Both the position numbers and the translations under genes were made by a program. A DNA stretch of 49,088 bases. It comes from Clostridia bacterium (lineage in GTDB: Bacteria; CBDUZB01; JAGLHV01). The stretch spans positions 1 through 49,088 of the forward strand of contig JAUVLC010000003.1 of assembly GCA_030595925.1 (NCBI GenBank), given 5' to 3'. The notes under the pieces are model-generated. The model was not told where the DNA came from. It saw only the letters and a program-made list of their open reading frames with translations, and made no database searches. Below are positions 1 to 49,088 of this stretch, piece after piece. How positions within the stretch are numbered: position 1 is the stretch's first letter; the number at the start of each line of letters is the position of its first letter.

Positions 1-26
1 CTATACCAAGTTTTTGTTGGTAATCA

Positions 27-922
27 ATGCTTTTTTATTTACCTCTTAAATTTCCCTGCTTTTTTCTCTATTCTTCTTTATTTACAATGTGTTTTACTCT
101 TTCTTTATGCTATTATTCCACAATAAATACGAATGAAGCAAAAAAAATAACTTATTACGATTTGGAAGAAGATTCAAAAAGGAATTATTTTATTATTAAA
201 AGAATTATAAAAAAAAATCCTGATTTAATCATATCCTTTGGGACGAAAGCAAGCAAAATACTTAAGAAAAAGATAAAGGACATCCCGGTAGTTTTTACCA
301 TGGTCTTAAATCCAATAGAAACGGGGCTTGTAAGTAAAATAAGAAATTCGGATGACAATTTTACCGGAGCGTCCATGAACGTTTCTCCGGAACGACAGTT
401 AAATTATTAAAAGAAGTTCTACCAAAGGCTAAAAAGGTGGGGGTCCTTTATGATTCAAAAATGACGGGAGATACAATTACAAGGGTTATTCAGGCCGCTA
501 AGGAGTGTGACCTGAAATTAATTAAAAAGGATGTTTTTTCTCCAAAGGAAGTACCGTTAGCAATTAAGCGCTTGATAAAAAAAATAGATGTACTATGGTT
601 AGTTGCAGATACGACTGTTATTAGCTATCAATCTCTACAGTACATTTTAGAAATTGCTTTAAAAGCGAAAGTCCCGGTTATTGCTCAGGCTAATTATGTG
701 GTAGAGATGGGAGTTTTAATAGGTTTAGAGTGTGATTATAAAGATATTGGGATGCAGTCAAGGGAATTAGTTTGTAAAATATTAGAAGGAGAAAAACCTG
801 TTAATTTGCAAACGACTGTTCCCAGGAAAACGGTATTAACAATAAATCGTAAAGTTGCCGGGGCGTTAGGGGTAAAGATTCCCTTTTATGTTTCAAGAAG
901 AGCTCATAAGATTTTTAAATAA
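27..922 (+). pseudogene. ABC transporter substrate-binding protein (ABC_sub_bind type), split by a frameshift near 400
   Basis: ORF 27-410 (PDLIISFGTKA, IPVVFTMVLNP, FTGASM) continues in another frame as KLLKEVLPKAKKVGVLYD into ORF 437-922. One missing base explains the shift. It could be a sequencing indel. Confidence 0.7.
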
Positions 923-992
923 ACCAAAAGAAAGGAGGGAGAAAAATCGTTTTAAGGGGGAGTAAAAAATTAATATAAAAAGGAGCGGATCA

Positions 993-2881
993 ATGATAAA
1001 AAATATTTTTAAAATGATCTGGCTATTGTGTTTGATGTGTTTTTTTACATCATCGGTATTTGCCCAGACGGATGAAATATCGCCGGAATTTTTGTTGTTT
1101 GGGAAGGAAATTTTAGTAGTAACAGCAGCCCGCCATGAACAGGAGATAGGGGAATCGCCGGCTACCATTAATGTTATTACAGCAGAGGATATTAAAAATT
1201 CGGGATGTTTAACAGTTGGTGACCTTTTAAGAACTCTGGCGGGAATGGATATTAGAACACTGCCGGAACAAAATTTTATTTAACGCCTCGGGGTTTAAGT
1301 AGTACAAATTCATGTGCTACAGAAAGGGTTCTTTGTTTCGTTGATGGCCGTCCAATCAATACTCCTAATCATGGAAGTTTTTTCCCTGATTTAACATTGC
1401 CTATAGTTAATATAGAGAGGATTGAGGTAATTAAAGGTCCTGCTTCAGCAATTTATGGGGCTAATGCTTTTTCCGGAATAATTAATATAATTACTAAGTC
1501 TGCGGAAAATGTTGATGGGTTTGAAATTTCGGCAGCCGGAGGAGAGTTTTCCACTCAACTTCACAAATTAAGTTTTGGTAAAAAAAGCGAAAAAATCGAT
1601 GGTTTGTTTACTTCCCGGTGGGATAAAACTGATGGGTCACAATTAATTGCGGATAACACTGATTTTGAAAACTACAATGTCTTTGGAAAAGTGAAGGTTT
1701 CTAAATTCACTTTGTCTTTGGGACATAGTGAATCAGACCGTGGATTATCGGGTAGTGCAGGAAGGCCGACTTCTACCTATACTGAGGAGATAAACGAAAG
1801 TTTTGTAGATGCCGTAAGTAATATAGAATTAAATTCTAATATGGATTTAATGGTCAAAGGATTCATAAACGATCGCGAAAACATACTGGATATGGGTGAT
1901 TTGACCACTGTTGATGAAGCTGTTCTGGGTGGAGAAGTACAGCATAACTGGCGGATAAATTCTAATAACCTGCTTATTTGCGGGGTAGATGTAGCTGAGT
2001 CAGAAATAGCATTAGCCGGAGACCATGAAACTACAAACGTTGCTGTTTACATACAAGACGAATGTAAGCTTATGGAAAAGTTAACCTTTACTCTGGGAGT
2101 AAGACATGATAAGCATTCTGTTTATGAAGAAGTAACTAGTCCGAGAGCAGGTGTAGTTTATAATCTTGGCAGAACGGTTATTAAATCTTTTTATGGTGAA
2201 GCATTCAGAGCTCCTACTTTTGCTGAGTCATATCCTGATTTGTGGCTTGGTCCAGTGGTGCATGTGATGGGGAATAACGAACTTGAACCTGAAAAGATGA
2301 AGTCATACGAAATAGGGATCGGGCATAAATTTACCAGGGAGATGGAAGGGGAAGTAAATGTTTTCTATAACAAAACAAGAAATTTAATTGTTTTGAGAAC
2401 CCAAAGGATTTCAGCTACCGGTTTTCCTCCTATACCTGTTATAAAATATGATAATGTAAATAAAAATGAAGCGGAGGTAAAAGGAGTAGAAGTTTGTTTG
2501 AAAAGTAAACTTTTTTTTGACAATCTGAAAGGGGTTATGAATTATTCGTATCAAAAAGCTAAAAACGAACAAACCAAGGAAGATTTGGAATATGTGCCTA
2601 ATCATAAATTTAATATAGGATTAAATTTTAAATTAGGACAATTTATGGCTAATACTGCCCTTCGCTATATAGGTGAAAGAATTTATCCGGATAGTCGTAC
2701 CGGGCTTGCAGGAGAATTGGACGCCTATACAGTTGTAGATGCTAAAATCATTGCCGGGATATTAAAAAATTTGGAAGTATCATTATCTGCGTATAATATA
2801 TTTGATGAGGAATACGAAGAAACGTATGACTATCCAATGCCTGGCACAAGCTGGTTAGCTGAGGTGGGGTATAAGTTTTAA
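993..2881 (+). pseudogene. TonB-dependent outer-membrane receptor (BtuB/FepA-like), frameshifted near 1280
   Basis: Signal peptide and plug start (VVTAARHEQ...INVITAEDIK) in 993-1283. The next frame reads LTPRGL...VLCFVDGRPIN...IERIEVIKGPASAIYGANAFSGIINIIT and ends with a C-terminal Phe (GYKF). Confidence 0.8.
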
Positions 2882-2941
2882 AAGCGATGAAAAAGAAGAA
2901 TATGCCTTTTGTAACAAAAAGAGAGAGATTATAAAAAATTC

Positions 2942-2971
2942 TTGACAAATAAAGATTTTTTATGATATATT
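2942..2971 (+). promoter_or_regulatory. sigma70-type promoter for the ilv leader
   Basis: TTGACA (2942-2947), 18 bp spacer, then TATATT (2966-2971) preceded by TGn. Confidence 0.6.
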
Positions 2972-3017
2972 CTCCTTGTGAGCAAAGTCGGAAAAATAAA
3001 ATGTTACGGTGAAAACT

Positions 3018-3104
3018 ATGCAATCAGTTAAAATTCTTTTTTCAGTAGTAAAGGTAAATGTAGTAATTGTTGTGCATGGTATTTTCGCCGTGGGCATAAA
3101 GTAA
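3018..3104 (+). CDS. Attenuator leader peptide 1 (28 aa, Val/Ile-rich)
   Basis: MQSVKILFSVVKVNVVIVVHGIFAVGIK*, directly followed by a terminator, upstream of ilvB. Confidence 0.75.
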   Translation: MQSVKILFSVVKVNVVIVVHGIFAVGIK

Positions 3105-3122
3105 TAGCTTAAGGCTAAACTT

Positions 3123-3162
3123 AAACGCCCCTGTCGGTGAAAAGCTGACAGGGGCGTTTTTT
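3123..3162 (+). terminator. Intrinsic terminator of attenuator 1
   Basis: aaacgcccctgtc-ggt-GAAA-gct-gacaggggcgttt followed by a T tract. Confidence 0.9.
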
Positions 3163-3196
3163 ATTTAAATAAATACAATTTTAGAGGAGTAAGGCT

Positions 3197-3277
3197 GTGA
3201 AAGAATTAGAAATAATAAAAAATAATATTGGTGCTGTTGTGGTAGTAATATATGTTGTAGGCAGGTCTCCGCCTTAA
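3197..3277 (+). CDS. Attenuator leader peptide 2 (26 aa, IvbL-like)
   Basis: RBS agaggag, GTG start, MKELEIIKNNIGAVVVVIYVVGRSPP*. The Val cluster resembles the E. coli ilvBN leader peptide. Confidence 0.8.
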   Translation: MKELEIIKNNIGAVVVVIYVVGRSPP

Positions 3278-3302
3278 GGGTGAAGTGGTAGATTATACAC
3301 AC

Positions 3303-3339
3303 AACCCCTGTTGGCGTGAGGCCGACAGGGGTTTTTTTT
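3303..3339 (+). terminator. Intrinsic terminator of attenuator 2
   Basis: 13-bp stem aacccctgttggc / gccgacaggggtt, 5-nt loop, T8 tail. Confidence 0.9.
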
Positions 3340-3371
3340 ATTTAATTAAAAAATTTTAAAAGGAGGAAAAA

Positions 3372-5045
3372 ATGAAGTATACAGGTGCAGAAATTATTAT
3401 TAAATTGTTAGAAAGAGAGGGAATTGATATAGTTTCCGGAATTCCGGGCGGAGCAAATCTTCCCTTGTATAATGCTCTTTATAAAAGCAAGATACAACAC
3501 ATTTTAGCCCGACATGAGCAAGGAGCCGGTTTTATCGCTCATGGAATAGCCAGAGCAACAGGAAAAACAGCTGTTTGCTTTGCCACTTCCGGTCCGGGAG
3601 CGACAAATTTATTAACTGTTATCGCTGATGCAAAATTAGACTCTATACCCATTATTGCTATTACCGGGCAGGTTCCGTCTTCTTTTATAGGTACTGATGC
3701 CTTTCAGGAAGTGGATACCTATGGTATGACTTTACCCATTACCAAACATAATTTTCTTGTTCGGGACGCAAGAGAATTGCTCTATATTATTCCCGAGGCG
3801 TTTAAAATCGCTGCATCCGGAAGACCCGGGCCGGTGGTAATTGATGTTCCCAAAGATGTTCAATGCCAGGCTATCGAATTTGATCAATGGCCGGATCGGC
3901 AAAAAGAAGAAGACCCTGAAGAAATTAATTTATCCGGGATTAAACACATTGCCGGAATGATTAATGAATCCAAAAGGCCTTTGCTTTATATCGGAGGGGG
4001 GATTGTTAATTCAAAGGCACATAAATTATTGTATAAGTTAGCTAAAAGGAATTCCATCCCTGTAACTTCAACCTTAATGGGTTTAGGGTGTTTCCCCTCG
4101 GGGGATTCTTTATCTCTGGGAATGCCGGGGATGCATGGAGCGTGTTATACCAACTTTATTCTTAATGACGTGGATTTGCTTTTGGCCTTTGGGGTGCGTT
4201 TTGATGACCGGGCTACCGGAAATGTTAAAAAGTTTTGTCCCCAGGCAAAAATTGTTCATATTGATATTGACCGTTCTGAAATTGATAAAATTAAAAAATC
4301 GAATTTTTCCGTTACAGGGGATATTGGTCTGGCATTGAAACAAATAATGCCCTTTATAAATTCTGATCGTCGGGGAGATTGGATTAGGAAAATTGAAAAA
4401 ATAAAAGAGGAGCATCCTTTTTTAAGGGAAAAGAATAGTGATTTTTTACACCCGATAAACCTTATTCGGACTATAAGTAATTTGGTTAAACCGGATACAA
4501 TTATTACCACGGATGTGGGTCAACACCAAATGTGGGTTGCTCAGGCGTATCCGTTTCAATATCCCCGGACGTTGCTAACGTCCGGTGGATTGGGAACTAT
4601 GGGGTTTGGATTACCTGCAGCTATTGGAGCGGCTCTGGTAAATCCTGATAAACGTATAGTGTGTATAAGTGGCGACGGGTCTTTTCTGATGAATATTCAG
4701 GAATTGGCAACATTAGCCGATTTAAATTTAAATATAACCACTATTATTATGAATAACGGGCATTTAGGGCTTATTCGACAACAGCAGGAATTATTTTATG
4801 AAAAAAATTATATAGCAGCGAAGTTTATCTCCAATCCTGATTTTGCAGCTATTGCCCGTAATTTCGGTATTAGGAGTTATGATTTAGAAGGAATGGAAAA
4901 TCCTATGGCTGTTCTGTCGGAATCTTTAACGAAACCAGGGTCTTGCGTTGTGAACGCACCAATACATTATGCGGAAAATGTTTGTCCCATAGTTCCGCCC
5001 GGTGCGGCAAATTATGAGATGATAGGAGGGGAGAAGAATGACTAA
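3372..5045 (+). CDS. ilvB: Acetolactate synthase large subunit
   Basis: RHEQGAGF, TSGPGATN, DAFQEVD, SGGLGTMGFGLPAAIGA, GDGSF TPP motif. Confidence 0.97.
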   Translation: MKYTGAEIIIKLLEREGIDIVSGIPGGANLPLYNALYKSKIQHILARHEQGAGFIAHGIARATGKTAVCFATSGPGATNLLTVIADAKLDSIPIIAITGQVPSSFIGTDAFQEVDTYGMTLPITKHNFLVRDARELLYIIPEAFKIAASGRPGPVVIDVPKDVQCQAIEFDQWPDRQKEEDPEEINLSGIKHIAGMINESKRPLLYIGGGIVNSKAHKLLYKLAKRNSIPVTSTLMGLGCFPSGDSLSLGMPGMHGACYTNFILNDVDLLLAFGVRFDDRATGNVKKFCPQAKIVHIDIDRSEIDKIKKSNFSVTGDIGLALKQIMPFINSDRRGDWIRKIEKIKEEHPFLREKNSDFLHPINLIRTISNLVKPDTIITTDVGQHQMWVAQAYPFQYPRTLLTSGGLGTMGFGLPAAIGAALVNPDKRIVCISGDGSFLMNIQELATLADLNLNITTIIMNNGHLGLIRQQQELFYEKNYIAAKFISNPDFAAIARNFGIRSYDLEGMENPMAVLSESLTKPGSCVVNAPIHYAENVCPIVPPGAANYEMIGGEKND

Positions 5046-5325
5046 AATAGCAAGTACTATTATTGAATTGACGGTTCAAAATCATCCGGGTGTGATGTCT
5101 CATATTACCGGTCTTTTTTCCAGACGGGCATTCAATTTAGAGGGAATTTTATGTGGATGTATCGGCAAGGGAACACAAAGCCGGATGTTTTTATTGGTCG
5201 AAAATAATGGACGCATTCAACAAATAATAAAACAATTGGAGAAACTTTATGACGTAATAGACGTTACTTTACGCGAAGATTACGATCATACGCTATTTAA
5301 ACGATTGCATGAATTTATTAAATAA
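5038..5325 (+). CDS. ilvN: Acetolactate synthase small regulatory subunit (single ACT domain)
   Basis: NHPGVMSHITGLFSRRAFNLEGI; overlaps the ilvB stop. Confidence 0.93.
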   Translation: MTKIASTIIELTVQNHPGVMSHITGLFSRRAFNLEGILCGCIGKGTQSRMFLLVENNGRIQQIIKQLEKLYDVIDVTLREDYDHTLFKRLHEFIK

Positions 5326-5560
5326 TTCCCTGGTGTTATTCATAAAAGATAACAAAAGAAATAGGGGAAGAGTTTCTTCTTGCTTTTAAACATTAAATTG
5401 GATAAAATTATAAACACGGTTTGTATTTTTATGACATCTAAAAAATGTTCTTTCTAATAGCGTAAGTAGATGATTTAAAAAGTAATGACTTTGTGGTTAA
5501 AAATAAAACCTTATCGGGAATAGAAGATAATTATTACAATAGCTTTTTTGCAGCAGAGAA

Positions 5561-6169
5561 ATGAGTTTTTACAACGGAAGAATATTGCGTATGGATAATA
5601 GAATTTCAGCATTTGTATTTAAAAATCGCCGGTTTTTTAGTATCATTTCTCTTATAGTAGTAATGGTTTTAAAGCTTTATTTAAAGGGCACTACCTCTTT
5701 GTTTTTGTTCGGGACAGGCTTAATAATTGTAGCGATAGGAATAGTCTTCAGAATGTATTGTGCCAGTTATCTTTTGGGGAGGCATATTGTTACTAAAGTA
5801 GAAGCAGATTTTCTTTGCGTTTCCGGGCCTTTTGCTTATTTTCGCAATCCTCTTTATCTGGGTAACTTTATTATCTGTATAGGTTGCTGTATCTCTTTCA
5901 ATGAATGGTATGCTTATTTAATCGGGATTGGAAATTTTATTTTTTTATATTCATTTATAGTTCCTCATGAAGAAAGATTTTTGCAGGAAAAATTCGGAGA
6001 TAATTATCTTGAATATAAAGCTTATACGAAGAGATTTATACCCAGGCTAACAGGGTATAAAAGTCATACGGAAATATTTCCTAAATATAAACTCGGCATT
6101 TTGAAAGAAATTAGTCATTTAATTATCCTTGTAGTATTTTTTGTAATCCTTGCGGTCTGTTTTGTTTGA
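5561..6169 (+). CDS. Isoprenylcysteine carboxylmethyltransferase / PEMT-family membrane protein
   Basis: GPFAYFRNPLYLG and EERFLQEKFG..YLEY...TKRFIP motifs, several TM helices. True start may be 5591. Confidence 0.85.
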   Translation: MSFYNGRILRMDNRISAFVFKNRRFFSIISLIVVMVLKLYLKGTTSLFLFGTGLIIVAIGIVFRMYCASYLLGRHIVTKVEADFLCVSGPFAYFRNPLYLGNFIICIGCCISFNEWYAYLIGIGNFIFLYSFIVPHEERFLQEKFGDNYLEYKAYTKRFIPRLTGYKSHTEIFPKYKLGILKEISHLIILVVFFVILAVCFV

Positions 6170-6224
6170 TAAAGAGGATTTTTTTGCAGAAGTCTATAAA
6201 TAATAAAAAAAGGAGGTATTAAAA

Positions 6225-6959
6225 ATGCGGGAAAAAAGGACAGCTATTTTTTTGAGGTTAATGATGATTTTATTTTTATTTGGTTTAATGAATTTGGTTG
6301 GTGCTCAAGCAAAACCTAAAGCTAAAAGTGGTGAAGGGGAAGAGAAAGCTTGGACCAAAGAGAAAAGGGAAGGACAAAAGAGTGAAACACCCCCCGGATG
6401 GGAAAAAGGGTTAAAGAAAGGTTGGGAAAAATTAACTCCCCCGGGATGGAATAAAAAGGATAAAAAAGAAAGAAAAGAATGGCAAAAAAAGTTAGCCAGA
6501 GTTAAAAAACAAATTAAGACGAAAGCAAAAAAGAAAAAGTGGAACGCAGAAAACTGTGAGAGAGCATCTATTGCTCTGGAATTTGCAGTAAGAAGAGGGA
6601 TGCCGGCAAGTCAGGCTGGAAATGTCATAGGAGAGTGTATAGGTAAGGGTTTAACAGGAGAAGAAACTTTACTTGTAGGAATAGTTTTATCTGAAGGGGT
6701 TGAGAAAGGAACGAATTTTGAAACTATGGGTAGCCGGGTTGTAGAAAAAATCAGAGCAGGCTATAAAGGGAAAAAATTAGCCAGGGAAATTCGTTTTATG
6801 ATTGATACTGACTACAAAACCAGGAAGGAAGTAAAAGAAAAGAAAATGGAAAAGCTTTTAAACAAAGAAGAATTTAAACAAGAGAAAAAAGAGGAGAAAT
6901 TAGAGAGGCCGGTAAGCAAAGGTTCCGGTGGCGGAGGACGTGGTCGAGGTAAAAAATAG
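6225..6959 (+). CDS. Secreted Lys-rich hypothetical protein with TPPGW repeats
   Basis: RBS aggagg, signal peptide (...VGAQA), TPPGWEKG / TPPGWNKK, Gly/Arg-rich tail. Confidence 0.75.
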   Translation: MREKRTAIFLRLMMILFLFGLMNLVGAQAKPKAKSGEGEEKAWTKEKREGQKSETPPGWEKGLKKGWEKLTPPGWNKKDKKERKEWQKKLARVKKQIKTKAKKKKWNAENCERASIALEFAVRRGMPASQAGNVIGECIGKGLTGEETLLVGIVLSEGVEKGTNFETMGSRVVEKIRAGYKGKKLAREIRFMIDTDYKTRKEVKEKKMEKLLNKEEFKQEKKEEKLERPVSKGSGGGGRGRGKK

Positions 6960-6972
6960 AAAGAGGAGAAGT

Positions 6973-7302
6973 ATGGATTGGAAACTATTTATAGCAACCT
7001 TTGGAGTAATATTTTTGGCAGAACTTGCCGATAAGACCCAGCTGGTAGGAATAAGAATGTCTGCAAACAGACTGTGTCACAATCTGGGCTTGTGAATACT
7101 TTTTTCGATGGGCGTCATACATTCGACAGGCTCAGTACAAGTTCATGTCGCCACTACAATTGTTTTGAAAATCAGAGTTATGACACAGTCTGAAAGAGAG
7201 GAAAACCATTAACAGTATGGTTGGGGTCTATATCAGCATACATAATTGTGACGGTCATTTCCGTGTTAATTGGTGCCATTTGGAAAATATATAAGCCGGA
7301 AT
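6973..7302 (+). pseudogene. TMEM165/GDT1 (UPF0016) family cation transporter interrupted by a MITE
   Basis: MDWKLFIATFGVIFLAELADKTQL (E-x-x-D-K-T motif), resuming after the insertion as KRGKPLTVWLGSISAYIIVTVISVLIGA. Confidence 0.85.
7068..7192. mobile_element. 125-bp MITE (family A)
   Basis: TIRs cagactgtgtca / tgacacagtctg. AAA on both sides; removing the element plus one AAA restores the GDT1 frame (gca aag aga gga). Confidence 0.85.
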
Positions 7303-7336
7303 AATGATTAAAGGTTAAGAGTGTTAGAGGGAAAAG

Positions 7337-8296
7337 GTGCAAAATAAAATAAAATTCGTTTCGAATAGAACTAAAATAGCTAAAGATGTAACTGAATTGG
7401 TGGGAAATACCCCTTTAGTAGAATTGAACAGAATAGCCGGAAAAATGAAAGCAACGATTCTGGGAAAACTGGAATTTTTTAATCCCTGCGGGAGTGTAAA
7501 AGACCGTATTGGGGTAAGTATGATTGCTGCGGCAGAAAAGAAAGGCTTACTTAGTGCAGATTCTGTCGTGGTGGAACCAACCAGTGGAAATACGGGTATT
7601 GCCTTAGCTTTTGTCTGTGCTGTTAAGGGATATAAATTAATTCTCACAATGCCTGATACAATGAGCAGTGAACGAAAGAAAATGCTTGCGGTGCTTGGTG
7701 CGAAAATAGTTTTAACCCCGGGGGATAAAGGGATGCGGGGTGCGATTAGTAAAGCAGAAGAAATTACCAAAGAAAATAATAAAGCGTTTATGTTACAACA
7801 ATTTAAAAACCCTGCTAATCCCCAAATACATCGGGAAACTACTGCTTTGGAAATATGGAGGGATACTGGAGGGAAGGTAGATATTTTGGTTTCAGGGGTA
7901 GGTACCGGAGGGACTATTACCGGGATAGCTGAGGTATTGAAAGAAAAAAATCCTCAATTTAAGGCAATAGCGGTGGAGCCGGCGGATTCTCCTGTTCTTT
8001 CCGGTGGAAGACCGGGAGCACATAAAATTCAGGGGATTGGGGCCGGATTTATACCGGATGTTTTAAATGAAGATATTGTCGATGAAGTAATCAAAGTAAC
8101 CAATGATGAGGCAATAGAGTGTGCAAGAAAATTGGCTAAAGAAGAAGGATTATTTGTCGGTATTTCTTCCGGAGCAGCAATGTTTGCAGCATTAGAAATT
8201 GGTAAACGCGAAGAAAATAAAGAAAAAGTTATTGTAGTTATTTTTCCTGATTCAGGAGAACGTTATCTTTCTACGGAACTTTTCAAAGAAGAATAA
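7337..8296 (+). CDS. cysK: Cysteine synthase A
   Basis: [50 protein letters not shown]. Confidence 0.96.
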
Positions 8297-8311
8297 AAAC
8301 AGAGGAATGTA

Positions 8312-9502
8312 ATGAAAAAAATATATTTAGATCACAATGCTACTACTCCGGTGCATTCGGAAGTAATTAAGGAAATGTTGCCTTATTACAGGGACATTTA
8401 TGGTAATGCCTCCAGTTTTCATCAGTTTGGTCAACAGGCACGAAAAGCGGTGGAAGAGGCAAGGGAAAAAGTGGTCGATTTTATTGGCGCTAAGTCCGGG
8501 GAAATAATTTTTACCAGTGGTGGAACCGAGGCGGATAATTTTGCAATTAAGGGAGTTGCTTATGCTAATCAGACTAAAGGAAAACATATCATAACTTCGT
8601 CAATAGAACATCATGCGGTTTTAAATTCTTGTAAATATTTAGAAAAACAAGGGTTTCGGATTACCTATCTTCCGGTAGATAAATATGGTTTAATTAATCC
8701 GGAAGAGGTAAAAAAAGCAATTGAGGATGAAACAATTCTTATTAGCATTATGCATGCGAATAATGAAATGGGGACAATAGAGCCTATTGCCGAAGTTGGA
8801 AAAATAGCCAAAGAAAAAGGGGTTTATTTTCATATCGATGCAGTTCAATCAGCAGGTAAAATCCCGGTAGAGGTAAAGGAATTAAATGTAGATTTACTTT
8901 CTTTATCGGGGCATAAAGTTTATGGGCCTAAAGGTATCGGGGTCCTTTATATTCGTAAAGGAACAAAAATTCAGCCATTAATTCATGGAGGACACCATGA
9001 GAAAAATAAACGGGCCGGGACAGAAAATGTTCCGGGGATTATTGGATTAGCTAAAGCAATAGAAATTGCCCGTATTACGGTGAAGGAAGAAGCAATACGG
9101 TTGACTAATTTACGCAATAGGTTATGGACCAGTATCAATGAAAAAATAGAAGATGTTTTTTTGCACGGACATCCACAAGAAAGATTACCTAATACGTTAA
9201 ATTTAAGTTTCGAAGGGGTAGAAGGGGAAGCGATAATTCTTGACTTGGATATGAAAGGCATAGCTGTTTCAACCGGCTCAGCCTGTACTTCGGGAACGTT
9301 AGAACCGTCACATGTTTTAAAAGCAATGGGAGTAAATCCTCGGCTTGCTCAAGGGGCAATAAGGTTTAGTCTCGGTGAAGATAATACTCAAGAGGAGATT
9401 GATTATGTTGCGGATATGTTATCCGGAATTGTAAGCCGGTTGAGAGGAATATCTCCCTTTTATCAGAAGAAAGAAAGCAAAGATTTATATAAAGGAGCGT
9501 AA
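8312..9502 (+). CDS. nifS: Cysteine desulfurase NifS/IscS
   Basis: IYLDHNATTP, FTSGGTE, SGHKVYGPKG, STGSACTS. Confidence 0.95.
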   Translation: MKKIYLDHNATTPVHSEVIKEMLPYYRDIYGNASSFHQFGQQARKAVEEAREKVVDFIGAKSGEIIFTSGGTEADNFAIKGVAYANQTKGKHIITSSIEHHAVLNSCKYLEKQGFRITYLPVDKYGLINPEEVKKAIEDETILISIMHANNEMGTIEPIAEVGKIAKEKGVYFHIDAVQSAGKIPVEVKELNVDLLSLSGHKVYGPKGIGVLYIRKGTKIQPLIHGGHHEKNKRAGTENVPGIIGLAKAIEIARITVKEEAIRLTNLRNRLWTSINEKIEDVFLHGHPQERLPNTLNLSFEGVEGEAIILDLDMKGIAVSTGSACTSGTLEPSHVLKAMGVNPRLAQGAIRFSLGEDNTQEEIDYVADMLSGIVSRLRGISPFYQKKESKDLYKGA

Positions 9503-9504
9503 AG

Positions 9505-9882
9505 ATGCAATATACTGAAAAAGTAATAGAACATTTTCAGCATCCCAGAAATGTCGGAGAAATAGAAAATCCCGATGGTATTGGCCATGTGGGGAATCCT
9601 ATTTGCGGGGATGTTATGGAATTGTATATTAAAATAAAAGATAATATAATTGTTGATGTAAAATTTAAAACATTTGGTTGTGGTGCAGCTATTGCCAGTG
9701 GTTCAATGCTTACCGAACTTATTAAAGGGAAGAGCATAGATGAGGCATTGGAGATATCTAATAAAATAGTTGTTGAAGCGTTGGGTGGGTTACCGCCTAA
9801 AAAGACACATTGTTCTGTGCTGGCTGAAGATGCCTTAAAATTCGCCATTGATGATTATTTTAAGAAACAAGGAAAAAAATAA
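9505..9882 (+). CDS. nifU: Fe-S cluster scaffold NifU/IscU
   Basis: HFQHPRNVG, GNPICGD, FKTFGCGAAIA, LPPKKTHCSVLA. Confidence 0.95.
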   Translation: MQYTEKVIEHFQHPRNVGEIENPDGIGHVGNPICGDVMELYIKIKDNIIVDVKFKTFGCGAAIASGSMLTELIKGKSIDEALEISNKIVVEALGGLPPKKTHCSVLAEDALKFAIDDYFKKQGKK

Positions 9883-10291
9883 AACATTTTTGACATTACT
9901 TAAAAAATTGTAGTCGCCTCATTTATGATGCATCATTATTATCTGTTCCGTCTAATAAAGAGATTGTTGAAAAATGGTAGCCGACGGCTTTAGCCGGCGA
10001 TTTTTTTTGCTAATTATTACCAAATAGTACCACTTTTTCACGCAAACTAAAGTTTGCGACTACCAAATTCGTATTTTTCAACAATCTCTAAATTGGGCAA
10101 CTACATTGATTTGGGAGAAGGGCAATTGTAGTTGAGGCATTTAGACACTGTCTATTGTGTTGTATTAAATACCTGGTTTTAGGTAGCCGCAGACTTTCCT
10201 CCTTACAGACTGGCGGACAAGTAGTCTGCGTAATTTTTTTGTCAAGGCGTAATCTAAAGCTTTCGACTAGCAAAATTTTTTGACAGCACTT
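9879..10291. repeat. Composite REP/MITE region, copy 1
   Basis: GTAG-type palindromes (gtagtcgcctcatttatgatgc, gtagccgcagacttt..agtctgcg) and spacer text shared with 11670-12105. Confidence 0.85.
9960..10088. mobile_element. 129-bp MITE (family B), copy 1
   Basis: TIRs gagattgttgaaaaa / tttttcaacaatctc, 4-bp TSD TAAA, internal REP doublet. Confidence 0.9.
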
Positions 10292-10315
10292 AATCTATAA
10301 AAAAAGGAGTTAGTT

Positions 10316-11626
10316 ATGGAATTAAATATTCCCGGAGATGAAGAGTTAAAAAATTTAGATATACATTCTTTAGGAGAGGCTAAAATAAAATCTCCTTTAA
10401 AACTAGATAATTCCTTGTTTGTCGATGATGATGACAAAATTTTAGTTCATTCTGATTTAAAAAAAATTAAAGAGTATTTTGCCTGTCGGGAAATTCCCCC
10501 GGCTTTTCAACCTGCCGGTCCCCGGAGAAAGATTTTTTTCAATCCGGAGGAAATAACTTGCGGGGTTGTTACTTGCGGAGGAATTTGTCCGGGATTAAAT
10601 GATGTGATTAGGACAATAGTTTTAACCTTGCAATGGCAATATGGGGTTAAGAAAGTACTAGGTTTTAGATACGGATATGAAGGAATGACTTCAAAAGCAA
10701 GGAAAGAACCAGTAGAATTAAATCCTTCTATTGTTAAAGAGATTCAACATAAAGGAGGAACTATATTAGGAAGCAGCCGGGGACATCAGAATCTTGAGGA
10801 TATGATAAAGACCCTCGTCAAGTATAAAATAAAGATTCTTTTCACTATTGGCGGGGATGGAACGCTTAATGGAGCACATAATCTTTGTAAAGAGATAAAA
10901 AAGCAGGGAGAACTTATTTCCGTAATTGGAATTCCGAAAACGATTGATAATGATATTTACTGTTCGGAGACAACATTCGGGTTTGCTACTGCTGTGGAAG
11001 AAGCACGTAATTCCATTGCTGCGGCCAATGAGGAAGCTAATGCCGCTTTTAACGGAATCGGGTTAGTCAAGTTGATGGGAAGGGATTCCGGATTTATAGC
11101 AACAGAGGCATCCCTTGCTAATAGTGATGTAAATTTTTGTCTGGTTCCTGAAGTGCCTTTTACTCTTGACGGGGATAAAGGATTTTTACGACGGTTAGAG
11201 AAAAGATTGGAGCGAAAACATCATGCAGTCATCGTTGTTGCTGAAGGGGCAGGACAATATCTTATGGGGCAAAAGAAAGAAACAGTAAAAGATGCTTCCG
11301 GAAATGTTAGACATAAAGACATAGGATTTTTTTTGAAACAATCGATTAAAGAATACTTTAAAAAGAAAAATATTCCCATTACGGTAAAATATATCGATCC
11401 CAGTTATACTATTCGCAGTTGTCCTGCTAATGCGTTTGATTCTGTGGTGTGTTTGTTTTTCGGACAGAACGCCGTTCATGCCGGTATGGCAGGAAAAACC
11501 GATATGTTTATTAGTTCCTGGAGTCAGTGTTTTACCCATGTTCCACTGACTATGGCCATAAATAAAAGAAAGAAAATTAATCCTAAAAATATTTTTTGGC
11601 AAACGATATTGGCTATAACTGACTAA
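10316..11626 (+). CDS. pfkA: ATP-dependent 6-phosphofructokinase (long, group X type)
   Basis: VTCGGICPGLN, GGTILGSSRG, GGDGT (ATP-type Gly), PKTIDND, MGRDSG, KYIDPSY. Confidence 0.93.
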   Translation: MELNIPGDEELKNLDIHSLGEAKIKSPLKLDNSLFVDDDDKILVHSDLKKIKEYFACREIPPAFQPAGPRRKIFFNPEEITCGVVTCGGICPGLNDVIRTIVLTLQWQYGVKKVLGFRYGYEGMTSKARKEPVELNPSIVKEIQHKGGTILGSSRGHQNLEDMIKTLVKYKIKILFTIGGDGTLNGAHNLCKEIKKQGELISVIGIPKTIDNDIYCSETTFGFATAVEEARNSIAAANEEANAAFNGIGLVKLMGRDSGFIATEASLANSDVNFCLVPEVPFTLDGDKGFLRRLEKRLERKHHAVIVVAEGAGQYLMGQKKETVKDASGNVRHKDIGFFLKQSIKEYFKKKNIPITVKYIDPSYTIRSCPANAFDSVVCLFFGQNAVHAGMAGKTDMFISSWSQCFTHVPLTMAINKRKKINPKNIFWQTILAITD

Positions 11627-11669
11627 AATCTTAGGGACAGGCTTACATTTCTGATATCACTTAACAATC

Positions 11670-12105
11670 TGTAGTTGCGGCATTTAGAGATTGTTGAAAA
11701 ACGGTAGCCGACGGCTTCAGCCGGCGAATTTTTTTGCTGATTATTACCAAATGTTACCATGTTTTCACGCAAACTAAAGTTTGCGACTACAAAATTTGTA
11801 TTTTTCAACAATCTCTTTATGACGTATTATTATTGTCTGTTCTGTCCAATCATCCAAACTAACGGCGGACAAGTAAATTGGGCAACTACATTGATTTGGG
11901 AGAAAGGCAATTGTAGTTGCGGCATTAATTTGTACTGAGCTTGTCAAATGTATGATGCTGTTTATTGTGTTTTAATTTTTGCATCAACAGATTTGGTTAT
12001 AATTCTGTTTTAGGTAGCCGCAGACTTTAGTCTGCGTAATTTCTTCGTCGAGACTGTAACCTAAAGACTTCAACTACCAAAAGATAAAACATTTTTGACA
12101 TTACT
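11670..12105. repeat. Composite REP/MITE region, copy 2
   Basis: Same motif order as 9879-10291 (aaattgggcaactacattgatttgggagaa.ggcaattgtagttg; ttttaggtagccgcagacttt). Confidence 0.85.
11687..11815. mobile_element. 129-bp MITE (family B), copy 2
   Basis: Same TIRs and length as 9960-10088, 4-bp TSD TTTA, inserted in a REP loop. Confidence 0.9.
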
Positions 12106-12126
12106 AAAAGAAGTAAGGGGGGCAAA

Positions 12127-12303
12127 ATGGGAACAGAAGCGCTTTTTTACCAAAGTAAAAAACAGGTAATAAAGTCCGGGATTAGTTTTGGCTCAGCTCT
12201 GGCCATGGTTATTTCCTGGTCGGTTAATAAGTCGATTATCTGGGCAATAATTCACGGATTATTATCCTGGATTTATGTAATTTATTATGCTGTTACCAGA
12301 TAG
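12127..12303 (+). CDS. Small membrane protein (58 aa), not in the ORF track
   Basis: RBS aagggggg; MGTEALFYQSKKQVIKSGISFGSALAMVISWSVNKSIIWAIIHGLLSWIYVIYYAVTR*. Confidence 0.75.
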   Translation: MGTEALFYQSKKQVIKSGISFGSALAMVISWSVNKSIIWAIIHGLLSWIYVIYYAVTR

Positions 12304-12397
12304 CAAGTATTATTATTAGCAATAGATATATTTAAGCAACAAGTTTTTATATTAATTTATTTGATAATTTTGGTTCAGAGGATATAGGGTCATAACC

Positions 12398-13432
12398 GTG
12401 AAGTGTTTGTGCTTAATGTTTGTTTTTTTATTAACGGGATGGAATGTACAGGCAAAGGAAGTTAAATTTTGCGCTGTAGGTGATATTTTACTGGATAGAG
12501 GGGTAAAGAACCGTATCAGAAAAAATGGAGTTAATTATCCTTTCCAAAAAGTTTTTTCTCTTATCAAAAAGAATGATTTAGCATTTTGCAATTTAGAATG
12601 TCCGGTGTCTTTATCCGGAACACCTTCAAAGAAAACGTTTTGTTTTCATGCAAAACCAACTTATCTTAACGGAGTAAAAAATGCCGGGTTTAATGTTATA
12701 TCTATTGCTAATAATCATATACTTGATTGGGGGAGAGATGCCTTTTTGGAAACAAAAACTCTCCTTGAAAAAAATGGCCTATACCCTGTAGGAGGGGGGA
12801 AAACCCAGATTAAGGCTCGAGGCCCGACCATTATCGAATGTAAAGGATTAAAGTTTGCTTTTTTCGGTTATGTATTGCTGAGAGGAATGACTTATCGTGC
12901 GGACAGACCGGCTCCTGCCTGGGCGGGAACAGATGAAATTATTAAAGAAATAAAAAAAATAAGAAATAAAGTTGATTTTGTTATAGTATCACTGCATTGG
13001 GGAATTGAGTTTAAACAAATACCTACCGGCACGCAGGTAAAAAGAGCACATAGACTTATTGATGCCGGAGCGGATCTTATTTTGGGGCATCATTCTCATG
13101 TTTTACAGAGCATAGAGTATTATAAAGGGAAATATATTGTTTATAGTCTGGGGAATTTTGTTTTTGACCAGCATAAATTATACCGGAAACAAAGTATGAT
13201 TTTTGGGTGTACTTTTAAAAAAGAAGAAATTACTTCGGCATATTTTATTCCCATATTACTTAAAGATTTCAGGCCTCATCCGGCAAAAGGAGAAAATGCA
13301 AAAAAAATTATTAAAAAAGTAAAATTGCTTTCTAATAAATACAATATAAAATTAATCGAAACTTCGGATAAAGTTTTTCTTATGGAAAGCTATTCAAATT
13401 TATTTTTTGGGAGAAGTGGGTTTTTTAAATAG
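12398..13432 (+). CDS. CapA/PgsA-family metallophosphatase-fold protein
   Basis: VGDILLDRGV, NLECP, ANNHILDWG, SLHWGIE, GHHSHV, YSLGNFVFDQ; signal peptide. Confidence 0.92.
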   Translation: MKCLCLMFVFLLTGWNVQAKEVKFCAVGDILLDRGVKNRIRKNGVNYPFQKVFSLIKKNDLAFCNLECPVSLSGTPSKKTFCFHAKPTYLNGVKNAGFNVISIANNHILDWGRDAFLETKTLLEKNGLYPVGGGKTQIKARGPTIIECKGLKFAFFGYVLLRGMTYRADRPAPAWAGTDEIIKEIKKIRNKVDFVIVSLHWGIEFKQIPTGTQVKRAHRLIDAGADLILGHHSHVLQSIEYYKGKYIVYSLGNFVFDQHKLYRKQSMIFGCTFKKEEITSAYFIPILLKDFRPHPAKGENAKKIIKKVKLLSNKYNIKLIETSDKVFLMESYSNLFFGRSGFFK

Positions 13433-13565
13433 GCTGACAGATTTATTTTAGGGAAACATTTGTTTGCAAAATCATGGGTGGGGGTAGACAGGAAGGACGT
13501 ATTTTACAGACTATTTGGTAGAGAATAATTTAAATTTAACACAAATAATGAAGGGGATAATTTTT

Positions 13566-14174
13566 ATGAAATTGAAATTGCCGCATTTTTTACTGCTTAC
13601 CTATGTAATATTTTTTATTGCCCTGGCAATAAAGCCCTATGATAGAGACGTATGGGTTGCTGAAAATCTGCCTATAGTAGGGCTCGTTTTATTCTTGGCT
13701 GTAACCCATAGAAAATTTCAATTTTCAAATTTATCGTATATTATGATGAGTGTTTTAATATTTTTACATACGGTGGGAGGATATTTTACTTTTGAGAGAG
13801 TGCCCTTTGATTTTATAACTGATTTTTTTGGATTTGAAAGAAATCATTACGATAGAATTGCACATTTTAGCGTGGGATTTTATGCCTTTCCTGTGGCGGA
13901 GTATCTAAACAGAAAAAATCTGGTAAATTCTAAATTACTTATGGCGTTATTCGGGATATTATCTATTTTTACAGTTGCAGCAATTTATGAGATTATTGAA
14001 TGGATTTATGCTGTAACCGCTAATCCTACTGCAGGAATAGCTTTTTTAGGAAGTCAGGGCGATATATGGGATGCCCAAAAAGATATGCTTGCCGACGGTT
14101 TAGGAGCAATTCTCTCCGGTATAATTTTTTTAAAGGTTAATAAAAGAACGAAAAACAGAATAGGGAATGGTTGA
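13566..14174 (+). CDS. DUF2238 / YjdF-like inner membrane protein
   Basis: RNHYDRIAHF, FLGSQGDIWDAQKDM; start placed after RBS aagggga. Confidence 0.9.
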   Translation: MKLKLPHFLLLTYVIFFIALAIKPYDRDVWVAENLPIVGLVLFLAVTHRKFQFSNLSYIMMSVLIFLHTVGGYFTFERVPFDFITDFFGFERNHYDRIAHFSVGFYAFPVAEYLNRKNLVNSKLLMALFGILSIFTVAAIYEIIEWIYAVTANPTAGIAFLGSQGDIWDAQKDMLADGLGAILSGIIFLKVNKRTKNRIGNG

Positions 14175-14209
14175 GATTGCAATAAACTCGTAGTGTTTGT
14201 TTTTTTATC

Positions 14210-14255
14210 TTGACAATCACCATAAAATATGGTTATATAAACATAGAATATGGTT
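14210..14255 (+). promoter_or_regulatory. Promoter with two palindromic operator boxes
   Basis: TTGACA at 14210; accataaaatatggt (from 14219) and acatagaatatggt (from 14241). Confidence 0.55.
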
Positions 14256-14274
14256 GTAAGAATCGGAGGCAATT

Positions 14275-14601
14275 ATGCTTGAACCTATTTTAGGAAATGG
14301 GACTGTAGAAAAAATCCTTCTTTTTCTGTCTGTTTACGGAGAAGGGTATGGGACAAAAATGTCAGATACATTTAATATTCCATTAAATGGAATTCAGCAA
14401 CAGTTAAAGCGATTGGAAGACGGGGGTGTTTTAGTAAGTCAATTAAAGGGAAAAACAAGAATTTATAAGTTTAATCCCCGATATTTTTTTCTGAAGGAAC
14501 TAAAAAGCCTTCTGGAAAAAACTTTGAGCGTGTTACCTGAAAAAGAATTAAAGAAATATTATTGCCAAAGAACAAGACCAAGGAGAAAAGGAAAACCTTG
14601 A
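14275..14601 (+). CDS. Winged-HTH (ArsR-like) protein, putative antitoxin/regulator
   Basis: IQQQLKRLEDGGVLVSQLKGKTRIYKFNPRY, basic tail RTRPRRKGKP; TTGA overlap with the next gene. Confidence 0.8.
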   Translation: MLEPILGNGTVEKILLFLSVYGEGYGTKMSDTFNIPLNGIQQQLKRLEDGGVLVSQLKGKTRIYKFNPRYFFLKELKSLLEKTLSVLPEKELKKYYCQRTRPRRKGKP

Positions 14602-15146
14602 AAAGAAAAATAAATTGGGACGGTATAAATATAAAAGATTTAGCGTGTTTAATATCTGAGCATTTGAGTAAACATAATATTGAAACTGTTCTTGTGGGAG
14701 GAGCTTGTGTTTCAATTTATTCCCATAATGAGTATCTTTCATATGATCTTGATTTTGTAATATATAATACAATCAAGGAGATTAAACCTTTTTTAGAAGA
14801 GTTAGGGTTCAAACAAAAAAGCACTCGTCATTTTGTGCGGAAAGATTGTTCATATTATATTGAATTTGTTACTTCTCCTGTATCTATAGGAAACGAGGCA
14901 GTAATAACAAAGTTTAAAAAACTAAAAACAAAGAAAGGGACATTATTATTATTATCGGCAACTGATTGTGTTAAAGATAGGCTTGCAGCGTATTATCATT
15001 GGAATGATCCTCAGTCCTTAGATCAGGCAGTAATGGTAACTAAAAAACAAAAGGTTGATTTGAAGGATATTAAAAAGTGGTCAATAAAAGAAAATGCAAA
15101 AGAAAAATTCAATAAATTCAAAAAGATTTTGGATAATGAAAAATAA
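14598..15146 (+). CDS. Nucleotidyltransferase-fold protein (putative toxin partner)
   Basis: VLVGGACVSIYS..YLSYDLDF (GG...DxD). TTG start at 14598, in frame with track ORF 14562. Confidence 0.75.
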   Translation: MKRKINWDGINIKDLACLISEHLSKHNIETVLVGGACVSIYSHNEYLSYDLDFVIYNTIKEIKPFLEELGFKQKSTRHFVRKDCSYYIEFVTSPVSIGNEAVITKFKKLKTKKGTLLLLSATDCVKDRLAAYYHWNDPQSLDQAVMVTKKQKVDLKDIKKWSIKENAKEKFNKFKKILDNEK

Positions 15147-15241
15147 ATAAAATTTGAACTTGGGTTTTTACAAGGAAATATCTTCCGAAAATTCAATAAA
15201 AGTATAAAAAAGTAATAAAAAACATTGATTTTAAAAAAATT

Positions 15242-15445
15242 ATGAATGATAAAAAAATTTGCCGATGGTTTGAAGTGTGTCCTCTTAAAAATTTTTACCA
15301 ACAAAAGAAAATAAATAAACAGTGGATTGAAGACTACTGTTGGGGAGATTATTCAAAGTGTGTCAGGAAAAAAATGGAAGAAGACAACTTATATCATCCG
15401 GACAATATGATGCCGGACGGAACAATTGACGAAAGTTTAAAATAA
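15242..15445 (+). CDS. Small Cys-rich hypothetical protein
   Basis: CRWFEVCP...YCWGDYSKCVR...HPDNMMPDG. Confidence 0.7.
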   Translation: MNDKKICRWFEVCPLKNFYQQKKINKQWIEDYCWGDYSKCVRKKMEEDNLYHPDNMMPDGTIDESLK

Positions 15446-15475
15446 AAGAGATTTATTTAAAGGAGGAAGAACAAA

Positions 15476-15742
15476 ATGCCTACATACGGGTATAAATGTG
15501 AAAAATGCGGTTATGAATTTGAAGAATTTCAGAATATTACAGCTCCACCGATTGAAAAATGTTCCCAATGTGATGGAGAAGTAAAACGCGTGATTGGAAC
15601 GGGAATGCAGGTGATTTTTAAAGGTTCGGGATTTTACGCAACGGATAACAAAAAGAGTGCTCCCACAGGCGGAACATGTTGTGGCAGGACCGAACGGTGT
15701 GATAAACCACCTTGCTCCGATACTGAAAGTTGTAAGAGATAA
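15476..15742 (+). CDS. FmdB-family zinc-ribbon protein
   Basis: MPTYGYKCEKCG, CSQC, FKGSGFYATD; strong RBS. Confidence 0.93.
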   Translation: MPTYGYKCEKCGYEFEEFQNITAPPIEKCSQCDGEVKRVIGTGMQVIFKGSGFYATDNKKSAPTGGTCCGRTERCDKPPCSDTESCKR

Positions 15743-15895
15743 TGGGGAGAGGGATAGGGTGAGGGGAAAAATGGTTTGTTGTGAGGTCGTTTGTTTTTCA
15801 AATATTCAAAAAAAATCGACAGGACAGAAAGATTTATGTAATGATTGTATGTAAAAATAAGATATATTTATTAGAAAAACATAATATCAAAAATT

Positions 15896-16135
15896 CTATG
15901 ATGCCTTGGAATGTAATTTAGCATACCTATCTACTAATTGACGAATCATTTTTTGATATTTTATGTGGTGTTGTCTGGCATAGTGTTTAAAAAATTCTAC
16001 GCTTGATTTACTTAAAGACAGTGTGATTTTTACAGTTTCCTGTGGAATGACCAATTCCTCCGGTGGTGGAAGAAAATCTTTAATTCTAACCATTTTTCCA
16101 ATGGGTTTATTCGAGTCAGTCATCTTTTTTTTCAT
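15896..16135 (-). CDS. BrnA-like (CopG/RHH) antitoxin
   Basis: DFLPPPEEL...KITLSLSKSSVEFFK...KYQKMIRQLVD; overlaps the BrnT gene. Confidence 0.8.
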   Translation of the reverse strand: MKKKMTDSNKPIGKMVRIKDFLPPPEELVIPQETVKITLSLSKSSVEFFKHYARQHHIKYQKMIRQLVDRYAKLHSKAS

Positions 16136-16403
16136 AGTATTGTTTCCCCTTTCTCCAATAGCCAGCACCGATTATCCTGATTTTTTCTTTACGATAAGTG
16201 AATCTGACCGTTAGAATTTTGCCTTTTACTTTTCCGACACAGAAAAATCTTTCTTCTTTTTTACTATGTTTTGAGTCATTATAAATTTTTCTTTTAATAT
16301 CTTTAAATGCTTTTGCAGCAGTGATGAAGTCAACGCCATGTTTATTAATATTGACGAATTCTTTTTCTAAATCCCAGATGAAATTACTAATATTAGCTAC
16401 CAT
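16116..16403 (-). CDS. BrnT-family toxin
   Basis: FIWDLEKEFVNINKHGVDF, DSKHSKKEERF, IRIIGAGYWRKG. Confidence 0.9.
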   Translation of the reverse strand: MVANISNFIWDLEKEFVNINKHGVDFITAAKAFKDIKRKIYNDSKHSKKEERFFCVGKVKGKILTVRFTYRKEKIRIIGAGYWRKGKQYYEKKDD

Positions 16404-16734
16404 AATAAAAGAATAACATAAGTATTGCCATTTGTCAATACAATTATATGTATAAATTTACAGAAAAAGAAATATCGATAGTAAAACAAAAATCCGGTAT
16501 TTTTTTCAATTGGATTAGCGAAAGCCGGCATTTAAAAAATAAATCGATAAAATGAGAAAAAGTATGTTATATTACGCATACTAACTGGTGTTTGTATATA
16601 ATAATTTAGAGCAAGTATTAATTATAACGACAGTTTATCATTAATTTCAGAAAAAACAGAAAAACATTAACTTATTATCTTAAGTCCTTCCCTTATTACT
16701 TACAAAACGCTGCATGTTTTTGACAGTATAGAGT

Positions 16735-17727
16735 ATGGCGAAATTATGCTCGAGGAAATTTATGGATAGTCCAATTTTCTTAATAGGTGCCGGATTTAAC
16801 GTAGATGCCAATTCACAAATACGTAGTCGCGAATATCGATATCCGCTCACCGGTGATTTGCTTGAACCATGCTTTGAGATCACGGAACTACCGGTTGGAA
16901 AGTCGATCGAAGACCTATTCCAAAACTCTATAGAGCAACGAGAAATATCTCCTTTACAGCGACTTTGCGATTTGGTGATGGGAGCTGATTACTATTTTGG
17001 CGGACAATTCACCAATGAGAATGAAAATATAGAGAACCCTTATAACCAATTTTTACAAAAATTCCGGGATTCTCACTTTATAACATTCAACTATGATTCA
17101 TTATTGGAAATACTGTTGTTCCATAAAAAAAGGTGGAAACCTGATGACGGATATGGCATTAATGTACACACGGAAATACGACCATTTGAACTTCCTAAAC
17201 ATTCAAATAATCTGGTACTACATCTACATGGTTCGTTTTGTGTAAATTCTGTAGAAGTCTATTTCGAAAAAGATAGAACAAGTTTGATAGAGTGGATGAA
17301 GCCTTTAGAAAAACCACAATATGTCTTTGATCCTCATTCAATAACTCATAGATTTTCTCCTTATGAGCGTATTCATTCTCGGTCATACAGGGATCCCTTT
17401 AAACGTGTTATTGCACCTATTCCGGATAAGGCAAAAAATATCAATTGTTCTTCTTTTGTGGTTGCTGTATATAAGAAGGCTATTTTCTTGATAAAACAAT
17501 GTGATACTATAGTTTCCATAGGTTACAGATTTGGCGAACAGGATGTTTCCTCGTATGAGTCTATCCTGAAAGCATTATCAGGATCAAACAAATCAAAAAG
17601 ATTAATCGTCATTTCACCCGATGCAAAGGAAATCGTCTCAAGAATTAAAAAAGATTACCATTTTGAGATCATACCATTAGAACTTACATTCGGTGGGTGG
17701 GCTTCTAAAGGATTTAGACTACCATAG
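16735..17727 (+). CDS. SIR2-like domain protein
   Basis: FLIGAGFN, ITFNYDSLLE, LHLHGS, IGYRF..QD motifs. Confidence 0.8.
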   Translation: MAKLCSRKFMDSPIFLIGAGFNVDANSQIRSREYRYPLTGDLLEPCFEITELPVGKSIEDLFQNSIEQREISPLQRLCDLVMGADYYFGGQFTNENENIENPYNQFLQKFRDSHFITFNYDSLLEILLFHKKRWKPDDGYGINVHTEIRPFELPKHSNNLVLHLHGSFCVNSVEVYFEKDRTSLIEWMKPLEKPQYVFDPHSITHRFSPYERIHSRSYRDPFKRVIAPIPDKAKNINCSSFVVAVYKKAIFLIKQCDTIVSIGYRFGEQDVSSYESILKALSGSNKSKRLIVISPDAKEIVSRIKKDYHFEIIPLELTFGGWASKGFRLP

Positions 17728-18029
17728 TTAGAAAATGAAAAGAGTGAAAAATGGTCGTTGCTAAAAAAGTTAAATAACTATTGAGAAATAGAAGATAGGT
17801 TTAAGATAATGAAATAATGGGTAGCCTTTTGGGGAAAACCTTGAAATGTGAAAATAGGGTTGGAAAAATTTTTAGAAAAAACTTTTGACTTTTTTTACTT
17901 ATTGAGTTATATTAGTCAATATCAGAAAAATAGAGGATCATTCTCTAATTTTAGGTTTTCTTTCTGGAATTGACAATTTTATATGTCTATGTAAATATGT
18001 CTTAACAAAATAAAAAGGAGGAGTAAATT

Positions 18030-18191
18030 ATGTCTATCGTATCGGAGTCGGAATTCAAAGGAAATCCCATGTTGGTCATTAAGAATGATGAAGAGGATAA
18101 ATACCCTTTTCAATTCGGATTAAGGAAGGCCAAGCTGATACTGGAGAATGTTGAAGAGATTAAGAAATTCGTGGAAAAAAACGATAAGTAG
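18030..18191 (+). CDS. Small hypothetical protein (53 aa), not in the ORF track
   Basis: Strong RBS aaggaggag; MSIVSESEFKGNPMLVIKNDEEDKYPFQFGLRKAKLILENVEEIKKFVEKNDK*. Confidence 0.8.
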   Translation: MSIVSESEFKGNPMLVIKNDEEDKYPFQFGLRKAKLILENVEEIKKFVEKNDK

Positions 18192-18265
18192 CCTTTAGAG
18201 ATTGTCAAAAGTATAATGGACACAGCTGAATGGGTGTAAGATGTTACTACTGGAGATTTTTATGG

Positions 18266-18305
18266 TGGCGAAGGCATACTACTTATAAGTAGTATGCCTT
18301 CGCCA
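18266..18305. repeat. Perfect 40-bp palindrome
   Basis: tggcgaaggcatactactta|taagtagtatgccttcgcca. Confidence 0.95.
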
Positions 18306-18366
18306 GAGATAAAATGAAAAAGGAATTTTTTTATACAGGGATAAAAAAGAAAATATTTTTTTTTGC

Positions 18367-18396
18367 TTGACAAATACTACTTATAAGTAGTATAAT
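18367..18396 (+). promoter_or_regulatory. Consensus promoter overlapped by a 20-bp palindromic operator
   Basis: TTGACA-18 bp-TATAAT; atactacttataagtagtat at 18374-18393; ATG only 8 nt after the -10 box. Confidence 0.85.
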
Positions 18397-18404
18397 TACG
18401 CAAG

Positions 18405-19103
18405 ATGAAGAATAAAATCTCTTATATTAAAAATGAACAGAAGAAAATAGCGGAGCTGGTAAAACGGAAATTTAAAAATTATTATTTAACAGGGGGTACC
18501 GCTTTATCTTTCTATTTTGAGCATGGGTTTTCCGAAGACCTGGATTTTTTTACTCAAGAGTATAAAAAAGAAGATGCAGACCAAATAATAAAGTTTGTTT
18601 CGAAAAATACCGGTTTTAAATTTAAGTTAGAGGGTGAACAGGACGATCCTAAGTTGATACCCATGAAAGTATATTTTTTAGAATTTAAGAGAGATTGTGT
18701 TTTAAAAGTAGACTTTGTTCAGGATTTTGCGAAGAATATCAAGAAAATAAAAAACGGACTGCATTCTATAGAAGATATCTATTTCAGAAAAATTATTGCG
18801 GCTATTGGAACAAAGAGAAAAGAGAGTACGACAGGGATGGTAATAGCTGGTGGACGTCAGACAGTGAAAGATCTTTTTGATATTTATTACTTATCAAAAA
18901 ATTACAAGACTATCTCGGACTTCTTTTTAAAATATTTTACTATCGATAAAGTGGAAAGATTTATTGCGTGGTATAGAGGGTTTAATAGGATAGATTTAAA
19001 ACTGGAATTGTTGGATTTGGTTGATGGAGTGGATTCAGGCAAGGTACTTAGATATCTTGATGATGAAATTTTAAAGAAACTGCCGGATAAGTTGATTGTG
19101 TGA
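18405..19103 (+). CDS. AbiEii/AbiGii-family nucleotidyltransferase toxin
   Basis: YYLTGGTALSFYFEHGFSEDLDFF, KDLFDIYYL. Confidence 0.88.
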   Translation: MKNKISYIKNEQKKIAELVKRKFKNYYLTGGTALSFYFEHGFSEDLDFFTQEYKKEDADQIIKFVSKNTGFKFKLEGEQDDPKLIPMKVYFLEFKRDCVLKVDFVQDFAKNIKKIKNGLHSIEDIYFRKIIAAIGTKRKESTTGMVIAGGRQTVKDLFDIYYLSKNYKTISDFFLKYFTIDKVERFIAWYRGFNRIDLKLELLDLVDGVDSGKVLRYLDDEILKKLPDKLIV

Positions 19104-19114
19104 GGTGATAAAAA

Positions 19115-19630
19115 ATGAAGATAAATTGGTTATGGGATACTCGACTGAACGAAAAAGATGTGAGGAGTATTTTGAAAAATGAGAAACATCCGAAGTTTGA
19201 TATTTATGCAGAGAAACTTCTTTCTCGCGTTTCCGACCCTGCGGTAGTTTTTGATATTATTAATCAAACAGCTTTTTGCAGGAGATGGCCGACTATAAAA
19301 AAAAGGATTAAAAAAAATCGCTGGCTTAAAGACAGAGTTCTTTTCTGGCAGACAATATACGAACGGGTTCACGAAAAATTAAAAGGACTTGGAATTAAAA
19401 TAAGGAAATCTCGGGAAGTAAAGATTCCTCCGGAAAGAATGAATTTAGCCCAACAGATAAGAGATATAAGAATGAATTTAGGATATACACAGAAGGAGAT
19501 AGCAAAAAAATTAGGGGTAATTCAGCAATATGTTTCTAAAATTGAGAGTGGTCGTGAAAATGTTTCAATAGATACTTTGAAGAGAATAGCGGAGGTGTTT
19601 AACAAAAAATTAATTGTTAAATTAAGGTAA
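19115..19630 (+). CDS. XRE-family HTH protein with N-terminal extension (putative antitoxin)
   Basis: C-terminal TQKEIAKKLGVIQQYVSKIESGRENVSIDTL; N-terminal WLWD motif. Confidence 0.85.
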   Translation: MKINWLWDTRLNEKDVRSILKNEKHPKFDIYAEKLLSRVSDPAVVFDIINQTAFCRRWPTIKKRIKKNRWLKDRVLFWQTIYERVHEKLKGLGIKIRKSREVKIPPERMNLAQQIRDIRMNLGYTQKEIAKKLGVIQQYVSKIESGRENVSIDTLKRIAEVFNKKLIVKLR

Positions 19631-19679
19631 ATGAATTAAAAGTATAAATTATTGGAGTCAGACTTGAAGAATGAAATTG

Positions 19680-19884
19680 GATTTTAAAAATTTTATTTGC
19701 GCAAGGCGGCTTTGGAAAAAATATGCCTGGGTATTTTGAAGTTCCCTCTTCCTGAGTGGAAGAGGGATAGGGTGAGGGAAAAAAAGGGCTTGTTATGAGG
19801 TAGTTCATTTATTTAAAAATAATTCGACAAAATAATAAAAATTATGTTATATTAAAAAAGGTGTTACAAACTTGAGCAAGTCTC
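19680..19884. repeat. Direct repeat copy 1, ending in an ISL3-type terminal repeat
   Basis: Near-identical to 28797-29100 apart from an indel of about 95 bp; ends tacaaacttgagcaagtctc. Confidence 0.9.
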
Positions 19885-20165
19885 AAAAATTTAATATATT
19901 TATTATGAAGGCTTCTTGTCCGTAATTTTAAGAAAAGCTAAAAAATTTGCTTAAAAGGTACTAAACAAATATAGAAAAAGAAGCAAAAGCAGTTTTAGTT
20001 TTCATTGCGAATAAAGAGTTGAAGATAACGGCAAAGTTTATGGTTGAAAGACTCAAATGTGCGCGGTTGGCAATAAGTATGCTGATAAAAGAGAGAATAC
20101 TTAAACAAAAGCACAGTAACTTATTACCTTAGGACCATTCCCTATTGCCTACCTCCCAAAAAAAC

Positions 20166-20195
20166 TTGACACTACCCCCCCTTTTTTTCTACAAT
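20166..20195 (+). promoter_or_regulatory. Putative cassette-array promoter (Pc-like)
   Basis: TTGACA-18 bp-TACAAT about 60 bp upstream of the first recombination point. Confidence 0.65.
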
Positions 20196-20230
20196 ACTGT
20201 AGTGTAGTTTTCTGAAAATAGAGTAACCAG

Positions 20231-20259
20231 ATAATATAATATAATATATAATGTTATGA
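20231..20259 (+). other. Putative attI site
   Basis: AT-rich run ending in GTTATGA with no attC hairpin; complementary, but for one base, to TCATAAT in the first attC. Confidence 0.55.
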
Positions 20260-20280
20260 GAAAAAAATAAAAGGATAAAA

Positions 20281-20661
20281 ATGAATATTATTATACCAAT
20301 ACTAATTGCTCTATTCGGATTAATTCTTGGTCATCAGTTGACTCTTAGGCGAGATTTTAAAAACAAAAAAAAGGAAATTCGCATAAATTATCTTATAGAA
20401 GCCTATAGGAAACTCGAAAGAGGAGCTATTCCAAACGCTAAAAAATTTGATAAAGGAGATTTTGAAAGTGCAATCGCAGATATACAAATGCTTGGTAACC
20501 CTGAGCAAGTTAACATAGCTTATGAGTTTGCTATTGAAGCGAGTCAAGACAATGGCTCGAAATTACAAAAATTACTGGAAAATATCCGGATGGAATTAAG
20601 AAACGAATTATTAATCAAAAATAATAAATTACCAAAGATAAGACCGTTTAGGATAAACTAA
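20281..20661 (+). CDS. Cassette 1: hypothetical protein with N-terminal TM helix
   Basis: 126-aa ORF with RBS between the putative attI and attC1. Confidence 0.75.
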   Translation: MNIIIPILIALFGLILGHQLTLRRDFKNKKKEIRINYLIEAYRKLERGAIPNAKKFDKGDFESAIADIQMLGNPEQVNIAYEFAIEASQDNGSKLQKLLENIRMELRNELLIKNNKLPKIRPFRIN

Positions 20662-20670
20662 TGAATGAAA

Positions 20671-20743
20671 TCATAATAACTCAATCGAGCGAATTTTTCC
20701 GTAGCTTCGCTGCTTCAAAAACCGCTCATTTCAGGCGTTATTT
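20671..20743 (+). other. attC site 1
   Basis: TCATAAT...gagcgaattttt..aaaaaccgctc...GTTATTT imperfect hairpin. Confidence 0.8.
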
Positions 20744-20810
20744 GTAAGAAATCAAGCTGGTAAATTGATTGATAAATGGTATATTTAACTACATATCAAA
20801 TTAATGTAGT

Positions 20811-21113
20811 ATGTCCTCTACTCTGTCCCCAGTTCCGGATGAATGGGACAGATTATATAATGTTGATTTTTTTATAATGATTAAAGATAAATATATTGGT
20901 CTTCAAATAAAGCCTGTAAATCAAGGAATTCAACTTTCTCAAATTTTTAAAGAAAGACGAATTCAAGAAAAAACACATCATAAATTTGAAGAAGAATTTG
21001 GTGGAAAAGTTTTTTATGCCTTTTCTTCAAAATCAAATGGTAAGAAAGTGATAGTAAACTTAGAAGTAATTGAAGAAATAAAAAAAGAAATCGAAAAATT
21101 GAAAAACACATAA
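20811..21113 (+). pseudogene. Cassette 2: C-terminal fragment of an MjaI-like restriction endonuclease
   Basis: PDEWDRLYNVDFFI..KYIGLQIKP (D...QxK nuclease motif); N-terminus missing. Confidence 0.6.
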
Positions 21114-21179
21114 TAAATCACTGCACTGGATTTTTATTCCGTTACGCTTCGTAAAAAATAGTGAGTTTCAGCGTTAGGT
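21108..21179 (+). other. attC site 2
   Basis: ACATAATaaatcactgcactggattttt...aaaaaatagtgagtttcagcGTTAGGT. Confidence 0.85.
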
Positions 21180-21211
21180 GGAGGAAAAACAATTAAATAA
21201 ATGGAGAAAAA

Positions 21212-21730
21212 ATGGATGATAAATTACAAAAAAGTATCGATCGTGCAATTGCTTTATTAAAAACTCCAAAAAAATACGAAAATTATATTTCAATAAAAAT
21301 AGTCCCTTTAGGTATAGATTGTTGTTGCTCTCATTGCCTGCCAGAAACATGGCGAAAAATTAATCAATACATAGCCCCTTGTGGTCCCGTAGGACATGAA
21401 GGGGATGCTTTGATTAAAAAGAATAAGAATGAATTTGTTTTTGAATCTCACGAGACTGGATTAGAATTTATAGTTTTGATAGATATCATTAAAAAATCGG
21501 CAGATTGTTTGAAATCAATAATTGAACTTATAACTGTATCCATAAAAGCTCTTTCTCAAGAGAAACGCAAACAACCGTTCCGAATGAAAATAGCCAAAAG
21601 ACAAATTATTCGAGGGGTGGTCGATGAAGAAAACTTAATAGAAATCGATATTCCTCTAACAAAAGATATCGAGAAACAATTGCTAAAGAAGTTAAAGAAA
21701 TTAGTCAATAAAAAACATAACAGGAAAACA
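21212..21730 (+). CDS. Cassette 3: hypothetical protein now fused in frame to RhuM
   Basis: First 173 aa of ORF 21212-22150; only ACATAAC (21715-21721) remains of its attC. Confidence 0.6.
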
Positions 21731-22735
21731 ATGGAATCAAACAGTGAAATAGTAATTTATAAAAACCCAGATGGTAATATTAAGATTGATGTTCGGCTCG
21801 AAGATGAAACTGTATGGGTATCGCAGGCACATATGTGCGAATTGTTTGACAAGAACAAGCGTACTATTTCAGAACACATTCGCAATATTTTTGAGGAGGG
21901 AGAACTGCAAGAAGAATCAGTTGTCCGGAAATTCCGGACAACTGCAGTAGATAGTAAAAACTACGATGTTAAATACTATAATCTTGATGTTATCATATCA
22001 GTAGGTTATCGTGTAAAATCAATACAGGGAACACAGTTTCGCATTTGGGCAACCAAGAGGTTAAAAGAGTATATCATTAAAGGTTTTGCCCTTAATGACG
22101 ATCGTTTTAAAACTGGTAATTCCATGAATTATTTCAATGAGTTGAAATAACGACTTCGGGAAATCCGCCTTTCTGAAAGGTTTTTCTATCAGAAAATAAA
22201 AGACATCTACTCAACCAGTATCGACTACGACCTAAAAGATGAAAAAACCATTGCTTTTTTTAAAGTTGTTCAAAATAAACTGCTCTGGGCTATCAGTACC
22301 CATACAGCCGCAGAACTTGTTTACAGGAGAGCAGACGCTTCTTTACCCTTATTGGGAATGCAGTCTTATGACAAGGATAGTGTTGGAAAAATCAGCAGAA
22401 ATGATGTCAGCATTGCCAAAAACTATTTAAATGAAGAGGAAATAAAACTTCTTGGTTTATTGGTCGAACAGTATCTTGCTTTTGCAGAAACAATGGCACA
22501 ACAGCATACACTAATGTACATGAAAGACTGGATTGGTAGGCTGGATAACATTTTGCAAATGAATGGCAGGAAATTACTCACTCATGCCGGAAAAATAAGT
22601 CATCAAATGGCTATTGAGAAATCAAATTAGGAATTAGAAAAATATAACGAAGAACAAAAAAGAATAACTCATGAACAAAATTTAAAAGAAATTGAAGAGG
22701 ATATAAAGAGATTAAAAAATGATACAGACACATAA
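21731..22735 (+). pseudogene. Cassette 4: RhuM-family protein with two in-frame stops
   Basis: MESNSEIVIY...YYNLDVIISVGYRVKS..GTQFRIWAT; TAA at 22148 and TAG at 22628; same frame continues to 22735. Confidence 0.88.
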
Positions 22736-22801
22736 CAAATCACTGCACTGGATTTTTACTCTACTGCGCTCCGTAAAAACCAGTGAGTTCAGTCGTTAGA
22801 T
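22730..22801 (+). other. attC site 3
   Basis: ACATAACaaatcactgcactggatttttac...gtaaaaaccagtgagttcagtcGTTAGAT. Confidence 0.9.
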
Positions 22802-23072
22802 GAGAAAAATGAATAAAAAGAAAATAATCTATCAAGCAAATGAGACTATTTATGGATATGAAGTCAGATCAAAAATATGGTATGAATATAAAATAGATAT
22901 TAAAATAGATGAATCAAATAAAATACCAGTAATCATTACATTAAATTTTCAAGATCAACATGATTTTATTGAAATTCCTAAAATCAAAATTATTAAGGCA
23001 GAAACGATTTCAAAAGCTTTCGTCAAAACAATAAAATATTTGAAAAGCTATGGGATGGAATTAAGGGTGTAA
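22800..23072 (+). CDS. Cassette 5: small hypothetical protein
   Basis: ORF fills the interval between attC3 and attC4; start may be 22809. Confidence 0.65.
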   Translation: MRKMNKKKIIYQANETIYGYEVRSKIWYEYKIDIKIDESNKIPVIITLNFQDQHDFIEIPKIKIIKAETISKAFVKTIKYLKSYGMELRV

Positions 23073-23074
23073 TG

Positions 23075-23149
23075 ATCTAACAACTCAATGGAGCGGATTT
23101 TGCTACGCCGCTTCGCGCCTCCGCAAAACCGCTGATTTTTGCGTTAAGC
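23075..23149 (+). other. attC site 4
   Basis: ATCTAAC (exact complement of the preceding GTTAGAT)...gcggattttgc..gcaaaaccgc...GTTAAGC. Confidence 0.9.
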
Positions 23150-23184
23150 AAATATAATATATAAATTGAAAGTATAAATAACCA

Positions 23185-23474
23185 ATGGAGGATAATGAAA
23201 AATACCTAAATGTTTTGATAAAACAGAAAGATTATTTTCAATATATATATGAACAGGAACAAAAAAGAGCAGTCAGTATAATTGCAGGAGCAAAAATATA
23301 TATTGGTTTTTTAATATTCATTGTTGGATCTATTTTTTTAAACTAATAACAGTAGATAAAATCATTAAATTATTCAATGATAGTTCTACATCTATATTGG
23401 GTAAAATAATGGGATTTACTATTATTCTATTATCAGGGGTTTTTTTAATAATAGCTTTTATCTTTACAATTTTA
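23185..23474 (+). pseudogene. Cassette 6: frameshifted, truncated membrane protein
   Basis: MEDNEKYL...KIYIGFLIFIVGSIF, frameshift in a T run near 23335, second TM segment, no attC. Confidence 0.55.
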
Positions 23475-23618
23475 GTTTTAAAAGTAGATTTTGTTCAGGA
23501 TTTTGCGAAGAATATCAAGAAAATAAAAAGGGGATGAAGTTTCTCTTAAAATAACCCGTATACAAAATAAAAATATGTTACTTCGTGTTATACAGGTTGG
23601 GAATGAGAAAAAGATAAA

Positions 23619-26285
23619 ATGTATAAAGAGTTAACTGCTATTTGTTTGCCGAATCAAAGGATAGAACTGGAATGGCAGGAAATAGAAGACCCGATAAATA
23701 AGAATCAGGAATTAATGCAAAACGAATTATACAAAAGATCCAGGGAAGACTTTAGGTTTTTTCTTCTGTTGTTAGGGTTTTGTAATCAATCTGTCCCATT
23801 ATCAGCAAGTTTAGATTATTTTAGAAAGTTAACGGGGTTGTACGTAAAAAAACTTACGCAAATACCTGATATTGAAGTTTTACGTGAACGGGTGGATATA
23901 ATTTTAACAGTCGATGAGATTGACGATTTTTTGTTCCGGCTTCCATTTATGGTTGGAGTAGAGTACATAAACTCATCTTTTCTTGAACGTATCTGGTTGA
24001 AGTTAAACATAACATTTAGAAATAAATTAAAAACCTATAAAGGTTCTGTTGATGAATTTATAAAAACTTTCAGTCCGGATGTTCATCTTGCAGGACGGGT
24101 TTATTTCCATTTGGTAGAAAGTAAAAAAGAGGATTTACCTTTTGCTTTTTTAGCAACATATTCTACAGGTTTAAACAATCAGGGGAAATCGAAACATGTT
24201 CCCTTAAAGTATGCCTTAACAGAATACAGTAAAAATAGCAAAAAACTACTGAAACTTTTATCTGCCGTTTATTTAGCCGCTAAAGAAAGCAGGATTGTTT
24301 CTATGCTGATTGAAAGTGGGGAGATATTTTACCCAATAGCATTATCGGTTAAAGATGCATACGATATTTTAAAGGAAATTCCTATTTATGAAAAATTCGG
24401 TATACTTTGCCGGATTCCTAATTGGTGGAAAAATAGAACAAGCACTCTAAAACTTGATATAAGTGTCGGCAATATCTCTCCCTCGTTTCTTAGCAAGAAC
24501 TCGATTCTTGATTTTAAAATGGACCTTTTATTTGGCGGCAGCGAATTATCGGAAGATGAAGTAAGAAAGCTGTTGAATGAATCAGAAGGGCTTGCCTTTA
24601 TCAAAGGGAAATGGGTGGAGGTTGACCCCAAAAAACTCGAAAAAACACTTGAAGCTTATGAAAAAGCACAACAATTGATGGAACAGGGTAATTTGAGTTT
24701 AAAGGATGCCATGCATTTGCAACTTAACTTACAGAAAGACCTTGGTATTAGTGACGATGATACAATCAATATTTCTAATGGGGAATGGCTTAAATCCGTT
24801 GTTGAAAAACTTCATAAACCTGAATTGATAGACTCAGTAATTCCTGCAAAAAATTTCCTGGCAAAACTTCGGCCATATCAGCAGAAAGGGTTGAACTGGC
24901 TTTATTTTCTGCATTCTTTGCAGTTTGGCGCTTGTTTGGCAGACGATATGGGACTGGGGAAAACTATACAACTGTTAGCTTTTCTAAGTACTCTTAAAGC
25001 AAATAAGCAAAATTCTACAAACCTTCTGATAATACCTGCTTCTCTGATTTCCAACTGGATTAACGAAATACACAGGTTTTCACCGGAAATAAAGTATTAC
25101 ATCGCCCATCCGTTATTTGAGAAAAAAAGGGACAATGTTTGCATGGACAAATATTTTATAGACAAATATGATATCGTAATAACAACTTATTCTTTATCCA
25201 AAAAGTATGACTGGCTTAAATTGTACAAATGGAACTATGTTATTTTAGATGAAGCTCAAATCATTAAAAATCCTGGTACAAAACAAACAAAAGCCGTTAA
25301 AAATCTGGATGCAAACAATAGAATAATAATGACTGGTACACCTATTGAAAACCGTTTAGGTGATATTTGGTCGTTATTTGATTTTTTAAACCCCGGGTTG
25401 CTTGGCAGTATCAAAGAATTTTCAGATTTTTCCAAAGGACTAAAAGACAATCTAAACGGATATGCAAAGCTGAAAAAAATTACGTCTCCATATATATTAA
25501 GAAGGTTGAAAACCGACAAGTCCGTTATTTCTGATTTGCCTGATAAAATTGAGATGAAAACGTATTCAGATTTAACTAAAAAACAAGTTATTCTTTACGG
25601 CAATCTTGTAGAAGAACTAAAAACAAAGCTTGAAGATGAAAGTGAGGGGATTAAGAGAAAAGGCTTAATTCTTGCTTCTCTTATGAAATTTAAACAGCTT
25701 TGTAATCATCCGGATCAATATTTGGGAAGAGATGAATATTCTGAACTTGACAGTGGCAAATTTTTTAGGCTTCGCGAAATATGTGAAACAATTTATGAAA
25801 AAAGAGAAAGAGTTTTAGTATTTACGCAATTCAAAGAAATTACTGAACCTCTCAAAAAATTTCTTGAAACAGTGTTTAAACATAAAGGGTTGGTTTTTCA
25901 TGGCAGTACGTCTGTTAAAAAACGTAAGGAAATTGTAGAAAAGTTTCAAAAACATGAATATGTTCCATTTATGGTATTATCTATTAAAGCAGGTGGAGTT
26001 GGTTTAAATCTGACATCTGCAAATCACGTTATTCATTTTGACAGATGGTGGAACCCGGCAGTTGAAAACCAGGCAACTGATCGAGCTTTTCGGATAGGGC
26101 AGAAAAAAAATGTGGTAGTTCATAAGTTTATTACCAGAGGTACACTGGAAGAAAAGATTGATGCCATGCTTCAGGAAAAAGCGAATTTGTCAAATGAGAT
26201 TATTCAAAGTACAAATGAGGCCTGGATAACCGAAATGAACAACGATAAACTAATAAACCTGTTTACACTGTCGCTGCAAAAATAA
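23619..26285 (+). CDS. SNF2-family (SWI2/SNF2) helicase/ATPase
   Basis: LRPYQQKG, LADDMGLGKT, DEAQ, TGTPIEN, GGVGLNLT, WWNPAVENQATDRAFRIGQ. Confidence 0.95.
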   Translation: MYKELTAICLPNQRIELEWQEIEDPINKNQELMQNELYKRSREDFRFFLLLLGFCNQSVPLSASLDYFRKLTGLYVKKLTQIPDIEVLRERVDIILTVDEIDDFLFRLPFMVGVEYINSSFLERIWLKLNITFRNKLKTYKGSVDEFIKTFSPDVHLAGRVYFHLVESKKEDLPFAFLATYSTGLNNQGKSKHVPLKYALTEYSKNSKKLLKLLSAVYLAAKESRIVSMLIESGEIFYPIALSVKDAYDILKEIPIYEKFGILCRIPNWWKNRTSTLKLDISVGNISPSFLSKNSILDFKMDLLFGGSELSEDEVRKLLNESEGLAFIKGKWVEVDPKKLEKTLEAYEKAQQLMEQGNLSLKDAMHLQLNLQKDLGISDDDTINISNGEWLKSVVEKLHKPELIDSVIPAKNFLAKLRPYQQKGLNWLYFLHSLQFGACLADDMGLGKTIQLLAFLSTLKANKQNSTNLLIIPASLISNWINEIHRFSPEIKYYIAHPLFEKKRDNVCMDKYFIDKYDIVITTYSLSKKYDWLKLYKWNYVILDEAQIIKNPGTKQTKAVKNLDANNRIIMTGTPIENRLGDIWSLFDFLNPGLLGSIKEFSDFSKGLKDNLNGYAKLKKITSPYILRRLKTDKSVISDLPDKIEMKTYSDLTKKQVILYGNLVEELKTKLEDESEGIKRKGLILASLMKFKQLCNHPDQYLGRDEYSELDSGKFFRLREICETIYEKRERVLVFTQFKEITEPLKKFLETVFKHKGLVFHGSTSVKKRKEIVEKFQKHEYVPFMVLSIKAGGVGLNLTSANHVIHFDRWWNPAVENQATDRAFRIGQKKNVVVHKFITRGTLEEKIDAMLQEKANLSNEIIQSTNEAWITEMNNDKLINLFTLSLQK

Positions 26286-26311
26286 TTTTATGGCAGGAGG
26301 CTGATAAGATT

Positions 26312-27166
26312 ATGGGATACTATTATTATTCAGGATTTCCACGGTATGTTTCTGTCGGCGAAAAACGAGTAAAAGCGCAGAAAAAATTGAAACAATTGAA
26401 GAAAAAAAATTCTCACATTACACCTTTGATTTTACATGGAACCAAACTTGCCCATACCTGGTGGGGTAAAGCATGGAATAAAAATCTTGAAAAATATGCG
26501 GACTATTCAAATAGGATCGGCAGAGGCCGCAGTTACATTAGAAACGGTTTTGTTTTTGATTTCAAAATAAACCCGGGGGAAATAACATCGCTTGTGCAAG
26601 GCACAGGTTCGCGTCTTTATAAAATAGCAATAAAAATAAACCCATTGAGCAAAAAAACATGGAACGAAATAAAGAAAAAATGTGAAGGGAAAATTGAATC
26701 TTTAGAGGAACTTATTGAAGGTAAGTTTCCCAAAGATCTCATTGAAATATTTACTACAAAAGGGAAAGGGTTATTTCCGTCGCCGAAAGAGATTAAGTTT
26801 AGCTGCAGTTGCCCGGATTGGGCAAATATGTGCAAGCATATAGCAGCAACGCTTTATGGGGTTGGAGTAAAATTGGATGATGATCCCAAACTTTTTTTCC
26901 TATTACGCAAAGCTGAAATGGACGATTTGATAACGGAAACTTTGCGGGATAAATCAAAAAAGATGCTTAAAAAAGCGGAGAAAAAGACATCCCGTGTGAT
27001 TGATGATTTGGATGCAATCAAAATGTTTGGTATTAATATTGATGAAAAAATTAGTTCAGGCAAGATACCCATATTAACGAAAACAAAAAGAAAAAAAAGT
27101 ATTATTAAAACAAAGGCAACTAAAAAAAAAGCTGAAAATCAAACACAAAAAGAAAAGCGGGCATAA
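26312..27166 (+). CDS. SWIM zinc-finger protein
   Basis: CSCPDWANMCKHIAA; NRIGRGRSY; usual partner of bacterial SNF2. Confidence 0.92.
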   Translation: MGYYYYSGFPRYVSVGEKRVKAQKKLKQLKKKNSHITPLILHGTKLAHTWWGKAWNKNLEKYADYSNRIGRGRSYIRNGFVFDFKINPGEITSLVQGTGSRLYKIAIKINPLSKKTWNEIKKKCEGKIESLEELIEGKFPKDLIEIFTTKGKGLFPSPKEIKFSCSCPDWANMCKHIAATLYGVGVKLDDDPKLFFLLRKAEMDDLITETLRDKSKKMLKKAEKKTSRVIDDLDAIKMFGINIDEKISSGKIPILTKTKRKKSIIKTKATKKKAENQTQKEKRA

Positions 27167-27185
27167 TTTGAAAAAACATAAGAAA

Positions 27186-27510
27186 AAGGGGGACATTGTT
27201 AAGAAGTTAAATAACTATTAACAATAACTTTGCTTAAAGACTTAATCAATCTGATAACTAAAAAATTAGTGGTTGAGGTAGTAGAATTAAAAGGAAACAG
27301 AAGGGGTGGAAAAATAACTAAAGCCACAGCTTTGATATCATATACATCGGGCAAAGCTATTTGGAAGAGTAGGGTATTGCAATAAGCTTAGAATTAAATA
27401 ACAGCAGTGCCAGTATAAGCATAGCATGTAATTGAGGGAAAAAATAACAGAGAGGGATGCAGGGGCAAAAAGTATTCTTACCTATTTAACTATTTAAGAA
27501 CGTCCCCCTT
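27186..27510. mobile_element. 325-bp element with 28-bp inverted ends, degenerate transposase remnant
   Basis: aagggggacattgttaagaagttaaata vs tatttaactatttaagaacgtccccctt (24/28 complementary). Confidence 0.6.
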
Positions 27511-27648
27511 ATTTTCCCTTATTTTCCATGAAATGAGAAAAGATTTGTGGAGATTGGAAGGCAAATTGAATGCAAGTGATATGTTTGGAGCGCGATAATT
27601 ATCGGGAAAATCATAGATATTTTAAAATCGATAATAGGAAGTAAATAA

Positions 27649-28656
27649 ATGGAACAAAACTCAGAAATAATAATTTATACAGCACCAGATGGCTCAACAA
27701 AATTGCAAGTACAATTAGAAGATGAAACCGTTTGGCTTACTCAGGAACAAATGGCAGTGCTTTTTGGGAAAGGAAGAACTACTATAACTGAACATATTGG
27801 CAACATCTTCAAAGAGGGCGAACTGAATGAAAAAGAGGTGTGTCGGCTTTTCCGACATACCACAAAACACGGTGCTATAGAAGGCAAAACTCAAAACAAG
27901 CAAGTCAAATATTATAATCTCGATGTCATAATTTCAATAGGTTATCGTGTAAAATCGCCTCAAGGTACAAAGTTTCGCCAATGGGCAACAAAAAGGATTC
28001 ACGAGTATATTGTAAAAGGTTTTACAATGGATGATGACCGTTTAAAGCAAGAAGGAGCACGATCACGGTATTTTGAAGAGCTTCTTCAAAGAATTCGGGA
28101 TATCAGAAGTAGCGAAAGAAACTTTTACCAGAAAGTAACCGACATTTATGCAACCAGCATTGATTACAAAAATGATAACGTTTTAACTAAAGAGTTTTTT
28201 GCTACAGTGCAAAATAAGATGCACTTTGCTATTCATGGACAAACTGCGGCTGAGATGATAAATGAAAGAATTGATGCAGATAAACCCTTTTTAGGGCTTA
28301 CGAATTTTAAAGGAAAGTATATAACAGCACGAGATATTAGTATTGCCAAAAATTATCTCTCAGAAGATGAACTCAAACAGTTAAATCTTATAGTCTCTAT
28401 GTATCTTGATTTTGCAGAGTTACAAGCAACAAACGGCAGGTTAATGAAAATGGAGGACTGGATTCAAAAGCTTGATGCTTTCTTAAAAATAAGTGAAAAA
28501 GAACTTTTAACAAACACAGGAAAAGTCAGTCACCAAAAAGCAATTGAGAAAGCAAAAATTGAATATGAAAAATATAGAAAGGCAGAAGATAAAAAATATA
28601 TTTCCGATTTTGATCGTGAAATTAAAAAACTAATTAAGAATGATAAAAACACATAA
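27649..28656 (+). CDS. RhuM-family protein (intact cassette gene)
   Basis: YYNLDVIISIGYRVKSPQGTKFRQWAT, RIRDIRSSERNFYQK, AKNYL; followed by an attC. Confidence 0.92.
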   Translation: MEQNSEIIIYTAPDGSTKLQVQLEDETVWLTQEQMAVLFGKGRTTITEHIGNIFKEGELNEKEVCRLFRHTTKHGAIEGKTQNKQVKYYNLDVIISIGYRVKSPQGTKFRQWATKRIHEYIVKGFTMDDDRLKQEGARSRYFEELLQRIRDIRSSERNFYQKVTDIYATSIDYKNDNVLTKEFFATVQNKMHFAIHGQTAAEMINERIDADKPFLGLTNFKGKYITARDISIAKNYLSEDELKQLNLIVSMYLDFAELQATNGRLMKMEDWIQKLDAFLKISEKELLTNTGKVSHQKAIEKAKIEYEKYRKAEDKKYISDFDREIKKLIKNDKNT

Positions 28657-28722
28657 CAATTCACTGCACTGGATTTTTACTCCGCTGCGCTGCGTAAAAA
28701 CTAGAGGATTCAATCGTTATGC
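28651..28722 (+). other. attC site 5
   Basis: ACATAACaattcactgcactggatttttac...gtaaaaactagaggattcaatcGTTATGC; same family as attC2 and attC3. Confidence 0.85.
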
Positions 28723-28796
28723 AAAATAAATGGGAAATAAAAATGAAATATATTACACAAAGAACAGTGTCATTATCTTTCCTTTATATTGGGTTA

Positions 28797-29100
28797 GATT
28801 TTAAAATTTTTATTTGCGCAAGGCGACTTTGGAGAAAATATGCCTGGGTATTTTAACATTGAATTGAATAGAGTCAATGATAAATTCTGTGCCGGAACCT
28901 TTTTACAAACAACTTAATTTTGTAATTCCCTGGAGACTGCTACAGGGTTATCTTGAAGTTTCCTCTTCCTGAGTGGGAGAGGGATAGGGTGAGGGGGGAA
29001 ATGGCTTGTTATGAGGTAGTTCATTTATTCAAAAATAATTCGACAAAATAATAAAATTTATGTTATATTAAAAAAGTTGCTACAAACTTGAGCAAGTCTC
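28797..29100. repeat. Direct repeat copy 2, ending in an ISL3-type terminal repeat
   Basis: Ends aaaaagttgctacaaacttgagcaagtctc, matching the ends of the IS at 37231-38653. Confidence 0.9.
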
Positions 29101-29150
29101 TAAATAAAAGATATACTAAATGAGGTGGGTTTTGAAAATTTTTCGGAAGA

Positions 29151-29600
29151 ATGTTTAAAAAGGGGGTAAAAATGAGAAACGGTAAAAATAAAAAGGGCGT
29201 AGATCTAAAAGAGAATAGAAAATGTCAACGGCGAAATAAATATCTTTTTGCTTTTTGTCAATACCCTTCTGGAAGAAGGATGTTGGATGTACAAGGTAAT
29301 CCAGTCGAAATCGAAGAAAATATTGTGTGGGATGCTGGCGGAGGAGGAGTAATGATTGAAAGAGAAAAGTTTATTTCTACTCGAGAGAAAATATTAATGG
29401 AGATATATTTTCCTACGGATGAGGTAAACAACACTATCATTTCGGTTTTTGCTGAAGGAGAAGTGTCCTGGGTAAAGAAAATACAAAAAAATAATTGTTT
29501 TAAAGGGAGTAATAAATACCGGGTGGGAATAAAATTTAATGATATTATAGAAGAGGATAAGAAAAATATTATTAAATACGTTAAGAAAAAAATCATCTAA
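29151..29600 (+). CDS. PilZ-domain protein
   Basis: RKCQR (RxxxR), DAGGGG (DxSxxG-like), GEVSWVK, YRVGIKF. Confidence 0.8.
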   Translation: MFKKGVKMRNGKNKKGVDLKENRKCQRRNKYLFAFCQYPSGRRMLDVQGNPVEIEENIVWDAGGGGVMIEREKFISTREKILMEIYFPTDEVNNTIISVFAEGEVSWVKKIQKNNCFKGSNKYRVGIKFNDIIEEDKKNIIKYVKKKII

Positions 29601-29650
29601 GATGAAATTGAATTTTAGAGGTAATAATGTTTGTTTTTTAATAATTAATT

Positions 29651-31129
29651 ATGGGTAAACCAATAAAAGTTAATTTATTTTTTAAATTTGTTTTGATCAT
29701 TTTTTTGATAAATATTATTCCTTTTATTATTTTGATGTGGTTTTCAAAAGTTAAAGGAATTAAAATTATAAGAGAAGAATTAGAGGTGAGGGCTAATTCT
29801 TTAGCTACAAAGGTTGCCTTTGAAAGTAAGTATGGGGTATTAAATAATAACAAAGAATTTTTGGATGGGGTTATTCAACAAGTATTTCTAATAGAAAAAG
29901 ATATTATTTTAGTTAGAATTACAAATGAAGAAGATATGATTTTAGCTGAAAAACTCAGAAAACCAAAGAATCTTCCTTTAAAATTTAGTATTACGGTTCC
30001 TATTAGAATAAAAAATTTTTTTATATATAAAAAACATCTGAAATTTCCTTCTCAAAAACAAGTTCAAAGAGTGGTAGGAAAAAATATAGGGAAAGTCGAG
30101 TTAACTGTTTCTGTCACGGATATGTATATGCTTAAAGCAAAGAAAGCAAGAAAAGAATTCTTTTTCTTGTTTTTTTTAATTATTATGATAGATATGCTTG
30201 GAGGTGTTTTTTTAATAAAGATTACTGTTGATCCAATTAAACGTTTAGTGAAAGGAACAAAAATAATTGCTGGAGGCGATCTAAATTATCAGGTGGAAGT
30301 TTTTTCCTCGGATGAAATAGGGTTGCTAACTGGTTCCTTTAACGAGATGACAAAAAAATTAAAAAAGTCACAAAATAATTTGACCCAGAGAAGAAAGAAA
30401 CTGGAAGAAAAAACTTGGGAATTAGAGTTAAAAAACAAAGAAATGGAGATATTTATTTATAGTGTTTCTCATGACTTAAAAGCTCCCTTGGTTGTAGTAG
30501 ATGGATTTGCGGCAAATTTACATACTAATTGCAAAAACAGGTTAGGGAAAAAAAACATTTATTATTTGGAACGGATTCGTGCCAATATTGATCAAATGGA
30601 ATCTTTGATAGAAGATTTACTTGAACTTTCCCGTGTTGGGAGGGTTAAAGGAAATTTAGAATTTGTAAATATCGTAAAGATAATAAATTTATCCAGAGAG
30701 ATGTTTTCAACTGCGTTGGAAAAAAAAGAAATAAGATTTTATCTGAAGGGGCCTTTTCCTTTAGTCTGGGGAGATTGCAATGGGATTAAACAGGTATTTG
30801 ACAATTTGATTGGTAATGCTGTCAAATTTATTGGCGATAAAAAATATCCTGAAATTAAAATAGGTTATTACAATGATGATGAAAATTATTGGACATTTTA
30901 TATTAAAGATACGGGTATTGGAATTTCTTCCGGGTATCACGAAAAAATATTTGAAGCTTTTCATCGGTTAAAAGATATAGAAACAGAAGGAACCGGTGTG
31001 GGGCTATCTATTGTGAAGAAGATTATTGATAATTATGGTGGAAAAATATGGGTAGAGTCAGAAGAAGGAAAAGGAACTATTTTTTATTTTACCCTCCTAA
31101 AAAAATCAAAAGATGATTTACCGTCTTGA
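29651..31129 (+). CDS. Membrane sensor histidine kinase (HAMP-HisKA-HATPase)
   Basis: 2 TM helices, DEIGLL..SFNEM, SVSHDLKAPL, NLIGNAVKF, DTGIGI, GTGVGLSI. Confidence 0.95.
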   Translation: MGKPIKVNLFFKFVLIIFLINIIPFIILMWFSKVKGIKIIREELEVRANSLATKVAFESKYGVLNNNKEFLDGVIQQVFLIEKDIILVRITNEEDMILAEKLRKPKNLPLKFSITVPIRIKNFFIYKKHLKFPSQKQVQRVVGKNIGKVELTVSVTDMYMLKAKKARKEFFFLFFLIIMIDMLGGVFLIKITVDPIKRLVKGTKIIAGGDLNYQVEVFSSDEIGLLTGSFNEMTKKLKKSQNNLTQRRKKLEEKTWELELKNKEMEIFIYSVSHDLKAPLVVVDGFAANLHTNCKNRLGKKNIYYLERIRANIDQMESLIEDLLELSRVGRVKGNLEFVNIVKIINLSREMFSTALEKKEIRFYLKGPFPLVWGDCNGIKQVFDNLIGNAVKFIGDKKYPEIKIGYYNDDENYWTFYIKDTGIGISSGYHEKIFEAFHRLKDIETEGTGVGLSIVKKIIDNYGGKIWVESEEGKGTIFYFTLLKKSKDDLPS

Positions 31130-31177
31130 TATATAAAAAATAATAAATGAAAATGTTTTTAGGAAAAGTGATTAAAT

Positions 31178-31624
31178 ATGAAATTTATCTCAAAAGATAT
31201 TTTGTTAATAGAAGATAATATTGATCACAGAGAATTAATTATAAATGAGATTAAAAAAACCAAAGAATTAGTTAATACGATTTATTCGGTGGAAGATGGG
31301 CAGGAAGCGTTAGATTTTTTATTCCGTAAAGGAAAAGATCAGACAGTGAATAAATATTTTGTACTTGGACTTATTATTTTGGATATTCATTTGCCTAAAG
31401 TGAACGGGCTTGAGATTTTAAAGAAGATTAAATTAGATGAGCAATTAAAGACTATTCCGGTACTTGTTTTTACCAGTTCTTCTCATCACCAGGATATGGT
31501 TCAGGCTTATGCTAATTATGCAAATAGTTATGTAATTAAACCGGTTAAAATTGAAGACTTCATTGATAAAATAAAAAAAATAATATTTTACTGGAATTCA
31601 ATTAATTTTTTACCCCTGAAGTAG
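31178..31624 (+). CDS. Single-domain response regulator (Rcp1-like)
   Basis: LLIEDN, LDIHLPKVNG, TSSS, ANSYVIKP, FYW tail. Confidence 0.93.
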   Translation: MKFISKDILLIEDNIDHRELIINEIKKTKELVNTIYSVEDGQEALDFLFRKGKDQTVNKYFVLGLIILDIHLPKVNGLEILKKIKLDEQLKTIPVLVFTSSSHHQDMVQAYANYANSYVIKPVKIEDFIDKIKKIIFYWNSINFLPLK

Positions 31625-31757
31625 AAATCAAGTTTTCCTTCCTTTTTTCAGAGATACATAATCCGGAATTTACGATTTTTTAATCTTGTGAGTTTTCAGC
31701 CTAATTTTTTTTGTTATGGATAGATTATAGTGCAGATTTTAGTTTTATCCTTTTATC

Positions 31758-31787
31758 TTGACAAGTATTTTTTGTTTCTTGTATAAT
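31758..31787 (+). promoter_or_regulatory. Consensus sigma70 promoter
   Basis: TTGACA-18 bp-TATAAT. Confidence 0.75.
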
Positions 31788-31828
31788 AAAAAGCAATATA
31801 GAAAATAATAGTAAAAGGAGCGAAATTA

Positions 31829-32797
31829 ATGTCATTGAAAAGCAAATTAGGTCTAACGTTGATTTCTTTTTTGATGGTGATGAATGTTGTTTTTTACGGG
31901 TACACGATAGAAGAGGATGTGGAAAAGAATGTTATAACCGAACAAGATGAAGAAACTCAAGACATAGTGGATGTAGAAATAAAAAATAAATCCGAATATA
32001 GTGGATTGATTGAAAAATTACGGGATAAAAAGACTAAAATACGTTTGGCTGCGGTAAGGGAATTAAATAGAATTGGGAAAGAAGAAATAGTATGTTTTTT
32101 AGTTGATGCGCTCAGTGATAGAAAAGTTGGAATTCGGTTAGAGAGTATTGCTGCGTTGGGGAAAATAGGGGGAAAAGAAGCTATTGAAGGTATAATAAAA
32201 AAAGGTTTAACTGATAAAAATAAAAAAGTTCGTTTAATTGCTATTAATTCATTAGTGAAAATTGCCGGGAGATCTGCAATTTTTCCGCTGAAAGAACACT
32301 TGTTGATTGAGGAAGACAGCAAAATAAGGTTTAGAATAATTAATATATTTGCAGTAATAGGAAATGATGATGTTGTTCCTGTGCTGGTTGAATCTTTAAA
32401 TGATTCCAGCTTAAAAAATAGACTAATTGTTGTAAATACTCTTGCTATAATCGGAACTCCTTTGACTGTTTCCGCCTTAGCTAATTCCTTAGAAAATGAA
32501 GTAAACAGAGAAGAAGTTTCGCTTTCTATAATAAAAATTTTGGGGACGATACGCAGTAGAGATTCTGTGCCCGTTTTAATTAGAATGGCTGCTATCAGAG
32601 GAAAGTCGGAGATTAACACAGCGGCAGTTGAAAGTTTAGGAATTATCGGGGATAAAAGAGCGATATCTGTTTTAAACGAATTATTGGTTTATGGTGATAT
32701 AAGGTTGAGGGAGACAGTCAGGGAAGCGATAAATAAAATTTTAACAAAAAATGCTTTAATTAAGCTTAGAAAACGTAAAAGTTTACAAAAAAAATAA
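31829..32797 (+). CDS. HEAT-repeat protein with N-terminal signal/TM segment
   Basis: Repeats of the form LxDxxxxIRLxAxxALGxIG. Confidence 0.88.
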   Translation: MSLKSKLGLTLISFLMVMNVVFYGYTIEEDVEKNVITEQDEETQDIVDVEIKNKSEYSGLIEKLRDKKTKIRLAAVRELNRIGKEEIVCFLVDALSDRKVGIRLESIAALGKIGGKEAIEGIIKKGLTDKNKKVRLIAINSLVKIAGRSAIFPLKEHLLIEEDSKIRFRIINIFAVIGNDDVVPVLVESLNDSSLKNRLIVVNTLAIIGTPLTVSALANSLENEVNREEVSLSIIKILGTIRSRDSVPVLIRMAAIRGKSEINTAAVESLGIIGDKRAISVLNELLVYGDIRLRETVREAINKILTKNALIKLRKRKSLQKK

Positions 32798-32823
32798 AAA
32801 AAATAATTTTTCGGGAATAAAAA

Positions 32824-34155
32824 TTGAATAGATACCTTAGTAAAATTAAAGTTTTTCTTATAAAAGATTTATGGGAAATTGAAAATGTTGGAATTTTTAC
32901 CTTTAAATCTTTTTTATACAAACAAATACGCATAATTTTTATGGTTTGGAAGGGTTTTGTAGAAGACAATTGTCCCCTTCATGCTTCTGCATTAACTTTT
33001 ACTACTTTACTTTCTATAGTGCCTTTTTTAGCAGTGCTATTTTCTATTTCCAAAGGATTGGGATTAAAAGTTTTAGAACCACTATTATTAAATGAGACAA
33101 TTACAGGTATAGGTGGAGATGTTGTGAGGTTGCTTGTTTCTTCTGCAAAAAAGACCAATACTACTGCTCTGGGAGCTTTAGGAGGAGGAGTACTTATTAT
33201 AACAGTAGTTAAAATGTTATCTACGGTAGAGAATTCTTTCAATACTATTTGGGGAGTAAAAAGGTCTCGCAGTATACTTAGAAAAACAAGCGATTATCTT
33301 AGTGTGTTGATAGTCGTTCCTGTTTTAATCGCAGCGGCAATGACCGTAACGGCTTTTTTGGAGAATATATCTTTTGCTCAAAAAATTCTAACCCAGGGAA
33401 TGATTAAACAACTAATAATTAACTTTGTTCCTTTTGTTTCTTTGTGGATTGCTTTTATTTCTGTGTATATGTTTATGCCCAACACCAGAGTCAAGATTCA
33501 ACATGCATTGATAGGAGGGGTAATAGCGGGAACAATATGGCAACTTGTTCAGCGGATTTATATTAATTTTGGAATTGGTGTTGCTAAATATAATGCCATT
33601 TATGGAGGATTTGCCCAATTTCCTTTATTTCTTATCTGGTTGTACATTAGTTGGGTAATTGTTCTTCTTGGAGCTGAAATTTCCTTTGCCAATCAAAATG
33701 TAAAAACTTATACCCATGAAAAATGGGCACAATCAGCAAGTTATTCTTTTCGGGAAGAATTAGTTTTATATTTAGTAGCCTTAATCGCTAATAACTTTTA
33801 TTCAGGGTCTCCTCCCTGGACAGTGGAGAGGATTTCGCAAAAATTAAATGTTTCCAGCCGATTAGTTAAAGATATACTCTTTCAGTTGTGTAAAACGGAT
33901 ATTTTACACGAAGTAATTGGTGATATTACATATTATCAACCGGCGGCAGCTTTAGAAAAAATATCTATTGAAAGAGTTTTAAATGAGGTAAAGAATTACG
34001 GAGAAAATCCTTCACAAAAAATAAAAATAGAAAATAAAGATGCTAAATACGTAAAAGAAATAATAAACAATCTTAATCAGGCAAGAAAAAAAAGTTTAAA
34101 TAATATGACCCTTAGAGATTTGGTTTTAGAAGTACAGTTGGATAAAGAAAAATAA
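32824..34155 (+). CDS. YihY/BrkB-family membrane protein with C-terminal HTH
   Basis: ASALTFTTLLSIVP, FNTIW, YNAIYGGFA..PLFLIW.YISWVIVLLGAE. Confidence 0.9.
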   Translation: MNRYLSKIKVFLIKDLWEIENVGIFTFKSFLYKQIRIIFMVWKGFVEDNCPLHASALTFTTLLSIVPFLAVLFSISKGLGLKVLEPLLLNETITGIGGDVVRLLVSSAKKTNTTALGALGGGVLIITVVKMLSTVENSFNTIWGVKRSRSILRKTSDYLSVLIVVPVLIAAAMTVTAFLENISFAQKILTQGMIKQLIINFVPFVSLWIAFISVYMFMPNTRVKIQHALIGGVIAGTIWQLVQRIYINFGIGVAKYNAIYGGFAQFPLFLIWLYISWVIVLLGAEISFANQNVKTYTHEKWAQSASYSFREELVLYLVALIANNFYSGSPPWTVERISQKLNVSSRLVKDILFQLCKTDILHEVIGDITYYQPAAALEKISIERVLNEVKNYGENPSQKIKIENKDAKYVKEIINNLNQARKKSLNNMTLRDLVLEVQLDKEK

Positions 34156-34283
34156 AGTATATTGGCAAAAGAAAATTTGTAACCTACCGAAAAGAAGATT
34201 TCTTTAATAATATTTTTATTAGAATGGAGGAAAGGGTATTTTGGGTTTATACACGGAGTAAAAAACAATAAAAGAGGAAATAA

Positions 34284-35906
34284 ATGCTAAAAAAAATAAA
34301 GATTTTTAAAACAATATTTTTATTGTTATTTTTGTTTGGTTGTAATCAGAGGGAGAAAGAAAAAAAAATAAATTTTGAGGATAAACCCTGTTACGGAGAT
34401 ATGATTGTTGATGCTTCTATTGGGGATGCCAGTTATTTAAATCCTGTTTTGGCTACTGATGCATCTTCCGGAACTATAAATGATCTCATTTATAATGGAT
34501 TAGTGAAATATGATAAAGATTTAAATTTAGTGGGGGATTTAGCAAAATCATGGAAAGTTTCCGAGGATAGGTTGATTATTACTTTTTACTTACACGAAAA
34601 TGTTATGTGGCATGATGGCGTTCCTTTTACTGCTAATGATGTTAAGTTTACTTACGAGCAGTTAATTAATCCGAAAGTGAAAACTCCTTATTCATCGAAG
34701 TTTGAAGAGGTATCCGAGGTTGAAATTATAGATAAATATACTTTACGGATAACCTATAGAGAACCCTTTTCTCCCGGGCTTTCTTCCTGGGGGATGGGGA
34801 TTATCCCCCGTCATATTTTTCAAAAAGGAGATTTTAATACCCATCCGGCTAATCAGTGTCCCATAGGTACAGGCCCTTATATTTTCAAAGAATGGAAAAG
34901 AGATGAAAAAATTGTTTTGGAGGCAAATCACGAATATTTTAAAGGAAAACCGTATATCAATAAATATGTTTATCGTATTATTCCTGACCAGGCAGTAGAA
35001 TTTTTGGAGTTAAAATCAGGAAATGTTGATATGATGAGCCTGACTCCTCACCAGTACCAAAATGAAACTAATTCCTCCCTGTTTCAAGAGAAATTTAATC
35101 GTTTTCGGTATCCTAATTTTGTATATACTTATCTTGGGTATAATCTCCTTAATCCTCTTTTTAAAGATAAACGGATTCGGCAGGCGATAGCTTATGCTAT
35201 AAATAAAGAAGAGATTATTCAGGGGGTACTTTTAGGTTTGGGAAAACCGGCAACCGGTCCTTTTCCTCCTCTTTCCTGGGCATATAACCCAGCGGTAAAA
35301 CAGTATCCGTATGATATTGATAAAGCAAAAAAGATTTTGAATGAAATAGGATGGAAAGATACAAATAACGATGGAATTTTGGATAAGAACGGGAAAAAGT
35401 TTGAATTTACTATTACCACTAATCAGGGTAATAAAATGAGGGCGCTTTGTGCTGAGATTATTCAGGCTAATTTAAGTAAAATAGGAATAAAAATAAAAAT
35501 TCATATTATAGAATGGAGTTCTTTTATTCATCAGTATATAGATAAGAAGAAATTTGAAGCAATTATTTTGGGCTGGTCATTATCCCTTGATCCTGATTGT
35601 TATAGTATTTGGCATTCCAGTCAAATGAAGGAAGATAAATACAATTTTATTTCTTATAAAAATGAAGAAGTTGATAAACTTTTAGTAAAGGGAAGAAGAG
35701 TTTTTGACCAGGAAAAAAGAAAAGAGATTTATTATCGTATTCATGCTATTCTTGCGGAGGAACAGCCCTATACTTTTTTATATGTAGGGGATGCCTTGCC
35801 GGTGGTACATAATAGATTTTATGGGATAAAGATTGCTCCTTCAGGTATTGGATATAATTTTATTAAGTGGTATGTGCCTAAAAGTTTGCAAAAATATACT
35901 CCATAG
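34284..35906 (+). CDS. Peptide ABC transporter substrate-binding lipoprotein (family 5)
   Basis: Lipobox FLFGC, WHDGVPFTANDVKFT, PIGTGPY, RIRQAIAYAIN. Confidence 0.93.
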   Translation: MLKKIKIFKTIFLLLFLFGCNQREKEKKINFEDKPCYGDMIVDASIGDASYLNPVLATDASSGTINDLIYNGLVKYDKDLNLVGDLAKSWKVSEDRLIITFYLHENVMWHDGVPFTANDVKFTYEQLINPKVKTPYSSKFEEVSEVEIIDKYTLRITYREPFSPGLSSWGMGIIPRHIFQKGDFNTHPANQCPIGTGPYIFKEWKRDEKIVLEANHEYFKGKPYINKYVYRIIPDQAVEFLELKSGNVDMMSLTPHQYQNETNSSLFQEKFNRFRYPNFVYTYLGYNLLNPLFKDKRIRQAIAYAINKEEIIQGVLLGLGKPATGPFPPLSWAYNPAVKQYPYDIDKAKKILNEIGWKDTNNDGILDKNGKKFEFTITTNQGNKMRALCAEIIQANLSKIGIKIKIHIIEWSSFIHQYIDKKKFEAIILGWSLSLDPDCYSIWHSSQMKEDKYNFISYKNEEVDKLLVKGRRVFDQEKRKEIYYRIHAILAEEQPYTFLYVGDALPVVHNRFYGIKIAPSGIGYNFIKWYVPKSLQKYTP

Positions 35907-36075
35907 GCACAAAAAACAAATTTCATAAAAATTGATATTTTTTGGACAGTTTTAATATAATCTATATATTAAATTATCTGATGAGGGAACAATTATCTAA
36001 TATATTGGATGATAGTTTAAAAAATTGGGATAAAATATGAAGAAGAATATTTTTTATAAAATCTGATTAAATTAC

Positions 36076-36104
36076 TTGACAATAAAACGATTATCTAATA
36101 TATT
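36076..36104 (+). promoter_or_regulatory. Promoter with palindromic operator for the MNT-HEPN pair
   Basis: TTGACA-17 bp-TATATT overlapped by atctaatatattggat. Confidence 0.7.
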
Positions 36105-36133
36105 GGATGATAGTTCAAAAAATTGGGAGAAAC

Positions 36134-36676
36134 ATGAAAAAGAAAGATATTCTTGTTGCTACGAATGCACAAAAGATATTATATTTTCTTATAGGTCATC
36201 CGATTCGAAATTTCCTCGAGACTGAAATTCAAAAAGCAGTAAAAATTAGCAAATCCGGTGTTAATTATGCACTTCGTGATCTTATTACTACAGATTTTAT
36301 TTTTCGAATTAAACGAGGAAAAACTTTTTTTTATACGCTCAATCATAAAAACCTTATTGTTAAACAACTCAAAATAATAGGAACAATAAACCAGTTAAAT
36401 GGCTTTCTGCAGAAATTAAGATCATTATCGTCAAGAATAATTATTTTTGGCAGTTCGAGCAGAGGAGAAGATACTCCCGATAGTGATATAGATTTATTGA
36501 TTATTAGCCGCAGCAAAGATTTGGTAATGGAACAAATTAAGCGTTATAGAAATAAAAGAAAAATCCAGGGTATAATTTATTCCAATTTGAATTTCATTGA
36601 AAAGAAAAAAACAGATCCTATTTTTTATGAACAGGTAAATAAAGGAATTGTCTTATGGGAAGGGGAAGAGCTATGA
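36134..36676 (+). CDS. HTH plus minimal nucleotidyltransferase (MNT antitoxin-like)
   Basis: IIFGSSSRGEDTPDSDIDLLII; start after RBS gggag. Confidence 0.88.
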   Translation: MKKKDILVATNAQKILYFLIGHPIRNFLETEIQKAVKISKSGVNYALRDLITTDFIFRIKRGKTFFYTLNHKNLIVKQLKIIGTINQLNGFLQKLRSLSSRIIIFGSSSRGEDTPDSDIDLLIISRSKDLVMEQIKRYRNKRKIQGIIYSNLNFIEKKKTDPIFYEQVNKGIVLWEGEEL

Positions 36677-37104
36677 CCTTTGAAGAATGTTTGAAAAAAA
36701 GTAGGATAAAAGAATTTTCTCAGGGGAAAGCCCTGGTTCTAAAAGAACTGAAAACTGCCGAACAAGACCTCATAGATGGAAAAGAAGGATTCAAACGGGA
36801 AAAATACAAATGGACAACTATCCAGAGTTATTATGCCATGTTTCATTCTGCACGAGCTCTTTTATATAATAATAATTATCGTGAAAAAAGCCACCACTGT
36901 CTGATTGTTGCTTTGAGAAAGCTCTATGTTGATAGCGGGAAACTATCGGCATATTTTATTGAGGCCTTACAAAAAGGTAAAGCACTGCGGGAAGATGCAG
37001 ACTATTATGGTGACTGGTCAAAGGTTGGCTCTAATGAAATGTTGAAACTTGCCGAAGAATTTTTAGACAAAGCAAAAGAGCTTGTGCACATAGAACATGA
37101 ATAA
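36673..37104 (+). CDS. HEPN-domain protein
   Basis: [21 protein letters not shown] (Rx4Y); ATGA overlap with the MNT gene. Confidence 0.9.
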
Positions 37105-37230
37105 CAAAAAGATATACCCAAAAGCTATTCGTAATTGGCCGGAAGACGATAGACCCAGAGAAAAGTTGTTGAAATATGGGGAACATAGTTTGAGTAATGC
37201 AGAATTATTGGCTATTCTTATCAGAATAGG
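37097..37230 (+). pseudogene. radC: RadC N-terminal stub truncated by the IS
   Basis: [35 protein letters not shown], followed directly by the IS end. Confidence 0.88.
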
Positions 37231-38653
37231 GAAACTTGCTCAAGTTTGTAGCAACTTTTTAAGGAATCTAATGTAATTATAAAGAGATTTATAAGAAATT
37301 CGTGTTTTAAATTAAAATTGACTTAAATATTTCGTTCTTTGGTATAATTTCAAGTGATCTTGTAAGCCTTTAATAGTTCTAAAACCATATCTTGATTTCT
37401 CCCAAGATCGCACTATTTTAATTAAATTTTCAGCATTACCAGATCTTAAAACATCTGGTTCTTTCAAGAAAGTAAACATATAATGACAGGTTGCTGTATT
37501 CATAAACAAGCGAATAATTTTTTTGAAATAAATATTCTTTTTGTGCCATTTTTCATAGTAAAGTTGGTTTTTTTTGTCATAAGCTTCTTGTTGAGTTTTT
37601 GATTTTTCACATATATTACGGATTCGATCTTTGAAAATTAGAACATCTTCAATAATTGTGCCTTTGTGAATCTTCCGAAGTTCTTGGATTTTCTCTGTTC
37701 TTTTTTCCGTCATCTTTTTATGATTGTTAAAATTTGTAAGGAGAATTTTTCGGTGATTCCAAAGATCAATAGCCAGGACATTAAATTCGTTCTCTTTTAA
37801 TGATTTACAGTACTCTTTTATTGTTTTCTCAAGATGACGGTTAATGTCCTGCCAAATGTGGAAGTAATCATATTGAATTTTGGCCTTAGGATAAACTTCT
37901 TTAATAGCAATAGGGAAAGACTTCCACATATCAACAATAAAACACTTAACTTCTTCTATACCAAGTTCTTTGAGTTTCTTAAGGTATTTTACTACCTCGT
38001 TTTTATCTTGGCTTTTAACACTGTCTATATAAAGAATATGTCCTTTAATTCTATCTGAAATTATCAAAGCCTTATTCTTTGACCGTTTAGGATTAAGATC
38101 GTCTAAACAAAGCACTTTAGAAGGAGATAGTTGATGAATCAGATCTTTGAAATTCAAGCTATCTGCTTCCCGATGTTTCCAGCGATCTATTGTTTGTCGA
38201 GAGCCAGTAGTATTCAAAGAACGAGAAAAACGGTTTTTTATCTTCTGAGAAGGAATATTATCAATTATATTTGAAGCTATGGCTTCACGGATAATTCTAT
38301 CCGTAGCTTTTTGATATTTAGTTATTCCTTTTATTGGAAGAGAAAAACTTTTAATGCTACAATCAGAATTTAAACATTTAGCCATTACAACTTGCACCTT
38401 AAGTAAAACTGGTTTATTAAGATTAAAATCTTTTACTGTCTTCCAGTGTTCTTTCTCTTTTTTGAAAGGTTGTTTTATACCACAAGAAGGACAATAACAG
38501 TGTTTTGGAATTCGGGTCTTTACAATTTTAATTTTTGACATTGGTAGATCCTCTTTTTAAAAAAAAGTCTACCAATTTATATTTCAAAGAGCAAAATTAA
38601 TCTTATAATTTTTCAGTATTTTTAAAAAGTTGCTACAAACTTGAGTAAGTTTC
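37231..38653 (-). mobile_element. ISL3-family insertion sequence (1423 bp)
   Basis: 32-bp TIRs gaaacttgctcaagtttgtagcaactttttaa / ttaaaaagttgctacaaacttgagtaagtttc (1 mismatch); no clear TSD. Confidence 0.88.
37312..38541 (-). CDS. ISL3-family DDE transposase
   Basis: N-terminal CPSCG...CLNSDC zinc finger, LCLDD, DMWKSF..AI..VYPKAKIQYDYFH, RYGFR. Confidence 0.85.
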   Translation of the reverse strand: MSKIKIVKTRIPKHCYCPSCGIKQPFKKEKEHWKTVKDFNLNKPVLLKVQVVMAKCLNSDCSIKSFSLPIKGITKYQKATDRIIREAIASNIIDNIPSQKIKNRFSRSLNTTGSRQTIDRWKHREADSLNFKDLIHQLSPSKVLCLDDLNPKRSKNKALIISDRIKGHILYIDSVKSQDKNEVVKYLKKLKELGIEEVKCFIVDMWKSFPIAIKEVYPKAKIQYDYFHIWQDINRHLEKTIKEYCKSLKENEFNVLAIDLWNHRKILLTNFNNHKKMTEKRTEKIQELRKIHKGTIIEDVLIFKDRIRNICEKSKTQQEAYDKKNQLYYEKWHKKNIYFKKIIRLFMNTATCHYMFTFLKEPDVLRSGNAENLIKIVRSWEKSRYGFRTIKGLQDHLKLYQRTKYLSQF

Positions 38654-38850
38654 TAGTTTTAATATATAGATTATACTAAATTATCTGATGAGGGAACAAT
38701 TATCTAATATATTGGATGATAGTTAAAAAAATTGGGAGAAAACAGGAAGAAGAAAAATATTCTTATTTATAGAGATATTCAAGTATAGATTATTCAATCC
38801 GGGATTTTCTTTTTCGATACTAAATCTACTCTCATAAAAAAGGTTTTTGA

Positions 38851-38879
38851 TTGACAAGGAATGATATTTTTTGTATTAT
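38851..38879 (+). promoter_or_regulatory. sigma70 promoter of the glmU-prs-rplY-pth operon
   Basis: TTGACA-17 bp-TATTAT. Confidence 0.6.
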
Positions 38880-38923
38880 AACACCGCTAAAAAGGGTGAT
38901 TTTGAATTTGAAGTAGGGATAAA

Positions 38924-39952
38924 ATGGAAAAAGATTTAGCTGTTATTGTTCTTGCCGCCGGAAAAGGTACACGGATGAAATCAGATTTGCCCAAGGTTTT
39001 ACATCGATTGTGCGGCAGATTGATGATTGGGTATGTTTTGCAAACGATTCACAAATTAGGAAGCGGGAAATTTTTTTTAATCGTGGGGCATAAAAAAGAA
39101 CAGGTTGAAAGAAAAATTAAAGAGGAGTTTCCCTATCTTTATAATGAATTTAGTTTTGTATTTCAAAAAGAACTTTTAGGTTCAGGGCACGCAGTACTTC
39201 AAACAGAAAAAAACCTTAAAAATTTTAAAGGTTGTGTTTTAATAATAAGTGGGGATGTCCCGTTAATTGAGAAAGAAACTTTGGTAAAGTTAGTTAAACA
39301 GCATAAAAAGGAAAAAAATGTTGCGACTATTCTTACTACTCAGATAGAAAACCCATTTTCTTATGGGAGAATAATTCGTAGTAGAAATAATAAAGTGGAA
39401 GGAATTGTAGAAGAAAAAGACGCGTCTTTCAGCCAAAAAACGATAAAAGAAATAAATAGTGGAATTTATTGTTTTTCGGCCAGGCTTCTCTTTGAGTCTT
39501 TGCCTTTAGTGCGTTGTGCTAATAAAAAAGGGGAATATTATCTTACGGATGTAATAAGAATATTAAAAGAAAAAGGAAATAAAATCGGGGCTTGTAAAAT
39601 AGAGGATGGAGGACAGGTTATAGGTATTAACGATAGAATAAATTTAGCTTGTGCCGAACAGATGATACAACAAAAAATCCTGAAAAAATTAATGTTAAAA
39701 GGTGTAACTATTATTAATCCGCAGGAAACTTATATTGATGATTCGGTAAAGATTGGAAAAGATACGATTGTTTTTCCTGGTGTAAATATTCAGGGAAATA
39801 CACGAATCGGGGAAAATTGTTATATAGGACCTTGTACAATAATAAAAGATTCTTGTTTGGGAAATGGGGTTAAGGTTCAAATTAGTGTTTTAGAGAAAAC
39901 TAAAATTTCTTCTAAAACCAGCGTAGTCCCTTTTTCTTACATACAAGGTTAA
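38924..39952 (+). CDS. glmU: GlmU-like UDP-GlcNAc pyrophosphorylase, short form (342 aa)
   Basis: LAAGKGTRMKS..PKVLH, GDVP, YGRIIR, EINSGIY, EYYLTD; only a few hexapeptide repeats; upstream of prs. Confidence 0.85.
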   Translation: MEKDLAVIVLAAGKGTRMKSDLPKVLHRLCGRLMIGYVLQTIHKLGSGKFFLIVGHKKEQVERKIKEEFPYLYNEFSFVFQKELLGSGHAVLQTEKNLKNFKGCVLIISGDVPLIEKETLVKLVKQHKKEKNVATILTTQIENPFSYGRIIRSRNNKVEGIVEEKDASFSQKTIKEINSGIYCFSARLLFESLPLVRCANKKGEYYLTDVIRILKEKGNKIGACKIEDGGQVIGINDRINLACAEQMIQQKILKKLMLKGVTIINPQETYIDDSVKIGKDTIVFPGVNIQGNTRIGENCYIGPCTIIKDSCLGNGVKVQISVLEKTKISSKTSVVPFSYIQG

Positions 39953-40075
39953 TTTTAAACAATAATAATCAATAGGTATTGAGTGAGATGAGAAGGCCGG
40001 TAGGAGCAGTGAAGAATAAAAGAAAAAGCTATTCATAGTTATTATAAATGAAAATGAGTTTTTTGAGGAGGATAA

Positions 40076-41011
40076 ATGAACGAATTAAAAGTTTTTAGCG
40101 GTAATGCTAATCTTAAACTTGCCCAGGATATATGTGATTATTTGTCTATTCCTTTAGGACAGGCACAAGTGACTAAATTTGCCGATGGTGAGATTAATGT
40201 TCAGATAAATGAGAATATCAGAGGGACGGATTGTTTTCTTATTCAACCTACGTGTCCTCCGGTAAATGACAATTTGATGGAACTTTTGATTATGATTGAT
40301 GCTCTTTCCCGTGCTTCGGCACGGAGAATTACAGCTGTATTACCTTATTATGGATATGGACGGCAGGATAGAAAAGTAGAGCCTCGTGTACCCATTACTG
40401 CAAAATTAGTAGCTAATTTAATTACTTCTTCAGGGGTAAGCCGTTTGCTGATGTTGGATTTACATGCAGGACAAATTCAGGGATTTTTTGATATTCCTGT
40501 GGATCATTTGTATTCTACACCTGTTCTGGTTAAGTATTTTAAGAAAAAAAATATTTCTGATGTAGTTGTTGTGTCTCCTGATGCGGGTGGAGTGGAGAGA
40601 GCACGGGCTTTTGCTAAAAGATTAAATGCGGATTTGGCTGTTGGAGATAAAAGGAGGTCAGGTCCCAATCGAGTTGATACAATGAATATTATAGGAAATG
40701 TTGAAGGCAAAAATGCTATTATTTTTGATGATATGATAGATACTGCCGGTAGTTTGATTAAAGTTGTTGAAGCTTTGAAAAGAGAAAAGGTTTTAAATGT
40801 TTATGCAGCAGCAACCCATGCTGTTTTATCAGGACCGGCAATTGAAAGAATAAATGATTCGGCAATAAAAAAATTAATTGTTACCGATTCTATCGTTTTG
40901 GGTGAGGAAAAGAAAATAAGTAAAATAAAAGTTCTTTCTATTGCGGAATTATTAGGGGAGGCAATATCGCGTATTAATAAAGAAGAATCAGTAAGTACCT
41001 TGTTTATATGA
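40076..41011 (+). CDS. prs: Ribose-phosphate pyrophosphokinase
   Basis: [44 protein letters not shown]. Confidence 0.97.
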
Positions 41012-41050
41012 GCTAAATAAAATAATTGTATAATTGATTAAGGAGGATAC

Positions 41051-41731
41051 ATGGATAAGAAAGTGTTTTTAGATGCAGAAAAAAGGCCGGAAATGACCAG
41101 AGGAGAAATAAAAGGGTTACGTTTACAGGGGAAATTACCGGCAGTGTTATATGGCAGTGGAGAAGAAACGATTTCTCTTATAATAAACGAGAAGGAATTC
41201 AGGAAAATTATGCATACGGAATTAGGGGAAAATATTGTTATTACTTTAAAAGTAAAGGGAGAGAATAATAAAACCCATTCGGTTATTGTGAAGGAATGGC
41301 AAATAGATTCGATAAAAAGGAATTTATTACATATTGATTTTTGTCAAATTTCTTTAAAAGAGGAAATTGTAGTAAATGTTATTATAGAAACAGAGGGTGA
41401 AGCCCCGGGGGTGAAGGAAAAAGGCGGAGTTCTGGAACATATCTTAAGAGAGTTGGAAATTAAGTGTTTACCTGCCCGGATTCCTCATTCTATTATGGTT
41501 GATATCTCTAATCTTCAGATAGGTGAAAATATTTCAGTAAAAGATATAGTTGTTCCTGAAGGGCTAAAAATATTAAATGATTCGGAACAAATTGTTATAA
41601 ATATAGTAGCCCCGAGTATCCTTGAAGAGAAACCGGAAGAAGCTATAGCCGGGGAAACTGCAGAGCCGGAAGTGATCAGTAAGGGTAAGAAAGAAGAAGA
41701 AGATGGTGAGAGTGTTAAAAAAAAGGAGTAA
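41051..41731 (+). CDS. rplY: 50S ribosomal protein L25/Ctc
   Basis: LPAVLYG, HIDF, GVKEKGG, acidic tail with EPEVI. Confidence 0.95.
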   Translation: MDKKVFLDAEKRPEMTRGEIKGLRLQGKLPAVLYGSGEETISLIINEKEFRKIMHTELGENIVITLKVKGENNKTHSVIVKEWQIDSIKRNLLHIDFCQISLKEEIVVNVIIETEGEAPGVKEKGGVLEHILRELEIKCLPARIPHSIMVDISNLQIGENISVKDIVVPEGLKILNDSEQIVINIVAPSILEEKPEEAIAGETAEPEVISKGKKEEEDGESVKKKE

Positions 41732-41738
41732 TGTTTAG

Positions 41739-42317
41739 GTGAAATTAGTTGTGGGGTTAGGAAATCCGGGACGAAAATACCAAAGAACGAGACATAATCT
41801 TGGGTTTTTAGTTGTAGAGACTTTAGCTGAAAAATTTGAAATAAAATTAAAAAAAATTAAATGTGATTCATTGTGTGGAGAAGGATGGATAGATGAAGCT
41901 GTTATTTTAGTTGAGCCAATGACTTTTATGAATTTAAGCGGTAAATCAGTAAGTAAGTTGATAAGAAAATATAAAGTTAATTTGAGAGATATGATAGTCA
42001 TTTATGATGATTTAAATTTGGATTTAGGGGTTTTGAAAATAAAAAAAAATGGTTCAAGCGGTGGACATAACGGATTAAAATCAATCATTGAGCAATTGCA
42101 GTCTAATTGTTTTCCTAGAATACGTTTGGGAATAGGAAGGCCGGATGAAATGGTAGATTTGACACGATATGTCCTTTCTACTTTTAAAAGGGAAGAGCAT
42201 GAAAAAGTAGAAGAAATGGTTTCAAAAAGTGTCGAAGCCGTTAAACTGATTTTTAAGGATGGAATAGATATGGCAATGACTGTTTATAATAAGAAAAATA
42301 ATCAGAGAAAAAGTTAA
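41739..42317 (+). CDS. pth: Peptidyl-tRNA hydrolase
   Basis: VGLGNPG..Y..TRHNLGF, TFMNLSG, GGHNGLKS, RIRLGIGRP. Confidence 0.97.
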   Translation: MKLVVGLGNPGRKYQRTRHNLGFLVVETLAEKFEIKLKKIKCDSLCGEGWIDEAVILVEPMTFMNLSGKSVSKLIRKYKVNLRDMIVIYDDLNLDLGVLKIKKNGSSGGHNGLKSIIEQLQSNCFPRIRLGIGRPDEMVDLTRYVLSTFKREEHEKVEEMVSKSVEAVKLIFKDGIDMAMTVYNKKNNQRKS

Positions 42318-42328
42318 GAAACTATAGA

Positions 42329-43801
42329 ATGAGGAAAAAATATTTAATAATATTATTATCTATAATATGTATAGGAAGTTTTTTAAGAATTTATAAATTA
42401 GGGAATCAAAGTTTTTGGATTGATGAAGCAACAGCAATTCAAAAGTCAAGAGAACTTCCTTCTTTAGATAATCTTGAATCCTGGGCAATACACTGGATGT
42501 CTCCCCCTTTTTATAATTTACAACTTCATTTTTGGATGCTTTTGTTCGGAGAAAATGAATTTGCTGTAAGGTCTTTGTCAGTTGTTTTTGGAATATTAAC
42601 AATTCTGCTTGTTTACATTGTAGGAGTGGATTTGTTTAATAAAAAAACAGCTTTGTTTAGTGCATTGGTTATGGCTATTTCTCCGTTTCATATTGGTTTT
42701 TGCCAGGATGTAAAAATGTATTCTTTGTTATCTTTTTTAGGCTTGCTTTCTGTTTATCTTTGTTACAAAACGCTTTTTAGTAAAAAAAGATTTTACTGGT
42801 TAGTTTATTTTTTTGTTACTGTGTTAATACTTTATACTCACAATTGGGGGCTTTTTTTGCTTGTTTCCGAGATTGTGTTTTTCTTTTTGGTGAGGAAGCA
42901 TACAACTAATAGTAAGAAATACTTATTAAGCCAGTTATTTATTGGTTTATGTTATTTACCATGGTTACCGATTCTATTTAAACAAATTATGAATTCAAAA
43001 TCTTATGTTTTCCTTCCCCTGAGTGGAATTTACGATATTTTGGTGTTATTAGCGGTATATTGTGGAAGAGTTATTCAGTTGGGAGAAAGTCTTTATGATG
43101 TAGGGTCGTTTCCGTCTGTTATGGGGGTTAGTTTATACGGGTTGCTATTTTTTTTAGGATTGTCAGTAGGCGGACAAAAACAAATTAGTAAGTATTATTT
43201 TTGGAAACAAAAAGAAACTTTGTTGCTGGTGAGTTGTTTTCTTTTAACCTTGAGTGTTCCTTTTTTAATCAGCTTTAAATTTCCTCTGTTTTGTATAAGA
43301 TATACCATTATAGTTTTTCCATTGTTCTGTCTTCTTGTTGGAAAAGGTTTATATAGAATTAATTTTTTTAAAGGACAGATTTTAGTAATTTTAATATTAT
43401 TATTTATTTCGTCGTTTACTTTACATAAATATTATTGCTGCTTTAATAAATCTTATGATAGACAGTTGACTAATTATGTCGTGCAAAATTTAGATGAAAA
43501 TGATTTCATAGTAATTGCACCAAATTGGATTGGCGGAACTTTTGAGCATTATTATTATAAAAATTGTGTTGGGGACGAAGTCAAAATAGAAAAAATAATA
43601 AATCCATCCCGTTTAAAAGCAATAGTTCTTGTTGAAAAAATAAAAAACACTAAAAGGCTTAACAAAATAGTCCTTTTGTATTCAGATAAAATTCCTAAGA
43701 CCGAACTTAAAGAATTCAAAAAATATTTAGATAATAACCTTTGTTTATTTAGTGAAATAGATTTCAGAAATAAGAAAGTGATTTTTTATAAAGTTAAATA
43801 A
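42329..43801 (+). CDS. GT-C fold (family 39/83-like) membrane glycosyltransferase
   Basis: SFWIDEA, PPFY, R.LSV.FG, ISPFHI, many TM helices. Confidence 0.85.
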   Translation: MRKKYLIILLSIICIGSFLRIYKLGNQSFWIDEATAIQKSRELPSLDNLESWAIHWMSPPFYNLQLHFWMLLFGENEFAVRSLSVVFGILTILLVYIVGVDLFNKKTALFSALVMAISPFHIGFCQDVKMYSLLSFLGLLSVYLCYKTLFSKKRFYWLVYFFVTVLILYTHNWGLFLLVSEIVFFFLVRKHTTNSKKYLLSQLFIGLCYLPWLPILFKQIMNSKSYVFLPLSGIYDILVLLAVYCGRVIQLGESLYDVGSFPSVMGVSLYGLLFFLGLSVGGQKQISKYYFWKQKETLLLVSCFLLTLSVPFLISFKFPLFCIRYTIIVFPLFCLLVGKGLYRINFFKGQILVILILLFISSFTLHKYYCCFNKSYDRQLTNYVVQNLDENDFIVIAPNWIGGTFEHYYYKNCVGDEVKIEKIINPSRLKAIVLVEKIKNTKRLNKIVLLYSDKIPKTELKEFKKYLDNNLCLFSEIDFRNKKVIFYKVK

Positions 43802-43920
43802 AAAAAAGGGAAATTCTTTTTGAGAACAATTAGAATAAAAACATTATAATTTTGCAGGCAGAAAAATAGATTTTTCAGGTAAATAGAATGTATATTTAAT
43901 GCAGGTAGTGGGGATAATTT

Positions 43921-44892
43921 ATGTTTTCTTATTTTATTCGCAGGATGTTCTTAATGATACCTTTAATAATAGGAATTAGTTTGATAAGTTTTATTATTTT
44001 GCATCTTGCCCCGGGTAGTCCGGTTGATTCGGTAGCTGGTATGAATATTGAGGTTTCTGCGGATAGCAAGTCGCGGTTGTGTAGTTTATATGGGTTAGAT
44101 AAACCATGGTATATTCAATATTATAATTGGCTAAAGAGGATAATTTTTTTGGATTTTGGAGATTCCTTTAAGGATGGTAGAAAAGTAAGGACAAAGATAT
44201 TAGAACGTTTGCCGGCTACGTTGTTGTTAAATGTTCTTTCCTTGTTTCTTATATTTCTTATTGCCTTACCCATCGGTATTAAATCAGCAGTAAAGCAAGG
44301 TTCTTTTTTTGATAAAGGGATGACTGTTTTTACTTTTGTAGGCTTTTCAATTCCTACTTTTTGGCTGGCATTATTACTTATGATATTGTTTGGAGTAAAG
44401 TTGGGATGGCTGCCTATTTCAGGGATGCATTCTTTAAACTATGAAAATTTTTCTTTTTTAGGAAAACTATGGGATTTAGTTAAACATTTAATATTGCCTG
44501 TTTTTTGTTCGGCTTTTGGTGGATTGGCTTATTTGTCCCGTTATTCCCGTTATACAATGTTAGAAGTAATCAGGCAAAATTATATAAGGACAGCAAGAGC
44601 TAAAGGATTGCCGGAAAAGGATGTTATTTATAGGCATGCTCTTCGTAATGCCCTTATTCCCATAGTTACTTTGTTAGGATTGTCCCTGCCGGGGTTGATT
44701 AGCGGTGGGTTCATTTTTGAGACTATTTTTGCCTGGCCGGGCATGGGTAGATTGGGATATTTAGCAATTATGTCTTATGATTATCCTTTGATTATGGGGG
44801 TAGGGATTATTGCGGCTTTTTTAACACTGGCAGGTAATTTAATTGCGGATTTTATTTATCTTTGTATTGATCCGAGAGTGAAGTATAAATAA
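43921..44892 (+). CDS. Peptide ABC transporter permease (OppB/DppB type)
   Basis: [35 protein letters not shown]. Confidence 0.95.
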
Positions 44893-44917
44893 TGTGTAGA
44901 GCTAAAAATGTTGGGAG

Positions 44918-45766
44918 ATGAAAATGTTCAAAGTTTTTTGGGAAAGATTTAAACACAATAAATTGGCTCTTTCAGGTTTGATAGTTATTTTGGTTTTAAC
45001 TATTCAGGCCTGTTTTGCTCCTTTTATTGCTCCTTATAATCCGACTGAGCAAAATATTGCCAATCGCTTATCTCCTCCTTCGGGGAAACATTTCCTGGGT
45101 ACAGATGAATTAGGAAGAGATGTTTTTTCCCGTATTGTTTATGGCACTAGAATTTCTTTATCCGTAGGGTTTGTTGCTGTGGGGGTAGCTGTTTTGATTG
45201 GAACGTTATTGGGGCTCTGGGCGGGATTTTTCGGGGGTTGGGTTGATAATTTAATTATGCGTTTAGTAGATATAATGCTTTGTTTCCCTACATTTTTTTT
45301 AATTTTAATGGTAATTGCATTTTTATCGCCTAATATATTTAATATAATGTTAGTTATAGGTTTAACTTCCTGGTCGGGATTAACGAGGCTGATAAGGGGG
45401 GAATGTTTATCTATGAGAGAGAGGGAATTTATTCAGGCAGCAAGATTAGCGGGGCTGAAAAATAACCGTATTATTTTTGTTCATCTTCTTCCCAATGTGT
45501 TTACGCCCATACTTGTTTTTGCAACTTTAGGGATAGGCAGTGCTATACTTACCGAATCTGCTTTATCTTTTTTAGGATTGGGAGTACAACCGCCCACCCC
45601 TAGCTGGGGGAATATATTAACTGCCGGAAAAGATTATATTCATACCGCCTGGTGGCTTTCTTTTTTTCCGGGATTGGCTATTTTGATAACAGTCCTGGCG
45701 TATAATCTTTTAGGAGAAGGATTGCGGGACATATTAGATCCTAAAATGGGTGATAAAAATGGCTGA
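44918..45766 (+). CDS. Peptide ABC transporter permease (OppC/DppC type)
   Basis: HFLGTDELGRDVFSR, LSFLGLGVQPPTPSWG, GEGLRDILDP. Confidence 0.95.
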   Translation: MKMFKVFWERFKHNKLALSGLIVILVLTIQACFAPFIAPYNPTEQNIANRLSPPSGKHFLGTDELGRDVFSRIVYGTRISLSVGFVAVGVAVLIGTLLGLWAGFFGGWVDNLIMRLVDIMLCFPTFFLILMVIAFLSPNIFNIMLVIGLTSWSGLTRLIRGECLSMREREFIQAARLAGLKNNRIIFVHLLPNVFTPILVFATLGIGSAILTESALSFLGLGVQPPTPSWGNILTAGKDYIHTAWWLSFFPGLAILITVLAYNLLGEGLRDILDPKMGDKNG

Positions 45767-46787
45767 TATATTAGAAATAAAACACCTTTTTGTAGAATAT
45801 TATAAGAGAAAAAAAGTTGTTTCTGCGCTAAGAGATGTTTGTTTAAATTTAAAGCAACAGGAAATACTGGGTGTTGTGGGAGAATCCGGGTGTGGAAAAA
45901 GTACTCTTGCTTTATCAATATTAAAACTTATTTTACCCACGGAAGGAAAGATAACGAAAGGCGAAATAATTTTTAAAGGGTATGAATTATGGGAGGAAGA
46001 TTATTTAGGAGATAAAAATATCATTAGTATGGGGGATGATTCTCTTCGGAAAATTAGAGGAGGGGAAATCGGGATGATTTTTCAAGACCCATTTACCTCA
46101 TTTAATCCTGTTTTTACTATTGGAGAGCAAATTTATGAATCTCTCGTGCTTCATCGGGTAGGGAAAGATTTAAATACTTATTCAGCAATACACAAAGAAG
46201 CAATAAACTCTCTTAAACGGGTAATGATTGCTTCTCCCCAACAGGTAATGAATTCGTATCCACATCAGTTAAGCGGAGGAATGCTGCAAAGGGCAATGAT
46301 TGCTATGGCTATATCCTGCCGGCCTAAGGTTTTGATTGCTGATGAGCCTACTACTGCTTTAGATGTAACCCTGCAAAAAGAAATATTGGATTTATTAAAA
46401 AAGTTACAGCAGGAATTATCAATGTCTTTAATTTTAATTACCCATAATCTGGCTATTGTCGCAGAAATTTGTACGCGGATAGTAGTAATATATGCCGGAG
46501 AAATTATTGAAGAAGCCGGTTCAGAAGAAATTTTTTGCAGGCCCCGGCACCCATATACGATAAGATTATTAGGATCATTACCTTATTTAAAACCGGAAGG
46601 AAAGAGATTAGTTGTTATCCCGGGCACTATTCCGGATTTAATTGATTTGCCTGTTGGATGTAAATTTTATCCCCGTTGTGATGAAGCATCGGATACTTGT
46701 TTACAGAAAATAAATATGAAAGAAGTAAATAAAGGACACTTTGTAAGATGTTGTCGGGTTAAGGAAGAAATTGATGGGTTGTACTGA
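45759..46787 (+). CDS. Peptide ABC transporter ATPase (OppD/DppD type)
   Basis: GESGCGKST, YPHQLSGG, ADEPTTALD, HPYT, Cys-rich tail. Confidence 0.95.
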   Translation: MADILEIKHLFVEYYKRKKVVSALRDVCLNLKQQEILGVVGESGCGKSTLALSILKLILPTEGKITKGEIIFKGYELWEEDYLGDKNIISMGDDSLRKIRGGEIGMIFQDPFTSFNPVFTIGEQIYESLVLHRVGKDLNTYSAIHKEAINSLKRVMIASPQQVMNSYPHQLSGGMLQRAMIAMAISCRPKVLIADEPTTALDVTLQKEILDLLKKLQQELSMSLILITHNLAIVAEICTRIVVIYAGEIIEEAGSEEIFCRPRHPYTIRLLGSLPYLKPEGKRLVVIPGTIPDLIDLPVGCKFYPRCDEASDTCLQKINMKEVNKGHFVRCCRVKEEIDGLY

Positions 46788-46809
46788 AAAATAAAAAGGG
46801 AAAATAATT

Positions 46810-47613
46810 ATGGAAGATTTATTAGAAATCAAGGATTTAAAAAAATATTTTTTTTTAAAGAAAGGATTGTTCAGTTTTAATAAAGAAACAATTAAGGCAG
46901 TGGACAATATTTCTTTTAGTATTAAAAAAGGGGAAATTTTAGGTCTGGTAGGAGAATCCGGTTCCGGGAAAAGCACAATTGCTAAATTAATTGTTAGATT
47001 GATTTATCCCCAGGAGGGAAAAATTTTTTTTAAAAAAGAAGAAATCGGAAAATTTTCCAGAGAAAAATTGTCTAAAAATGTACAAATGATTTTTCAGGAT
47101 CCATTTGCTTCTTTAAATCCAAAACTTTCAATAGGAACAATTATAGGAGAAGTCGTTAGAGTAAGAAATAAAATTTCAGGTGAAATTTGTTCGAAGGGGG
47201 AAGTTCGTGAAGAAATAAAAAGGATTTTGGCTACCGTAGGGTTACCGATAAACATTCTAAGTGATTACCCCCATCAATTTAGTGGAGGACAGCGACAAAG
47301 AATTGGTATTGCCAGAGCTTTGGCTATGCGTCCAAGATTAATTATTGCTGATGAACCGGTATCTTCTCTGGATATTTCCATTCAGGCTCAAATTATAAAT
47401 TTACTGCTGGATTTGAAAGAAGAATTTAACCTTTCTTTTCTTTTTATTGCTCATGATTTAAACTTGGTAAAATATCTATCTCAGCGAATGTTAGTAATGT
47501 ATAAAGGAAAGATTGTAGAAGAAGGTTTAAGTGAAGAAATTTATCGAAATCCCCAAAATTTGTATACCCAACAACTTATAGAATCTATTCCAAAAATTAA
47601 ATATTGGTTGTAG
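46810..47613 (+). CDS. Peptide ABC transporter ATPase (OppF/DppF type)
   Basis: GESGSGKST, YPHQFSGGQRQRI, DEPVSSLD. Confidence 0.95.
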   Translation: MEDLLEIKDLKKYFFLKKGLFSFNKETIKAVDNISFSIKKGEILGLVGESGSGKSTIAKLIVRLIYPQEGKIFFKKEEIGKFSREKLSKNVQMIFQDPFASLNPKLSIGTIIGEVVRVRNKISGEICSKGEVREEIKRILATVGLPINILSDYPHQFSGGQRQRIGIARALAMRPRLIIADEPVSSLDISIQAQIINLLLDLKEEFNLSFLFIAHDLNLVKYLSQRMLVMYKGKIVEEGLSEEIYRNPQNLYTQQLIESIPKIKYWL

Positions 47614-47645
47614 GTTAGAGAAAAGGAAATTTAAAGGAGAAAAAA

Positions 47646-49088
47646 ATGGATCTTTACCAATTGTTAGAAGAAAAAGCTTTGTTATATCCTCGGCGCAAGG
47701 CTATTATTTTTAACCGGGAAAAGATTAGTTATAGGGAGTTAAAAGAGAAAATAGATTCTTTTGCCCGATTTCTTTTCTGGGAAAAAGAAATAAAGCGGGG
47801 AGACAAAGTAGCGTTACTTTTGAAAAATTCTTCTTCGTTTATAATTGTTTATTTTGCTATTTTGAAAATAGGGGCAGTGGTTGTTCCGTTAAATATTTTT
47901 TTGCGTGCAGAAGAATTGGTTTATATCCTTAATGATTCCAGAGCAATATTTTTAATCAGTGAAAGGGAAGGGTTTGGCCCGTTACTGGAAAAAATCAAAT
48001 CCCAGGCTATTAATTTAAGAGGGTCATCTTTTATTGAAGATATTACACCGGGAGAAAATAAAACTTTACCGAAAGAGGGGATTTATTCGGAAGAAGCAGC
48101 AGCAATTCTTTATACTTCAGGGACTACCGGGCATCCTAAAGGGGTAGTATTAACCCATAATAATTTCATTGCTAATATTAATTCCTGTGTAAAAGCGGTG
48201 CCGGTCCAATGTAAAGATAATTTTTTATGTTTTCTGCCTATGTTTCATTCTTTTGCCTGGATGGTATGTGTTTTGGTCCCTTTTTCTGTAGGGGCAAGTA
48301 TAATCGTACTTTCCAGTGTTAGGCCAATAAAAAAGTTTTTCATTACAATTTTTAAAAAGAGAGTTACTGTTTTTGTTGGTATCCCGGCTTTATATAATCT
48401 TTTGGTGAAAATTCCTTTTTTTTCAATATTATCTTTTCTTATTCCGGTGCGGATATGTATTTCAGGGGCAGATTCTTTGTCCGATGAGGTATTAGCTAAA
48501 TTTGAAAAAAAATTCCGTCGTCCGTTATTAGAAGGATACGGACTTACTGAGGCGTCTCCCGTAGTTTCCTTTAATCCTTTGGAAAAACGTAAAACAGGTA
48601 CAGTGGGGCTGCCTTTACCGGGGATAAAAGTGAAAATAATTGATGATCAAGGGAATAATCTTCCTCCGGGAGAAAGCGGAGAACTTTTAGTGCAGGGGGG
48701 GAATGTAATGAAAGGGTATTATGATTTACCTACAGCCACAGAGGAAGTTATTGTTGACGGATGGTTATATACCGGCGATATGGCTTATAAGGATACGGAA
48801 GGATATATAAAGATAGTGGGGCGTAGGAAGGATTTAATTATTAACAAAGGATTAAATATTTATCCTCGCGAAATAGAATTAATCTTAGAATCTCATCCGG
48901 ATATTTTAGAAGCAGCAGTAGTGGGGGTGCGTATTAAAGCAAAAGGGGAGGTTCCTAAGGCATATATTGTTTTGAATAAGGGGACTGTTGTTAAAAAGAG
49001 TGAAATAATTAGGTATTGCCGCAAACGGTTGGCTAAATATAAAATACCTCATAAAATTGAATTTAGAGAGGGATTTTCTAAAACATCA
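47646..49088 (+). CDS. Long-chain-fatty-acid--CoA ligase, runs off the window end
   Basis: RBS aaggag; ILYTSGTTGHPKGV, EGYGLTEASP, GWLYTGD, GLNIYPREIE. Confidence 0.92.
   Translation, partial: MDLYQLLEEKALLYPRRKAIIFNREKISYRELKEKIDSFARFLFWEKEIKRGDKVALLLKNSSSFIIVYFAILKIGAVVVPLNIFLRAEELVYILNDSRAIFLISEREGFGPLLEKIKSQAINLRGSSFIEDITPGENKTLPKEGIYSEEAAAILYTSGTTGHPKGVVLTHNNFIANINSCVKAVPVQCKDNFLCFLPMFHSFAWMVCVLVPFSVGASIIVLSSVRPIKKFFITIFKKRVTVFVGIPALYNLLVKIPFFSILSFLIPVRICISGADSLSDEVLAKFEKKFRRPLLEGYGLTEASPVVSFNPLEKRKTGTVGLPLPGIKVKIIDDQGNNLPPGESGELLVQGGNVMKGYYDLPTATEEVIVDGWLYTGDMAYKDTEGYIKIVGRRKDLIINKGLNIYPREIELILESHPDILEAAVVGVRIKAKGEVPKAYIVLNKGTVVKKSEIIRYCRKRLAKYKIPHKIEFREGFSKTS

Follow-up and report, generated by a model that had tools for sequence, protein, structure and literature searches.

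Can a biosynthetic operon be governed by two leader-peptide attenuators that are placed in series and read the same signal? Leader-peptide attenuation is the textbook example of the coupling between transcription and translation and, according to PMC3641672, there is normally one sensor per operon and a biosynthetic operon is normally under a single attenuator. The question is raised by the ilvBN operon located near the beginning of the window, that is, the entire 49,088-nt stretch of DNA analyzed here (Clostridia bacterium, contig JAUVLC010000003.1), upstream of which an earlier note had described two complete attenuators in tandem. The locus is a conserved, doubled version of the classical attenuator.

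The ilvBN leader and its genomic setting

The promoter, the two Val/Ile-rich ORFs, the Shine-Dalgarno (SD) sequence of the second ORF, the two terminators and ilvB each lie where the earlier note had placed them. Together with the strands of the alternative RNA folds, they form the following succession.

2942..2971, + strand: sigma-70-type promoter (TTGACA, 18-nt spacer with TG, TATATT; 11 of 12 matches)
3001..3022, + strand: 5' strand of helix P1, containing the weak SD (an SD-like GGUGA) and the AUG of leader 1; pairs with 3073-3097
3018..3104, + strand: leader ORF 1 (ATG at 3018, TAA at 3104; 28 codons)
3082..3095, + strand: segment 2 of unit 1, the 5' strand of antiterminator 1; partners 3127-3130 and 3135-3143, or P1
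3123..3165, + strand: intrinsic terminator 1 (16-bp hairpin 3123-3159, GC core 3126-3156, T-run 3157-3162)
3183..3189, + strand: SD of leader 2 (AGAGGAG; -8.6 kcal/mol with the anti-SD)
3197..3277, + strand: leader ORF 2 (GTG at 3197, TAA at 3277; 26 codons)
3265..3280, + strand: segment 2 of unit 2, the 5' strand of antiterminator 2; partners 3306-3309 and 3313-3322
3303..3341, + strand: intrinsic terminator 2 (13-bp hairpin 3303-3333, T8 at 3332-3339)
3360-3366, + strand: SD of ilvB (AAGGAGG; -11.6 kcal/mol), followed by the ilvB ATG at 3372
3372..5045, + strand: ilvB, acetohydroxyacid synthase (AHAS) large subunit with TPP_enzyme N, M and C domains, in the AHAS-I-like clade
5038..5325, + strand: ilvN, 95-aa small subunit made up solely of the ACT domain (ACT_AHAS_ss, 2.7e-27)

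Transcription from the promoter at 2942-2971 is predicted to start at about 2978. Leader ORF 1 contains 9 Val, 4 Ile and 1 Leu codons, such that Val and Ile make up 13 of the 28, with the cluster at 3045-3074; leader ORF 2 contains 6 Val, 4 Ile and 1 Leu (Val/Ile, 10 of 26), has its cluster at 3236-3259 and is closed by Pro-Pro-stop. The computed energies of terminators 1 and 2 are -29.7 and -25.6 kcal/mol, respectively, and the stem motif that they share, which had been pointed out in the earlier note, occurs at only these two sites in the 2.6-Mb genome. The combination of a Val/Ile-rich short ORF with a terminator is rare: a genome-wide scan for ORFs no longer than 60 aa in which 8 residues include 6 or more Val/Ile yielded 122, and a strong terminator within 90 nt downstream was present in only 2 of the 122, namely, leaders 1 and 2. 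As a whole, the 401-nt leader folds at z = -7.6, with none of 100 shuffles equal to the native sequence. In addition, the 5' arm of terminator 1 (3128-3137) and the 3' arm of terminator 2 (3322-3331) could form 10 Watson-Crick pairs without a mismatch, a match that exceeds each arm's own pairing, which includes one G-U pair; this complementarity is probably a trace of duplication.

By its predicted products, the operon is of the ilvBN (AHAS I) type. The genome encodes a second AHAS, on contig C123, which is 47% identical, has a 178-aa small subunit and is preceded by a 550-aa ORF that we read as a putative ilvD. Inspection of the C123 spacer revealed no Val leader before the second AHAS. Given the presence of this second enzyme, the window operon appears to encode an accessory isozyme under its own control.

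Several other features of the surroundings are recorded here as observations in their own right. The spacer between the 550-aa ORF and the second AHAS (L096 4419-4747, G000:C123) contains two inverted copies of a GC-rich palindrome. In the window itself, two genes upstream of the leader (27-2881) look broken: the one for an ABC_sub_bind protein falls into two ORFs, 27-410 and 437-922, and the one for a TonB-dependent receptor into a Plug fragment (993-1283) and the remainder (1397-2881), and either frameshifts, which would make these pseudogenes, or assembly errors could account for the splits. Downstream of the operon, at 6225-6959, an ORF of 244 aa that is rich in Lys and Glu, with a hydrophobic stretch near the N terminus and a Gly/Arg tail, matched no Pfam family.

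Alternative folds and conservation of the two units

The earlier note's reading implies an antiterminator alternative in each unit, and such folds were found in both. If a ribosome is taken to have stalled on the Val/Ile codons, with the RNA behind it removed and the nascent chain ending at the terminator loop, both units adopt a two-helix antiterminator of the same design. In antiterminator 1, 3082-3090 pairs with 3135-3143 and 3092-3095 with 3127-3130 (dG -20.8); in antiterminator 2, 3265-3273 pairs with 3313-3322 and 3277-3280 with 3306-3309 (dG -23.2). The 5' strands of both antiterminators consist of the final codons and the stop region of the ORF, that is, the site of the terminating ribosome (in unit 2, segment 2 includes the Pro codons and the stop and extends 3 nt past it), and, with a ribosome placed at the stop codon, the terminator is the sole remaining computed fold in both units. 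The duplex between the ORF tail and the terminator arm has an energy of -18.1 kcal/mol in unit 1, matched by 2 of 300 shuffled tails, and of -17.7 kcal/mol in unit 2, matched by 5 of 300. The same relation was detected, at no more than 27 of 300 shuffles, in 15 of the 16 units from the window and four other lineages; in a table of own versus foreign duplexes, the motifs were too similar across lineages for any lineage-specific pairing to emerge. Each of the two units, then, combines an ORF with clustered Val/Ile codons, an intrinsic terminator before ilvB and an antiterminator that overlaps the site of a ribosome at the stop codon.

In unit 1, the start region of the leader is an alternative partner for segment 2 (helix P1), so that an untranslated leader 1 should terminate; in the fold model, P1 is the anti-antiterminator of this unit, the counterpart of the 1:2 pairing. 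In the computed folds, unit 2 has no P1-like helix, and its untranslated nascent fold is the antiterminator. Full-length equilibrium folds retain the terminators every time, which means that the choice between folds has to be a kinetic one, like that of known attenuators. With masking limited to the ribosome footprint, P1 can re-form in its lower part behind the stalled ribosome, in competition with antiterminator 1.

The support for the antiterminators comes from these energies and from conservation within the genus, which was assessed using the window genome and three others, the only ones closer to it than the level of the same domain. The entire leader is present in all four genomes, with 86-88% identity in the three others, and a fifth variant, a metagenome contig (run X7) that is about 94% identical and spans 2880-3480, has both units intact; it differs by 37 substitutions and by one insertion outside the ORFs, with no indel in either ORF. 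The expectation of the earlier note that relatives would carry both leaders upstream of ilvB is borne out by all of these sequences. The promoter hexamers, which are invariant, the start codons, the frames, the stops, the hairpins and the antiterminator strands are kept in 4 of 4 genomes. Val and Ile codons interchange among the genomes and the Val/Ile richness stays; in the leader 1 peptide, the N-terminal half and several inner residues vary freely, whereas the parts involved in RNA pairing are fixed.

Across the four genomes, 92.1% of the cells are paired for P1 and both terminators and 97.0% for both antiterminators, compared to 36-55% in a control with slid partners. Covariation within the genus is not significant, with the observed score reached by 129 of 500 shuffles for the terminator state and by 362 of 500 for the antiterminator state, because the four sequences are too alike (92%); one compensatory change, C3126:G3156 to A:U, is found at the base of terminator 1. 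One of the genus genomes (G002) additionally contains two extra copies of the ilvB promoter region (C7:17712-17754 and 16515-16547; L011, L015), 91% identical over 43 and 33 nt and at distances of 3 and 4.2 kb upstream of the ilvB leader in that genome.

Tandem leaders at related ilvB loci

Outside the genus, the closest ilvB genes are 54-67% identical and come from many phyla. In a first tree, the AHAS-I-like clade comprises 25 rows (SH-aLRT 98), and a leader ORF with a Val run is present in 23 of the 25. We then have, from an energy-based scan, 197 loci outside the genus, namely, 80 from genome contigs, 7 from the order and family of genome G041, 30 from Bacteroidota and 80 from metagenome contigs. 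As scored, 146 loci have no unit, 46 have one and 5 have two; the scan is heuristic, such that the counts of units are lower bounds and the rows without a unit are these 146 minus any that were missed. The Bacteroidota sample consisted of 401 genomes, among which the best 30 of the 198 matching genomes were scanned; in these 30, the ilvB genes are housekeeping ones without leaders, and the only addition was G041 itself.

The two-unit rows, at least five in number, correspond to four distinct places, namely, L064 (identical to L111, Breznakibacter xylanolyticus), L103, L138 and L150. A further locus, L104, was scored as having one unit; by eye, an imperfect hairpin can be seen in it downstream of a second ORF with a Val run. 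In a 38-row ilvB tree, the tandem loci fall into three separate parts. The window genus (support 100) lies inside an 8-row clade (99) together with L099, L105, L136, L137 and L150; L064, L103 and L104 form a clade of their own (99); and L138 is placed with L140 and L143, which have one leader each (89). The leaders in the 8-row clade are diverse: L099 and L105 have one unit each, none was found in L136, and L150 has two. In L137, a metagenome contig, a T-box (RF00230, 120.7 bits; 902-1146) occupies the place where the window has the leader peptides, and its ilvB, at 65% identity, is one of the two closest outside the genus. Judging by these predicted leaders, a single ilvB clade switches between a T-box, one leader and two leaders. 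With the exception of this T-box, no Rfam family reached the gathering score in eight related loci, and none did in the window at 2600-3700.

Resemblance between units bears on how the doubling arose. Unit 1 of the window resembles the single unit of the sister loci L099 and L105 (z about 7), chiefly in the terminator and in the ILFSVV stretch of the peptide, and terminator 2 resembles terminator 1 (z about 5). The two units of L064 have in common an identical 20-nt core (z 18.7), and the two terminators of L138 are nearly identical. Repeated local duplication of the attenuator would fit these similarities. Both L099 and L105 have the conserved 3' RNA motif of unit 1 in another reading frame, which implies that selection there acts on the RNA pairing rather than on the peptide.

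We also considered, and rejected, a common "type B" ancestry for leader 2 and the second leaders of the Bacteroidota loci: the peptides end alike, in Pro-Pro(-Gln-Gly), but at the DNA level the resemblance amounts to z of only 1-2, and we treat the likeness of the ends as a by-product of pairing with the GG-rich terminator arms. Separately, REP-like, GC-rich repeated palindromes are present between the attenuators and ilvB in L138 (about 880-1190) and in L104, where 430 nt separate the second hairpin from ilvB.

Competing readings and a proposed serial-gate mechanism

The anatomy of the leader, its alternative folds, their conservation and their recurrence are observed, and we consider it probable that ilvBN is transcribed from one promoter through two serial ribosome-mediated (leader-peptide) transcription attenuators, both tuned to Val and Ile codons. 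The same anatomy could instead reflect two transcription units, with the promoter at 2942 producing a short leader-1 RNA and a second promoter between the units driving leader 2 and ilvBN, in which case ilvBN would be controlled by unit 2 alone, or by both units only in transcripts from the upstream promoter. Terminator 1 is indeed very strong (-29.7 kcal/mol), and a -10-like hexamer is present between the units at 3174-3179 (TACAAT in the window genome, a perfect TATAAT in three of the four genus genomes). However, this hexamer has neither a -35 element nor a TG extension and is absent from the promoter scan, and TATAAT is unremarkable in a genome of 33.8% GC. An internal promoter was one of the outcomes that, according to the earlier note, would speak against its reading; the sole match between the units reaches 9 of 12 and lies inside ORF 2, and 9 matches at this level were found in the leader region compared to 10.9 expected from shuffles. 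Moreover, unit 1 has an antiterminator of its own, and its homologue is the sole leader before ilvB in L099 and L105; we regard the two-promoter arrangement as unlikely. The other explanation offered in the earlier note, deletion of a gene that once lay between two ilv leaders, found no support and was rejected, as no relative has a gene between the units.

The remaining alternatives concern the role of unit 1. If unit 2 were the sole working Val/Ile sensor, unit 1 could be an untranslated or decaying relic of a duplication that persists as a constant partial terminator or as insulation against transcripts reading through from the gene upstream. That gene, for the TonB receptor, lacks its own terminator ahead of 2942, the SD of leader 1 is weak (-3.0 kcal/mol compared to a random median of -2.5), and the start region is buried in P1. 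Yet SD-poor starts are common in the window, where a quarter of the 30 long ORFs are no better than -1.8 kcal/mol, and the frame, stop and Val/Ile richness of ORF 1 are kept in the four genomes and in the X7 variant while other codons change. The antiterminator is conserved as well (97% of cells paired), and a constitutive 16-bp terminator would nearly silence ilvBN unless there were an internal promoter; a unit 1 that is no working sensor seems to us improbable. We find it very hard to believe that leader 1 and terminator 1 constitute a separate small gene, for a 28-aa hydrophobic peptide or a small RNA, that is unrelated to the control of ilvBN. In favor of such a gene, the hydrophobicity of the peptide would suffice for a membrane helix, the terminated RNA, which is short (about 185 nt), would be stable, and roles in trans are reported for the attenuator-derived RNA and leader peptide of Sinorhizobium trpL (PMC6614838 and PMC7298713). 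Such a gene is nevertheless difficult to reconcile with a peptide in which the N-terminal half and inner residues vary and the RNA-pairing parts are fixed, with the different frame of the conserved 3' RNA motif in L099 and L105, and with the position and antiterminator that tie leader 1 to ilvB in every lineage.

Under the favored reading, with two serial attenuators behind one promoter, the translation, stalling and termination that we infer would proceed in the same manner in both units. Once a ribosome has reached the stop codon, segment 2 (the final codons plus ~12 nt downstream) would lie beneath it, the hairpin of the terminator would form, and transcription would end near 3162 in unit 1 or near 3339 in unit 2. 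A ribosome stalled on the Val/Ile cluster for want of charged tRNA would leave segment 2 free to pair with the 5' arm and loop of the terminator, so that RNA polymerase would read on. Gate 1 would be closed either when there is no ribosome or when the ribosome is at the stop (3102-3104), with segment 2 held by P1 or by the ribosome, respectively, and it would open upon stalling at 3045-3074, when segment 2 takes the 5' arm of terminator 1. We speculate that the re-forming of P1 might be blocked by a second ribosome queued at the start of leader 1. Gate 2 would be closed when a ribosome on Pro-Pro-stop covers 3265-3280 and terminator 2 forms, and open when a stall at 3236-3259 keeps antiterminator 2 in place; termination in unit 2 would require a ribosome on the Pro-Pro-stop end. 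A C-terminal proline slows termination. Because ilvB would be reached only if both gates are open, read-through would be the product of the two, and we infer from this multiplicative effect a lower leak and a steeper response.

Among known systems, the closest is the enterobacterial ivbL-ilvBN operon, which likewise has an AHAS-I-like ilvB (54-55% identity, same ilvB clade) and a short, ACT-only ilvN. In the enterobacterial loci (L018-L029), a Val run lies in a short ORF whose stop codon is followed after about 25 nt by a terminator and, like that of leader 2 of the window, is preceded by a Pro; these loci have one unit, in contrast to the two complete units in series here. Unit 1 of the window also differs from the ivbL type in having a helix that hides its own start region, where ivbL has pairing between the codon run and segment 2. 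The regulatory codons of the window are Val and Ile, with one Leu in each leader, whereas the E. coli ilvBN leader responds to Val and Leu.

Tandem arrangements of other kinds have been described. The earlier note knew of no tandem peptide attenuator; this does not hold in general, given that PMC3641672 presents the Salmonella mgtCBR leader (mgtM, mgtP) as "tandem attenuators" that sense ATP and proline with additive effects, a case also cited in PMC4974804. We found no description of same-signal tandem leader-peptide attenuators in the searchable literature, although older papers or supplements may list cases. According to PMC3641672, mgtCBR resembles the window in having two short translated ORFs in one leader, each with an alternative stem-loop pair and acting on transcription, but its ORFs serve two different signals, the operon is not one of amino acid biosynthesis and its stem-loops are unlike intrinsic terminators, whereas both leader ORFs of the window are enriched in the same codons (Val, Ile) and are followed by canonical intrinsic terminators.

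Tandem T-boxes in Bacillota offer a parallel of another sort: in PMC12452182, ilvB and ilvN are among the genes enriched for contiguous T-box-T-box control. The likeness extends to two sensor-plus-terminator units in series, the same genes, a tRNA-charging input and, presumably, the same logic; the sensor, however, is an RNA that binds uncharged tRNA, whereas in the ilvBN leader of the window, which contains no T-box, it would be a translating ribosome. Finally, a second terminator in tandem has been described in the rimP leader of some Gammaproteobacteria (PMC2965389). That leader shares with the window two serial terminators in one 5' leader, the upstream one with a potential antiterminator of its own, but, unlike the window, no leader peptides are described for it.

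A bolder interpretation, which is possible but which we are inclined to doubt, is that same-signal serial leader-peptide attenuators are a recurrent design that has arisen more than once at accessory AHAS-I operons, and that in this genus they act as two non-redundant gates with a switch-like multiplicative response. The design would be spread over the cold-seep genus, Marinilabiliaceae-like Bacteroidota and at least two metagenome lineages. Gate 1 would terminate unless a ribosome loads before the start site folds away, and gate 2 would read through unless a ribosome reaches Pro-Pro-stop, such that the two gates would jointly check that translation is running and that charged Val/Ile-tRNA is short. 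If this is true, the non-redundant gates would give a switch-like response beyond that of any single attenuator.

A natural pair of attenuators in series with the same input is a simple system in which to address the question of dynamic range and threshold, that is, whether doubling a ribosome-based gate multiplies the range and makes the threshold sharper, an effect for which there are arguments in the case of tandem riboswitches and T-boxes. The apparent exchange of one leader, two leaders and a T-box within one ilvB clade should also help to annotate short, so far unannotated ORFs and premature terminators in uncultured bacteria.

Follow-up and report, generated by a model that had tools for sequence, protein, structure and literature searches.

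A gene cassette array behind a promoter and an attI-like site in a clostridial genome without an assembled integron integrase

The window (the whole stretch of DNA that was analysed, 49,088 nucleotides in length) contains five attC sites and their cassettes (Table 1), which are best explained as a genuine cassette array that occupies a chromosomal docking site of the attI type with a strong promoter of its own, in an assembled genome without an integrase; we assign this reading a probability of roughly 0.8. The array is a CALIN by definition, since it combines genuine attC sites and cassettes with an integrase-free neighbourhood; the pairing of intI with an adjacent attI that marks a complete integron is absent. 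Four of the attC sites lie within 2.5 kb (20671-23149) and the fifth 5.5 kb beyond, which makes the array a cluster of at least two sites. IntegronFinder uses a clustering distance of 4 kb; because the gap between attC4 and attC5 is larger, its output would probably consist of a four-site cluster and an isolated site.

Table 1. Features of the array and its flanks (positions in the window; bits are scores of covariance model R2; ↓ marks the putative crossover)
Feature	Position	Strand	Description
Left flanking direct repeat	19677-19906	+	left copy of the repeat (19677-19737 and 19729-19888)
Up region	19922-20163	+	repeated twice on contig C139, 92-94% identity
Head	20164-20259	+	sigma-70-type promoter, conserved leader, attI-like end TAATG↓TTATGA
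Cassette 1	20254-20737	+	ORF 20281-20661 (126 aa, without family match) and attC1
attC1	20671-20743	+	R'' TCATAAT (AAC to AAT), R' GTTATTT; 49.5 bits
Cassette 2	20738-21173	+	ORF 20811-21113 (100 aa), similar to MjaI-type type II restriction enzymes in their C-terminal part only
attC2	21108-21179	+	R'' ACATAAT (AAC to AAT), R' GTTAGGT; 57.4 bits
Cassette 3	21174-22795	+	RhuM-family gene, extended at the N-terminus by ~170 aa; ORFs 21212-22150 and 22352-22630
attC3	22730-22801	+	R'' ACATAAC, R' GTTAGAT; 73.7 bits; best-formed of the five (folding z -2.86)
Cassette 4	22796-23143	+	ORF 22800-23072 (90 aa, without family match)
attC4	23075-23149	+	R'' ATCTAAC, R' GTTAAGC; 48.8 bits; folding z -2.33
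Composite "cassette 5"	23144-28716	+	5.6 kb, several parts
Cassette remnant in cassette 5	23144-23474	+	homologues on contigs C104 and C139
AbiEii gene fragment in cassette 5	23475-23534	+	fragment copy
SNF2 helicase in cassette 5	23619-26285	+	ZorD/DpdE-like
SWIM protein in cassette 5	26312-27166	+	
Multi-copy repeat in cassette 5	27172-27514	+	~340 bp
Intact RhuM gene in cassette 5	27649-28656	+	
attC5	28651-28722	+	R'' ACATAAC, R' GTTATGC; 55.0 bits; L' arm degenerate
Cassette 6 stub	28717-28793	+	ATG at 28744; truncated at 28794
Right flanking direct repeat	28794-29121	+	91-nt extra piece 28855-28945; ends in ISL3-like 29064-29121

Identity of the attC sites

The five hairpins that the initial annotation had described as attC-like were all found exactly where it had placed them, and their sequence identifies them as genuine, canonical attC sites. 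On the plus strand, an ORF leads up to each of them, and the start of the site coincides with or overlaps its stop codon. GTTA closes all five sites; the last three letters of the 5' box are AAC in three of them and AAT in attC1 and attC2, a change that had been read correctly from the sequence. The division into two subfamilies also proved real, with a mutual likeness of 83-88% among sites 2, 3, and 5 and of 77% between sites 1 and 4. All sites share one geometry, in which the R'' and R' end boxes are followed inward by a 5/6-nt central unpaired spacer, an L box of 3 + 5 pairs that contains an unpaired base, another such base beyond the L box, and a variable stem. Complementary end boxes, an imperfect L''/L' palindrome, two extrahelical bases, a covariance score, and the cassette logic described below are all present.

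Covariation of the paired positions supports this structure. Among 25 aligned sites, 92.8% of the cells are paired, as opposed to 29-47% when the partners are slid against each other, and the number of compensatory cells (70) far exceeds that in the slid controls (7-26). Changes on both sides occur in 11 of the 18 pairs. The end-box helix TAAC/GTTA is paired in 94.9% of the cells of the 25 sites; in the L-box helix (90.9% of cells paired), six of the eight pairs have changed on both sides. The sites of the array align column by column with the attC of aadA2 from class-1 integrons, and the unpaired positions (column 16 and the A of the "GA" motif) fall in the same places.

The bottom strands were expected to fold with extrahelical bases. 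This held for attC3 and attC4, which have a bulged T, and for attC1, which has a bulged G as in the attC of aadA2. The minimum-energy fold of attC2 leaves the two end boxes unpaired with each other. The first unpaired base of the bottom strand is a G in attC1 alone and a C in the other four sites. By themselves, the folding energies are unremarkable: the z-scores of the bottom strands of attC1 to attC5 (-1.16, -0.87, -2.86, -2.33, and -1.83) compare with -3.62 for the attC of aadA2, and those of attC1 and attC2 are weak.

For attC scoring, purpose-built covariance models stood in for that of IntegronFinder. Model R1 was built solely from sites of the same genome. Model R2 comprised 15 sites, among them the true aadA2 and orfF attC of plasmid pCTX-M3, and excluded the five attC of the array and their near-twin on contig C159. 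When run on the 49-kb window, R2 returned exactly the five attC with exact ends and scores of 48.8-73.7 bits, and the next match reached 12.2 bits, so that the proposed check of the sites by a covariance model was passed with R2. The model also detected the attC of dfrA12, which is not part of its training set (36.4 bits), and, in two unrelated genomes, matched sequences adjacent to true IntI genes (29.6 and 18.6 bits) in the expected divergent orientation. An R2 match adjoins IntI in just 2 of the 10 distinct IntI loci examined; the majority of these loci are located at contig ends and include little DNA of an array. Conversely, R1 detected the true attC of aadA2 (36.5 bits) and orfF (19.9 bits) with exact ends; among five IntI-bearing genomes, it found nothing convincing and produced a match in only one (E 0.54).

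The search of the genome for further attC sites was productive, with single sites on contigs C135, C21, C25, and C136. The second attC of C159 shows 80% identity over 60 nt to that of aadA2 and matches 2692 plasmid records; in the single record inspected (pCTX-M3), the matching stretch immediately follows aadA2 within the order intI1-dfrA12-orfF-aadA2-qacEdelta1-sul1.

Cassette junctions and the head of the array

Each cassette was inserted by exchange at G↓TT, as shown by the complementarity between its first bases and R'' of the attC that it carries. Complementarity is complete (7/7) in the case of cassette 4, where GTTAGAT (start TTAGAT) matches ATCTAAC; the match of GTTATGA at the border of the head and cassette 1 with TCATAAT in R'' of attC1, likewise listed as a pair in the initial annotation, amounts to 6/7. 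Within the window, the variable triplets score 3, 2, 2, 3, and 1 of 3. Over 19 junctions from three genomes, 47 of 57 triplet positions match and the triplet is perfect in 12 junctions, a number reached in none of 200,000 shuffles; the cassette logic therefore holds beyond chance. The match is perfect at 9 of 10 junctions from a head to the first attC, whereas between attC sites it is perfect in just 3 of 9.

At the start of the array lies a promoter, followed by a site that, judging by these junctions, behaves like attI, in line with the initial annotation. The promoter (TTGACA-18-TACAAT, 20166-20195) agrees with the consensus in 11 of 12 positions, more closely than any other sequence within 19600-29200. 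The putative crossover lies between G20253 and T20254, as deduced from the junction logic. The head is not a hairpin (folding z -0.27). It is present in 12 copies in the same genome, in six and three copies in two congeners, and in none in the third, and as far as searched, the module appears specific to the genus. All 12 copies end in TAAT(G/A)↓TTA and diverge beyond this point, with a different gene or cassette behind each of them; TTGAC of the -35 box is kept in 11 of the 12. The spacing of its conserved blocks varies by 2-13 nt among the copies, and the copy in the window differs from the others by a 10-nt AT insertion.

An orthologous head locus is present in three species (G000, G001, and G003) and is followed by three unrelated first cassettes, which indicates that, since these species split, cassettes have been exchanged at a platform that has no integrase. 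In G001 and G003, the orthologous head directly follows the homologue of window positions 17970-18295, and intI does not adjoin the locus in any of the three species. The same platform with variable cassettes in related species is what is expected of a sedentary integron. Of the four genomes of the genus, three contain heads together with attC sites, and G002 contains neither.

These observations bear on an alternative origin, in which a visiting integrase dropped the cassettes at secondary sites of the attG type (GWT) after a promoter common in the lineage, and the head would be a promoter module rather than a dedicated docking site. Integrases have been described to insert cassettes at genomic GWT sites, with expression near resident promoters, and small CALINs or SALINs may arise in this way (10.1101/2022.09.11.507474). 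The similarity of the C159 attC to a class-1 attC also fits a visitor. However, the 10 head junctions examined all share one G↓TT within a conserved module of 85 nt, the similarity of the 12 head copies breaks off precisely at this position, the head has been conserved at its locus in three species while the cargo changed, and heads and attC sites occur together. This origin is therefore unlikely.

Recombinases and the origin of the array

No tyrosine recombinase was found on the 49-kb contig, as had been claimed, and searches with true IntI proteins (tblastn) yielded no match on the contig at E values up to 10. The genome-wide search for intI, also proposed at the outset, revealed no integron integrase in the MAG, which is 97% complete, or in the three remaining genomes of its phylum. 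With TIGR02249, the best score was 91.9 bits for a matched stretch and 145.9 bits for a whole protein; the cut-off of 265 bits was passed in none of the four genomes but in 8 of 61 in a wider sample. The absence of intI is weak evidence, since all four genomes are MAGs (97, 97, 89, and 86% complete) and the integrase genes of the other MAGs examined are mostly located on short contig ends.

The genome encodes just three tyrosine recombinases. Two are full-length proteins of 295 and 297 aa that score as XerD (372 bits; cut-off 329.6) and XerC (XerC-like, 332.8 bits; cut-off 335.15), with TIGR02249 scores of 145.9 and 126 bits. The third (174 aa) consists of the catalytic domain only and is located on C159, a plasmid-like contig.

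XerC and XerD are the only tyrosine recombinases common to the four genomes, in none of which IntI was found, and it is conceivable that the housekeeping XerC/XerD, or another recombinase that is not an IntI, exchanges attC-like sites without the IntI-specific domain. XerCD integrates the folded single strand of the CTX phage, which offers a parallel. Nevertheless, G002 possesses both Xer genes yet has neither heads nor attC sites, and the head has no dif-like core of fixed spacing. A fuzzy search with a dif core found no clear dif site for comparison. The sites of the array show the full canonical attC geometry, which has been tied to the extra domain of IntI (PMC4889954). Exchange by such a recombinase must be considered quite improbable.

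The initial annotation regarded the array as a stranded classical integron, whose intI, once located upstream of the head at the position of the repeats, was destroyed by IS activity that left the promoter, attI, and cassettes behind. The IS end and the repeats upstream of the array are real: direct repeats occupy 19677-19906, and 19848-19906, like 29064-29121 on the other side, resembles the ends of an intact ISL3-type IS (37231-38681; transposase 37312-38541). Flanking DNA that is conserved in congeners begins at 29101. The array is visibly decaying, and loss of intI is among the origins proposed for CALINs (PMC4889954). However, intI or a remnant of it was found neither on the contig (E up to 10), nor in the Up region (which has no ORF of at least 50 aa and no IntI match), nor, among the 12 dispersed head copies, at any of those with assembled upstream DNA. 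The orthologous heads are likewise free of intI, those of G001 and G003 leave no room for the gene, and the first cassettes differ among the three species. Stranding of a classical integron at this locus is thus very unlikely, and this part of the initial annotation is not supported.

The remaining reading, transcription terminators or REP-like repeats directly 3' of ORFs, is refuted, because a T run is absent from all five hairpins, none of which is among the five terminator-like sites of the region, R'' depends on the cassette start (0 of 200,000 shuffles), and R1 and R2 cross-detect true class-1 attC in both directions.

Cassette contents and decay

The expectation that the cassettes carry defence genes was borne out in part. 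RhuM matches the PADLOC candidate PDC-S05, and the SNF2 helicase and the restriction-enzyme fragment also fall into this category, but no family match was obtained for the ORFs of cassettes 1 and 4.

Decay of the array, as proposed in the initial annotation, is evident from the AAT boxes of attC1 and attC2, the degenerate L' arm of attC5, the restriction-enzyme fragment, the composite nature of cassette 5 (in which no further attC was found), and the truncation of cassette 6. In addition, the RhuM gene of cassette 3 is broken by in-frame stops at 22148 (TAA) and 22628 (TAG). Position 22148 is a G in contigs of three public sequencing runs (X4-X6). Six public runs from four studies contain 80-95% of the sampled words of 19600-24000, and one of them may be the source sample; a single contig of run X4 covers 20286-22617 with two differences. 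The public contigs contained no clean excision or empty-site joint.

Comparison with other cassette systems

Like other CALINs, the array consists of at least two genuine attC that bound single-ORF cassettes, with no IntI nearby and IS elements close by. Unlike them, it keeps a promoter and an attI-type head, a module of the genus with 12 copies in this genome, and the head occupies an orthologous locus in three species with different cargo. About half of the CALINs sit in genomes without IntI, and 95% have no nearby intI pseudogene, according to Cury et al. 2016 (PMC4889954).

With sedentary chromosomal integrons such as the superintegron of Vibrio, the array shares the fixed platform in related species, the variable cassettes, and the similarity of attC sites within a genome, as these are described in PMC4889954 and 10.1101/2022.09.11.507474. 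Another common trait is the predominance of cassettes of undefined or defence-type function (for defence, see 10.1101/2024.07.02.601686). By contrast, the platform lacks intI, and instead of one long array, there are many small platforms, namely 12 heads, with arrays of about 1-5 cassettes.

The class-1 attC of aadA2, orfF, and dfrA12 (pCTX-M3, NC_004464.2) have the same box order and geometry, and that of aadA2 fits the family alignment; the sites of the array differ in being richer in AT, with T/A stems, in the C that replaces G on the bottom strand in four of five cases, and in the AAT boxes of two. Compared by eye, the head does not resemble attI1 of the class-1 integron on pCTX-M3 in sequence. 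SALINs and attG insertions resemble the array in that cassettes are scattered away from the integrase and require a nearby promoter for expression; unlike the loose GWT target reported for them (10.1101/2022.09.11.507474), most insertions here occupy one fixed position of a repeated conserved module.

Similarities exist also to Xer-dependent systems. The pdif modules of Acinetobacter plasmids are modular genes bounded by short recombination sites, with the recombinase encoded elsewhere, and the CTX phage recombines as a folded single strand with a site on double-stranded DNA. Both features have a counterpart in the array, but its borders are canonical attC hairpins without the 11-6-11 core of dif-like sites.

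Implications

In the proposed mechanism, the head would serve as a double-stranded, attI-like docking site. It would capture circular cassettes via the folded bottom strand of their attC and then transcribe them from its promoter, and the recombinase would act in trans. Candidates for the latter are an IntI missed by assembly or binning, an IntI that came with a visiting mobile element, and an IntI since lost. In the present genome, the array is probably now largely inert and decaying, with a head copy that is itself partly decayed. The 12-copy module of promoter and docking site nevertheless makes the array more than an ordinary cluster of orphan cassettes.

Identification of attC sites

The window contains five attC sites on the forward strand, at the starts proposed in the initial annotation (see table), each beginning at or over the stop codon of a forward-strand ORF and ending in a terminal GTTA. 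They form the two subfamilies recognized there: by BLAST, attC2, attC3, and attC5 are 83-88% alike, and attC1 and attC4 are 77% alike. Additional attC-like copies were found by BLAST on other contigs of the genome. The window had no match in Rfam at gathering thresholds. A home-made scan that paired NNNNAAC with GTTNNNN and filtered candidates by folding was abandoned as too noisy, with 75 candidates in the window and none usable beside true IntI genes.

A covariance model (R1) trained on the five window sites and two from other contigs located 15 sites on 10 contigs of the genome; among the three other genomes of the genus (the congeners), it located 5 and 3 sites in two and none in the third. 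On the class-1 integron of pCTX-M3, R1 recovered the attC sites of aadA2 (36.5 bits) and orfF (19.9 bits) with exact ends and that of dfrA12 marginally (10.4 bits, E = 1.4). It returned nothing convincing from five IntI-bearing genomes (any match in only one of the five, E = 0.54) and proved too lineage-specific. A second model (R2) was trained on 15 sites, which included those of aadA2 and orfF but neither the five window sites nor their near-twin. R2 detected exactly the five sites in the window (48.8-73.7 bits; next match, 12.2 bits), assigned 36.4 bits to the untrained dfrA12 site, and, in each of two unrelated genomes, placed one site next to a true IntI gene and divergent from it, as expected. 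It thus had matches at two of ten IntI loci, most of which are contig ends with little array DNA. The presence of the five attC sites is confirmed. Elsewhere in the genome, the second attC of contig C159 shares 80% identity over 60 nt with the aadA2 site and matches 2692 plasmid records.

Across 25 aligned sites, 92.8% of the cells are paired, versus 29-47% when the partners are slid; both sides have changed in 11 of 18 pairs, and compensatory cells number 70, versus 7-26 in the slid controls. The aadA2 site slots into this alignment and shares its layout, in which the TAAC/GTTA box is followed by a spacer with 5 and 6 unpaired nt, the L box (3+5 pairs, interrupted by one unpaired base), a G-C pair, an unpaired top-strand A (bottom-strand T), and then the variable stem. 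The minimum-energy folds of the bottom strands show a bulged T in attC3 and attC4 and a bulged G in attC1, like the aadA2 control; attC1 is the only one of the five whose first unpaired bottom-strand base is a G. Folding energies are modest (z, -0.87 to -2.86 versus -3.62 for aadA2), the minimum-energy fold of attC2 leaves the end boxes unpaired, and the L' arm of attC5 is degenerate.

A multi-copy head module

The promoter and attI-like site that had been suspected at the start of the array form, together with a leader, a module (the head) that this genome carries exactly 12 times. Copy numbers in the congeners are 6, 3, and 0, which places heads in the same three of the four genomes as the attC sites. 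The general layout is TTGACA, ~17 nt, TATAAT, a conserved leader of 50 nt (containing ...GTGTAGTTTT.TGAAAATAGAGTAACCAGATAAT...), and TAAT[G/A]|TTA, past which the copies have nothing in common; the copy on contig C5 reads TTGTCA where others read TTGACA. The idea that the head folds into a long hairpin was ruled out (folding z, -0.27), and the lack of such a fold fits a double-stranded, attI-type partner. The cargo behind other heads includes a pair of methylase and MvaI/BcnI-type restriction enzyme that ends in an attC, a deaminase-domain protein, and a PNPOx-like protein. Heads are also found after an attC within an array, both on contig C139 and on contig C201 of congener G003.

In integron cassettes, the bases after the G|TT at the start derive from the cassette's own attC and hence complement its own R'' box. 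Among 19 junctions from three genomes, the variable triplet is perfect in 12 and the bases match at 47 of 57 positions; none of 200,000 shuffles reached either figure. Two initially poor junctions improved to 7/7 once R2 had located the true first attC behind the respective heads. The junctions between head and first attC are perfect in nine of ten cases, suggesting that cassettes entered at the G|TT of the head. Those of the window score 6, 5, 6, 7, and 5 of 7, in order, and the weak final junction fits a composite nature of "cassette 5".

Neither a head adjoining intI nor a head outside the genus was detected when species-representative genomes and metagenome contigs were searched with the 21-nt core. 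The six stretches from the genomes comprise four full heads in records corresponding to the congeners and two chance partial matches (~11 bits), and the three from the metagenomes are all partial (13-15 bits), none with IntI. A full-text literature search that covered mostly titles and abstract openings yielded no description of an integrase-less promoter-plus-attI module in multiple copies. A preprint (bioRxiv 10.1101/2022.09.11.507474) describes single cassettes dispersed over genomes, as well as insertion near promoters at GWT sites (a genomic target of integron integrases).

Table. Features of the array and its surroundings (positions in the window)
Feature	Position	Remarks
ABC_sub_bind family ORFs	27-410, 437-922	match first and second halves of the family
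SIR2-like gene	16735-17727	small variable defence-type region upstream of array
Palindrome	18266-18305	perfect, 40 nt
Palindromic copy of its centre	18374-18393	20 nt, 98 nt downstream
AbiEii gene	18405-19103	same defence-type region
HTH protein gene	19115-19630	same defence-type region
Direct repeat, left copy	19677-19888	
Solo ISL3 IS end	19848-19906	
Head	20164-20259	promoter, leader, attI-like end
attC1	20671-20743	
attC2	21108-21179	
attC3	22730-22801	
attC4	23075-23149	
Patchwork	23144-28716	
Cassette remnant	start of patchwork	C139 homologue continues straight into the region just upstream of a head and the head
AbiEii fragment copy, 60 nt	23475-23534	from 18699-18758, 95-98% identical; just upstream of SNF2 helicase gene
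SNF2 helicase (ZorD/DpdE-like) and SWIM protein	within patchwork	
Multi-copy repeat, ~340 bp	27172-27514	44-nt inverted ends 27170-27213 and 27483-27526
Intact RhuM cassette	within patchwork	
attC5	28651-28722	
Solo ISL3 IS end	29064-29121	
Nucleotidyltransferase/HEPN gene pair	36107-37104	toxin-antitoxin-type module, directly before ISL3 element
ISL3-family IS	37231-38681	transposase 37312-38541, minus strand

Differing cassettes at an orthologous locus

The window is an entire contig (C50; 49,088 bases) and belongs to a 2.6-Mb MAG (193 contigs, 97% complete) of a phylum that is represented in the collection by four species-level genomes of a single genus. Ordinary housekeeping genes on C50 (PFK, IscS/NifU, PRPP synthetase, and ribosomal protein L25) place the array in the chromosome. 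The two ABC_sub_bind ORFs at the left end of the contig look like one split gene; contig C121 carries an unsplit homologue of 325 aa, followed by a TonB-dependent receptor.

In the congeners G001 and G003, synteny with the left flank of the window extends up to a homologue of 17970-18295, which is followed directly by a head and then by attC sites; the right flank begins at window position 29101 in all three congeners. The intergenic region with the palindrome pair (18266-18393) is conserved in the congeners and lies just upstream of their heads. The same-locus heads of the three species (that of the window, G001, and G003) are nearly identical. Their first cassettes differ (ORFs of 126, 93, and 131 aa), with DNA likeness ending after the first few dozen bases; that they are unrelated was judged from the DNA alignment, the translations, and the limits of BLAST. 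The presence of different first cassettes behind the same-locus head indicates that cassettes were exchanged at a platform that lacks an adjacent intI in each of the three species.

The array fits the definition of a CALIN given in PMC4889954, according to which about half of all CALINs are in genomes without IntI and 95% have no nearby intI pseudogene. The initial annotation had interpreted it as a decaying CALIN, a stranded array that keeps its promoter. Its CALIN nature and its decay are borne out, but its origin as a stranded integron is not, since the cargo changed at an intI-less platform; such apparent exchange is unlike a stranded remnant.

Decay and rearrangement of the array

The array in this genome is partly decayed. 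The AAC in R'' is changed to AAT in attC1 and attC2, as already noted in the initial annotation, cassette 2 is reduced to the C-terminal part of a type II restriction enzyme, and in cassette 3 in-frame stops at 22148 and 22628 interrupt the RhuM gene. The TAA at 22145-22148 reads GAA, with an adjacent A>C change, in contigs of three public sequencing runs (X4, X5, and X6). The G at position 22148 in these runs suggests that the stop may be strain-specific, so that other strains may have an uninterrupted reading frame at this codon. A direct repeat flanks the array, and its right copy truncates cassette 6 at 28794. Both copies, considered as a possible target duplication, terminate in an ISL3-type IS end and are not conserved in the congeners. 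Solo ISL3 ends also occur at the ends of contigs C61, C63, and C178.

The ~340-bp repeat in the patchwork has copies on at least seven other contigs (three each on C157 and C121, two on C135, and one each on C155, C8, C113, and C46), often near heads or adjoining Yip1-domain genes; the C155 copy and the 3' end of a Y1-transposase/DnaA_C-domain gene overlap. On contig C104 (locus L018, ~10200-10560), a short attC-like site, missed by R1 and unreported by R2, is followed by a homologue of the cassette remnant at 23144-23402, which breaks off after TATATTGGG, where it is interrupted by the element that also truncates cassette 6. Among public contigs over 17500-30500, the paralogous loci on C139 and C104 account for two joints (23469>19993 and 23392>28785), and the repeated IS end takes part in those that lead from 18421 to either 19847 or 29063. 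These contigs, which are short, unitig-like, and uninformative on excision, include no clean joint from one attC R' to the next.

Candidate recombinases

No match to TIGR02249 above cut-off was found in this genome or in any of the four genomes of the phylum; the same search of a wider sample of 61 genomes detected IntI in 8. Likewise, tblastn with true IntI proteins gave no match on the contig. Since short contigs rich in repeats are lost from MAGs and IntI genes in other MAGs are mostly at contig ends, the absence of an integrase is suggestive rather than proven.

The genome encodes three tyrosine recombinases, namely XerD, a XerC-like protein adjoining topA, and a 174-aa protein on contig C159; XerC and XerD are the only ones common to all four genomes. 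The C159 protein is a poor candidate for the missing enzyme: it consists of the catalytic domain only, its gene neighbours are ParA and TrwB-like genes, and the protein is missing in the congeners, including G001 and G003, which carry heads and attC sites. Contig C159 itself (locus L014, 1-16610) is plasmid- or ICE-like, with a TrwB-like coupling protein, ParA, and two ThsB-type TIR proteins; it carries a head with two cassettes, and the head on contig C373 of G003 is 99% identical to it. A fuzzy search for a dif core returned weak AT-rich matches only (4-5 mismatches).

A possible separation of platform and enzyme

The boldest reading of these data, to which we assign a probability of roughly 0.3, is a "distributed integron", in which the platform is split from the enzyme: a promoter-plus-attI module, present in 12, 6, and 3 copies per genome, would be served in trans by an unlinked recombinase. 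Each head copy would capture and express cassettes of its own, among which defence genes are numerous. No head copy would have a linked integrase, cassettes would have turned over at the orthologous copy after the species diverged, and exchange would be carried out in trans by one unlinked recombinase. This enzyme could be an IntI that the assemblies have missed or, as the bolder alternative, the housekeeping pair XerC/XerD. If an ordinary intI were to surface in unbinned reads, the system would instead be a conventional, if unusual, chromosomal integron whose attI copies are scattered. Clusters of attC sites without an integrase are frequent and usually dismissed as debris, a reading that fails for this array: its docking site is conserved, occurs in many copies, and still carries differing cargo in sister species, in a lineage in which no integron integrase was detected.

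Should the heads function as attI-type sites, an integron would not have to be confined to one locus, and one enzyme, possibly not IntI, could serve many promoter-equipped landing pads across the genome. The head and attC3 or attC4 provide a compact, testable pair of sites from a phylum known from MAGs only. A distributed integron would bear on how cassettes spread outside integrons and on what recombines CALINs in genomes without IntI.
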